Source of the DNA: Eukaryota sp. TZLM1-RC
Taxonomy: Eukaryota > Protista > Metamonada: BaSk clade
NCBI GenBank assembly: GCA_040285825.1
Contig: JAUPSS010000004.1
Location: 4,245,784-4,309,783, forward strand
Length of the DNA: 64,000 nucleotides
Direction of reading: 5' to 3'
Both the position numbers and the translations under genes were made by a program. The notes beneath the pieces are model-generated. The model was not told the origin of the DNA and made no database searches. It saw only the letters and a list, made by a program, of their open reading frames with translations. Positions within the stretch are counted from its first letter, which is position 1; every line of letters starts with the position of its first letter. Shown piece after piece: positions 1 to 64,000 of the stretch.

Positions 1-1638
1 CAGAGTGGCATTAATCATGGCAAGAGAGATAAGGAAATAATGTTTGGAATGCCTGTAGTGCTTCCATAACACAGAGAAAATAGGGTCAATGCCTTGTTGG
101 AAGCGATGTCTTGATATCAAATATAGAATCAGCATGTCAGGAATAGCAGCAGAACATAACTGAAGTAAAGCAATCAAAAGCAAGTTCCGAATGGGAGTAA
201 CAGTGTCAAAAAGGATAAAAGAGCAGATCTTCATCAAAGAAGTAATGAGGATAGAACCAATATCTAAAACACACTCAGTCATGAATAAGTGGATATAGTA
301 ACATTCATCAACATCAGTGATCAAAGGACCTCCGTCCTCCGCCTTGGTCTTGTTGAGTGGTACGATACCGGTACCCTTCCTCTTGAGAGGGAGAAAGGAT
401 AAGGTTTGCGAAGTGGTGAGTGAAGAATCATTTGAGGAATTTGATAGGTTGAATCTCGGACCATCAACATGATTAGAATTTTGATCAGAGTCAAAGGAAC
501 CATCAAATTTTGATAGCTCAACGTGTTGCAGTTCTGGGAACAAAGAGGAACAACTGATTTGCCATTCCCTTTTTGAACCACTGCTGTCCTCACTCACTAA
601 ATTGGGAACAGAATCAACCGCAGGAAAACTATCAGATAATTTACTCCTAAACTTTTGATTAGTCGAACTAAAAGAACCTGAAGAGCACACGGATTCACTA
701 TAGACATTGGAACTATTTGTTCTACATTCATTCCTAGGAACCAAAGCAGAACTAATCTGAGCCAAGACAATGTCCCGATACCTCACCGTAAACCTCCAAA
801 AAACGTCACCAAGACCAGCAAGAAGAAGCATGACAGAAGTTTCCCAGAAGGAACCAGCATTAGTGATTAAAAGACGAAGCACTAGCAGTTTGCAGGCATT
901 TTGGTATGTTATAAGGAAAACCCTGTCGTGAGGAGAGGTTTTAACATTGTTAAGAGCAAGCCTAGCACTGTACAGCATCATTCCACTAAACATTGGAGCA
1001 ATGATAACACGAATTACAAGTCTTGAAGTGATATCGTCATCATCAGAAAAGTATGCGGGCAGGATCAAAAACTCCATAAAGAGGATGTAGAAAAGAAATG
1101 GGAGGTACAAGCGAAAGAAGCAGGATTTAGATATAATGTTACGTTTAGAAACAAAATGGGCAAAGTGAAAGATGTGGAATGAAAACAAAACATAGAGGAC
1201 AACCAACAAGAGTCCAGCAGGAAGAAGGTTGGCGAAAGTGTAGGGCTTGAATGCAGACCACAGACAAATAATGATGGCAAAGGTGAGGGTATGGACTCTA
1301 AACTTCTTTAGCTGTTCACGAAAAAGAATGTACCAAGGTAAGAAGGGATAGATGAGAACACTGACATTTTGAATGACGTTATCGATGGTTAGAAAGAACA
1401 GATCGTTGCGAGTGCGGTCAGAGGGTTCACAAAACATAGAGACCCGTGAAATAAGGGTGTAGAATATATAGATGAAGGCAGGAATAGCCACCATAAACCC
1501 ATTGAGAAACAGAGTGGGGTAAAACTTGATGACAGAAATCAAAGCAGGAAAAAACGACTTGGGAGTAGGTTCGTCTATAGAGACATCATCTGAAGTACCG
1601 CCCCATGCAGCAGGGATAGGACTGTCACCATCACTCAT
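1..1638 (-). CDS. Multi-pass membrane protein of unknown family, 3'-partial (runs off the window edge)
   Basis: Not in the ORF track. ATG at 1638 (MSDGDSPIPAAWGG...), then 546 codons with no stop to base 1. Several hydrophobic segments flank a Ser-rich loop. Confidence 0.8.
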   Translation of the reverse strand, partial: MSDGDSPIPAAWGGTSDDVSIDEPTPKSFFPALISVIKFYPTLFLNGFMVAIPAFIYIFYTLISRVSMFCEPSDRTRNDLFFLTIDNVIQNVSVLIYPFLPWYILFREQLKKFRVHTLTFAIIICLWSAFKPYTFANLLPAGLLLVVLYVLFSFHIFHFAHFVSKRNIISKSCFFRLYLPFLFYILFMEFLILPAYFSDDDDITSRLVIRVIIAPMFSGMMLYSARLALNNVKTSPHDRVFLITYQNACKLLVLRLLITNAGSFWETSVMLLLAGLGDVFWRFTVRYRDIVLAQISSALVPRNECRTNSSNVYSESVCSSGSFSSTNQKFRSKLSDSFPAVDSVPNLVSEDSSGSKREWQISCSSLFPELQHVELSKFDGSFDSDQNSNHVDGPRFNLSNSSNDSSLTTSQTLSFLPLKRKGTGIVPLNKTKAEDGGPLITDVDECYYIHLFMTECVLDIGSILITSLMKICSFILFDTVTPIRNLLLIALLQLCSAAIPDMLILYLISRHRFQQGIDPIFSVLWKHYRHSKHYFLISLAMINATL

Positions 1639-2029
1639 CGTTGATTTAGTGGGTTAATAATCAATGGTTCAATCGAATTTTCGTGGCAAGCTTCAGTTGA
1701 ACTTTCGACTTTGTTTACTTGTTCACTTTTGTATTGCTATTTGTCTGTGTCGTAATTAGAGAAGGAACGTTTTCCTGAAAACCAACAATTGTGTCAGTGT
1801 CTATTTATTTTATTTGCAGAAAGAAATTGAATGCATCTCTCCTCGTATCTGGCACAATTGCCTTCCTGCTGATGTTCAAGAAATTTCACCAATTGTCGTC
1901 AAGCAAATGTGTATTCTCAGTAGATCGTAATTGTTTACTCATGTCGACAATAAAGTGTAGTATTTACAATTGCTTCCGCAAAAATTAACAAAAAACCGCA
2001 AAAAAGCATTTATAATTTTTTTGTTCACT

Positions 2030-2215
2030 TCATATTTATTGAACATGCACACTTAATTAAATTAACTCAATACTAATGGGACTACTATCATTGAACCAAG
2101 ATGCTGTCTAACTAAAGCTTCTCTTATTCGATTGAAAAACCGTGGTAATCTATTAATAATGGCAAATTGAATCCGTGAACGCCATAAAAAATATCAAATC
2201 TTTTCATTGTTTTTT
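2030..2215 (-). mobile_element. 3' end fragment of RLE non-LTR subfamily B
   Basis: Near-identical to 11915-12125 and 29650-29860 (C-terminus ...WRSRIQFAIINRLPRFFNRIREAL plus 3' UTR). Confidence 0.8.
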
Positions 2216-2273
2216 CTTAAACTTTTTTTTTAACTTATTTATTTTTATTCAACAACAAATATGAAACACACAA

Positions 2274-4195
2274 TTAAAACTCCACATCCTCAAAACCTGC
2301 CTCCCCTACATCAAAACAATTAATTGCTAAAGATTCAGAAAATTTCCCAAAAGAAGATAGTGAATCAGAAATTAGTTTTACCATTCCCTTAAAAATAGAA
2401 AATACAATCCTGTTTTGCCAGTAAACACGATTGAAAATTCTTCCAGTTCTTTCCTTTACAACTACAACAAAATCCTCAAGGAAAGCCATAGCAGCCTTAC
2501 CTAGAGATCCAAGCAAAGAAAAAACAAATGGACATAAATTATATTGGGCATGAGAATTTTCATTAACCGAGGAAATGCGTTTCGCATATTTAGCAATTTT
2601 ATATTTTTCGCCTGCAAAAAGAGGATTATTTACATCCGAGTTAATGAGATGTTCGTTAGAGGAATTACAAGGGTCGATAGACATGGCGTCTGAAATAGTA
2701 AAACTACCATTTAAACCAGGAACAACTAGATCACCTCTAGTCAGACCCATAGAAGCTCTGCTGTAACGCGTACTATCAATATTGGGATCATCAAGAATAA
2801 ATTTTGATAACAGCGGTTCTAAAAAGGAATCTACTCTATATGATTTGCACATTACATAAATTTGGTCCCTGACGTTATTATGCACTTTGCTTCTAAACGT
2901 AATGAAATGTTTGCAGTTCAAAAGATGAGTAAACAAAAGAGGTTTACCACATTTACAAGTTAAATGATTGGGCAAATTGTTTGGCCACAGAAAACAACGA
3001 AAACGCATGTTTAGAAGCCATTCATTTTTTTTAACAAAAGTCCATAAACAGAGGGAACTTGAGTGACTAAAGCAGCAGCTGAACTATCACGAATATCCTT
3101 TAAAAAATTACCGAAAGCGGGATTTTTAGTTTTGGCCAAGCCAAGTCTTACTTCATAATCCAAGCCTTCATATAATTTAACCAGATGGTGCTGAAGCTTT
3201 TTCAAGCAAAAACGTAAATTTGGAAGTGATCGGGTGGGAATTTCTTGAACATTTTGAGGAAAACACTGAATCCAGATATCACTAGGCAAATTTTTTAATT
3301 CAAATTGCAGTTGATTCAAGTAAAAATTTGATTCACCATTGGTCAGATGAACATCAAAAGGGAACCTTTGGAAAAATTCAAAAACAAAATTTTTACCACC
3401 TCCCAAAAATGCTGCTTTACACAGAATCGAAGATTTGGTGAATCCAAATCCACCCAAATCTGCTGAACAAAATACATGACTTCGAATTAAAGATTCATTT
3501 ACTTCTAATAAAGAAGAAAAAAATTTGACTCGAAGTTTGTTAAAAGATCTGCAAAAATTGAGAGATACCGATGGGGAGTTGACCTTAAAATATGAGTGAA
3601 TTTTCCAGAATAACAAATTTTTAAAATAAAAAATTTGATGTGTTTCTCAATGTCACATTCAGCAATAAAACTAAGATCCTTGTCAAACTTCTCCAATAAA
3701 TTGTTTAACTGGGAATAAATTTCATCCAAATTGCCAAGCCAACATCCAAGAAACTTAAAAGCTTGTTGGTCATAATTGATTAAAGGAATCTGAGCTCCAC
3801 CAATCATCAAAGATTGTTTTTCTCTACCAATCAAGAGACATTTAGATGGGTTCAAAGCTAAACCAATTTCTTTGTATTTCGCCGCAATGTCTTCGGAAAC
3901 CCTAGAAATGCTTTCAAAAGAACCAATAATAGAAATGCCATCCATATAGGCAACAATACGCAAATCAGGGAAATCTTGTTGTGTCATTTTAATAATATTA
4001 TGAATAGCCAAACAAAACAGCAAAGGGCCAAGAGGATCACCTTGTTTCACACTAGAAGAAGATTCAAGGGTAAAGGAGTCAAAAATTAAGTCTGATTTTT
4101 TTCCATAAAATAAATAAAAATATGCAGAAAGTTCAGGAAAATCATGAAGAATCACATCAAAAATACAATTACGTTTCACAGAATTGAAAGCTTAA
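2274..4195 (-). mobile_element. Truncated, frameshifted CRE-like RLE non-LTR retrotransposon (subfamily A)
   Basis: RT motifs VKQGDPLGPLLFCLAIH, AYMD(G), FKFLG; CCHC finger (CKCG..HLLNC); restriction-like endonuclease RGDLVV..D..K. Confidence 0.88.
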
Positions 4196-4209
4196 ACCAT
4201 TCTTAAACC

Positions 4210-4580
4210 ATTATTTGGAAGTCATTCAAAAAAATTTCTGCTTCATCTGATAATCTTCCATTTATCGAAAATGGGAAAACAATAAAAACCAGCTGTGTAT
4301 TTCCATCAGCATTAGCTTCTTCAATATCTTAATCATATTTTTTATGTTTTTCTTTTGCTTTAAAATCAAGAGCACTCACAGGATTAAGTTTTCTTCTGTG
4401 AACCAAAGTATCATTTGCAACATTACATGAGACAAAGTCAACAATAGCTTCAGAATTATCAATCCAATCACAGTATACATCACCTCTATCATCAGAACTA
4501 AAATTATTCAGAGAAAGTGTTTCCTTCAGCAGAGGCTCTTTGATACACGATATCCTTGCAGTTTGTGCCATTTTGAAAAT
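4210..4580 (-). mobile_element. RLE non-LTR subfamily B endonuclease fragment
   Basis: KEPLL..DDRGDVYCDW..IVDFVSC; matches ORF 11971-12576. Confidence 0.85.
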
Positions 4581-4859
4581 CTGTAGGAGCGTGGCTTTGT
4601 TTTTGAACAAACTTTGTTTTCATCGTGATTTTCTAAAAATTCTTGATCAGAATTTTTTTGTCCAAAAATGAAGAGAGAAGAGGTTGAGGAGGAGAGGTGG
4701 AAAGGACGTCTTGAACATCTTGTTGTCTATCGTTCTTTCTTTTGACTCCATTAGAATCAGAAACTGATTCAGGCATCAACAAGAAAGAATAGAAGCAATG
4801 ATCGCGGTTCAGCCAGGTTGTAAGTTAAACGGTTTTATGTAGAGGAAGAAAATATAGAG

Positions 4860-5085
4860 AACATTTATCCAAATTATTTACACAACAGCATGCAAAATAC
4901 AATTTTATCATGTGTATTGTTTTCTCATTGGTTCATCTGCTCCCAGACCCTACGTTTTCTGGCAGATTTTGAACTGATTTTTGAACGAAGACCATTAGAA
5001 CTTTTAACAGATTTTTTGTGCCAGAATAGAAATGTTTTTTTATTTTTAAGCGGGTGTTGAAGCTGGTTTCTGATGCTTTGCTTAT
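4860..5085 (+). mobile_element. Eroded 3' fragment of RLE non-LTR subfamily D
   Basis: Similar to 30615-30835 (cagcatgcaaaatacaattt...gtttctgatgctttgct). Confidence 0.65.
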
Positions 5086-5202
5086 TGAACATCATTGACA
5101 ATTTTGATGCTGAAATCACTCAAAAATCCCCAATTTCATCCCAGTCCTTCAACATTGGTATACAGGACATTTATTCCATTGTTATAGACATTATCTGTCA
5201 GA

Positions 5203-6588
5203 ATGGACAATAACCTTACAGCAAGGGAACATGCTATTGACAAGTGGCTTCACCGTCTACAAGGTTCAAAAGCATTTTCTGATCTTTCCACACATAGTCC
5301 TTCTTCTGATGATGCACACTACCAATCCTTCCGTAAAAGACTATTGGACTTATCAAAGTCTGCTGAAGCCCTCTCTACACGATCCTCTCCACGTGCTAGA
5401 ACTCCGTCCTCCCCCAAACGAGCTTCCTATCTCGGTGAAGCCTTCTCTCAACCGCTTCGTATCAATCACCCTGGATCTCCCACTTCTGCCTTTGCTACAG
5501 ACATCATTAACCGAACCCTATCTCCAGCCAGGAAAGCCGAGTTCATAGAAGACTCAACCACCCCCCAATCTAAAGCACCAAAAAACCAATCAGTAACTCC
5601 TGAATCAAGGCCAATTTCCAGGCACAGAATGTCCCTTCTCCAACAAAGAAGAAGAGAACGTAGAAAGGAAGAAAAGAGCAGAGTGATTGAGGATCATGAC
5701 AGAAATGTCCAAGCGACCCCACAAAGCTCAAAAATAGTCCAGAAATTACGTGAATCACGTGCCCACGAACTAACTAGTTTATTTGATGTGAACCAAACAG
5801 GACTAATAGGGACTGGTACCTTGACTGAATTTATTAATGGAGAATTAAACTACAAATTCAATTTATCACCATCTGATTTTCAATTCATTTCTGCTATTAT
5901 TCAATCTGTTTTAATCCAAAAAGAGGATGAACCTGAAGAACTCAATGGTATTGTTATGTTTGAAGACTTAAAGAATGCTATACTGAGTGGTTTGAATCAG
6001 TCTAATGCATTTGGCTACTCAAACTCAATAGTTTTGAATAGTAAAAGTCCAGAGAAAGGTGAAGAAAGAACAGAGAATTCTCCCGAAGTCAAGGAGAATT
6101 TTGAGCCTTTTTCTCCTAGAACATGTCCTGGAACTAATAAAATGGTAAAGAAAAGGCTTTCTAGACCAAAGAGTCCTTTATTGCGTAGTTTTGAGCTTCA
6201 TCGTGATCATTCTGACCGTCAGTCACGTTTACAAGAGCTATCAAAAAAGATCGAATCAGAACGACTTAAAGAATGCTCTTTCAAGCCCACTATCTCACCA
6301 AATCCTTCTACTTCCTCTATAACAACCAATGGCGAAAGTCCTGCCTTTGCGCGATTGAACAAGTCCAGGAATCTGCTCAGTACAGAAGAAATTGAGCTTG
6401 AAAGTAAATGTAGTTTCAAGCCCAGGATTGTAGATTGTCCTGAATTTATAAAAGAATTTAATGAGAAAAGAAGGCTTGAAAGGAGAACCAAAAAACAGTT
6501 GAGTAGGTCCAATTCACCTATAGTTTCAAGGTCATATACTCCAAGTAGAGGCAGGGTTAAGGGTGTTGTTCCTTTAGTTGATCTGTAA
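5203..6588 (+). CDS. Hypothetical protein, Ser/Pro-rich, with repeated (E/K)CSFKPxI motifs and a degenerate EF-hand-like loop; possibly cytoskeletal or flagellar
   Basis: 461-aa ORF; KECSFKPTI and SKCSFKPRI repeats; DVNQTGLI loop. Confidence 0.75.
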   Translation: MDNNLTAREHAIDKWLHRLQGSKAFSDLSTHSPSSDDAHYQSFRKRLLDLSKSAEALSTRSSPRARTPSSPKRASYLGEAFSQPLRINHPGSPTSAFATDIINRTLSPARKAEFIEDSTTPQSKAPKNQSVTPESRPISRHRMSLLQQRRRERRKEEKSRVIEDHDRNVQATPQSSKIVQKLRESRAHELTSLFDVNQTGLIGTGTLTEFINGELNYKFNLSPSDFQFISAIIQSVLIQKEDEPEELNGIVMFEDLKNAILSGLNQSNAFGYSNSIVLNSKSPEKGEERTENSPEVKENFEPFSPRTCPGTNKMVKKRLSRPKSPLLRSFELHRDHSDRQSRLQELSKKIESERLKECSFKPTISPNPSTSSITTNGESPAFARLNKSRNLLSTEEIELESKCSFKPRIVDCPEFIKEFNEKRRLERRTKKQLSRSNSPIVSRSYTPSRGRVKGVVPLVDL

Positions 6589-7286
6589 AATATGATAATA
6601 GATTAGTAGAATACATCTATTTATTGATTTTTTTTGTTTTTTTTGTTTTTTTGTTTTACAATGTTTTTATTGATAGAAAAATGGAATTTTTTTACTCTTG
6701 ATGAATCATTATTTTAGACAAGGATCTTAAAGAAAGCTACAAATTTTGAATTACAAATAATGCAAGATTGAAGTTTCTATCCCTGTAAACGATCCCTACA
6801 CTATAGACTTTCACTACCACTGAGTCTGGCTTCAGCAATTGCAAACATATTCAGACAATCCAGCTAATTTTCAAGGAACCGCTTCTGTGAACCATTGCTA
6901 CTGAATTTACAACTCTCACTATTGCAAGTTACCAAACTAGGACACAATTTATACTATACTTTGTTGTTTTTACAACAATTACAATATGTGTTTCTACAAC
7001 GCATGACCTTTCTGCTTAATTTTTTCTTTTTATCAAATATAAATCACATTATAAAGAATTCACTAAAAGATTGAATTTTTCAGACATAGCACTTATTGAT
7101 TGTAACAATAAATGAGATAGTTTTATTGTTGAATAACAATAGAGTATATAAAAACATCATTATAGCTCAAATTGTGACAAACTCTCCAGTTTTGCTTTTA
7201 TAGTTTGTGAAAATTGGTTGATCAAAACTTGATTCATCTTAATCTGAAAGAGTTGCTACTATACGACATTAGTGTGCTATTAGCTG

Positions 7287-8453
7287 ATGTCAATCTCTTC
7301 CCTTTTAGACCTTCATTCTGTGTTATCTCTGCCTTTCGATCACACTTCTCAGCAAGAAATTGATTCCTTCTTAAAGAACATTCCCGTAATCAATGAAACA
7401 CTTGAAGCAATGGATAAACGACGCTCTAATGCCATTCATAATGAAGACTTTACTCTTGCTTCTCGTCTTGATTCTGCCATATTTGAACTCCGTTCCCATA
7501 AAATCAAACACTCAACTCTTCTCCACCAAACCTCACGTAACCTAGTCTCACAGTCATCATCTCGTGTGAAGCAAACCCTTAACAGTGCCAGACTGCAGTC
7601 CATTAATCGAAGTAGGTTTTTGAATGATTCCTTGTTGGAGAAGGAAAAGGAAAAGCTTTTAAGTCTTCATGAATCTCAGAAAGCTGCTCTCAAAGCACGT
7701 CATACTTCCCAAATCTCCCAGTTAAAAACCCAATCAACGACCGTCATTCAAGAGAAGAAAAACACGATGCGATCTTTCATCAAAAGTGGAAACCTTGAAG
7801 AAGCTTATGCCTTGAAGTTAGAAATTGGTGAACTTGAAAAGAAGGAAGAAGAACAATGTAGGGAGGTGATGAAGGAGGAGCAAGAAAATGAGATGATGGA
7901 GTTGGTAGAGAGACAACGCATTGAATATTTGGAGTTGTTCAGTAAGGGTAAGGAGAAGAGATCATCTAGGGATCACCGCGGGAGTGCTGAAAGTCTTGCA
8001 GTGTCAACACCAAGATCTCGACCTGTCAGTGCTTATGAACTCTCAGTCCCTTTATCTCCATCATTTAAAGGAAACCATGATCGGAAACCAGTCATTAATC
8101 ATTCTAGATCACAGTCATCAATGAGCTCTTTTCGAGGTTGTCAGTTTGACGAGAAGGTATCAATAGATTTGTGTGATTTTGGACAAACAAGATCGATTTT
8201 GATGACCACTGTTGGAGAAGATGTTCTGATGGCTAAGAAAGCTCGTGATTACGGTGTCGATACAGTCATTAAAGATTTGATTGATGGGGTTTTTAACTGT
8301 CACAATGAAAGGTTGTTGCCTTTGAATCTTTCAGTTACTGCCTCTAGAAGTAATGACGAACGCAGAAAACTTGTTCAGCTGAAAAGGAATTATGAAGCTA
8401 GCTTGAGACCTTTTATGAAGGTCAAGGCTCAGAAAATGTTTGACCATTCTTGA
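7287..8453 (+). CDS. Hypothetical coiled-coil protein
   Basis: 388-aa ORF with long E/K/Q-rich heptad regions. Confidence 0.75.
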   Translation: MSISSLLDLHSVLSLPFDHTSQQEIDSFLKNIPVINETLEAMDKRRSNAIHNEDFTLASRLDSAIFELRSHKIKHSTLLHQTSRNLVSQSSSRVKQTLNSARLQSINRSRFLNDSLLEKEKEKLLSLHESQKAALKARHTSQISQLKTQSTTVIQEKKNTMRSFIKSGNLEEAYALKLEIGELEKKEEEQCREVMKEEQENEMMELVERQRIEYLELFSKGKEKRSSRDHRGSAESLAVSTPRSRPVSAYELSVPLSPSFKGNHDRKPVINHSRSQSSMSSFRGCQFDEKVSIDLCDFGQTRSILMTTVGEDVLMAKKARDYGVDTVIKDLIDGVFNCHNERLLPLNLSVTASRSNDERRKLVQLKRNYEASLRPFMKVKAQKMFDHS

Positions 8454-8560
8454 CTCTTGATTTGTATAATGTGTATATTAGTGGAATTTTTCAATTTTAT
8501 TCCTTTTTTAGTTTGTTTTTTATTTATAAATATTCATTTGGTTACTTTCCTTGTCTAGGT

Positions 8561-8875
8561 TTCTCGAGTGTTAAGCGAAGACGTTGTCCTGAAGTGGGTT
8601 CGAAAGAAATGGAATCTCCTAAGTGCACTTCTTTCATATAAGGTTTAGGAAGATTGTCATGAGAAAAGCTTCAGTTAATAAGTTAATTTAATAATAAATT
8701 TTTATTTTTTATAGCTTTCTAATGCTGAATTTAGGGTCTTCCAAATTCTATAAGGGGAAGGGAAAATCTGAAGAAATTAAATTAAAATCAGGGATGGAGC
8801 TTGTTTTTGATTTGAGGTATTTGTTCAGAAGATCGATGATGTATGGTTCGATTTGATGAGTCAAATTCGGTAAAA
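8561..8875 (-). pseudogene. Interrupted relic of the 5' end of the GSK3 gene
   Basis: 8561-8665 is nearly identical to 63271-63375. 8828-8873 resembles 63373-63418 (EFDSSNRTIHHRSS vs [14 protein letters not shown]). Confidence 0.8.
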
Positions 8876-9264
8876 TCTCGTAAGATCCTGGTAGAGATTG
8901 ATTTAATTTCAAAGATCCTTATCATTCTATCTTCGAGCCTTTTGATTGCTGGTGAATTGCCCATCAACCATAGGAACATTGCCAGCAAAAACAAAATATA
9001 TTACTTTAAACTTTAAAGTTTAGAATCTAAAGGAATTTCATCCAGATCCCTTTCCCAATGACTAATAGCTTCAGTAACCAACAATCGACCATCAGTTCCA
9101 TCGAGAAAGACCACGCAACGTTAAGATCTAATCATGTGTGTTGTGCGTGGTCATTGAGACACATCCTGTACAGTTGCTCAATGTAGTGTGAATCATTTGA
9201 ATCCACAACTGGAGCAGGAGTTGACAGAATTCTGCCAGCATTTTTGCTTGTTTTCCACCACTAC

Positions 9265-10374
9265 ATGTTATCTGGAACTTACTGTCCTCTCACCTACAAT
9301 GAGAACTCGCCGTTTGCACCTGCACGACACCTCAACCATGGCCATAGCTACTCATTTAAGGAAATAGTTCTTGTTACTGTTGGTAGCGTCTTTCTTTTTC
9401 CTGTTCGTGTTGTCCTCCTATTTCTAACAACCATTACTTACTGGTTCCTTGTTCGCCTTTTCTCTGTTGGTTATTGGTCAATTCTCCACACCCAAACCCT
9501 TGAGGACCCTCTACCCATATGTAGACGCCGCATCCTTGACGTTGTTAACAAGGTTATGTCTCGCCTCTTCCTTGGTTGTTATGGTATTTGGATGACCAGG
9601 CTAGGAAATCCCTGCTTGGAAGTCCCCACTATCTGTAACCACGTGGCGTTTCTTGACCTGTTCATTCTAATGTCTCATGGAATTCGCACCTTTGTGGTCA
9701 TGAGTGATGTACTGAGTTTTCCTTTTATAGGGTTTATCTTTAGGTCGAACTGTTGTATTTTTGTGGATAGATTGGATAAGTCAGACTGCCAACGAGCTGC
9801 ACACTTATTAACCGAAAGATTGGAAACACTTTCATCCAATCAAAATGATTGCAGAATTCCAGTGACTTCTGTATTTCCTGAAGGTACGATTACTAATTCT
9901 TTTCAACTAATTAAGCTTAAAACGGGAGTTTTTAGACCTTTGGTTAGATTACATCCTGTGGGTTTAAGATTTATTGGTAAAAGATATTTACCTTCAAATA
10001 TAGAAAGAACTTTTCCTCGTCATTTATTCAGAACCCTTTCCCAATTCGTTAATAGAGTTGAAATTGATTTTAGTCATTCTATTGTTTCCCCTCTCTCTAA
10101 TGAAGACTTTTATTCTTATACTCGACGATGTGAATCAATTTTGGCTTCCATCATTAAACGCCCTGTCTCTTCAGCAGTTTGTGAAGATATTGTTGAGTGG
10201 ACCTTGGTTTATGAAGGTAAAATGAACAAGCAGGAAGCAGTGGATAATTATCATTCAAGAAGGAAAAACAAGGGTGATTTTCTGAGTATTAATGATGTTT
10301 TGAACTCTCAATCTAATATAGATGTCGTTATTGATTCAGAAGCTCCTGAAATTGCTGCTGGTGTATCAAGTTAA
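9265..10374 (+). CDS. Lysophospholipid acyltransferase (LPLAT/LPCAT-like, PlsC family)
   Basis: NHVAFLD (HX4D), FVDR and VFPEGT blocks; N-terminal TM segment. Confidence 0.9.
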   Translation: MLSGTYCPLTYNENSPFAPARHLNHGHSYSFKEIVLVTVGSVFLFPVRVVLLFLTTITYWFLVRLFSVGYWSILHTQTLEDPLPICRRRILDVVNKVMSRLFLGCYGIWMTRLGNPCLEVPTICNHVAFLDLFILMSHGIRTFVVMSDVLSFPFIGFIFRSNCCIFVDRLDKSDCQRAAHLLTERLETLSSNQNDCRIPVTSVFPEGTITNSFQLIKLKTGVFRPLVRLHPVGLRFIGKRYLPSNIERTFPRHLFRTLSQFVNRVEIDFSHSIVSPLSNEDFYSYTRRCESILASIIKRPVSSAVCEDIVEWTLVYEGKMNKQEAVDNYHSRRKNKGDFLSINDVLNSQSNIDVVIDSEAPEIAAGVSS

Positions 10375-10572
10375 AAATTGTTTTTTTTTGAATTTTTGTT
10401 AAATGTAATCTCCATTTCTGTAAATCAAATTGTTGTATTGTTTTGGAACACTTCTCAAAAATTAATTCAGTTGTCAAACCCATAAAAATGTAGAAAATAT
10501 GATATAATGTTTTACAAAAGGCGACTGTAAAAATAGTAAAAAGCGAGATATTAAAGAGATTTAATTAATAGA

Positions 10573-11858
10573 CTATTCAACCTTTTCGTTTGAAACACGG
10601 TTGAAAAACAAGTTGTACAATTCCTGGTCTCTCAACCAAGCCTTAAACAACATATTTTGGTGAAGCGAGGTACGGATACCAAGCCTCAAAAAGGTCGGTT
10701 GCCCAAAGCTTTTACAATGTCGAACAGGAAGTCCAGCATCCAAAGCAACATCGTGTAGACGAGCAGCTACCTTTTCAGAATGGCAATCGACATAGACCCA
10801 AGGAACCCAAGACGGGGAGTTGGAATTAGGAGTAAAACCAAGTCGCTTGAGAAGTCTTTCGGTACGTTTCTTCAAACGGGGAACAACATACCAAGTTCTT
10901 CTCATAAACTTCCTGTCCCTAACAGCGGAAATAATAAACTTCTGGGCTGGAATGTTGACAGACCAGGGTACCTGAATAGACTGAATGTTGTTGATAACAT
11001 CTTGGGTCGAAGCGACAGATCCAATACGGAGACCAGGGCAAGCATAAACCTAATATGAGAGCAGGTGAGATAACAAACCTTGGTCCAAGATACAATAATA
11101 ATAATGCGACCAGGGTACTTTTCAACCAAGTTCAGACAAGAATGTTTTCTCCAATCAGGGCCTTTGCAAGTAATGAATGATTCATCAATCACCCAAACAC
11201 ATTCGGTAGCAGCAATATGTATTTCCAGCTCCTTGAGAGACATGTAGTCCCCAGTAGGAGAGCTAGGGTTAACTATGATGGTATAGTCCACATCAGTGTT
11301 GAAAGGATCATTATGGTTCCATTCCTGTTTAATTAGACCGTTCGCCTTTGCACTACGTTCATATTCCATAAACTGACAAGGCCAAGGGCCGGGTCTCCAA
11401 GTGGCCTCAGGATTACCACGGAGGCACAAATCGATGAACTCTGAAGCACCATTTCCTAAGAGAAGTTGCTCCGCGGGCCAATCAGTAAATTCTGCAAGAG
11501 CTTTACGAGCTTCAAACGCGTCCTGTTCAGGATAATGATCAATGAGAGGTAAAGATCTCCGAGCAGCGCGAATAGCTCCACGAGGAGGTCCTAGCACACT
11601 AGTAGTAACAGAGAAGTCACAAACGAACTTGTCACCCAACTTTTGCCAAGTCTGACCACCATGAACTTCCTGCAGAGGACTCGAAGATGTTGGAAAATCT
11701 TTTTCGCGACGGAAACGGGGAACTGAAACCACACGCTTCAATGTACGGAAGTTTTGCACAGATGATTTAACAGGATGGCTGATGAACTGTCTGGAAGATC
11801 GCCAGAACAGACCCCACAATAGGTACAGGTAAAATTTAATGTGTCTCCAGGTCCACAT
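10573..11858 (-). CDS. PLP-dependent class I/II aminotransferase-fold enzyme, CobD (threonine-phosphate decarboxylase)/HisC-like; one intron at 11050-11078
   Basis: HGG..DFSV..LGPP, GNGASE, VNPSSPTG, IDESF. Removing a 29-nt GT-AG intron restores SWTKVYACPGLRIG (PLP lysine) and joins ORF 10573-10905. Confidence 0.85.
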
Positions 11859-11914
11859 GAGTGAAAGTGAAATGGACAATCTTTTTTTTAGAAAACAGGA
11901 ATATTTATGTCTTT

Positions 11915-13295
11915 GTATTTATTGAATTCACACACTTAATTCAATTAACTCAATACTAATGGGACGACTATCATTGAACCAAGATTTCCTCTACAAAATC
12001 TTGATCTGCTTGCTGTCTAGCTAAAGCTTCTCTTATTCGATTGAAAAACCGTGGTAATCTATTAATAATGGCAAATTGAATCCGTGAACGCCATAAAAAT
12101 ATATCAAATCTTTTCATTGTTTTTTCTTGCACCATTTTTTGGAAGTCATTCAAAAAAGTTTCTGATTCAACTGATAATCTTCCATTTATCGAAAATGGGA
12201 AAGCAATAAAAACCAGCTGTGTATTTCTAGCGACATTAGCCTCTTCAATATCTTTATCATATTTTCTATGTTTCTCTTTTGCTTTAAACTCCAGAGCAGC
12301 CACAGTATTAAGTTTTCTTCTGTGAACCAAAGTATCATTTGCAACATTACATGAGACAAAGTCAACAATAGCTTCAGAACTATCAATCCAATCACAGTAT
12401 ACATCACCTCTATCATCAGAACCAAAATTATTCAGAGAAAGTGTTTCCTTCAGCAGGGGCTCTTTGATACACGATATCCTTGCAGTTTGTGCCATATTGA
12501 AAACAGTGTCTCTAACAGCATCATGTAATGAAGAACGATAAGTTATCAATTTAGAGCAATTCAGAGCATGGCGCAAAGTGAGTTGAGGTGAATTCGAACA
12601 AATACATTTTTCTTTTGATAATAATTGATTATGGGGATGTTCAAATATAATCTCATTTTTGTTACAAATGCTTCATTAGTGGCACACAATCCAAATCTTT
12701 GTGGTACAATAGTTACAAAAAGTGAAGAATCTGACGACTTGTTTTCACAAACACCCTTTTCCAATAACAATGAGTGAAGATCTTGATTTAAAACAGCCAA
12801 GCTGCATATATTATTATAAAGATCTTTTTCATACATTCCAGTCAATCGTTTCTGTAATGTTCGAAGAGTGTACTTCAAATTTAAAACATTTTTTTCTGGA
12901 TTATTGCCATTGAATGATTGAGGAAAACATCGACCCCATTTTTCTACATCAATTTTTGAAATTTCTTCATTTAATGCAAAAACGGTGGAACTTTGCGTTG
13001 TCATCAATAAATCTTCCCAATCTGCAAATCTTTCGGAAAACTCAAAGATTGCATTTCTGCATCCACCAACAAAAGCACAAGAAGTAAGAATAGAAGCCTT
13101 CGTCCACCCTAAACCGCCATAATGTGGACTAAGGTAAGCATGATCTGGAATTTGAAACATTTTACATCCCAGAAATTGAGACAGAACTTTTGCACGTAAC
13201 TCATTAAACTTCTGAGCCAAAGGTCTAGTGACGAGAGGATTTGTAGATCGAAATATATGATTAAAATTGGAACTAATACACAGTCTTTCAGAATA
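11915..13295 (-). mobile_element. 5'-truncated RLE non-LTR retrotransposon subfamily B
   Basis: GGLGW motif, HALNC..HDAVRD, RGDVYCDW RLE motif, 3' UTR. Confidence 0.88.
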
Positions 13296-15450
13296 TTTAT
13301 TGAGATAAAAAAACCCATCTAGAATTCAATATCCTCCAAACAAGCGTCACTATTACTGAACCTACTCACAGCATTACGTTCATATTCTACACCAATAGCT
13401 AAAAGTGCCTTTGAAATCATTGTTGGAATAGACTTGAAAATGCAAAAAACAATTCTATTTAACCAGGAAGTGGAGTTCATTGATTTACCAGACCTATTCA
13501 GTAACACTTTTTTAAAATTTTCAAAAAAGTGCAACCCTGAAGGTCCACTATTGCCAAAAAGAGAAATTGCAAACAGCACAAACTGATATTTCACATGTTC
13601 CACTCTACCTAACTGTGCCAAAGGTTCTTCATATTTTTTTATCTTCTTTTTTTTCGGCGTTAGATAACGGCGAATCAGCGGAATACACTAAACGAGCAGC
13701 AGAATTTTTGCAAACATCAACTGAGACAACATCTACAACATTGAGAACACCATCGATCCCCGGAGCTACTAAATCTGCCCTTCTTTTACCAAAGGAATCA
13801 TCAGTTTGATCTGAAGACAGCTTACGTACTAATGGCTTAATAGATGCCTCTATATTGAAATTTTTGCACATGGCATATAATTGATCACGAACTGAGTCAT
13901 GAACAATTGAGCGATAAGTTATAAAATAGTTACAGTTTAAAATATGGGAAAGCGTAACAACACTCTTGCAGCGACAAATTAAATCATTTGGTAATGAACA
14001 AGGCCATAGAAAACATCTCATTCTCATTGCAATGGTCCATTGGTGATCATTAAGTAGAAGGCCATAAATGTTGGGAATTTGGAAGATTAGGCAACTTGAG
14101 CAACTGTCTTCAAGATCAATCAAAAAGTTTGCAAAAACGGGATTTTTTTTCTTTAGCCAAGCTAAGACGTACAATATAATCCAAGTTTTCTAAAACTTTC
14201 AAGATTTTTTTCTGCAATTTTGCAAAAGTCAGTGGTTAGGAAAGCAAGCTTCTTGAAGGAAGTTCCACAATATCAGAGGGGAAACATTTAGCCCAAATAT
14301 TGGGTGAAAGAGTTTCAATTTCTGTTGCAAAGAAATAACATAAGAGCTGCCACAATTTTCAATGAGATGAATTTTTTCAGGAAAACGATTCACAAATTCA
14401 TAAATAAAATTCTTTCCACCTCCAATAAAGGCAGCTTTACAAAGGTAGCTTAATTTATGAAAATCAACACCACCAAAATTTGTACCACAAAAAATGTGGT
14501 TTCGTAACTGAGATGCATCAATTTCCAATAATTTTGCTAAAAATTGGTTCTTTGTTCATTAAAAATGCGACAAAACTCCAAAGAAATTGATGGTGATGTT
14601 GATCTCAAAATATGAGTAAATTTTCCAGAATAACAAATTTGTAGGAAAAAGAATTTCAAATGTTTCTCAATATTTAAATTTTCTATTGATTCTAATTCAT
14701 TTCCAAATTGGGTCAACAGAGTCAAAAGTTGGCCATTGACTTCTTCAATATTTTCGAGATAACAACCCAAAAAACGAAAACCAGACTGATCATAATTGAT
14801 AAAGGGGACATTGACATCATTAATGAAAAAATCAATTGGTTCATGGCCAATAATCAAACATTTGGAGATATTCAATGAGAGACCAATATCTTCATAACGC
14901 TGTTGAATAAAAGTTGCTATTTGTTTGAGAATTGAAATAGGAGCAATTACAGAAATGTCATCCATATATGCTACAATATCTATTTCTGGGAATTTTTCAT
15001 TTAATTCGCACATTAATAGATGAATTGCCAGACAAAAGAAAAAAGGACCAAGTGGATCGCCTTGTTTAACACCTGAAGACGAAAGCAGGTCAAAGTTTTC
15101 ATAGACCAATGTGGATGATTTTCCATAAAATGAATAGAAAAAAGGCCCAACTTCAGGAAAATGCTTTCGTAGCAAAGGTAAAATGGAAGAACGAGATACA
15201 GATATGAAAGCATTCTTAAAATCTAAATTGAAGATGCAATTAGAATCACTAGAATTAAAAAACACATCCGACGAAAGAGCAGCAGCAGAAGCACCATCAA
15301 TTGCCTTGATTCCAAATTGAAATGGACTGAAAAATTCTTTGGCTTTTTTCCCAATTCTATTGAAACCAAGAGACGCAAGAATTCTTGAAAACGATTCTCC
15401 AATTGCAATTGGACAATCCAAATGGACAATCTGTTTCCAAAACTTGACCC
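13296..15450 (-). mobile_element. Frameshifted CRE-like RLE non-LTR retrotransposon subfamily C (RT plus CCHC plus RLE)
   Basis: PIAIGE, QFG, LDFKNAF, GVKQGDPLGP, YMDD, FLG; CRC..HILNC..HDSVRD; RADLV..D. Confidence 0.92.
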
Positions 15451-16199
15451 TCTCTGAGATTGCCTCTCAAATTTGTATCCACTGTATCCCTCAATCAACT
15501 GTACAATCTCCCGACCTTCCTTTTCTATCTGTGAAGTTGTGTATTCAAACACTTCAACAAAAATTGTCAGATTTTTTAAAGTTTGATGTTGAAGCACAAA
15601 ACAAAATGCCTCAAGAAATATAATCATCCAAATCCAATGAATTTGCCTTTGTCTTTACAAATTTTTGAATCAATTACCTACATGGATGTATGCAATCAAT
15701 ATTCTCTGGGATATATTTTAATATATAAATTCTTTGATTGAAAAAATTTTGTGTAGGATTTGGTAGATTCAAATCATAGATCAAGTCAATTGACGTTAGA
15801 GAAATTGAGCAAACATGCTGAAGATAAATGCTTTGATAATTGGTCTAGTGCTATGCCTACTTTGAATCGGAAAATCAAAGCTCCAAATAATCAAAACACT
15901 AATCATTTCATCAGTGAATGTTTCTATTCGTTGTTTAATAAGTATATAGAAAGGCTGTAGACAAACTGAGGAACCTACATCCCTTTTAAACAACCACTGA
16001 TAAATATTTTGAAGAGTATTGGGAAAGAAATTCATTGCTTCCATCAGCATTGTTTAGTTCAAAAAAAAGACCACGTGGAAAACATGTATGTCTTATGATT
16101 TTTCTTCAGATAATATTACAGTGGCGCTATTATCTTTAGAAGATTGTCAGCTTAAATATACAAAATTGTTTAATACAGCTTTAAAGTATCAGCTCAAAT

Positions 16200-16680
16200 A
16201 CCCTGAAGAATTGAGATGTGCCCGATTAAGAGCCATTGTGAAGAATTCCAAAATGGATGTTGGTTGAATCAAAGTGTCTGAAAGTTTGCACAATATTTGT
16301 TTTGCATGAAATCATGTTTTTCATGCTGTTGAAATTAATTCAAAGAAAGAGCAAAACAACTTTGTTACCTTTTCTATATGGAATATATACTACTGATGGA
16401 GTTAATTCTATAGTATTTGCTACAAATGTATTATTCCAACAAAATGAATTGAATCCTTGTATGTTGTTAGATTTCAGTAATGCTTTTAATTCTATTCATC
16501 AGTGGAATTTTCATAACCATTTGCTGAAATACTTGCCAGAGTTGTTGCCTTATTTGCAAACAACTTATTGCACCAATTCAAATTTGCACTCTACTGATTC
16601 AATATTGAAATCATCCAACCCCTTTGTATCCCTTTTATTTTGTCTGGCCACTCATCTTTTTTTATTACAAATTCAAACAA
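16200..16680 (+). mobile_element. Highly eroded non-LTR RT remnant
   Basis: LLDFSNAFNSI and PFVSLLFCLATH resemble RT blocks of the neighbouring elements. Confidence 0.6.
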
Positions 16681-17339
16681 TGCTTTATTATCATAAACGA
16701 TATCTGTCAGAAGGACTAGGTCTTTTAACAGTCACAGAAACTTTAGTTCATCGACAGGCCTTTCAACTGAAGAAGTTCAGCACTATAATTAACCCTTCAC
16801 TCAATTTGATGGTTTTATCACAAGATCAGAAGTCAAAGCAGTAGTTGAAGCTTCTGCCATTAACATTCTGGAAGAACATATCATAAAAATGTTTCAAATC
16901 GTTGATACTGACTTTGACGGGCAAATAGAAAAGTATATGGATGTATGTGGAGATGTAGAGCATTTATAAAATATGTGTTGATGATCCTGAAATGGGAAGT
17001 TAATGTAGATGTGGTTTTCATTGTGAAGCTATCAATTGGAGATAATGGCATGAAAAGTATAAAAATAATATAAGTGATGAAATGAAATTCAAATGCGAAT
17101 AAGAGTAATAATAATAACCCAACCAAACTCCACTCACCAACTTTTGTACTATGTAGTTCTTTTTTGAAGAAACGAAAACATTCAAGATGTAACCTTGAGC
17201 GATATGTACTACTAATAAAAATTTGAAACTAACTTTACTTTGAATTGACAACTATGAGACTGATTGATTTCATCAAATTTTCAAAGTGAGGAACCAAGTT
17301 TTAATCATTTCTAACTGTTTCTTTTGTGTGTTGACTGTC

Positions 17340-19092
17340 ATGGATAACGCTCTACAAACCACCACTGTGGGAGCGTCGGTCAACCAGTTCTTCGACTCAG
17401 AGGAACGAAAAGCTAAGGAACGCCAGTTCTAAGTTCTTGCTAGTATTGGAGCCTCTGTTTCGACTTTGTTTGTGAAATAGAACCCAAACAAAAAACCATT
17501 CGAATACCATTCTCTGCTTTTCCAAGCGTTGGAACATCTCGTTCAGCACTTTTGGCCTCGAAGCCCACTGAATGAAACCACGTCAGCCGACGGTGGTAGA
17601 TTCTGGTGCAATTCTGGTCTACTTAACAGTCGAGAATTCAACTGAGGTAAGCTATCTGCCAGCTGTTGGCTGACTCCCCTGTTGTTTGGAAACACAATTT
17701 TTTCAAGAGCTGTGCCTTGTGTCTCAATTGCCCAAGTCCCAAAATGTACGTTAAGTGTGTACTTCAAGTTCTTTAGCCGGACGTCACCATTTTACAATAA
17801 TATCAAGAAATGCACCAACATATGTCTTGACCCACTGGATAAATGACAGCTATTGCCTTTATTGATTGGAGTCAATATGTTGGAAACATCAATCAGAAAT
17901 GACCGGTTTACCATCAGTATAAAAACTGCAGCAACAATCTTTCAGTCAGAACTGAATATTTTATCTTTTCTAGAAGATAACTGCCCTGAGGTTATGAAAA
18001 GACACTCTCTCACGCCTTTGTCCAATTGTTCAACATGCTTCTGCAATTTGAATAAAGAGCTGAATCTATTTTCACAAAGCTGAATGAAACCAAAGAGCTT
18101 CTGAACAACCTTTATCGGTTTTTTGATAAATCTAAATTTTACTAATTATACCATTTTTTTCACTGGTGATTCTTTGCGGTTGATGTTCACACAGAAGGCG
18201 AGGAAGACATTCAGTCGCCCAACTAAAACGGAATTTGAGTCGAGACGTGTCTCTCGAAACTATGATTTTCATAACTTTGAAAGGAAAAGAAAGTATAATG
18301 CCCATACAAAAACTAATCCACAGCAAAGACCACGGTTATCAGTGAATGAACACCCCAATTATCGAGATCCTGAAGAAAATTTGTTTTTTGTAGATATTGA
18401 TCCTAACCACAGCAATTTTTAACTTTTGTGGTTGGACATCTGGTTCTTTCCAAAATGTTGCACCTGTGGTTTAAAGTTCTGGCTTGCTGCTGAACCCAAC
18501 AGAACGAAAATCAAATGACCCTACTCTCACTCAAGCAACTCCTAATACTTATTCCATTTAGAGATTCCAAGAGTATCTGATTGAAATAAGTTTACTTTAC
18601 GTTCCTGAATCAGAGAAAGAGCCTGAATATTCTTCAATTATGAGTCGAAACCTGCAGCGTGGTACAAGAAAAAAAAATTAGAAGAAATAAGTTTGATTTT
18701 TTCATACGAAGACAAAAGAGACTAACTTGTTTTATTAAGAAAATTAAACGCTTGTCTGAAGGAAAAAACACTATAGTTTGGTTCGGCAATGGCGGTGGTG
18801 GTCCATCTCGTCAAGCTGTGAAATCCCTCAGAAAGAACTTTCTCAAACAAATCCAAATGCACTTTGAAAACGTCAAAGTGGGAAACGAGTTTATGACCTC
18901 AGTAAAAGTGAATTGCTGTAAGATCTTCCATAGAAAGATATAACATGATGACGGAAGGGTAAATAAGGCTAAGTTCGATTGCCCTCGATGTCAGACCAAC
19001 TGGTCTTGGGACATCTCAGCCTCCAGAAATCAACTGGAGATTGCAACTAGTCAGTACTTTACCGGTACTAGGCCAGAATCATTCCGAAGACC
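17340..19092 (+). pseudogene. Fanzor1-like RNA-guided nuclease pseudogene, copy 1 (C-terminal/omegaRNA deletion)
   Basis: Fragments KRHSLTP..CNLN, TIFFTGDSLRLMF, FVDIDPNH (RuvC-I), RRNKFDFFIRRQK, IVWFGNG, NEFMTS (RuvC-II), CC..CPRC, WDISASRN (RuvC-III), RPESFRRP. Stops and frameshifts present; start codon tentative. Confidence 0.82.
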
Positions 19093-19118
19093 GAGAAGTT
19101 TACATCAGTGTTGCCAAA

Positions 19119-19788
19119 AAATTAAAAACATTTAACTTTTCAACTTGAGTCATTTACCAGTGGAATATCAAGAAGTTGATGCTGAATTCAGGCAACTGAA
19201 TAGAATGATTCAATAAGTGAATACAATCAGTCAACCAACCAATGTACAAGCTGAAATGCAACAAACAGTTAGAAAAAATGGATTGTTCGATAAAGTCGCT
19301 GCCAAGATGTCCAATGTAACCAATCTCCATGTAGAAAATGAACTGAAATTTTATCTCAAGGAAGGTACTGTTGATTATGAAACTGATCCCTATCTGTGGT
19401 GGAAGGAGAATGTGAAGAAGTATCCAAGCTTAGCTAAGATTGTAAAAGATTATCTTGTTGTACAACCCAGTTCCGCATCAAGCGAGCGCCTTTTTTCAGC
19501 CGCTAGTCAAATAATCAGCAAAAAGAGAACCCGTTTAAACGAAGATACTGCAAGATGCTTGTTATGTTTGAGGTCATGGTATAAAAAGCAACAGTTTATG
19601 GATTGCAGACACGTGAGTAGATTTTAGTTTTTGGTTTGATTAGTTTGAAATAAAGTATGATTTTTATTTGAAATAACATGATATTTGAACAGAACAATGT
19701 CTATGATGATGTTAAACGGGATTTGAGTCAATGGACTAAAGAATGAGTCGAGTTGATTTAACTTAACTAGACTCAAATCGAAATCCTA
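19119..19788 (+). mobile_element. hAT transposon 3' fragment (C-terminal dimerisation domain plus putative right terminus)
   Basis: ELKFYL..DPYLWWK..YPSLAKI..PSSASSERLFS..KRTRL..LRSW; ends ...CGAAATCCTA with GAGTC/GACTC subterminal motifs. Confidence 0.85.
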
Positions 19789-19851
19789 ATTGTTGGCGAT
19801 AGTTATTCGATATCCTTTTGGTTTTTTAATAATATTCATTTATTAAAAAAC

Positions 19852-20710
19852 TTATAAATCAACATCTAAATAATTCATCTCACCCAAAACAGAACAACTA
19901 GATGCAACTCTTTCATAGTGAGATCCAAGAGAAAGCAAAGCATCAGAAACCATCTTCAACATCCCCTTAAAAATAGAAAGCACGATTCTATTTTGCCAAA
20001 ACAAACTGTTCAAATTTACGTTAGTTCTTCCCTTTACAATCATTTCAAAATCTGCCAAGAAATGTAAAGTCGTGGGAGCAAGTGAACCAACAAAAGAAAA
20101 ATACAAATGGATACAAATTGTATTTTGCATGCTATTGGGTGGACAATTTAAACAAAGGTTCACTGTATTTTTTGATTTTGAAATTTTCAGCATTTGAAAA
20201 AGGATTATGAATCTCAGAATTAGCAAGCCTTTCATTTGAGACATTACAAAGATCAACAGACATTACATCCACTAAAATGAAGGCTCCATCTAGTCCAGGT
20301 AATATTACATCACCTCTATTTTTCTTATGAAAATCACCTTCAGCATCAAACAGATTTGACAACAGAGGTTCCAAGAAGGATTCAATTCTATGAAACTTCA
20401 CATACAATATAATTGGTCTCTTACAGCATCGTGAATCTTGCTTCTAAAAGTAATAAAATGTTTACAATTTAACAAATGAGTATTTGTAATTTTTCGAGAA
20501 CATTTACAAATCAAATTATGAGGTAAATTATCAAGCCAGAAAAGGAACGAAAACTCATATTCAAAGTCCATGCAGAATCAGTTAAGAGAGTACCATAAAC
20601 TTGAATAATTGTTGTTACTAAGGCAGAAAACGTACTATCACACAGATCTTCTAAAAGATTGGCAAAAGCGGGATTCTTTTACTTGGCCAAGCCAAGTCTC
20701 ACATCAAAAT
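19852..20710 (-). mobile_element. 5'-truncated RLE non-LTR subfamily D
   Basis: HLLNC..HDAVRD, EPLL, RGDVILP..VDVMSVD, FWQNRIV. Confidence 0.85.
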
Positions 20711-21536
20711 CCAAAATGAAAAAAAATGATGCTTCAATCACTGAAGATGATTTCATACATTGATGATGTAGTATATGCAATTCAATAATTGTGAAAAAAG
20801 CAACTCTATTTTTGCAGAAATAAATTGGCTTCTGCCTGAACCTACTTAAATGTGTTGTACTTTCAAAGTTTGCAATTTCCACAATAGTTGGTTGAATTGA
20901 AATTAAACCCAAGTCCATCTCAGCTAGAGGTGACCTCCAAACCAAGCCTTTTTTCTATTCGTTGATTGTTTCGTTTTGGGTTTCACAGCTTTATCACAGA
21001 AGATAAATGGGGTACCAAAATCATCATCTCATTGACCATCCAAGATCCAAGTCTTCAATCAGTTTGGTCTCAATTTCATGAATTGCTCTATGGTTTACCC
21101 TATGGAGAACGCGTAATACCCAAAGTTATATCCATAGACATAAACGAAAGGAATGGATTGTCAATCAGTTATTGACCTAAAATGGTGCTGCAGAAGCTTG
21201 TGCTATAAAATGTTGACTTAGGTCCTTAACCAATTAGTACATTCTTACATCAAATGAGAAAATATTGAAGATGTCCAATGAATGAAAGAAACACACTTTT
21301 AAATCACCTACACAATTGGTTACACGTGTTTCTGTACCATTAGTGTAATCAAAGAGTAGTTGCAAATAAAGAACGTGACATATCTCCAATTATCACTCAG
21401 CAAACAGGCAACCGAAAAAAAATTGAACTTGAACAAATAACAGAATTTATCAACTTGTGAAAACAACAGAAAGGTTTCTCCATTTGGAACAATAAAAACC
21501 TCCAAATAACCAACAATGGAAATAAATATATACAAC

Positions 21537-22104
21537 CTACTCTACGCCTAAATACTTTATTCTTAAGACATCAGCCCGATCTCCCCTCAAAACTAACCCA
21601 GTTTCTCGTACCTCAACCTTGTGTCCTACCTGGGAAAGACATCCCTTGATTACACCAGACAGAATGGCCAAGTACCGCAGACCTGACAAATGATTAGGTA
21701 ATTCAACATAATCATTGATGGGATTCCCTTTGAGTTCAAGGGAGTATTCATGGACTGGTTCGGATCCATGAACCTCTCCAGTGGAGAATGACTCTGCATA
21801 AACGTTGAGGTACATTTTGAATCCTACTTTGATACAATCAATGGCATCCTTGAAAGTTTTACAGGATAGTTGAGTTTTTACTAAAAAGTCATCAACAAGG
21901 CGTATACCCATGTTATAACCACTGACATGAGAATGTGAAAGACACATACAGTTTCTCAAGTTTGTCATTAGCAGCGTCAACTGATTCACAAGTTTTCAGA
22001 ACAGATGTGACCACAGACCCATATGTAAGAACAAAGATTTCGGTATTCACTTTGTCGGATTTATCAAAGAGACTTTCACCCAGTTTTGTAAGATTAACTG
22101 ACAT
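21537..22104 (-). CDS. BET3: TRAPP complex subunit Bet3/TRAPPC3; 28-nt intron at 21922-21949
   Basis: Spliced product reads EIFVLTYGSVV..LEKLGYNMGIRLVDDFL..CKTF..NPINDYVELP..LRY..GVIKGCL; 179 aa. Confidence 0.93.
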
Positions 22105-22184
22105 TCAGAAAGGATAACCGATAGATAGACCGATAGCAAAAAGATGACTTTGTAAAATTAAGTTTTTTCAAACTCGATCAAATC

Positions 22185-23606
22185 ATGTCTGCGCCTCCAC
22201 TTAAACGAACAGCTTCTGTAGATGATAGCTACATAACTCAACTGGAAATGGAGGTAGAACGACTTCATACCAAATTACAATCATCAGATGGGGTTCTAAA
22301 ATCCACTATCGATCTTCACATGAAAGAGAAGACCCTTTTTACCAACAAAATTTCTGATCTGGAAGCATTACTCTCCAAGTATCAACAACAATTCTCCTCC
22401 TGCGATGAAGGACTCAAATCACAATTTGATTCCATGTCACGTCTACGATCTTCAACCGAACTTCACATTAATGAACTTAAAGACCAGCAAGACGACACTG
22501 TTGCTACGCTAAAGTCTGAAATCAGTTGTTTGGAAGAGTCCAGTAGTGAGCTTGCCAGGGAACTCGAACATGAGAAGTTGGTCACCCAGGGTCTGAGACG
22601 ACAGGTGGATGAATGGGTCGCTAAACATGGAGAGGTTAACAGAAAGCTGAGAGAAATGGAAGCCCAACGTGAGGTGTTAGAGGAGGAGGTCAAAATTTCT
22701 CGTGATGTAGTTCAAAAGCAAGCGGAAGTCAAGGAGATTCAAGAAGAAGTTTCCTCTCTTAAGTCTCAGTTAGAAGCTCAAATCAAACGTTGTGATGAAT
22801 TGAGTGATACCAACAATGATTTAAAACAACAGTTAACTAATGTCTCTAAAGAAAGAAACTTACTTAAACTTTCTGTCGATGATTTGTCGAAACAGTTAAA
22901 AACTGTCGACTTTCGGGAAGTTGTTGATTCTCAAAGTCAACACGATTCATTGAAAACAAAGGCTTGTAACCTTCAATCAGAAAATGAAAGACTCTTGGGA
23001 GAAATCAATAGACTCAAAAGTTTAGTCAATCAAAGTCCTCTTGATTATGACCCTTCTAAGACCAAGGTATTGACCTTTAAGGAAAACCCAATGAAGTTAG
23101 AATTAGCAAAGAAAAGCAATCAAATGGAACAATTACGAGCAGAAAATTACTCAATTAAGAATGAAGTACAAGTATTAAAAGACGAAAAACGAATCTTAAT
23201 GGAAGAATTGGAATCATTAAAAGGCCAGCAAGGGTCTAATCAGCAACTCTCACGTGATATTTCTGATCTTCAATCAAAACTCTCCAGTTCCGAAACCAAA
23301 TATGACCGGTTAAAAACCATTTTCCATCAACACGTTCATCATTTCAGAGAAGCAATCACTACTTTGACTGGTTGGCAAATAGAATTAGATGGAAACTATT
23401 TCAAGTTAAAAAACTTATACTCTGAGGCAAAGGACTACCTTGCATTTGAAAATCCTGAACCTGGTGTTTATTTACTTGTAGAAACTAAAGGATTAGAGCA
23501 AATTAATTCAGAGTTGGTTGATTTCCTTACAAAAGTCAAGTCAATTCCAGCTTTTTTGGCCCAAATTATTTTAGAACAATTCAATCAGCAAACACTGGCG
23601 GTTTAA
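22185..23606 (+). CDS. MAD1: Spindle assembly checkpoint protein Mad1
   Basis: Long coiled coil; TKVLTFKENP (Mad2-binding-motif-like); FREAITTLTGWQIE and SIPAFLAQIILEQF C-terminal signature. Confidence 0.85.
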   Translation: MSAPPLKRTASVDDSYITQLEMEVERLHTKLQSSDGVLKSTIDLHMKEKTLFTNKISDLEALLSKYQQQFSSCDEGLKSQFDSMSRLRSSTELHINELKDQQDDTVATLKSEISCLEESSSELARELEHEKLVTQGLRRQVDEWVAKHGEVNRKLREMEAQREVLEEEVKISRDVVQKQAEVKEIQEEVSSLKSQLEAQIKRCDELSDTNNDLKQQLTNVSKERNLLKLSVDDLSKQLKTVDFREVVDSQSQHDSLKTKACNLQSENERLLGEINRLKSLVNQSPLDYDPSKTKVLTFKENPMKLELAKKSNQMEQLRAENYSIKNEVQVLKDEKRILMEELESLKGQQGSNQQLSRDISDLQSKLSSSETKYDRLKTIFHQHVHHFREAITTLTGWQIELDGNYFKLKNLYSEAKDYLAFENPEPGVYLLVETKGLEQINSELVDFLTKVKSIPAFLAQIILEQFNQQTLAV

Positions 23607-23641
23607 TAATATTTAAACAAGTGATTTATTTTTTTAATTTG

Positions 23642-24601
23642 TTATTTTTCTAATTCGACAAGAGGGAGTTCATCAATACAATAACTACTGATTGATTGAC
23701 TGATTGATTTCAACTGTTTCCGAAATTTATTCAGTTCACCATTACATTTAGAATTTTCTATAATTTTTTCTAGTACCATTCCAATATTCAAAGTATTTGT
23801 TATAGAGTTGAAGATCAATTCTACATCATCAACTGAAAAAATGCTCAATTGGTGAACAAAAACTCCTAAAAACTGTTCGATAAACTGTTCGTATTTCTTC
23901 TGAGTAAACAAACTCTCTGAATTAGAAATTATTTCGATAAATCTGTTATAATAATAAAGACCAGAATAATTCTCGCACAAATACAATAAAATAAAAGAAA
24001 TTTGAAAATAACTCAAAAGTGAAATTCTTGAATATTTTTCCATTAATTCTTCAAGAAACCAACTCTGATCCAAGACCTTTGCAGTCTTTTCCTTTCCTTT
24101 GAATTTTGACACCATCTTACTCAAGGATGGAAGTTTAGGGAAGTGGATCAGCTGATCAGAGTTGTAGTGATCGGAAAGCAGCGAGTCAACAAGTGAAGAC
24201 ACAATATGACATGAAAAAGTAGACCAAGAGATATAGTAGTCAAGGTTGTAGGGAATAGAAGGACAAGTGGGTGAAGAGGCTGGTGAGAGTCTTTCGCAAT
24301 GTTCAAACACATTGAGTTTGGTATTCCATTGAAGTATCAGGACTTCATTGGGGATAAAAACATGAAAAAAGAACACAGAAGTAGCTTGATTGGGAAGTGA
24401 GTATTTAAAGCAATGTAAGGAAGGGGGAATGTGTATGAATTGAACTTCTGAATAAGAAAGGCTGTATTGTTGAAGGTCTATTTGAAAGATAAGACCATCA
24501 GGGATATTAACCAACATCAACGAAGCTCCATGATATTTGGCTTGAGCTCTCAGTTGGTCCGATGGTGGGATGACTTTGACATTTGGAATGATATCAAGCA
24601 T
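23642..24601 (-). CDS. AAR2: AAR2-like U5 snRNP assembly factor
   Basis: GASLMLVNIPDG..QIDL..HIPPSLH N-terminus; DQSWFL; FQISFIL..ENYSGL. Confidence 0.75.
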   Translation of the reverse strand: MLDIIPNVKVIPPSDQLRAQAKYHGASLMLVNIPDGLIFQIDLQQYSLSYSEVQFIHIPPSLHCFKYSLPNQATSVFFFHVFIPNEVLILQWNTKLNVFEHCERLSPASSPTCPSIPYNLDYYISWSTFSCHIVSSLVDSLLSDHYNSDQLIHFPKLPSLSKMVSKFKGKEKTAKVLDQSWFLEELMEKYSRISLLSYFQISFILLYLCENYSGLYYYNRFIEIISNSESLFTQKKYEQFIEQFLGVFVHQLSIFSVDDVELIFNSITNTLNIGMVLEKIIENSKCNGELNKFRKQLKSISQSISSYCIDELPLVELEK

Positions 24602-25045
24602 TAAACCTTAAATTTTGGTGTGAAATCAGTATTTAGGTAGGAAGCAAATGCTTTCCTGAGAATGAACATACTTTGAGGTGCCTTATGTGAATTACCATTT
24701 CCATTCCCATTCCCATTCCCAGTTAATTCCCAAAATGTTTTTTACATCATCTCTTCTCATGACACGGACTTGTGAACTGTTACCGAAGTCTCCCATTCTT
24801 CTTCTTCCCTTGTTTATATTTTAGTGCTCAATTCCGCATCATTCAACTTCCCCCTACAGCAATAAACATAAATCAATACATTCAAAGAGTCTATGATTTA
24901 CTTCTTTACAACGTTAGGGATGTTGAACAAGGACAGAAACCTTGAGATACGAACAGAGTTTTGAAGAATAACTTTGCCATATTGAATATTGTTAAAAGAT
25001 GTACTACACATCTTTTTTTTATTTAAATTTTATTTTATTCTAAAC

Positions 25046-25160
25046 CTATAAATCAACATCTAAAAAATCCATCTCTCCCAAAACAAAAACACTAGATGCA
25101 ACTCTCTCATAGTGAGATCCAAGAGAAAGCAAAGCATCTGAAACCATCTTCAACATCCTA
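25046..25160 (-). mobile_element. Extreme 3' fragment of non-LTR subfamily D
   Basis: MLKMVSDALLSLGSHYERVAS..LDVDL followed by an A-rich tail. Confidence 0.8.
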
Positions 25161-26124
25161 CTACACATCTCGTTAAAATTTGAATAGATTAAATAAAAAA
25201 CATAAACTGTATTTGTTTTCAATATCATTACTCATTAATTCTATTGTGGAGCATAAAAGCGTCCTCAGCATTTAAACGACTGTCCAAATTTCGCCTCATC
25301 ACTGAAGCCAACATATCTCGCTGACTAGTGACACCAAAGATTGTGCCAAGAAAATGTGTTTGGTCGATAAATGATTAAGCAAGAATAGACTAGCTATACT
25401 GCGAAACATCTCCTTTGATCTCTTCTAATCTGGTGGAGCCAGATGTGGAAAATATTTGAAATACTCTCAATCTATTGGTCCTGAATCATGACTTCTGATC
25501 ATCATGATTACTATCATCAAATTGTAGACGACGTGAGGCAAAATAGACATCTTGCTCAAAACCTTCTTCAGCAAAAGATGGTGAAGAAAAGAAAGACGCA
25601 ACGTGAACATCAGGAAGGTCGGATAAAGTTCTTGCACCAAGAATCTGGGTAAAAGAAGACATTGAAAAAAAACGGGAATGAGATGGGAATAGGATAGGAA
25701 ATGCATATGAAATGGTTTTCACAGTATGTTTTTTTAAATATTTATTTATCAGATATATAGTGTTGATGATCCTGAAATGGGAAGTTAATGTAGATGAGGA
25801 TTTCATTGTGAAGCTATCAATTGGAGATAATGGCATGAAAAGTATAAAAATAATATAAGTGATGAAATGAAATTCAAATGCGAATAAGAGTAATAATAGT
25901 AACCCAACCAAACTCCACTCACCAACTTTTGTACTATGTAGTTCTTTTTTGAAGAAACGAAAACATTCAAGATGTAACCTTGAGCGATATGTACTACTAA
26001 TAAAAATTTGAAACTAACTTTACTTTGAATTGACAACTATGAGACTGATTGATTTCATCAAATTTCCAAAGTGAGGAACCAAGTTTTAATCATTTCTAAC
26101 TGTTTCCCTTGTGTGTTGACTGTC

Positions 26125-27912
26125 ATGGATAACGCTCTACAAACCACCACTGTGTGAGCGTCGGTCAACCAGTTCTTCGACTCAGAGGAACGAAAAGCTA
26201 AGGAACGCCAGTTCTAAGTTCTTGCTAGTATTGGAGCCTCTGTTTCGACTTTGTTTGTGAAAGAGAACCCAAACAAAAAAACCATTCGAATACCATTCTC
26301 TGCTTTTCCAAGCGTTCGAACATCTCGTTCAGCACTTTTGGCCTCGACGCCCACTGAATGAAACCACGTCAGCCGACGGTGGTAGATTCTGGTGCAATTC
26401 TAGTCTACTTAACAGTCGAGAATTCAACTGAGGTAAGCTTTCTGCCAGCTGTTGGCTGACTCCCCTGTTGTTTGGAAACACAATTTTTTCAAGAGCTGTG
26501 CCTTGTGTCTCAATTGCCCAAGTCCCAAAAAGTACGTTAAGTGTGTACTTCAAGTTCTTTAGCCGGACGTCACCATTTTACAATAATATCAGGAAATGCA
26601 CCAACATATGTCTTGACCCACTGGATAAATATGACAGCTATTGCCTATATTGGTTGGAGTCAATATGTTGGAAACATCAATCAGAAATGACCGGTTTACC
26701 ATCAGTATAAAATCTGCAGCAACAATCTTTTAGTCAGAACTGAATATTTTATCTTTTCTAGAAAATAACTGCCCTGAGGTTATGAAAAGACACTCTCTCA
26801 CGCCTTTGTCCAATTGTTCAACATGCTTCTGCAATTTGGATAAAGAGCTGAATCTATTTTCACAAAGCTAAATGAAACCAAAGAGCTCTTGAACAACCTT
26901 TATTGGTTTTTTGATAAATCTAAATTTTATTAATTATACCATTTTTTCCACTGGTGATTCTTTGCGGTTGATGTTCACACATAAGGCGAGGAAGACATTC
27001 AGTCGCCCAACTAAAACGGAATTTGAGTCGAGACGTGTCTCTCGAAACTATGATTTTCATAACTCTGAAAGGAAAAAAAAGTATAATGCCCATACAAAAA
27101 CTAATCCACAGCAAAGACCACGGTTATCAGTGAATGAACACCCCAATTATCGAGATCCTGAAGAAAATTTCTTTTTTGTAGATATTGATCCCAGCCACAG
27201 CAATTTTCAACTTTTGTGGTTAGACATCTGGTTCTTTCCGAAATGTTGCACCTGTGGTTGAGGATTCTGGCTTGCTGCTGAACCCAATAGAACGAACATC
27301 AAATGACCCTACTCTCACTCAAGCAAATCCTAATACTTATTCCGTTTAGAGATTCCAAGAGTATCTGATTGAAATAAGTTTACTTTATGTTTCTGAATCA
27401 GAGAAGGAGCCTGAATATTCTTCAATTAAGAGTCCAAATCTGCAGCGTGGTGCAAGAAAAAAAACTTAGAAGAAATAAGTTTGATTTTTTCATACGAAGA
27501 CAAAAGAGAACAGCTAGTTTTATTAACAAAATAAAGGCTTGTCTGAAGGAAAAAACACTATAGTTTGGTTCGGCAATGGCGGCGGTGGTTCATCTCGTCA
27601 AGCTGTGAAATCCCCCAGAAAGAACTTCTCAAACAAATCCAAATGCACTTTGAAAACGTCAAAGTGGGGAACGAGTTTATGACCTCAGTAAAAGTGAATT
27701 GCTGTAAGGTCTTCCATAGAAAGATATAACATGATGACGGAAGGGTAAATAAGGCTAAGTTCGATTGCCCTCGATGTCAGACCAACTGGTCTAGGGACAT
27801 CTCAGCCTCCAGAAATCAACTGGAGATTGCAATCAGTGAGTATTTTACTGGTACTAGGCCAGAATCATTCCGAAGACCAAGGCGTGTGAGACGTCCAAGG
27901 AGTCAGCAGTAG
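26125..27912 (+). pseudogene. Fanzor1-like RNA-guided nuclease pseudogene, copy 2 (most complete, about 595 codons)
   Basis: Same motif order as copy 1 with VDIDP, NEFMTS, CC/CPRC, RDISASRN; ends RPESFRRPRRVRRPRSQQ*. Multiple stops and frameshifts. Confidence 0.85.
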
Positions 27913-27994
27913 CTGTTTTCATCAACGTATTTTCAAGGTGTTTGGTGTGTACTAACCCTTGGTGCTGAGAAGTTTACATCAGTGTTGCCAACAG
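27870..27994 (+). ncRNA. Putative Fanzor omegaRNA scaffold (boundaries uncertain)
   Basis: Lies at or just after the Fanzor stop. Stems CAAGG/CCTTG enclosing TTGGT-GTGT-ACTAA (TTAGT in copy 3), and GCTGA/TCAGT; ends in TGTTGCCAACA. Confidence 0.5.
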
Positions 27995-28662
27995 ATTAAA
28001 AACATTTAACTTTTCAACTTAAGTCATTTACCAGTGGAATATCAAGAAGTTGATGCTGATTTCAGGCAACTGAATAGAATGATTCAATAAGTGACTACAA
28101 TCAGTCAACCAACCAATGTACAAGCTGAAATGCAACAAACAGTTAGAAAAAAGGGATTGTTCGATAAAGTCGCTGCCAAGATGTCCAATGTAACCAATCT
28201 CCATGTAGAAAATGAACTGAAATTTTATCTCAAAGAAGGTACTGTTGATTATGAAACTGATCCCTATCTGTGGTGGAAGGAGAATGTGAAGAAGTATCCA
28301 AGCTTAGCTAAGATTGCAAAAGATTATCTTGTTGTACAACCCAGTTCCGCTTCAAGCGAGCGCCTTTTTTCAGCCGCTAGTCAAATAATCAGCAAAAAGA
28401 GAGCCCGTTTAAACGAAGATACTGCAAGATGCTTGTTATGTTTGAGGTCATGGTATAAAAAGCAACAGTTTATGGATTGCAGACACGTGAGTAGATTTTA
28501 GTTTTTGGTTTGATTAGTTTGAAATAAAGTATGATTTTTATTTGAAATAACATGATATTTGAACAGAACAATGTCTATGATGATGTTGAACGGGATTTGA
28601 GTCAATGGACGTAAGAATGAGTCGAGTTGATTTAACTTAACTAGACTCAAATCGAAATCCTG
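27993..28662 (+). mobile_element. hAT transposon 3' fragment, copy 2
   Basis: hATC domain ORF 28091-28501; terminus ...GACTCAAATCGAAATCCTG. Confidence 0.85.
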
Positions 28663-28725
28663 AGTGTTGGCGATAGTTATTCAATATCCTTTTGGTTTTT
28701 TAATAATATTCATTTATTAAAAAAC

Positions 28726-29358
28726 TTATAAATCAACATCTAAATAATCCATCTCTCCCAAAACAACACAGCTAGATGTAACTCTCTCATAGTGAAATCC
28801 AAGAGAAAGCAAAGCATCAGAAACCGTCTTCAACATCCCCTTAAAAATAGAAAACACAATTGTATTTTGCCAAAACAAACTATTCAAATTTCTGTTAGTT
28901 CTTCTCTTTACAATCATTTCAAAATCTGTCAGAAAACGAATAGCCGTGGGAGCAAGTGAACCAACAAAAGAAAAATACAAATGGAGACAAATTGTATTTT
29001 GCATGCTGTCGGGTGGACAATTTAAACAAAGGTTCACTGTATTTCTTGATTTTGAAATTTTCAGCATTTGAAAGAAGATTATGAATTTCAGAATTAGCAA
29101 GCCTTTCATTTGAGAAATTACAAAGATCAACAGACATTACATCCACTAAAATGAAGGCTCCATCTAATCCAGGTAATATGACATCACCTCTATTATTCTT
29201 ATGAAAATCATCTTCAGTATCAAACAGATTTGACAACAGGGGTTCCAAAAAGGATTCAATTCTATGAGACTTCCACATACAATATAATTGGTGTCTTACA
29301 GCATCGTCAGCCTTGCTTCTAAAAGTAATAAAATGTTTACAATTTAACAAATGAGTAA
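28726..29358 (-). mobile_element. Non-LTR subfamily D 3' fragment
   Basis: ORFs 28726-29130 and 28919-29350; essentially identical to inverted 30281-30913. Confidence 0.85.
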
Positions 29359-29648
29359 GAACTTATCGTTCTTCATTACATGATGCTGTTAGAGACACTG
29401 TTTTCAATATGGCACAAACTGCAAGGATATCGTGTATCAAAGAGCCCCTGCTGAAGGAAACACTTTCTGTGAATAATTTTGGTTCTGATGATAGAGGTGA
29501 TGTATAACAATTCCTCAAATTTATAACACTCTCTTAACTGATTATGGATGGATTTTGAATATGAGATTTCGTTCCATTATCTGACCTAATGATTTACCTC
29601 ATAATTGAATTTGTAAATGTTCTCGAAAAATTACAATTACCCATTTGT

Positions 29649-30280
29649 CATATTTATTGATTTTGCACACTTAATTAAATTAACTCATAACTAATGGGAC
29701 GACTATCATTGAACCAAGATTTCCTCTACAAAATCTTGATCTGCTTGCTGTCTAGCTAAAGCTTCTCTTATTCGATTGAAAAACCGTGGTAATCTATTAA
29801 TAATGGCAAATTAAATCCGTGAACGCCATAAAAAAATATCAAATCTTTTCATTGTTTTTTCATGCACCACTTTTTGGAAGTCATCCAAAAAAGTTTCTGC
29901 TTCAACTGATAATCTTCCATTTATCGAAAATGGGAAAGCAATAAAAACCAGCTGTGTATTTCTATCGACATTAGCCTCTTCAAGATCTTCATCATATTTT
30001 CTATGTTTCTCTTTTGCTTTAAAATCCAGAGCAGCCACAGGATTAAGTTTTCTTCTGTGAACCAAAGTATCATTTGCAACATTACATGAGACAATGTCAA
30101 CAATAGCTTCAGAATTATCAATCCAATCACAGTATACATCACCTCTATCATCAGAACCAAAATTATTCACAGAAAGTGTTTCCTTCAGCAGGGGCTCTTT
30201 GATACACGATATCCTTGCAGTTTGTGCCATATTGAAAACAGTGTCTCTAACAGCATCATGTAATGAAGAACGATAAGTTC
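29649..30280 (-). mobile_element. 5'-truncated non-LTR subfamily B inserted into a + strand subfamily D copy (29507-29648 plus 30281-30913)
   Basis: Flanked by TTACCCATTTGT (29637-29648) and TTACTCATTTGT (30281-30292), a 12-bp TSD with one mismatch. The D reading continues THL|LNCKHF across it. Confidence 0.8.
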
Positions 30281-30976
30281 TTACTCATTTGTTAAATTGT
30301 AAACATTTTATTACTTTTAGAAGCAAGGCTGACGATGCTGTAAGACACCAATTATATTGTATGTGGAAGTCTCATAGAATTGAATCCTTTTTGGAACCCC
30401 TGTTGTCAAATCTGTTTGATACTGAAGATGATTTTCATAAGAATAATAGAGGTGATGTCATATTACCTGGATTAGATGGAGCCTTCATTTTAGTGGATGT
30501 AATGTCTGTTGATCTTTGTAATTTCTCAAATGAAAGGCTTGCTAATTCTGAAATTCATAATCTTCTTTCAAATGCTGAAAATTTCAAAATCAAGAAATAC
30601 AGTGAACCTTTGTTTAAATTGTCCACCCGACAGCATGCAAAATACAATTTGTCTCCATTTGTATTTTTCTTTGTTGGTTCACTTGCTCCCACGGCTATTC
30701 GTTTTCTGACAGATTTTGAAATGATTGTAAAGAGAAGAACTAACAGAAATTTGAATAGTTTGTTTTGGCAAAAATACAATTGTGTTTTCTATTTTTAAGG
30801 GGATGTTGAAGACGGTTTCTGATGCTTTGCTTTCTCTTGGATTTCACTATGAGAGAGTTACATCTAGCTGTGTTGTTTTGGGAGAGATGGATTATTTAGA
30901 TGTTGATTTATAAGTTTTTTAATAAATGAATATTATTAAAAAACCAAAAGGATATTGAATAACTATCGCCAACACT

Positions 30977-31646
30977 CAGGATTTCGATTTGAGTCTAGTT
31001 AAGTTAAATCAACTCGACTCATTCTTACGTCCATTGACTCAAATCCCGTTCAACATCATCATAGACATTGTTCTGTTCAAATATCATGTTATTTCAAATA
31101 AAAATCATACTTTATTTCAAACTAATCAAACCAAAAACTAAAATCTACTCACGTGTCTGCAATCCATAAACTGTTGCTTTCTATACCATGACCTCAAACA
31201 TAACAAGCATCTTGCAGTATCTTCGTTTAAACGGGCTCTCTTTTTGCTGATTATTTGACTAGCGGCTGAAAAAAGGCGCTCGCTTGAAGCGGAACTGGGT
31301 TGTACAACAAGATAATCTTTTGCAATCTTAGCTAAGCTTGGATACTTCTTCACATTCTCCTTCCACCACAGATAGGGATCAGTTTCATAATCAACAGTAC
31401 CTTCTTTGAGATAAAATTTCAGTTCATTTTCTACATGGAGATTGGTTACATTGGACATCTTGGCAGCGACTTTATCGAACAATCCCTTTTTTCTAACTGT
31501 TTGTTGCATTTCAGCTTGTACATTGGTTGGTTGACTGATTGTAGTCACTTATTGAATCATTCTATTCAGTTGCCTGAAATCAGCATCAACTTCTTGATAT
31601 TCCACTGGTAAATGACTTAAGTTGAAAAGTTAAATGTTTTTAATCT
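30977..31646 (-). mobile_element. hAT transposon 3' fragment, copy 3
   Basis: ORF 31138-31548 differs from copy 2 by one residue; CAGGATTTCG terminus at 30977. Confidence 0.85.
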
Positions 31647-31726
31647 GTTGGCAACACTGATGTAAACTTCTCAGCACCAAGGGTTAGTACACACTAAACA
31701 CCTTGAAAATACGTTGATGAAAACAG

Positions 31727-33415
31727 CTACTGCTGACTCCTTGGACGTCTCACACGCTTTGGTCTTCGGAATGATTCTGGCCTAGTACCAGTAAAATACT
31801 CACTGATTGCAATCTCCAGTTGATTTCTGGAGGCTGAGATGTCCCTAGACCAGTTGGTCTGACATCGAGGGCAATCGAACTTAGCCTTATTTACCCTTCC
31901 GTCATCATGTTATATCTTTCTATGGAAGACCTTACAGCAATTCACTTTTACTGAGGTCATAAACTCGTTCCCCACTTTGACGTTTTCAAAGTGCATTTGG
32001 ATTTGTTTGAGAAGTTCTTTCTGGGGAATTTCACAGCCTGACGAGATGGGCCACCGCCGCCATTGCCGAACCAAACTATAGTGTTTTTTCCTTCAGACAA
32101 GCGTTTAGTTTTGTTAATAAAACTAGTTAGTCTCTTTTGTCTTCGTATGAAAAAATCAAACTTATTTCTTCTAAGTTTTTTTTCTTGCACCACGCTGCAG
32201 ATTTCGACTCATAATTGAAGAATATTCAGGCTCTTTCTCTGATTCAAAAACATAAGGTAAACTTATTTCAATCAGATACTCTTGAAAGCTCTGAGCGGAA
32301 TAATTATTAGGATTTGCTTGAGTGAGAATAGGGTCATTTGATATTCGTTCTATTGGGTTCAGCAGCAAACCAGAACCCTCAACCACAACTACAACATTTC
32401 GGAAAGAACCAGATGTCCAACCACAAAAGTGAAAAATTGCTGTGGTTGGGATTAATATTTACAAAAAACAAACTTTCTTCAGGATCTCGAAAATTGGAGT
32501 GTTCATTCACTAATAACCGTGGTCTTTGCTGTGGATTAGTTTTTGTATGGACATTACACTTTCTTTTTCTTTCAGAGTTATGAAAATCATAGTTTCCAGA
32601 GACACGTCTCGACTCAAATTCCGTTTAAGTCAGCCGACTGAATGTTTTCCTCGCCTTCTTTGTGAACATCAACCGCAAAGAATCACCATTTGAAAAAATG
32701 GTATAGTTTATAAATTTAGATTTATCAAAAAACCGATAAAGGTTGTTCAGAAGCTCTTTGGTTTCATTCAGCTTTGTGAAAATAGATTCAGCTCTTTATC
32801 CAATTCGCAGAGGCATGTTGAACAATTGGACAAAGGCGTGAGAGAGTATCTTTTCATAACCTCAGGGCAGTTATCTTCTAGAAAAGATAAAATATTCAGT
32901 TCTGACTAAAAGATTGTTGCTGCAATCTCCATACTGATGGTAAACCAGCCATTTCTGATTGAGGTTTCCAATATATTGACTCCAACCAATATAGGCATTA
33001 GCTGTCATATTTATCCAGTGGGTCGACATATGCTGGTGCATTTCTTGATATTATTGTAAAATAATGACGTCCGGCTAAAGAACTTGAAGTACACACTTAA
33101 CGTACATTTTGGGACTTGGGCAATTGAGACACAAGGCACAGCTCTGGAAAAAATTGTGTTTCAAAACAACAGGGGAGTCAGCCAACAGCTGGCAGAAAGC
33201 TTACCTCAGTTGAATTCTCGACTGTCAAGTAGACTAGAATTGCACCAGAATCTACCACCGTCGGCTAACGTGGTTTCATTCAGTGGGCTCCGAGGCCAAA
33301 AGTGCAAAACGAAATGTTGCAGCGCTTGAAGAACGAGAGGATGGTTTGCGAATGGTCTTTTTTGTTTGGGTTCTCTTTCACAAATCAAGTCGAAACAGAG
33401 GCTCCAGAACTGGCA
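31727..33415 (-). pseudogene. Fanzor1-like pseudogene, copy 3 (RuvC-I D to N)
   Basis: Reverse complement of copy 2; RuvC-I reads VNINPNH; NEFMTS, CPRC and RDISASRN retained. Confidence 0.82.
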
Positions 33416-33689
33416 TTAAGTAAGCCACATAGACTGTTCTGGGTATTGGAGTACAAGAAGTCGCACTAGGTGAGTAGCATGAGCTCCAATACTAGTTTGG
33501 TTGTGTGGTTACCATTTCTCTTATTCACATTTGAAATTCATTTCGTCAATTCTTTTTTGCTGCTACCCCAAATTTCTCAACCATAAATCCCACCATCTCC
33601 GACTGATATTTTGTCAATATGAGCAAACATTGTTGCTCTCATTTCTGCTGTGCTCCGTTTTTCCACACAAACTATTTCTGATTAGAATG

Positions 33690-34048
33690 CTCTATTGCGT
33701 TACGAGTTGGATCGCTCTCATCAAAACTATGCTCCTTGCAAACGCAGAGGAATCCCAACAAGCTAGTGAAGTCACACAGCCCTCACACAGCAGTACCAAT
33801 TACGAATTCAACTGACTGAATCTCAATTTGAGGAAACAAAATCTGAACTATCCAAATCTCAAGTACTTTTCTCATCAAGATCATCGGCTATTCCAGCGAA
33901 AACACCATCTGTTATTGAAAAGTATCATCAATTGCAAGATGCTCAAAACATGGCCAAAAAAGAACAATTGGAGAGGGAAAAGTTGGAGACCCATTTGCAA
34001 AAAATTCACAATGTTTTTGAAGAAAAACAACCCACTTTCACTTTATAA
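33690..34048 (+). pseudogene. Frameshifted coiled-coil gene fragment, possibly TPR/Mlp nucleoporin-like
   Basis: ATG-less frame from 33782: ..SVIEKYHQLQDAQNMAKKEQLEREKLETHLQKIHNVFEEKQP; frameshift at a CACACAGC duplication. Confidence 0.3.
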
Positions 34049-34915
34049 CAATAGTCTTGGATGATGAGCGAAGTTACGCAAAAAGCTATGAGCAGTCGAC
34101 TATGGGAGTCCTTAGAAGTTGAGCAGTTGCCCTAGAAGTGTTGAATCCCACATTTATTGGCTCTGATATTCATGCTGGATGTGACTGTGTACGGTGATTT
34201 CAAGGCTGTGTTTACAAGTAATGCTGAAGAATCAACCGAAAGAGCAATGAATTCTAGAAAGTTAAACAACCTTAAAATGGGAAAGCAATAGAAACAAGTG
34301 GTTTGTTTCTATCAGCATTAACTTCTTAGATATCTTTGTCTTGTTTTGCATGTATCTTGCAATATATCTTTGCAGTATCTTTGTATTTTTCTCTACTTGA
34401 AGCAACGCTTATTTTCTTTATGTAATAGGAATTGAAGTTTAGCTAAACTAATAGCGCCATTAAAAATTATTTGTTCTTCAAAACTTTAAATATGTGTGAC
34501 CTCTTTATTGTTTTTTGTAAATAAGTGTTACTGACTTAAATAGATAGAAACGAATAAGTCAATAATTTACTATTAATAAAATAAAAAAGTTCTTTTCCAA
34601 GCCAAGATTAGACTATTGGGTCCACTTTCTCAACCAAAGACTCAATCCCAAGGTTATCAATTCCACATTAAAATTGTTAGTGCTTGTGAAGACGTAGAGT
34701 AATGTTAACCAGTTCGCAACATTTATTTTGGAATATCATTTCTAATCTTGACTTGTTTTATATCTTTTTTGGAATTCTTCTTTGATAAGCCAACACAATT
34801 TCCCGCGCTCAATCTCAACTTCATTTGAGGGATCAGAAAAAACACAAAAACTCAATCCCTCTACATCGGTGTAAAAAGGGTACTTATTTCATTGTGTTAA
34901 ACAATATCTGTAAGA

Positions 34916-35848
34916 ATGAGTAACTTTGAATCAGAGTATGACCCCAAGCCACTACCAGATGAAGTACAACCCCTAGCGAAGTGGAACGTAGGCCTTCTCA
35001 CGTTTTTTGTTCTCATACAGTTCTTAGGTGGACTTGGGTTTGGAATTGCTGGTCTTTTAGCCGTTGCTCCTGGATTTTTGTTCCTATTTATCTTACGTAA
35101 CCCCATCAAGAAACATGTAAACCTCAACCGCTTCATCTACATCTTCTTCTCCATTCTACCTGGTATTATCATCGTAGTTTTCCAACAAATGGGAATGTCT
35201 GCATTCTTTGATTCGTTATATGATGAAGATGATATTAACTTTGGCATCCACAATCTCTTTTATTCTCTATTCACTGCATTTATGGTTGCTTCGTTCACCG
35301 AAGAAGTTTTAAAGTATTTCGTCATTCGTAGAATCGATCATACCCCAGAGTTTACAAGGACCAATATTATAGGAACCTCCTTGCTTGGTTTTGCTGGAGG
35401 TTTGGGTTTTGGAATCTTTGAAAACATTCTGTACCTTTCTTCTGCCTATGCTGATGGTGGTGTTCCTATGGCACTTCTCACTGGTGTCATGAGAGCCGCA
35501 TCTGCTGTTCCTTTCCACTCCGTTACTGGGGCAATAATGGGCCTGGGACTAGGTGTTAGGAAGCATCGATTAGGAGGGTTTGCTACAATGGGGAAAATCA
35601 TTGCCATTCCTTTTGTGTGTCATGGAATCTACAACTTCCTCTTGTTTATGATATTATCAATTGAGTATTGGTTTGGGGAAATTGCGGCTGGCATCTATGG
35701 ACTGTTTGCATTGGTTTTCAACATCACCCTTGTTGCCTTAATGTGTATATGGACAAAGAAAAAAGTATATGAATATAATGAAGTTTATGAACAAAAGAAG
35801 GGAATTTCGGGAAGAAGTTCTGCTTTTGAGCTCAATTCTTCTGTATAG
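34916..35848 (+). CDS. PrsW-family (M82) intramembrane protease
   Basis: FTEEVLKY, GFGIFENILY, R..AVPFH..TG and HGIYN motifs in a multi-TM 310-aa protein. Confidence 0.88.
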   Translation: MSNFESEYDPKPLPDEVQPLAKWNVGLLTFFVLIQFLGGLGFGIAGLLAVAPGFLFLFILRNPIKKHVNLNRFIYIFFSILPGIIIVVFQQMGMSAFFDSLYDEDDINFGIHNLFYSLFTAFMVASFTEEVLKYFVIRRIDHTPEFTRTNIIGTSLLGFAGGLGFGIFENILYLSSAYADGGVPMALLTGVMRAASAVPFHSVTGAIMGLGLGVRKHRLGGFATMGKIIAIPFVCHGIYNFLLFMILSIEYWFGEIAAGIYGLFALVFNITLVALMCIWTKKKVYEYNEVYEQKKGISGRSSAFELNSSV

Positions 35849-37298
35849 CTGAAGTGACTCAAAATCGCATCTTCCCATGCCAGCTAATAAACTATATTAT
35901 ACTCTAAACTTTCTTTTCCCTACTCACTGCTGTTTTCGATAGTTCGGACTGAGAACTGTGTCATTTTAGCATCATCATTAAATTTAGTTTTCTGGTGCAG
36001 TTTGCCTCATGTTGTCTATTTATATATTGATAGATTATGGTGTAGAAGCAATAAGCAATGGGTCTTGGTAAATGGGGCAAATCGATTCATATTTAGAAGA
36101 CTACTTGTCCTCAGTGCTTTTTCTCATTCTTTTTTACAACATTGAAAAAACAAAAAAACTAAGGGATTGTATCTATTTTCAATTGAATTATAGAAACTAT
36201 GCCCAACAAGCTCGTAATTCTTGGCTCAATGAATTTTGTCCAATTGTTTCTGATTGTTTTGTAATGTGATAAAGTTCAATAAGATACCACTGAACAGCAC
36301 CCATTTTGACATCATATGCTTGACTAGTTTCATAAGTTTGTGGGATTATGAATTTCAAATACCCTTCTTAGTTTAGTGTGATATTTGTTTGGGTCAATTT
36401 CAGCAAAAACATCGCCTTTGAATAAATTCAAATCATTTTACGGAGATTTTGAATATATCTTTCAACATTTTTCCACATCATTTCTTTTTCTTATTTTCTT
36501 TTTGTTTTTTCTTGGTTAACAGAAACACCAACGCCATTCTGTTAGAATGCTGTTGTTGAAAAAGTAGACATGGGAATAGATTGTTGCTTGCATTACAAAC
36601 GTTGTTCCAGATTTTAATAAAATTTTAAATGGGAAATTGTTTTTGAAACAGTTGTAGTGATTTTACACTTCGACTTTGTTCTTTGGTCCACTAGCTATTG
36701 AGTAAACTTGGAGTTTTTTTTGACATTTTGAAGTCCTATTTTGAATTTGAACAAATGAGTCCATATGAACATTGTCCAATTGAAAGCAGCCATAGAACTT
36801 TATTCTATTTACAAGAGAATTGGTTGTAGACCAAAGATTAATCGACTTTGTCTCAATTTATGTGTATTAGATTTTAATATCGATAAAACAATTATAAGAG
36901 TGTGCACAAGTCATCATTATGAATGGTGCTTTCAGCGATATTATATATAGCAGTTCACAGCACTTTTCAGTGAAAATATCCTTGTACACCATATACAATT
37001 GAAAATTGTTTCGTCTATAATATAATAATATATATAACGTAAACAGCAAATCTGTAGGTCTACATGTTGAAACATTTAAGTTTGTGGTACAAACTGACTT
37101 GTTAAGAATTTGTTAAGAATTTACTTTCTTCTGTGTAAGCAATCCGAATGAATGGTATCATCGAATGGTCAGCCGTTGTATCTCCATGATAAACACAGAC
37201 TTAATAATTCGTTGAATTCTTCAAGTGATGTATTATCTTCCAGTCAATATGCAAATATTTAGAGTCACCCATTGATATAGTATAATTTATGTAACAGA

Positions 37299-37452
37299 AG
37301 TCATGGGATGGAAAAGCAAAAATACATTACATAAACAAGTACATCATGAAGTGTGGAACAGAAGTTTCTAGCCAAACAAATAAACATAATATTGCAAATG
37401 TATTGTCGTGACTCAATAGTGTTTCAAAAAGATTGCCACAAATGGAGAGTAG
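37299..37452 (+). repeat. Approximately 155-bp dispersed direct repeat (partner 48370-48524)
   Basis: AAGTCATGGGATGGAAAAGC...CCACAAATGGAGAGTAG with few mismatches; CTGACACATTGATA recurs downstream of both copies. Confidence 0.9.
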
Positions 37453-37652
37453 CTATTGTAAGTGAACATCTTCTACACCGATAAGTCTGTCATTGAATAC
37501 TGATTTTTGTTTCATTATTGTTATGTCTGTGATCATCTGACACATTGATAAGTTGGCCCAATGAACCATCTGAACGTCTCCAATGATGAGAAGTTTATGG
37601 CGAACTAGTTATGTAAATCTGGCATAAGTTCCTTGAAAAGGGAAACTAAACA

Positions 37653-39662
37653 ATGATTAATCATCTGATCATGCCTAATGTACTAGTGTCATTCTTGTGT
37701 TCCTTGCTCATAGCTGTTTACAGCTATAGCGACATCAGTTATGAACGCCAATTAATGACTTCTTTGCCATCCGATGTCTCTCATATGAGTTCAACATCCT
37801 TTCAATATCACAGAAACCATTGTGATTCTATTGCTTTATCCTTTCTACGGCCAGACTCCGCTTCATATTTTTTATGTCTTTGTTTCAATAAACATGGAAC
37901 TTTTTTCCAAAGTCTTGGCTTTTTCCCCTTCTATTACCTCCAAAAACAAACTGGTGACGTTGATCTAATTGCTTTCGATGCCCCTGTGAATTATGATTCT
38001 CGTAAATTCAATACCTTTGATGATCGTCCATCAACGTTCGCCATTTCCGCTGCAGGTCTAGGCTCGGAGCTCTTCATTGCCCAAGCTTCCTGTTCATCCC
38101 TTGTTTCTGAATTGTACAGTGGACAGCATTGTGGAGAAACATTCTTTTCTCATACTTGTGATAATTCAACCTTTGATCTAGATGCTGATATCCTTGGTAA
38201 TTGTAAGTTTTCTATTCACAAATCTGATATTGATTACACTGCTAGTTCAAATCCCACTTCTATTATTAATTCTGGTGATGTAATTCTTTACCATGAAATA
38301 GACATTCCTGAACCTGATGAATCTGATGACCACGCCAACCCTGCCCTTGATTACGTTCATCATGCTGTGGGTACAGTAGTTGCCTTAAAGGATCTTGATG
38401 ATGATGGTGACCTAAACCTCATTGTAGGCGGTATAGTGAAACAACCTGTAGGTAAGTGGGAATTTGGTACTGTTGATAGGATTTGTTGTCAGATTTTACA
38501 AGATATTGACTTTGAAAGTGTAGATGCTCAGACAATCTTCAATTCTTGGACTGCCGTACGTCTTGGTAATGGTGAAGATAGGGCAAGAACAACACACTTG
38601 AGAATGAGAGATTGGATACGTCATAGTTCTGCTTTTGTTTTCAACAGTAACAACAATAGAATTCAAGCTCGGGACCGTGAAAGACCAGCTAGAGGTTTAT
38701 ATAACCCTGATCCTTTTGCCTTTCAAACGACTGCTGCTACTATTCAGTTCACATGGGGAATTCAGCATCATTACACTTCTTTCATTGATCATGGGGAAGT
38801 TGGTTTTATTTTTGGAATGAAGGATCGCCGCAATTATTACTCCTACATTCTGTCAAATCACGACGATTGTGGTAATTTTGATGTTACCCATGGAGACATT
38901 GTTGCCAAGATTGTTGATGGTCAATATCCTGCTTATCCGCTATCTCCTCATAAAGAGATATCAGAATTTTATAGAGGTCAACGCGATAATATCAGAATTG
39001 AGATTGATGGTGATCACATCAAATTATTTTTCAATAATGAACTCCGATTCGATGTGGTTGATAATAATGTAGGGGGAGTGGGCCCCTTTCACGGTAGTTA
39101 TGGTTTCTATGTATGTTTTCTTTATTGTTAACTTTAGGTTTGGGATCTGCCTGATGCCTATTTCGAGGATATTCGAGTTGAAACCTCATTCACTTCTGGT
39201 TTGGTCACAGTGAATCAAGAACCTACAGAATGGGTCGGAGAACCTTATACCAACAGTGAATGTCTCTTGAAGTTGTTTACCGGCAAGGTAGGTTCAGCAC
39301 TTACCACACTAACTCCATTTCCGTTCCCTTGTCCTGATTCTTCTGAAACTTATTCATGTTCATCCAGTTGGGTCTCACTGACTCCTGGGTCTAATGACAT
39401 GGTTGTTGACTGCAGTGATGGTATTAATCGTGTTCGTAAAGTCATTTCCAATTGGTCAACAACAGGAGCTTCTTCTATTGAAGATTACTCTGTTTTACCA
39501 TCAGTATTAGATGATCCTGATGCAGTTAGTTCCCTTCTTGAGGTGGACTTTCAGCACCGAAAGCCAGTAGTTAGTTCATCTGGTCATCATCTTTCTCCAT
39601 TAATTACGTTCACTGTTAGAAATGGTGGTCTTTATTATAGACATTTACTAATGGATTATTAG
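37653..39662 (+). CDS. Secreted Cys-containing protein with a thrombospondin-C-terminal/L-lectin-like domain; 27-nt intron at 39111-39137
   Basis: Signal-peptide-like N-terminus (start may be 37671); DHGEVGFIFGMKD..YY; GSYGFY|VW joined by an in-frame stop-containing GT-AG intron to ORF 39201-39662. Confidence 0.7.
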
Positions 39663-40010
39663 TTTGTACATAGTTCGTCAATTTATTGTCTTTTATCAGA
39701 CTTGTCTTGTTGTAAATACGGTTGTAATTTTTCTCATTTTCTGTCATATTAACTCAAGCTACATCACATAGAGTTTGTGTTAACTATGACGAACTGACCC
39801 TAATTATTGGAAAATCTTTGGTGTAATAAAAAAACAAAAGACTTATTGAATAAGTGACACACCAATTACAAATTCATAATCTAGACTCCGGTGAATCAAC
39901 ATTATTTACAAGCTCTCTATTCTGACAAACGCGTCATATTAGCTTGGACTACCATTATTGTGTCCAATTCAACATAAGATTAGAGCAAAGATGTTGCCCA
40001 GATCGTTCCT

Positions 40011-40089
40011 TGTTGGCGCCCTAAGGCTTATATAATATGAATAGAAAATAAATCAGACTCTTCTTTACTACAATAGACTTTAGGCAACA
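40011..40089 (+). repeat. 5' LTR of element 1 (79 bp)
   Basis: 5 differences from 48044-48122; contains TATATAA and AATAAA. Confidence 0.92.
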
Positions 40090-43000
40090 ATAATTATTGA
40101 CCATTTTAAAGTCAAAAGGTATACCTTAACTTCAGCACTTTACTAGCAAACATCCCCAGAAACCAAAAACCTTTACAGCATGTCAGACATCATTCAGCAA
40201 GATATCTCTGACCCTAATCCCCCAACTAACATGCAACAGGAACCAGCGACACATATACATAATAAAGAGGGTAACGAGGCAACGGACCCGGATCCCACCT
40301 CCCCCTCCCTAAAAGTGAAAGATGAAAGAGTGGACGAGGTCCCTCCATCTTCAGCAATGGAAGAGGTAACGAGAACGGACCCGGCTCCCTCTCCCCTCAG
40401 CAAAAAAGAAACAGATGAGGTTACGAGAACGGACCCGGCTCCCTCTCCCCTCCCAATTAGTGAACCCGTCTCAAAGGGAACGGATGGAAATTCCACCTTA
40501 GACACGTCTACCCCATTAGGAGAATATGAAGAAATTCAATCTCAACTGGATGAAATGGAGGGAGAAGACGACTCTTCCGAGGGGTTCTACAAGTTATTAA
40601 GAGAGGATGCGGAAGCTTACCTCGAACCAACAGATTTCTGTCTGTTCGAGCAGCTTCCTCCCCTATGGAGTTACATTCAAAAGAGGCAGAAACGTTGGTT
40701 TCCAGACCCTCGGTATGGCTGGGGATACCCAAAAGGTATTGGAAATTCCCCTCAACGAAAGGAATGAACTCATAAAGGCTCTTGATAAATTGAGCAGGGA
40801 GACATTCGGACGTATCGCAGAGCGACGTCCCAGAATGTCTGGAATGGACAAGAGAATCAATGAAATGATGTCTCTTCCCATCAAAGATAGATTGGATTGG
40901 AAAGCCACCTTCCTAGATCAACATGGCAGGAGAATCAGGTTTCTCTCCATCGAGCAGAGAAGTAGGACCGACTCGGAAGACATCCTACAATCCAAATTGC
41001 CTGCCTGGTTTGATCCCAACTTTGATACGGAAATCCATAATGACACGGAGCTGACAGAGGGTGCTCCCACATATTTTAGGAAATTATTGAGCAGGAGGAT
41101 AGTAGTGAACCGGACAAGCTTGAACCGGTAACACCTTGGTTCGATGCAGACGCTCTGAATAATATTCACACGGAACGATCAGCGGTATCTACGTATAGGA
41201 GCCTTTCTAACAACTACATCCAACAACATGGTAACTCGTTCACGAAACAACGAGATTTTAGACAATGGGTAACGGGAGATCCATCCACATCTCTTTACCT
41301 TCCCAAACTGCCTGTTGTAGCCGCTATAATTTCTGAAAAAAGCCAACCAATACAGGTCTGCTCTATTGACAGCATATCCGAACACGTTCCAACAGTGAAC
41401 GTCCCGGAACCTGTAACTAGACATGACGTTGCTCCTCAGGAAGAACCAACTTCCTCCCAACCTTTGGAAAGTGAAATCGGAGAAAACATAGAGTTGAACG
41501 GGCCAGTCGTTGGAGAAACGGCTCCTCCTCAACCCTCAGTAAGAGATTCTTCTTCCGACAGACCTATGCGTATTGAGGACCTACAATCCTCAAGAAGAGC
41601 TATTGACATGAGCATAGCTAGTAGCCTTCATAGACAGATTGATCCACGGTCTGAGGATATCGACTATAAAAGACTTCGATTATCCGCTGATGACCCTATC
41701 AACAAAATGTCTATCATAGCTTTTCTTTTGAAATATCAAACTTGGGATAAATACGGGCGAACGATAGCTAATAGAAGCTTTGAAGCCCCAGGTCAATCAG
41801 ACTGGACCAGAGCCTTTATGATAGCTACCCGGCTATTTGGAGAAGACCAAGCAGAAATAACCCAAGATAGGATTAAAGATCTCCCCAAACATATACGCGA
41901 CCAGATCTCCATGGATACAACACAGCCTTTGGTAAGGATTGACCCAGCTATAACAGATAAGCTCGGACCCCCAATCCACCATTATGATTTATTTAGGAGC
42001 ATGATGATGAGCACTTGCCCTACAGGAATATCCAGCATGATCGACCCTAGACTTCTATCTAGATGGCAGAGTCAAGGCTTGAACAGCCCTAATGAAGCCT
42101 AGAATAAACTGGAGAAAATCCACAATAGGCGTGAGGCTGACAACGAGTTTGGTTGTTATGTAGAAGATTATGGAGACGTCTTGAGAATGACCACCTACAT
42201 GACCGACCTAACCATCCCCGATTTAATTAGAGGAAGCAGTGGGCTGATAACCATATCTCCCGCTCTAATAGCCGAGTACTTCCTTATGGGTTTGGATAAC
42301 TTCGCTATATCAAGCGAACTCCTCCCAGTATGGACTAGGGAATCCTTGTGGGACTCACCGAACAGAACAACTCTACTCGATTTGATATCGACAACGAAAA
42401 GACATTTCCTCGTTTGGTTTTTCACAGCAGGAAATAAGCCCACAATGGATGTACTAAGGAATAGGGCTAACGAAGAAGAAATTTCTTTGGGATTCACGGC
42501 AATGAGAACTTACTCAAGAGGAGTAACACCATCAGCCCAGGCTCCAACAAAACGAGCAAGACGATCAGGTGGAAAGTCAAGAGGAACCCCTCAACACAAA
42601 TACATCCCTGAAAAGCATGAACGAGAAAGGTCAAAATTCTGTACATTCTGCAGTAACGTTGAAGGTAACAATCATGTTGGCCACACTGTATTCGAATGCA
42701 AGGAGCCTCGTTGTGCTAGAAGCAGAGTTCCCAAAGAAGAAAGATTTAGATTAGGAGATCAGGAGACGCCTGCTAGTAGAGGCAGTGTAGAAAGGGGCCG
42801 AGGTGGCCGTGGTAGACGTGTACATAGATTTAAATTTAGAGGCCGTGGAGGCCGGTTTAGAGGACATAAAGGAAGAGGTCAATATGGACCTATTTATAAC
42901 ATCAACACTACAGAGGATATATCATCAAACGCATCCCCTACTGAGTCAAAACCGACCCGTTCGAGTACGGTTCCTCACAGACGGATCAACAACAGCAACC

Positions 43001-45436
43001 GGAATAGCAGGACAGGCAACTTTCCTGATCGGGTACACATCAATGCAATCAATCACAAACAATCAACAACCGATTTAGCAAACCCGGTCAACAACTTTCC
43101 AACAGCTCAACAAAATCTCTCAATTCCTCTACAAATTCACCAAACCTGCTCTGATATCAACAGTATTTTTGATATTAATTCTACGTTTAGTGGAAACCAC
43201 ATCAGATACCAGCGTTCTCCATTTCTAAGACTGGAGATATCAATAAATGATATTAAAATGATTGCGACTATAGATGTGGCTGCGTTTTGTTCAGTTATTA
43301 CTGCAGATTTAACTGAACAATGCCATATGTCAATCAATAGCAAGGATACCATTAAGTTCTTACCAGCTGATAACGTATCCACAAAATCGCTAGGGATTGC
43401 AACTGGTATTCTGTCGTTCAATGTAGGAAGCATTGCGCAACAAGTTCATTATAAACATACTCTTCCCATAATCCCGGGTTCGAACAAATTATTAATAGGG
43501 ACAGACATGTTAAAAGCACTTGGGCTTCAGACGGATGATGGTTTTTTCATTAGATTAGACAAAGAACACCGCATTTTGCTAAATGCAGAATTAGAATTCG
43601 ACTCTAGGATCGCTCAACATTCGATTGGGACCTTAAATAACCATTCACCAAGTCCTTCTGATTTTGAGGAGCAATTAGCAAGATCTGGATGTGAGATAAA
43701 ATTAGATGATAGTAATAATAAATTAAAATTAACGAGTCTACTAGGAATTTTCAGCGATGTTTTTAGTGAAACTCCAAACAGAAAAGGAATCAATTGTAAT
43801 CCTCTAACAATCCCCTTTAGAGATGAGAATGCTATAGTACACAAGCCTGCTAGACGGTTAAATCCAGCAAAATGGAAATAGCAAACAAAATATTTGATGA
43901 ACTGATTGAAATGGGCTATGCAGTTGAATCAAATTATAAATTCAGCTCTCCTATTGTGTTAGTTATATATCCTGACGACAAGAAACCCAGGTTGACTGGA
44001 GACTTTAGCGGTAAAGATGGAGTTTATGCCCACACGATTTCAGTAGAGCCTAATCTACCTTGGATTAGAGATATTTTAGAATTTTTGAGTAGAGCAAACT
44101 ACATTGCCACGCTTGATTTACCAAAAGCTTTCTGGCAGATGAACGTAGCTGAGAAGGATATTGAGAAAACATCAATCTCAATCCCGGAAGGTCAATTATG
44201 TTTAAAAGAGTTTGCTTCGGATTAAACATCCCAGCAGTTTTTCGAAATGTAATGATGGAAAGATTCCAAATGATGGCGTTTTTATATATATCGATGATAT
44301 TATAATAGTTGGAACGACTTTCGATGAATTCTATAAGAGATTACAAAGAGTCCTCCAATGCGCCAGAAATAGACGTGTAAATATAGGTCTACGCAAATGT
44401 AAATTCGTAACATCCAAACACCCTATTGATATTTTAGGAAGCACCTTCCAGGATAAAACCAGATTTATTAGTAAGAAAAAAATCGAAGCCTTGATGAGAA
44501 TCCCTAGACCAAAATCAGTGAAAGAAGTTCGCTCATTGGTAGGATCCATCAATTATATTAGAGATTGGCGTCCAGGTATTTCCGAATTAATAGCTCCAAT
44601 TAACGAGTTAATTAAAGGAAAACCTAGAATAATAAAATGGACCAACGAGCATGACGATTATTTTAAACAAATAAAAGATTTAATAATTAATCACATGCCT
44701 CTGGAATTACCAGCTCCGGGCAAGCGAGTATTGATAAGTACTGACGCTTCAGATGTAGCAGTAGGAGGTGTAATTTGGCAAGAAATTGAACCCTACTCCC
44801 CTGCAGGAACCCCGCTAAATAAAAGGAAAGTGAAACCTTTGTCATTCTATAGTAGATTACTTACAGAAACACAAAGAAAATGGTCCACCCTACAAAAAGA
44901 ATTATATGGAATACTGTTGATTTTAACTGAAAGTTGTTTAGAAAGCTACTTGTTAACTAGACATTGAACAATTTTCACCGATCACAAAAACATTGCATTC
45001 CTGGCTACAGCCCCAGAGAAAAATAGAATTGTAAAGAGATGGCTGCCGATACTATCTGAATTCGACTTTGACATAGTCCATGAACCTGGTGAAGACAACC
45101 ATTGGGCAGATATGTTATCGAGGAATATTGATTTGGATCAAAACGAGGAAACTCCTTCTATTTGTAGTACAAATATACCAGATACTTTACTTTCAAATTA
45201 CGAGATATCTCCACTAGACGATGATTCTGATTCGGATCTTGAAGACATCCCATCAATCTCATCTCTAAGTAGACACCAAGACCTACCTATTTTTTCTTCT
45301 TGGTTCTCTAAGATAAGATCTGAACAACAAATAGCCAAAAACAACAACGACTCGTTATTTGAAAATGCAATTCTAGATGAAAATACTCAAATTTGGAAAA
45401 ATAATAAAAACAAAATTTTGATTCCAAAGAGCCTCA

Positions 45437-46570
45437 AATTTGTGAATCGTTTTCCTGAAAAAATTCATCTCATTGAAAATTGTGGCAGCTCTTATCTTAT
45501 TTCATTGCAACAGGAAATTGAAACTCTTTCACCCAATATTTGGGCTAAATGTTTCCCCTCTGATATTGTGGAACTTCCTTCAAGAAGCTTGCTCTCCTTA
45601 CCACTGACTTTTGCAAAATTGCAGAAAAAAATCTTGAAAGTTTTAGAAAACTTGGATTATATTGTACGTCTTAGCTTGGCTAAGGAAAAAAATCCCGTTT
45701 TTGCAAATTTTTTGATTGATCTTGAAGACAGTTGCTCAAGTTGCCTAATCTCCCAAATTCCCAACATTTATGGCCTCCTACTTAATGATCACCAATGGAA
45801 CACTGCAATGAGAATGAGATGTTTTCTATGGCCTTGTTCATTACCAAATGATTTAATTTGTCGCTGCAAGAGTGTTGTTACGCTTTCCCATATTTTAAAC
45901 TGTAAGAATTTCATAACTTATCGCTCACTTGTTCATGACTCAGTTTGTGATCAATTATATGCCATGTGCAAAAGTTTCAATATAGAGGCCTTTATTGAGC
46001 CACTAGTACGTAAGCTGTCTTCAGATCAAACTGATGATTCCTTTGGTAAAAGAAGGGCAGATTTAGTAGCTCCAGGGATCGATGGTGTTCTCAATGTTGT
46101 AGACGTTGTTTCAGTGGATGTTTGCAAAAATTCTGCTGCTCGTTTAGTGTATTCCGCTGATTCGCCGTTATCTAACGCCGAAAAAAAGAAGATAAAAAAG
46201 TATGAAAAACCTTTGGCACAGTTAGGTAGAGTGGAACATGTGAAATATCAGTTATGCCGTTTGCAATTTCTATTTTTGGCAATATTGGACCTTCAGGGTT
46301 GCACTTTTTTGAAAATTTCAAAAAAGTGTTACTGAATAGGTCTGGTAAAACAATGAACTCCACTTTCTGGTTAAATACAATTGTTTTATGCATTTTCAAG
46401 TCTATTCCAACAATGATTTCAAAGGCACTTTTAGCTATTGGTGTAGAATATGAACGTAATGCTGTGAGTAGGTTCAGTAATAGTGACGCTTGTTTGGAGG
46501 ATATTGAATTCTAGATGGGTTTTTTTATCTCAATAATTATTCCAGTTTTAAAAATAAATAAATTTTCAAA
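45437..46570 (+). mobile_element. 5'-truncated non-LTR subfamily C nested in the Gypsy pol
   Basis: TSD AAAGAGCCTCA at 45426-45436 and 46571-46581; short A tail; matches 13296-14398. Confidence 0.93.
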
Positions 46571-48043
46571 AAAGAGCCTCAGAAAACAGGCACTACTATT
46601 AATACATGGTTTGGTTCAATCTGGTCACCCCAGCAAAAACGATAGTTTACACAAACTATCCAAAAGCGATTTCTACTGGCCCAATATGAGAAAGGACCTC
46701 ATTAATCATGTCAAAAGATGCCCAACTTGTCAAAAAACGGCTCCAGTTCAAAGATCAAAAACACCTTCCACAGGATCTTTATGGGCAGATCGTCCTTTTG
46801 CTAGATTAAACGTCGATACAATTGGACACCTAAATTCTGACAACGAAGGAAATAAATATCTTTTTAGTATTTGTAGACTCTTTTACTGGATATACAATTT
46901 TAGTCCCTCTAAAAGAACTCAATGCCTTAGAAACCGCAGATGCCTTAATTTGGAATGTTTGCGCTATCTTTGGCATACCTATGTTAATTCATAGTGATAA
47001 TGGACCTGAGTTCGCCAACGAGACTTTTAAAATAGTGTGTAACAGATTAGCGATTGAGACGAGTAACTCAATTCCCCACTATTCAGAAAGTAATGGACTT
47101 GTAGAACGTAAACATAGAGACGTTCTCCAATGCTTAAGGAAACTATTAATAGATTTCAATGATTACGGAAATTGGTCTACCTACGTTCCTATATCCCAAC
47201 TGTTAATAAATTCTACTAAAAGCAGAAAAACTGGTTCTACCCCATACGAACTCATGTTCGGTTCTTCGATTAGTCCAAGAACAGACCCTGCTAATATATT
47301 AGGAAATTTATCCAAATTTGAAACTAATATCCCTTTACTAGATGACATAAAAATGAAAAACACTCGTCTACAAGAAAAAAGGGAAGAAGCAGAGCGTCAC
47401 CAAACATTAAATACTCCGTCTGCAGTAGATAATACTAATTCGTGTCTTATAGCATTTAATATTGGTGACTACGTCTTACGTAAAACCAAGCAAAATAATA
47501 AATTGCATGGATCTTGGAATGGACCATTCTTAGTTATTGACCTTCCATCCAAATCTACTTTATTATTGAAGAATCTTACTACTGGCACAGAATTAAAAGC
47601 TGCCAAGAAAGATTGCAAAATCTATGAAAATCCACAGGACATTGAGTTCCTCAAAGCAGTCGCTGCAGGCGATTCCGAAAAACACGTTATAGAGAAAATC
47701 CTCTCAGAATACCACTCTGATTCAGGTAGTTTCTGTACTGTTCAATGGTTTGGCGGTGAGACAACAGAAGAGCCACTCCATTCGGTTAGACACTCAGAAG
47801 CTTATAAGTTATTTAGTAAGGATAACAAGAAAATTGGAAAACGTACCATTAGTCGACGACAAGGTACTTCCAATGAGTCTACTCCTTCTAAGAAGCCTAG
47901 ACGCAGCAATAGAATTAGGAAGAGGAGCTAATTCTTAGTTTATATCGATTATATGTATTTATTTATAGTTATTTCGTTATTTGTATATAGTTTTTATTTC
48001 ATATTCATATAAGCTGATCTATTTTGAAAAAGGGAAGAAGCAG

Positions 48044-48122
48044 TGTTGGCGCCCTAAGGCTTATATGTTATGATGAGAAAATAAATCAGACTTTTCTTTA
48101 CTACAATAGACTTTAGGCAACA
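48044..48122 (+). repeat. 3' LTR of element 1 (79 bp)
   Basis: Preceded by PPT, followed by TSD TCCT; identical to inverted 51846-51924. Confidence 0.92.
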
Positions 48123-48726
48123 TCCTGGGAAAATTTCATAAAGGAGAAGCAAGTAGTTCAGTTGAGCACTGTTAGAATTCGAACATTCGGACCATATCCG
48201 AATATTCAGACGATCGCTTGTTGAACTAGTTTTGGTTGGCCATCCTGAATTGATTGAAATTTGGTCTCTATCATTAGACACAGAATTGGTGATTCATTTG
48301 ATTGTTGAAGTGTTGATCTTTCTTCCAGTCTATAAGCAAATAGACAAAGTCATTTCAAAAAGGAAGAATAAGTCATGGGATGGAAAAGCAAAAATACATC
48401 ACATAAACAAGTACAACATGAAGTGTGGAACAGAAGTTTCTAGCCAAACAAATAAACATAATACTGCAGTTGTATTGTCGTGACTCAATAGTGTTTCAAC
48501 AAGATTTCCACAAATGGAGAGTAGTCAATGTAAGTTAATATTGTTTCGCAACAACTAAGCATCTCATCAGGACACATTTAAATTATTTACTGAAAAATGA
48601 TTTTATATTATTCTTTGAATAATTAAGAACAAGATAACTGACACATTGATAGGTGAGCTGAACTAATTTTGTTTGGCTGGTCTAGTAGCGAAAATCTTAC
48701 ATTGTTGTCAATCAATTCAAATCACA

Positions 48727-49392
48727 ATGCCTCTTCCTGCACCATCATCCATACAACTTGATCCTGAACTTCTTTCTGAACCAGAGACAGACTCAGACTT
48801 TGACTTTGAAGTGACCGATGAAATGGCTGCTAAAGCTCGTCTTCGTAGTTCAGAGCCAGACGCGAACACTGAACTCCTTGAGTCAGCTATACAGAAGCTC
48901 CAAACAATGACCACTTTACCATGGGCTCAAACTTTGTCACTCGCTGTTGAATCCCAAGCATCTGACGACATAGAAGACTTTAATGATGATCTCAAGCGTG
49001 AAGTCTCTTTCTACAACCAAACCCTAATGTCTGTCCGTTTAGCTAAGGATCTCTGCAAAGAACACAGCATTCCTTGGCAACGACCTCATGATTACTATGC
49101 TGAAATGGTTAAAGATGACCGACATATGGACAAGATTAGAACCAAGATGCTTCAAGAGAAAAAGAGGATCGAAACCGCACAGAAAAGGAGAAAAGAACGA
49201 GAGCAGAAACGTTTTGCTAAGCAAATCCAAGCCCAACAAAATCAAAAGAAATCCTTGGAAAAAAAAGAAGCAATAAAGAATGTTGCTGAGTTCAAGGATT
49301 CTGATGCTGGTAAAAAAAGAAGAAGCAACGAAAAGAAGAGACCTGGAAAACAAAGTCGGCATAACATGAGGTTAAAGGGAAGGAATATTTAG
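48727..49392 (+). CDS. EBP2: rRNA-processing protein Ebp2
   Basis: DDLKREVSFYNQ and RPHDYYAEMVKDDRHMDKIR signature; basic tail. Confidence 0.93.
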   Translation: MPLPAPSSIQLDPELLSEPETDSDFDFEVTDEMAAKARLRSSEPDANTELLESAIQKLQTMTTLPWAQTLSLAVESQASDDIEDFNDDLKREVSFYNQTLMSVRLAKDLCKEHSIPWQRPHDYYAEMVKDDRHMDKIRTKMLQEKKRIETAQKRRKEREQKRFAKQIQAQQNQKKSLEKKEAIKNVAEFKDSDAGKKRRSNEKKRPGKQSRHNMRLKGRNI

Positions 49393-49457
49393 TTTTAGTT
49401 AGTATTCAATAGTCAATACAATTTAATTTTATTTATTTACTTTTATTTACTTTTATT

Positions 49458-50783
49458 TTATACAACATTATCTAATCTAGGTGGCGGCAAATTTGGTTGC
49501 TTTGCCAATGGATTAGTGGTAGACTCATCTGAATTATCTACCAATTTCAAAATAAAGATATCAGCCATTGTATTCAAGGCACTGCGCATTGAGTCAGCAA
49601 AGAATTCGTAAGGAGAAAACAACAAAACCAAAGAAGCTGCTGCCAAAGGATTGATGATAGAGACCAAAGAAAATGTAATTGGCAGTGATGATCCCGGGCC
49701 AGACAAACCAGTGAAAACAAAGGGAGAGAATAACAAAAGATATATAAAATTACCAAAAGAAGGTCCATCTTCAGTAAACAATTTCAGACTAATTAGCGAG
49801 AACAAAACACCGTAGAAAACCGAACCTGGCACATTGACGACAGAGCCAATAGGAACGAGCAATTCTCTTATATAACGCTCAACTTTGATTTCCTTCTCCA
49901 CAGTAGTGAGTGAGATTGGAACCGTGGTAATGCTGCTCTTGGTGGCAAAAGCGAAAATAGGTGCGTTTTGGACTCTAAATAAGAATTTAAAAGGATTTTC
50001 CCTTGTGAAAACAAAATAAATAATAGGCCAAATAGCAAATGATAGTAAAATCCAACCTAAAATAAAAGAAATGGTGACAGCATCCCAGGGAACAACAGTG
50101 GTGGAGAAAGAGGAATAGACTTTTGAAAAAACAATAACTGATGGAATAACCAAAGCTACATCAAAAACAAGCGAGTTGAAAAATACATTGGTTCTAGCTA
50201 ATGATGATTCAGCTCCAGTGTAGCCAAGTCTGTTCAGAGTGAGACCAAAGAGAATGGCATAGGTGATAATTGTTGAATAGCTCTGGGAAGTAATTGAAAA
50301 GAACAGATTAGGAGAGAAGAAGTTGACCACAGTGTTGGTAATGGAGGAAACATAATTGGTAAAAAGTGGTTCAAGTGATGAGTCGAGGTCGTCGGGAATT
50401 GATGGGGCCTCATAACTAGACTGGAACAGAAGGAAAAGAAGGATAGCCAGAAGTGCAGAGATGAAGTGGCCTGAATACACGTAGACTAAGTATTTAAAAG
50501 CAAACTTGAAGCTATTACCAGATCTAACACTGTCTATGATTGTAAGTGTGATGAGAGAGAAGATAAACACGACCATTATCGAGGAAATGATGTTGACCCA
50601 AAGAGTCCCAGGGAGAGAGACAATGTCAATGAAACCAGTTGGCAGGTCCCACTTGTCTATGAATAGAGATGTAACGATGCCAAGGATAATTGACACTAAT
50701 AGAATCACTACCGATCTTACACTAGCATCACAATCACGGAAAGGGAACACCTTTTCAACAGAACGAGTGACAGTTGATGACAT
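49458..50783 (-). CDS. Dicarboxylate/amino acid:cation symporter (DAACS/SLC1 family), divergent
   Basis: Multi-TM; AFATKSS..TVP (HP1), PIGSVVNVPG, DSMRSALN..D (TM8). Confidence 0.85.
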   Translation of the reverse strand: MSSTVTRSVEKVFPFRDCDASVRSVVILLVSIILGIVTSLFIDKWDLPTGFIDIVSLPGTLWVNIISSIMVVFIFSLITLTIIDSVRSGNSFKFAFKYLVYVYSGHFISALLAILLFLLFQSSYEAPSIPDDLDSSLEPLFTNYVSSITNTVVNFFSPNLFFSITSQSYSTIITYAILFGLTLNRLGYTGAESSLARTNVFFNSLVFDVALVIPSVIVFSKVYSSFSTTVVPWDAVTISFILGWILLSFAIWPIIYFVFTRENPFKFLFRVQNAPIFAFATKSSITTVPISLTTVEKEIKVERYIRELLVPIGSVVNVPGSVFYGVLFSLISLKLFTEDGPSFGNFIYLLLFSPFVFTGLSGPGSSLPITFSLVSIINPLAAASLVLLFSPYEFFADSMRSALNTMADIFILKLVDNSDESTTNPLAKQPNLPPPRLDNVV

Positions 50784-50840
50784 GCTGTTGGAGTTTGTGA
50801 ATCAAATTGAGCGTTTCCAAACTTACTATTTGTGACATCG

Positions 50841-51845
50841 CATGGGTCCCTTCCGATTTTGTCTTAGCCTGCATCCAATTTATGTTCAATTTAAGTCTCA
50901 ATTTCCAGAAATTGAAATTGTGGCATATAAGGATGATGCTTCCTTAATAGGTCCTTCTCCTATAGTTTAAGAAACAACAAATTTGTTTGGAATCTTAGCT
51001 TTCCGCATTGGCCATGAACTTAATTCATCGAAATGCCAAGTTCTTGGTAGAAAAAAAGATTTTATCTGTTTTGAAGTTTGAGAAAGCTTCTGCTGAACTC
51101 GAACAAATTCAAAATTTTAACTTTGAAGAAACATATCAAATTCCATGTTGATAGACTATGTTTTGGTTCAAAAATTAACCACTTAATTCGTTCCATTCCT
51201 CCAAATTTGACAACTCATTATGTCAAACAATATTTGACCAAAAGAACTCAATTTTTGGGGTCAGTACTAAACATCAATGATATTGATGATATTCCCTTTC
51301 ACGCTTTTAGATCGCATAATTATGGTGATACTGGCCTAACACGTTCATCTATTCTATCAAATGCTGTGTTTTTAGGCAGAATCAACAACTTTTATATGAA
51401 CTTGCCTTAAGGTTTCCTCATCAATGGATTTCTTTTGCTTATAACTCTTTTTCAGTTGCGATGAAATTTTTACGTACTTTTTTAGAAAATTGTTCTAATG
51501 GTTTCTGGAAATTTTTATTTTCCTCAAAAGTGGACTTTTCCTCAATTGAAATTAAAGATTTACCAAATATTTTAAGAACTGTTCCGAAGCTACAGAAGAA
51601 GATTATTAATTATTTACAAATAGCGAATCTTTTGCAAATCTTTTACAAGATATGTGTGATAGTACTTCTTCTGCCTTAGTAACAACAATTCCTCAAGTTT
51701 ATCGTACTCTTTAAACTGATTCTGCTTGGACTTTGAATATGAGATTTCGTTCCTTTATCTGGCCTGATAATTTACCATATGATTTAATGTGTAAATGTTC
51801 TCGAAAAATTACAATTAGTCATTTGTTAAATTGTAAACATTTTAT
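50841..51845 (+). mobile_element. Eroded RLE non-LTR fragments (RT C-terminal half, then subfamily D CCHC region), cut by the LTR of element 2
   Basis: MGPFRFCL, VAYKDD, GSKINHLIRS; MRFRS..CKC..HLLNCKHF ending at the LTR. Confidence 0.7.
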
Positions 51846-54800
51846 TGTTGCCTAAAGTCTATTGTAGTAAAGAAAAGTCTGATTTATTTTCTCATCATAA
51901 CATATAAGCCTTAGGGCGCCAACACTGCTTCTTCCCTTTTTCAAAATAGATCAGCTTATATGAATATGAAATAAAAACTATATACAAATAACGAAATAAC
52001 TATAAATAAATACATATAATCGATATAAACTAAGAATTAGCTCCTCTTCCTAATTCTATTGCTGCGTCTAGGCTTCTTAGAAGGAGTAGACTCATTGGAA
52101 GTACCTTGTCGTCGACTAATGGTACGTTTTCCAATTTTCTTGTTATCCTTACTAAATAACTTATAAGCTTCTGAGTGTCTAACCGAATGGAGTGGCTCTT
52201 CTGTTGTCTCACCGCCAAACCATTGAACAGTACAGAAACTACCTGAATCAGAGTGGTATTCTGAGAGGATTTTCTCTATAACGTGTTTTTCGGAATCGCC
52301 TGCAGCGACTGCTTTGAGGAACTCAATGTCCTGTGGATTTTCATAGATTTTGCAATCTTTCTTGGCAGCTTTTAATTCTGTGCCAGTAGTAAGATTCTTC
52401 AATAATAAAGTAGATTTGGATGGAAGGTCAATAACTAAGAATGGTCCATTCCAAGATCCATGCAATTTATTATTTTGCTTGGTTTTACGTAAGACGTAGT
52501 CACCAATATTAAATGCTATAAGACACGAATTAGTATTATCTACTGCAGACGGAGTATTTAATGTTTGGTGACGCTCTGCTTCTTCCCTATTTTCTTGTAG
52601 ACGAGTGTTTTTCATTTTTATGTCATCTAGTAAAGGGATATTAGTTTCAAATTTGGATAAATTTCCTAATATATTAGCAGGGTCTGTTCTTGGACTAATC
52701 GAAGAACCGAACATGAGTTCGTATGGGGTAGAACCAGTTTTTCTGCTTTTAGTGGAATTTATTAACAGTTGGGATATAGGAACGTAGGTAGACCAATTTC
52801 CGTAATCATTGAAATCTATTAATAGTTTCCTTAAGCATTGGAGAACGTCTCTATGTTTACGTTCTACAAGTCCATTACTTTCTGAATAGTGGGGAATTGA
52901 GTTACTCGTCTCAATCGCTAATCTGTTACACACTATTTTAAAAGTCTCGTTGGCGAACTCAGGTCCATTATCACTATGAATTAACATAGGTATGCCAAAG
53001 ATAGCGCAAACATTCCAAATTAAGGCATCTGCGGTTTCTAAGGCATTGAGTTCTTTTAGAGGGACTAAAATTGTATATCCAGTAAAAGAGTCTACAAATA
53101 CTAAAAGATATTTATTTCCTTCGTTGTCAGAATTTAGGTGTCCAATTGTATCGACGTTTAATCTAGCAAAAGGACGATCTGCCCATAAAGATCCTGTGGA
53201 AGGTGTTTTTGATCTTTGAACTGGAGCCGTTTTTTGACAAGTTGGGCATCTTTTGACATGATTAATGAGGTCCTTTCTCATATTGGGCCAGTAGAAATCG
53301 CTTTTGGATAGTTTGTGTAAACTATCGTTTTTGCTGGGGTGACCAGATTGAACCAAACCATGTATTAATAGTAGTGCCTGTTTTCTGAGGCTCTTTTTTT
53401 GAAAATTTATTTATTTTTAAAACTGGAATAATTATTGAGATAAAAAAACCCATCTAGAATTCAATATCCTCCAAACAAGCGTCACTATTACTGAACCTAC
53501 TCACAGCATTACGTTCATATTCTACACCAATAGCTAAAAGTGCCTTTGAAATCATTGTTGGAATAGACTTGAAAATGCATAAAACAATTGTATTTAACCA
53601 GAAAGTGGAGTTCATTGTTTTACCAGACCTATTCAGTAACACTTTTTTGAAATTTTCAAAAAGTGCAACCCTGAAGGTCCAATATTGCCAAAAATAGAAA
53701 TTGCAAACGGCATAACTGATATTTCACATGTTCCACTCTACCTAACTGTGCCAAAGGTTTTCATACTTTTTTTATCTTCTTTTTTTCGGCGTTAGATAAC
53801 GGCGAATCAGCGGAATACACTAAACGAGCAGCAGAATTTTTGCAAACATCCACTGAAACAACGTCTACAACATTGAGAACACCATCGATCCCTGGAGCTA
53901 CTAAATCTGCCCTTCTTTTACCAAAGGAATCATCAGTTTGATCTGAAGACAGCTTACGTACTAGTGGCTCAATAAAGGCCTCTATATTGAAACTTTTGCA
54001 CATGGCATATAATTGATCACAAACTGAGTCATGAACAAGTGAGCGATAAGTTATGAAATTCTTACAGTTTAAAATATGGGAAAGCGTAACAACACTCTTG
54101 CAGCGACAAATTAAATCATTTGGTAATGAACAAGGCCATAGAAAACATCTCATTCTCATTGCAGTGTTCCATTGGTGATCATTAAGTAGGAGGCCATAAA
54201 TGTTGGGAATTTGGGAGATTAGGCAACTTGAGCAACTGTCTTCAAGATCAATCAAAAAATTTGCAAAACGGGATTTTTTCCTTAGCCAAGCTAAGACGTA
54301 CAATATAATCCAAGTTTTCTAAAACTTTCAAGATTTTTTTCTGCAATTTTGCAAAAGTCAGTGGTAAGGAGAGCAAGCTTCTTGAAGGAAGTTCCACAAT
54401 ATCAGAGGGGAAACATTTAGCCCAAATATTGGGTGAAAGAGTTTCAATTTCCTGTTGCAATGAAATAAGATAAGAGCTGCCACAATTTTCAATGAGATGA
54501 ATTTTTTCAGGAAAACGATTCACAAATTTGAGGCTCTTTGGAATCAAAATTTTGTTTTTATTATTTTTCCAAATTTGAGTATTTTCATCTAGAATTGCAT
54601 TTTCAAATAACGAGTCGTTGTTGTTTTTGGCTATTTGTTGTTCAGATCTTATCTTAGAGAACCAAGAAGAAAAAATAGGTAGGTCTTGGTGTCTACTTAG
54701 AGATGAGATTGATGGGATGTCTTCAAGATCCGAATCAGAATCATCGTCTATTGGAGGTATCTCGTAATTCGAAAGTAAAGTATCTGGTATATTTATACTA

Positions 54801-57800
54801 CATATAGAAGGAGTTTCCTCATTTTGATCTAAAACAATATTCCTCGATAGCATATCTGCACAGTGGTTATCTTCACCTGGTTCATGGACTATATCAAAGT
54901 CGAATTCAGATAGTATCGGCAGCCATCTCTTTACAATTCTATTTTTCTCTGGGGCTGTGGCCAGGAATGCGATATTTTTGTGATCAGTGAAAATTGTTAG
55001 ATGTCTAGTCAAAAGGTAGCTTTCTAAACAACTTTCAGTTAAAATCAGAAGTATTGCGTATAATTTTTTCTGTAAAGTGGACCATTTTCTTTGTGTTTCT
55101 GTATGTAATCTACTATAGAACGACAAAGGTTTTACTTTCCTTTTATTCAGCGGGGTTCCTGCAAGAGAGTATGGTTCAATTTCTTGCCAGATAACACCTC
55201 CCACTGCTACATCTGATGCGTCAGTACTTATTAATACGCGCTTGCCCGGAGCTGGTAATTCAAGGGGCATGTGATTAATTATTAAATCTTTTATTTGTTT
55301 AAGATAATCGTCATGCTCGTTGGTCCATTTTATTATTCTAGGTTTTCCTTTAATTAACTCATTAATTGGAGCCATTAATTCGGAAATACCTGGAAGCCAA
55401 TCTCTAATATAATTGATGGATCCTACTGATGAGCGAACTTCTTTCACTGATTTTGGTCTAGGGATTCTCATCAAGGTTTCGATTTTTTTCTTACTAATAA
55501 ATCTGGTTTTATCCTGGAAGGTGCTTCCTAAAATATCAATAGGGTGTTTGGATGTTACGAATTAACATTTACGTAAACCTATATTTACACGTCTATTTCT
55601 GGCGCATTGGAGGACTCTTTGTAATCTCTGATAGAATTCATCGAAAGTCGTTCCAACTATTATAATATCATCGATATATATAAAAACGCCATCATTTGGA
55701 ATCTTTCCATCATTACATTTTGAAAAACTGCTGGGATGTTTAATCCGAAGCAAACTCTTTTAAACATAATTGACCTTCCGGGATTGAGATTGATGTTTTC
55801 TCAATATCCTTCTCAGCTACGTTCATCTGCCAGAAAGCTTTTGGTAAATCAAGCGTGGCAATGTAGTTTGCTCTACTCAAAAATTCTAAAATATCTCTAA
55901 TCCAAGGTAGATTAGGCTCTACTGAAATCGTGTGGGCATAAACTCCATCTTTACCGCTAAAGTCTCCAGTCAACCTGGGTTTCTTGTCGTCAGGATATAT
56001 AACTAAGACAATAGGAGAGCTGAATTTATAATTTGATTCAACTGCATAGCCCATTTCAATCAGTTCATCAAATATTTTGTTTGCTATTTCCATTTTGCTG
56101 GATTCAACCGTCTAGCAGGCTTGTGTACTATAGCATTCTCATCTCTAAAGGGGATTGTTAGAGGATTACAATTGATTCCTTTTCTGTTTGGAGTTTCACT
56201 AAAAACATCGCTGAAAATTCCTAGTAGACTCGTTAATTTTAATTTATTATTATCATCATCTTATTTTATCTCACAACCAGATCTAGTTAATTGCTCCTCC
56301 AAATCGGAAGGACTCGATGATTGGTTATTTAAGGTCCCAATCGAATGTTGAGCGATTCTTGAGTCGAATTCAGATTTTACATTTTACATAGTGCGGTGTT
56401 CTTTGTCTAATCTAATGAAAAGACCATCATCCGTCTGAAGCCCAAGTGTTTTTAACATGTCTATCCCTATTAATAATTTGTTCGAACCCGGGATTATGGG
56501 AAGAGTATGTCTATAATGTACCTGGTGCGCAATGCTTCCTACGTTGAACGACAGAAAACCATTTGCACTCCCTAGCGATTTACTTGATACGTTATTGGCT
56601 GGTAAGAACTCAATTGTATCATCTCTATTAATTGACATGTTGCATTTGTTAGCCAAATCTTCTGTTATAACCGAACAAAACGCTGCCGAATCAATAGTTG
56701 CAATCATATGTATATCATTTATTAAAATCTCCAATCTTAGAAATGGAGAACGCTGGGATCTGATGTGGTTCTCACTAACCGTAGAATTTATTCCAAAAAT
56801 ACTATTGATATCAGAGCTGGGTTTGTGGAATTGTAGAGGATTTAGTAAGAATTGTTGAGCTGTTGGGGAGGTGTTGACTGGGTTTCCGAAATCGGCAATT
56901 GATTGATTATGATTGATTGCGTTGATTTGTTTCCGATTGGGAAAGTTTCCAGTATTTCTGACCCTGTTAATGAAACGGTCAATCCGTCTGTGAGAGGTCA
57001 TGCTCGAACTAGCTGACACGCTCTCAGAAGGGGATGATGTTGATGATGTATCCTCTTGTGTGTTTATGTAATAAATAGGTCTATACTGACCTCTGCCTTT
57101 ATGTCCTCTAAAATGGCCACCTCGGCCCCTACCTCTAAACCTAGAAACACGTCTACCACGGCCACCTCAACCTCTAACTACACTGCCACTTCTTGCAGGC
57201 TGATCAGCCTCGCCGATCTTAAATCCTAATTCTTTTGGTACCTTGCTTCTGGTACAACGAGGGTCTTTGCATTCGAAAACCGTGTGACCGATAGGATTAT
57301 TTCCTTCGGTGACGTTACAGAATGTACAGAACTTAGATCCCTCTCGTTCATGACTTTCTGGGACATATTTGTTTTGAGGAGTTCCTTTGGATCCGCCTCC
57401 CGAGCGACGTTTAGCACCTGGACCAGATGGGGTTGCTCCTCTAGAGAACGTTCTCATGGTCCAAAGGCCTAATGGGATGTCTTCTTCTCTTTCAACTTGT
57501 TTTCTCAAAAGTTCCATGGTGTGCCTATTTTCTGTTGTTTGGCACCAAGCTAAAAGGTGTCTCCTGGTGGTCTAAATCAGGTCTAACAAAGTTGTACCTG
57601 TTGAAGGGTCCCAGAGATCTTCTCTTGTCCAATGGCTTGCCAGCTCCTTGGTAATGGCGAAATTATCTATACCCAAGAGAAAGTATTCTGCAATAAGGGC
57701 GGGTGAGAGGGTTATTAAACCGCTGCTTCCCCTAATCGATGCAGATATGGAGTGATCAACCATGTAAGTGGTCATCCTCAGGACGTCTCCAAAATCTTCG

Positions 57801-60045
57801 ACGAACCTACCAAATTCGTTGTCCGCATCCACTTTGTTGTGGATGTTTCTCCAATTTATACAAGGTTTTGCTAGGGCAGAGCAAGCCTCATGATAAGAGG
57901 TAAATTGCGTCCTGCGTAGCAGAAAACCATTAGATCAGCGTCTGAGAAGTCCGGTCTCAGAAGTCCTTGGCCTTTGCCATCTAGAGATGATATGGGGGTC
58001 AAACATGCTTGATAAGCCGGATGGACAAGTACTAATCATCATACTTCTAAATAAGTCATAATGATGGATAGGAGGTCCCAGACGTTTCGTCAGTTCTGGG
58101 TCGATCCTTAAAAGTGGCTGCTTCATGTCCCTATCTATTTCTTCTCTGATGTGAGATGGGAGGGATGATGACAGCTCAGGGGTAATCTGGGTCTTTCCTT
58201 CACCAAGTATTTGGGTTGCTATCAACATAGCACGAGACCAATCAGATTGACCAGGGGCTTGGAAACTTCTATTGGCTATCTTACGCCCGTATTTATCCCA
58301 TGTTTGGAACTTGAGGAGGAAGGAGACGAGAGACATCTTGTTGAGTGGATCCTTTTCAGATAGGTGAGGAGCTTTGTATTCAGCTGACCTAGGCTGAGAG
58401 TCCACATGTCTCTGAAGACTACTCGCTATACTCATGTCCAATATATTTCTTGAAGCTTGGAGGTCTTCCAAACGGAGAGGCTCCTCAGAAGAAACTCTTC
58501 TACGAGGGGGTTGAGGAGGAGGTGTTTCATCTAAACTAGGTCCTCTCAACTCGATTTCGTCTTCTGATGCGCTAGTGAGCATAGGTTGGGAGGAACTGGA
58601 TGGTTCCTGAACCACTCTGGTAGTTCTGTTTACTCGTTTTGTTACATCTACTGTTGGGATGTGATCAGGGAGTACGTCGATAGAACAGACTTGTACCGGT
58701 TGCTCTTTTTCAGATATAATGGGGGCAATTATAGGAAGTTTAGGTCTCTGGTGGAGCTCTGTTGATTGATCGCCCGTGACCAAGAACCTGAACTTCTTTT
58801 TCCTTGTTGTAGATTCCCCGAATTGCTGAATATAGTTATTTGGGCGGCTCCTAAATGTGGATACGCTTGAACGTTCCGTAAGTATATTATTTAGGGCGTC
58901 CGCGTCAAAGTAGTCGCTGACGGGTTCCAACTTACTTGGATTTATGCTGTCTGCTTGTTCCATGTATTCTCTGAAACAAGTAGGAGCCCCGTCCGTTACC
59001 TCTGAGTAGTTATGGATGATCGTATCAAAGTACGAGTCCATCCATGCCGGTAATTTGGTTTCCAGGATGTCGTCGGTATCGGTTCTGCTCTTTCGTTCGA
59101 TGGCCAAAAACCTGATCCTTCTCCCGAACTGGTCCAAGTGAATGGCTTCCCAATCAGGCCTATCTTTGATAGGTTTTGCCAGAATCACATGGATTTCTCT
59201 ATCCATACCGGTTATTCTAGGACGGCGTTCTGCCCCGCGTCCATAGGTTTCTCTACTCAAAGTGTCCATCGCGTTAATAAGTTCTCTTCTCTCGTTTTGA
59301 GGGAATTCGTAGACTCTATTAGGGTCCCCTTTATGGCACAGAGTCTGGAATCCCACATTTCTACCAGATTTTGACATTTGCTTCCAAAGGGGAGGGAGCT
59401 GCTCAAACAAACAGTAATCTGTTGGTTCAAGGTGGGCTTCCGCGTCCTTCATTATCTGTTGGCGAAGCTCTTTCTCTTCGTCGTCCATTTCTTCTAAGAC
59501 GGACTGAAGTTCTTCGTAGTCCTTTAGACCAGACGAAGTATCTGAGCTTAACCCAACATTTTCTTTAGGTGAGGAGGGGGGTGGTCCCGTTCCTGAAACC
59601 TTATCTGGTTTGTTGGACATGGAAGGGGCGGGAGGTGGTTCCGTGCCTGGTTCCGTTGTTTTTGATTTGGAAGAGGCGGGAGGTGGTTCCGTGCCTGGTT
59701 CCATATCTTTCTCGTGAGGAGGGGCGGAGGGTGGTCTCGAGCCCGAGTCCTCTTCTCTATTCGACTCTTCAGTTCCTACTGATGTTGTATGTATGCTAGA
59801 AGCATCTCCGTCGTACTGTTGCATCTGTTCAATGTAAAAAATTTGACTAAAGTCAGTGTCCTGGCGAGGAGAGGCTGACATGATATCTGCTGAAGATATC
59901 CTCTGTTTGATTGCTGTAAGTTGTGTAAGCGGTATACCTATAACCTAATACGGCCAATAATTATTGTTGCCTTAGGTTGCAAAAGTGGTTGAGATAAAGA
60001 TAATTTATTTTCTATTCATATTATAAAAGCCTTAGGGCGCCAACA
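51846..60045 (-). mobile_element. Defective chimeric Ty3/Gypsy element 2 (inverted relative to element 1)
   Basis: LTRs 59965-60045 (81 bp) and 51846-51924 (79 bp); gag 57935-59881; intact integrase ORF 52037-53356; flanks TTAT/TAAT do not form an exact TSD. Confidence 0.93.
53397..54528 (-). mobile_element. Same nested non-LTR subfamily C insertion as in element 1
   Basis: TSD TGAGGCTCTTT at 53386-53396 and 54529-54539; same junctions. Confidence 0.92.
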
Positions 60046-60129
60046 TAATCATTACAACTTGTTATTGAACATTTTTTGACACTAAAGTTCATTTATCGAT
60101 CAAGGAATAAAAAACCAACAAATACACAA

Positions 60130-61490
60130 TTAAACCTCCACAGCCTCAAAATCTGCTTCCCTCACATCGAAACAGTTAATTACTAAAGATTCAGAAAATT
60201 TACCAAAAGAACAAAGTGAACACTCCCTTATTAATAGAAATTACAGTCCTGTTTTGCCAGTACACACGATTGAAAAATTTTTCCAGTTCGTTTCTTTACA
60301 ACTACATTAAGATGCTCAAAAAAAGCCATAGCAGCCTTACCTAAAGCTCGAAGCAAAGAAAAAACAAAAGGGCATAAATTATATTGGGCATGAGAATTTT
60401 CATTTACAGAGAAAATGGGTTTTGCTTATTAAAATAATAATAATAATAATAAAATAATTGATAATTAATAAAATAAAAGATACCGAGGGAGGGTTGACCT
60501 CAAAATATGAGTGAATTTTCCCGAATATCAAACTTTTAAAATATTTGATCAGTTTTTCATTGTCGCCTTCAGCAATAAAATACGAAATAAAAGATACCGA
60601 GGGAGGGTTGACCTCAAAATATGAGTGAATTTTCCCGAATATCAAACTTTTAAAATATTTGATCAGTTTTTCATTGTCGCCTTCAGCAATAAATTACGAT
60701 CCTGGCCAAGTTTCTCCAATAAATTTTTAAAATGGGAATATATCTCATCCAAATTACCAAGCCAACATTCAAGAAACTTAAACGCTTGATGGTCATAAAT
60801 AATAAAAGGAATCTGAGTACCAACAATTAATAAAGATTGTTGTTTTTACCAATCAAGAGAGACATTTAGATCGGTTCAAAGCTAATCCAATTTCTTTGTA
60901 TCTCGCAGCAATGCCCTCAGAAACCCTACAAAAGCTTTCAAAAGAATCGATAATAGAAATATCATCCATATAAGGAACAATGCGCAATTCAGGGAATCAC
61001 TTTTGGGTCATTTCAATAATGTTATGAATAACCAAACAGAAGAGCAAAGGGCCAAGAGGCTCGCCTTGTTTCACACCAGAAGAAGATTCAAGGGTAAGGG
61101 AGTCAAAAATTAAGTCCGACTTTTTATTATAAGTTAAATAAAAATATGCTGAAAGTTCAGGAAATTCTTGAAGAAGCACATCATAAATACAGTTACGCTC
61201 TACGGAATAAAATGCATTTTTAAAAGCCAAATTGAAAATATACTGGTGTTGCTGACTATTGGAAAAACATCTGAAGTCATTGAAGCAACAGAAACACCTT
61301 CAATAGTCTTAATACCAAATTGGAAAGGCTTCAAATAATCCCTCGCCTTAATAGAAATTCTGTTTAAAATAAGAGAAGAAAGCAATCTGGTTAAAGACTC
61401 TCCAATAGCAATGGGTCTAACTCCATCTGGTTCGTTACTTTTTCCAGGTTTAACTAAAACAACTAATCTGGCAGCACTCAAGTAATTTGT
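60130..61490 (-). mobile_element. Degenerate, internally deleted non-LTR subfamily A
   Basis: KPGK..GVRPIAIGESLTRL, QFG, GVKQGEPLGP; 3' end similar to 2274-2560. Confidence 0.85.
60471..60692 (+). repeat. Tandem duplication, period 114 bp
   Basis: AAATAAAAGATACCGAGGG...CTTCAGCAATAAA at 60471 and 60585. Confidence 0.9.
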
Positions 61491-62216
61491 TATTGAACAT
61501 GAATAATCTTTTCAAGTCCCTTATTTTACCTAATACCACCACAAAAATTTTCACACATTACTAGCAAACATAGTTGGAATAGTTATAAAGAAATTCTTGT
61601 AATGTGGGCGTAATAGTAATTACTAATTTCTGTGTTTGTAATGAAGAAATACTAAGATTCATTTTTCATAACCATAGTTTTCACTAATGCTTGCTTTAAG
61701 ACATACATTGACCATTGTGATATAGAATACCATACAACTAAAAAATAATAAGAAATGCTCACAAACTGCATTTTATCCAATCCACCTCTGAACCTGCGAA
61801 GTGGACATCATCATTTTCATCTAGATGCGATTTTGTGGTGTAAAGGTTAATGTGATACTTATAGGTGAAATATGTCAAATTACTAACACACTCAATTGTG
61901 TCAGTAAAAGGGATTCTATTGTCAACGAGAATTGATGGTAATAAACAAGATATAGTTTTGAATTCATTCACAGTACCTATAGCAAGGATGTAAGTAGAAT
62001 TCTTAGTGCACATATTGATTCACTCATTTATGTCCTGACCTTTGATTTTGCCAAGATTTAAAGTTGAATTACAAATTAGCGTGGTTAACACGTCATACAA
62101 TTTATAATTTATTTCAAGATTTGAAGTCATAAAAGCAAAATTTTATCATACAAATATAAACAGAAAATCGAGCATATGTAACTCACACCAACAAAAAATT
62201 GGAAAAATGACAAAAA

Positions 62217-63389
62217 CTAACCAATTCGAGATTCAGATTCAATTAAATCCTTGGGTACAATTTTTCTGACCAGGGAATCACCCATAACCCTTCGTTCATG
62301 ATCAGAAAAGTCGAAAAGGAGCGGAAGCGGTTGTCCATTTGGCAAGGTTCCATCGACTACCCTGAGTTCATCAAAGAAAGGATGTGCCAGTGCTTCATAA
62401 GCAGTAAATCTCTTATCAGGCTGATATACTAGAAGATTTGCTATCAAGTCAACGCCATCTGCAGGAGTTTTGGGTCTAAAAACCTTGAGTAAGAAATAAA
62501 AAGCAACAAACACTGGACCAGTTAGCATGTTTGACAGAAGGGAAATGGTAATCCGTGTAATCAGGGTTCATGGCAGCAATATCCTTGGGTGATGGAGTAC
62601 CCAAAACCTTGATAATTTCCACAAGTTGGTCAACAGCAGACTCGCCAGGAAACAGAGGTTGACCTAAAAAAATCTCTGCAATCACACAGCCGGCAGACCA
62701 AACGTCTACTTGAGTTGTGTAGTATGCGGCACCAAAGATCAGTTCCGGGGCACGGTAATATCTAATGTTAGCAATGTTTGAAGAGAGACAAACCGTGAGC
62801 ATATATAAGCAACATTTCCTTCAGTGGGGAGAAGTCTCTTGGCTGAGCCAAAATCGCAGAGTTTAAGAACTCCTGACACGGGGTCAACCAGTAGGTTCTG
62901 GGGCTTGATGTCCCGGTGGCATATAGAAAGGGAATGCATGTAACCCAGAGATCTCAATAGTTGATAAGCATAAAGTTTAATAAAGAATGGTGCCAACGTT
63001 TGACGTCGTTTGCTATAAAACCGACATATTCTATACAGAGATTCTGGTAAATACTCCAAAATAAGACAAAGATAAACTTCTCCATCTGACTGTCCATTGG
63101 TGTAAAACCAGTGGCGAAGCTTAATGATGTTAGTATGATTCAATTCTCTCATAATGGCAAGCTCTCGGTTTTTAAAATGACAGTTTTCGAGTGTCTTTTT
63201 TAGTGCAAGAGGTTCACCATTGTCAGCCATCCCATAGTAAACAGTACCAAAAGAACCCTGTCCAACAGTTTTCTCGAGAGTTAAGCGAAGACGTTGTCCT
63301 GAAGTGGGTTCGAAAGAAATGGAATCTCCTAAGCGCACTTCTCTCATATAAGGTTTAGGAAGATTGTCATGAGAAGAGCGATGATGCAT
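62217..63389 (-). CDS. GSK3: Glycogen synthase kinase 3 / Shaggy-like kinase; introns at 62762-62793 and 62484-62511
   Basis: [37 protein letters not shown]|[31 protein letters not shown]. Confidence 0.96.
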
Positions 63390-63772
63390 GTGTGGATTTG
63401 ATGAGTTAAATTGGTTTGAGAGATGGAATTGAATTTTTCTGGGTGAAGTGAACATCAAAGAAATTCCAAACACCTAGACTATCTGTCAGTGTTCTTTCAC
63501 CACCTCAATTTGTCACTCTTTGTCTCACATGGGTCTTACGTTACACTATAGCTCCAAGCAGTCGTCATCAAGCATCCTCTATTGTGCTATTCATTTTCAT
63601 TATGTGGTGCAACACTGAAGTTCTTTTCAAACTCAAGAATCTTTTCAGTGACCTTTATGAATTCTTATGAAATGCTTAAGTTCCTTATATTAATTTTATA
63701 TTCTATTATATCTGCAATATCTAATAGCTATCCTGAGAGCATCTCCTTGACCACATACCCATTTTAAACGTG

Positions 63773-63844
63773 TCTCTCATAGTGTAATGGCTAGCACGCC
63801 AGACTTTGAATCTGGCAATCTGAGTTCGATTCTCAGTGAGAGAA
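63773..63844 (+). tRNA. tRNA-Gln (TTG)
   Basis: Acceptor TCTCTCA/TGAGAGA; anticodon arm CCAGA-CTTTGAA-TCTGG; T arm CTGAG-TTCGATT-CTCAG; 72 nt followed by a T run. Confidence 0.95.
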
Positions 63845-64000
63845 TGTTTTGGTCACCGTTGGTTGAAATCAGTTAAAATGGCTCACATTAATAAAAGCCG
63901 TATGGTGTGATTTTACTGTATGGTAGGATTTCTGCCAGTGGTTATTTATGGAATTGCCAACTCATATGATAATATTGGATCTTGTTAATTGTGAATAATG

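Follow-up and report, generated by a model that had tools for sequence, protein, structure and literature searches.

Whether the broken reading frames at positions 26125–27912 of a 64,000-nucleotide stretch of protist DNA (hereafter the window) once encoded an RNA-guided nuclease of the Fanzor1 type, whether any relative of them is still intact, and how such an element spreads are the questions raised by this locus. The window belongs to the genome of Eukaryota sp. TZLM1-RC (GCA_040285825.1), the anaerobic, free-living metamonad Skoliomonas litria (PMC11603281), and holds compact host genes interspersed with LTR and non-LTR retrotransposon pieces. A sequence-only reading of the window had joined short fragments at three places into a single Fanzor1-like order of motifs, and all of the motifs that it listed were recovered by three-frame translation; no gene call covers any of the three copies.

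Three broken copies in the window

Three related segments were delimited by self-BLAST of the window and alignment: 16962–20482, 25744–29506 and, on the minus strand, 30133–33415. Copy 2 (26125–27912, plus strand, ATG to stop) shows 83.8% nucleotide identity with P0031, an intact ORF of the same genome, and comprises 596 codons of DNA compared with the 621 amino acids of that relative. It is preceded by the 5′ non-coding region of the element (25848–26124, plus strand; 85% identity with a young family) and followed, directly after the stop codon, by the first part of a predicted omegaRNA scaffold tail (27913–27978, plus strand), which is cut off by a hAT element (27980–28671, plus strand) that lies nested in the scaffold and has lost internal sequence. 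This hAT element retains its left terminal repeat (27980–27993), a remnant of the right one (28665–28671) and a dimerisation domain (28091–28501, plus strand; Pfam E 1e-20). The scaffold tail resumes past it at 28672–28689 (plus strand), where 16 of 18 nucleotides match the young tail, and at the tail end lie antisense 3′ pieces of RT/RLE-type non-LTR retrotransposons (28690–29506, minus strand), within the duplicated segment.

Copy 1 (17340–19092, plus strand; 5′ homology from 17063) is 96% identical to copy 2. Through an 88-nt deletion it lacks its final codons and the greater part of the RNA tail, and the composite downstream of it (19093–20714, plus strand) consists of 12 nt from the end of the tail's first part, a hAT remnant (approximately 19106–19797), a tail remnant and an antisense non-LTR piece. 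Copy 3 (31727–33495, minus strand) has lost its first ~33 codons and carries an Asp-to-Asn change in RuvC-I; it keeps an 82-nt piece that is absent from copies 1 and 2, and a remnant of the 5′ non-coding region at 33494–33551 (minus strand). Its location had been given correctly before, but not its end, since homology extends beyond 33415, to 33495 in the coding part and to 33551 in the 5′ region. The composite downstream of copy 3 (30133–31726, minus strand), made up of tail to 31661, hAT remnant and non-LTR pieces, is 99–100% identical to the copy 2 arm of an inverted duplication.

State of the window copies

When the broken copies were translated with X at every break and compared with the intact ORF, each showed approximately 9–12 frame-breaking indels and 6–9 stops. 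Five frameshifts (codons 127, 207, 269, 389 and 471) and four stops (codons 132, 174, 182 and 561) are common to all three, and one of the shared frameshifts is a 7-nt insertion directly 3′ of the RuvC-I motif. The catalytic D/E/D residues are present in copies 1 and 2 and changed from D to N in copy 3, as had been read from the letters, and all of them lie downstream of frameshifts; in addition, the RuvC-I motif is DPN in copy 1, DPS in copy 2, with loss of the metal-binding Asn, and NPN in copy 3, W replaces R in RuvC-III of copy 1 (WSWDISASRN), and TGD stands at the WED motif position in copies 1 and 2. The label DPG given earlier to the RuvC-I motif was mistaken, the motif itself being present as DPN, as in SpuFz1. 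The first tail part of copy 2 folds no better than its shuffles (z +0.6), compared with a z of −5.9 for the intact S. litria tail.

The presence of the same breaks in all three copies would also be expected if they were small introns, recoding sites or assembly errors in functional genes, and small introns do occur in this genome, whose assembly is based on long reads. This explanation is scarcely conceivable, however: measured against the intact ORF, the breaks amount to 1–7-nt indels and point stops, which are not intron-sized; nonsynonymous differences outnumber synonymous ones (135–149 versus 98–102 codons); the scaffold is disrupted; and short-read contigs hold window-type sequence with 1–2 differences over ~200 nt, so that long-read artefacts alone do not account for the dead copies. 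An alternative genetic code and tiny introns were likewise rejected as causes of the breaks, on account of break sizes and of host ORFs that follow the standard code. The window copies make neither protein nor functional guide RNA, which upholds the earlier judgement that all three are dead; they are inert and of little interest in themselves.

Their kinship can still be read. In a phmmer search, one 99-aa piece matched a Skoliomonas protein with E 1e-43, and the window match is therefore not due to chance. Pfam searches with stop-free pieces returned a weak Cas12f1-like TNB match (E 0.002) in the last piece and the clear hAT dimerisation domain downstream, and a PDB sequence search with the same pieces returned only noise.

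Intact relatives in Skoliomonas

Ten proteins were found at E < 1e-10 with the 99-aa stop-free piece of copy 1, and relatives come from S. litria, Skoliomonas sp. TZLM3-RCL (RCL) and Skoliomonas sp. GEM-RC1. The nearest S. litria family is young, with 98–99% nucleotide identity among its copies and 81–84% to the window copies, and includes P0031 as an uninterrupted 621-aa ORF, which bears out the expectation that intact relatives exist elsewhere in the genome (P0031, P0047 and P0056 denote KAL0206842, KAL0221165 and KAL0211813, respectively). RCL has seven proteins of 592 aa and four of 604/605 aa, near-identical and with catalytic motifs kept, and the DNA of four RCL proteins is in each case a single ORF; GEM-RC1 has five near-identical proteins of 589/590 aa, again with catalytic motifs kept. 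In total, the clade comprises at least 8 subfamilies in three metamonad genomes, with several near-identical intact copies per subfamily. Within the word and length limits of the searches, two runs with clade profiles returned Skoliomonas proteins only, and no relative turned up in metagenome and viral contigs scanned with the clade alignment; the clade has been found so far only in Skoliomonas. The supposed invisibility to ORF callers thus applies to the window copies and does not extend to the intact ones, which are annotated by NCBI as hypothetical proteins with weak or no Pfam hits. It is these intact relatives that matter, more than the dead window copies.

Several observations concern the young copies themselves. 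The same 2-nt deletion in a CT repeat at codon ~251 breaks four of the five young copies compared (L004, L007, L008 and L009) and is masked in the gene models as an intron; spread in trans would explain it, as would a systematic error of the assembly. At L004 (1–9328), two young copies lie in inverted duplication, identical at 99.7% over 3.9 kb, and the breakpoint holds non-LTR sequence, a situation like that of window copies 2 and 3. Two Fanzor subfamilies of only 35% protein identity share a 5′ non-coding block of 360 nt that is 87–95% identical (L002 5581–5935, L003 5511–5864, also L010 and L011), a similarity at the nucleotide level that points to probable exchange of 5′ modules between subfamilies.

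RCL also contains a second, canonical-like Fanzor1 lineage (P0144). In this genome, multi-copy ORFs of 1560 and 977 aa combine an N-terminal 2A-like (StopGo) motif, an Ulp1/C48 protease and Fanzor1 (L003 54–4733, minus strand; P0144–P0156 with 23 cluster members, P0118/P0121 with 24 members), so that two separate Fanzor1 lineages bear a 2A-like/Ulp1 front end. At L003 8494–11840 (minus strand), a 2A-like motif lies ahead of a DNA_pol_B_exo1 gene and another Fanzor-like ORF, an arrangement that suggests a third, putative polyprotein-like Fanzor element.

Assignment to Fanzor1

The sequence-only reading had proposed structural and profile comparisons together with a resurrected protein. Because natural intact ORFs exist, resurrection is unnecessary, and the structural comparison was run on P0031 and the profile comparison with the clade profile. 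Two AlphaFold models of P0031 were of moderate confidence (pLDDT 70 and 75; TM 0.43–0.45). For both of them the top seven Foldseek matches were SpuFz, PpFz and GtFz structures (E 2e-11 to 2e-6 and 6e-13 to 1e-8), and a fold search independent of Foldseek ranked GtFz first. VIA comparison with Fanzor1 structures gave Z 16.8–18.9 over 457–504 residues at an rmsd of 8–9, the best Cas12 having Z 14.2 and the Fanzor2 ApmFz2 Z 10.6 (10.4–10.6 with the Foldseek-independent search included). HH-align aligned the clade over 521 columns to a canonical Fanzor1 profile, a member of which hits PpFz/SpuFz/GtFz at 1e-41 to 1e-25, with a probability of 98.5% and E 1.7e-15, and matched the WED TDG, IDPN, DExxTS, CxxC-RD and terminal RP motifs. 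Atlas feature hits were 0.98 to DUF8286+TNB clusters.

By residue counting in the alignment, D383, N385, E541 and D606 of SpuFz1 (PMC10432273) correspond to D383, N385, E543 and D584 of P0031. D383, E543 and D584, together with C552, C574 and C577, are invariant in nine clade members and form a predicted TnpB-like RuvC triad with a C-terminal zinc finger. Fanzor1 is defined by a RuvC-II glutamate approximately six residues before the zinc finger and a DPG or DPN RuvC-I (PMC13565253, PMC10530073), and the clade has both, as G(D/N)ExxTSxKxxCC, with the rearranged RuvC-II glutamate, and IDPN. A TDG motif in the WED domain and an enlarged REC (~600+ aa) separate Fanzor1 from Fanzor2 (PMC10711439); the intact members have TDG, TNG, SNG or SDG at this place. 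In their ~600-aa length, domain order, (T/S)(D/N)G WED motif, DPN RuvC-I (D383/N385 in SpuFz1), alternative RuvC-II glutamate just before the zinc finger, RD RuvC-III, terminal RP motif and structured 3′ tail with a terminal stem, they resemble SpuFz1 (8GKH/9CEx), PpFz1 (9CF0-3) and GtFz1 (9CER). They differ in that identity to these proteins is only 12–15% in structural alignments, the first pair of the zinc finger is CC whereas canonical Fanzor1 has CxxC, and nothing similar to the terminal inverted repeats of Spu-1 is found in the Skoliomonas elements. Fanzor2 and the IS607 TnpBs (ApmFz2, 9B0L) share the RuvC with alternative glutamate and the zinc finger, but the Skoliomonas proteins have Fanzor1-type length and WED motif and a far better fit to Fanzor1 (Z 17–19 versus 10.6), and a serine recombinase, as in IS607EU elements, is adjacent to no copy.

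By every sequence and fold feature tested, therefore, these putative nucleases are Fanzor1. The earlier proposal of a divergent lineage agrees with a long branch between the clade and canonical Fanzor1 in a quick, unrooted tree drawn without Fanzor2 or TnpB rows, which shows separation from canonical Fanzor1 and not the origin of the clade; phmmer and hmmsearch against PDB sequences, clade profile included, found no Fanzor. Among the matches listed in the literature search, a Fanzor from Skoliomonas or its group was not found.

History of the window copies

The five frameshifts and four stops common to all three copies imply descent from one dead copy, and the hAT remnant that splits the guide-RNA scaffold and the retrotransposon tail are shared as well. 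The three copies are thus duplicates of one already dead composite segment and not the products of three transposition events; three copies are present, as had been claimed, but they do not represent three insertions. The terminal stem of the scaffold is split in the window: homology ends at 27978, 692 nt of internally deleted hAT follow, and the tail is found again at 28672–28689, a match that none of 20000 random 18-mers equalled (0/20000). The true tail end has been replaced by the antisense non-LTR tail.

Since the same hAT fragment stands behind all three window copies, and since associations of hAT with Fanzor have been published (PMC10530073), the two could be regarded as a single composite transposon with hAT sequence as the guide. 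This is very improbable: the hAT is absent at that place in six of six young copies; its two terminal-repeat remnants do not enclose the Fanzor gene but both fall past the ORF, within the tail; the insertion disrupts the terminal stem; and the three window copies count as one event. The terminal-repeat remnants of the hAT itself, with the tail resuming behind them, identify the link as a nested insertion, and a role of hAT as carrier or guide is largely refuted by the young copies without hAT, the broken stem and the hAT's own ends.

The inverted duplication made up of copies 2 and 3 has 99–100% identity from ~27720 inward but only 91–95% over the 5′ portion of the gene, in which copy 2 resembles copy 1 more closely. 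These identities point to an older paralogue with recent conversion or duplication of the inner arms. In the same quick tree, the window copies group as sister to P0031/P0039 with 100% support. Very probably, then, the window copies are pseudogenes of a Skoliomonas-clade Fanzor1 with a history of death, hAT and non-LTR insertion and segment duplication. One copy of an older subfamily would have died and acquired a hAT within its omegaRNA scaffold and, behind this, a non-LTR tail, after which a ~3.5-kb segment would have been copied once directly and once in inverted orientation, with later homogenisation of the inner arms.

Junctions of the intact elements

The living element measures ~2.4–3 kb and consists of a variable 5′ region, one ORF of 590–640 aa (WED-REC-RuvC-zinc finger) and a structured tail of 70–115 nt. 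Its junctions were studied at six S. litria loci and at four loci of RCL that represent two more subfamilies, all chosen only for long ORFs. At all ten, the 3′ end is a fixed base 72–115 nt past the stop, in CAG or a one-base variant of it. The intact tail is predicted to fold as three stems, the last of which closes on the final base (folding z −2.4/−2.9 and −5.5/−6.2 in the two RCL families), and conservation stops at this base, where the predicted omegaRNA scaffold would give way to a variable guide. The 5′ ends are copy-specific, lying ~0.6 to >1.3 kb upstream of the ATG, and show captured DNA as well as internal deletions. Across the ten loci no terminal inverted repeats are evident, and neither a transposase among the called genes next to the ten intact or near-intact copies nor a common 5′ end was found.

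In five of the ten loci, the bases past the 3′ end recur at the 5′ side as target duplications of 6–14 nt: 13–14 nt at L008, 10–12 at L009, 13 at L003 and 11 at L011 (null p ≤ 0.0025 each), and 6–7 nt at L007, exactly at the 5′ boundary. None was found at L002, L004, L006, L010 or L012. The 4-mer before the left duplicate, picked post hoc, is C(T/G)TG in all three S. litria cases and TCTC in both RCL cases, and at L003 ten extra bases follow the left duplication. Similarity among the 3′ flanks of six copies, as expected for guide seeds, is borderline (p 0.03–0.06). At L012 (11984–11994), the flank directly past the element is a consensus CCAAT box, to which three other flanks are loosely alike, with the overall similarity being borderline.

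The elements lie close to host genes. At eight loci a same-strand host gene starts 0, 5, 7, 17–19, 45, 48, 69 or 85 nt past the element end, and at a ninth a frameshifted WD40 gene starts 27 nt past it, the local expectation for such proximity being ~0.02 per locus. Insertion 0–85 nt ahead of start codons may mean that leader or promoter DNA of core genes is replaced by the element. Among the matches listed in the literature search, no paper on start-codon docking was found. In the window, non-LTR pieces at 11880–11920 and 4849–5203 likewise precede host ORFs at short distance, with the first of them (~11.9 kb) in the same orientation.

A fixed 3′ end with variable duplications has precedent in Chlamydomonas CRe-1 and Mucor MCi-2. 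The available text on CRe-1/2/3 describes intact 3′ ends, frequent 5′ truncation, duplications of 7–19 bp preceded by a constant tetranucleotide and, occasionally, extra bases following the left duplication (PMC3627910), all of which resemble the Skoliomonas junctions. That text describes no preference of CRe-1/2/3 for host start codons, which is present in Skoliomonas, and matches CRe ends with those of Helitron2 elements of the same genome (PMC3627910), a link not found for the Skoliomonas elements. MCi-2 of Mucor circinelloides, as far as the same text describes it, is alike in its near-identical 3′ regions, exchangeable 5′ regions, 11–12-bp duplications, lack of terminal inverted repeats and unclassified mobility, and differs in its much greater length, a partial Crypton transposase in one subfamily and a fixed motif inside the duplication; the cause of the junction pattern of CRe-1/2/3 and MCi-2 is left open there (PMC3627910).

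Possible modes of spread

In Fanzor1, right-end RNA with the adjoining flank acts as the guide and the non-target strand is cut 14–17 nt from the TAM (PMC10432273); OMEGA nucleases act as homing endonucleases (PMC13565253). By analogy, the Skoliomonas tail would be the omegaRNA scaffold and the next ~15–20 host bases the guide, and cuts would fall at the 4-mer plus guide sequence. An empty site would read motif, then guide; after cutting by Fanzor, repair would copy the donor element from the right flank and 3′ end inward and stop early at a variable point, leaving motif, short duplication, truncated element and guide. Such copy-in with a variable stop would account for the fixed 3′ end, the ragged 5′ ends, the captured flank DNA and the 6–13-bp duplications directly behind the motif. 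As a mode of spread it is quite possible, though short of probable: no duplication was found at half of the ten loci, the 4-mers were chosen after the fact on three and two cases, and the local non-LTR elements likewise give 5′-truncated insertions with an 11-bp duplication. Its weak point is the colonisation of new sites, which needs similarity between donor and target guides, and that of the flanks is only borderline.

Textbook non-LTR retrotransposition leaves a fixed 3′ end, 5′ truncation and duplications of variable length. The Fanzor could accordingly be a non-autonomous retroelement, its transcript being copied from the structured 3′ end by a resident non-LTR reverse transcriptase into DNA nicked near gene starts, with Fanzor itself only helping to maintain the insertion. 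All three signs are seen here (duplications at 5 of 10 loci), non-LTR elements are very abundant, and within the window a 145-nt, 5′-truncated non-LTR tail with an A-rich end (25013–25158, minus strand) is flanked by an 11-bp target duplication. The frameshifted variant in four young copies is as expected for mobilisation in trans, and the clade member P0118 has an N-terminal 2A-like motif and an Ulp1 protease, which are modules of some non-LTR elements. The account nevertheless remains somewhat doubtful: Fanzor ends are a stem closing in CAG without an A-rich tail, whereas the non-LTR ends nearby are A-rich and show no relation to them; what is copied is the scaffold end, whereas the RNA should continue into the guide; upstream DNA of >1 kb, an old non-LTR tail included, is present in some copies; and the motif before the duplication differs among Fanzor families.

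Movement in trans as non-autonomous, one-ended transposons of the Helitron2/HUH type, as proposed for CRe-1/2/3, would fit the 5′ truncation, intact 3′ ends and duplications behind a tetranucleotide that those elements share in the text cited (PMC3627910), as well as the ten extra bases at L003 and the 3′ hairpins. It is distinctly improbable, given that no HUH or Helitron gene was seen in the window or among the called genes of 12 loci and that the 3′ ends of different families share only the short terminal CAG. Other routes of mobility have an equally slim chance.

A fuller form of the copy-in proposal, in which the element is self-propagating and transposase-free and the nuclease both chooses and opens sites (TAM plus guide seed near gene starts) for copying from the 3′ end, and the positions immediately ahead of start codons would be colonised again and again, must be called rather unlikely. 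If true, it would be a eukaryotic route of RNA-guided transposition and would also explain the junctions of CRe-1 and MCi-2. The clade offers natural, compact putative nucleases for which a scaffold boundary can be predicted and candidate TAMs taken from the insertion sites. It also makes testable whether the role of Fanzor goes beyond restoring excised transposons: the copies are young, their junctions sharp and the host culturable, so that a biochemical TAM, the cut position and the target duplications are directly comparable.

Other features of the window

Two related gypsy-like LTR elements in opposite orientation (40011–48122 and 51842–60045) have very short terminal repeats, and each holds a non-LTR fragment insertion. 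Among the host genes, those for a PrsW-family protease (34916–35848) and a sodium:dicarboxylate symporter (49458–50783) are both typical of prokaryotes.
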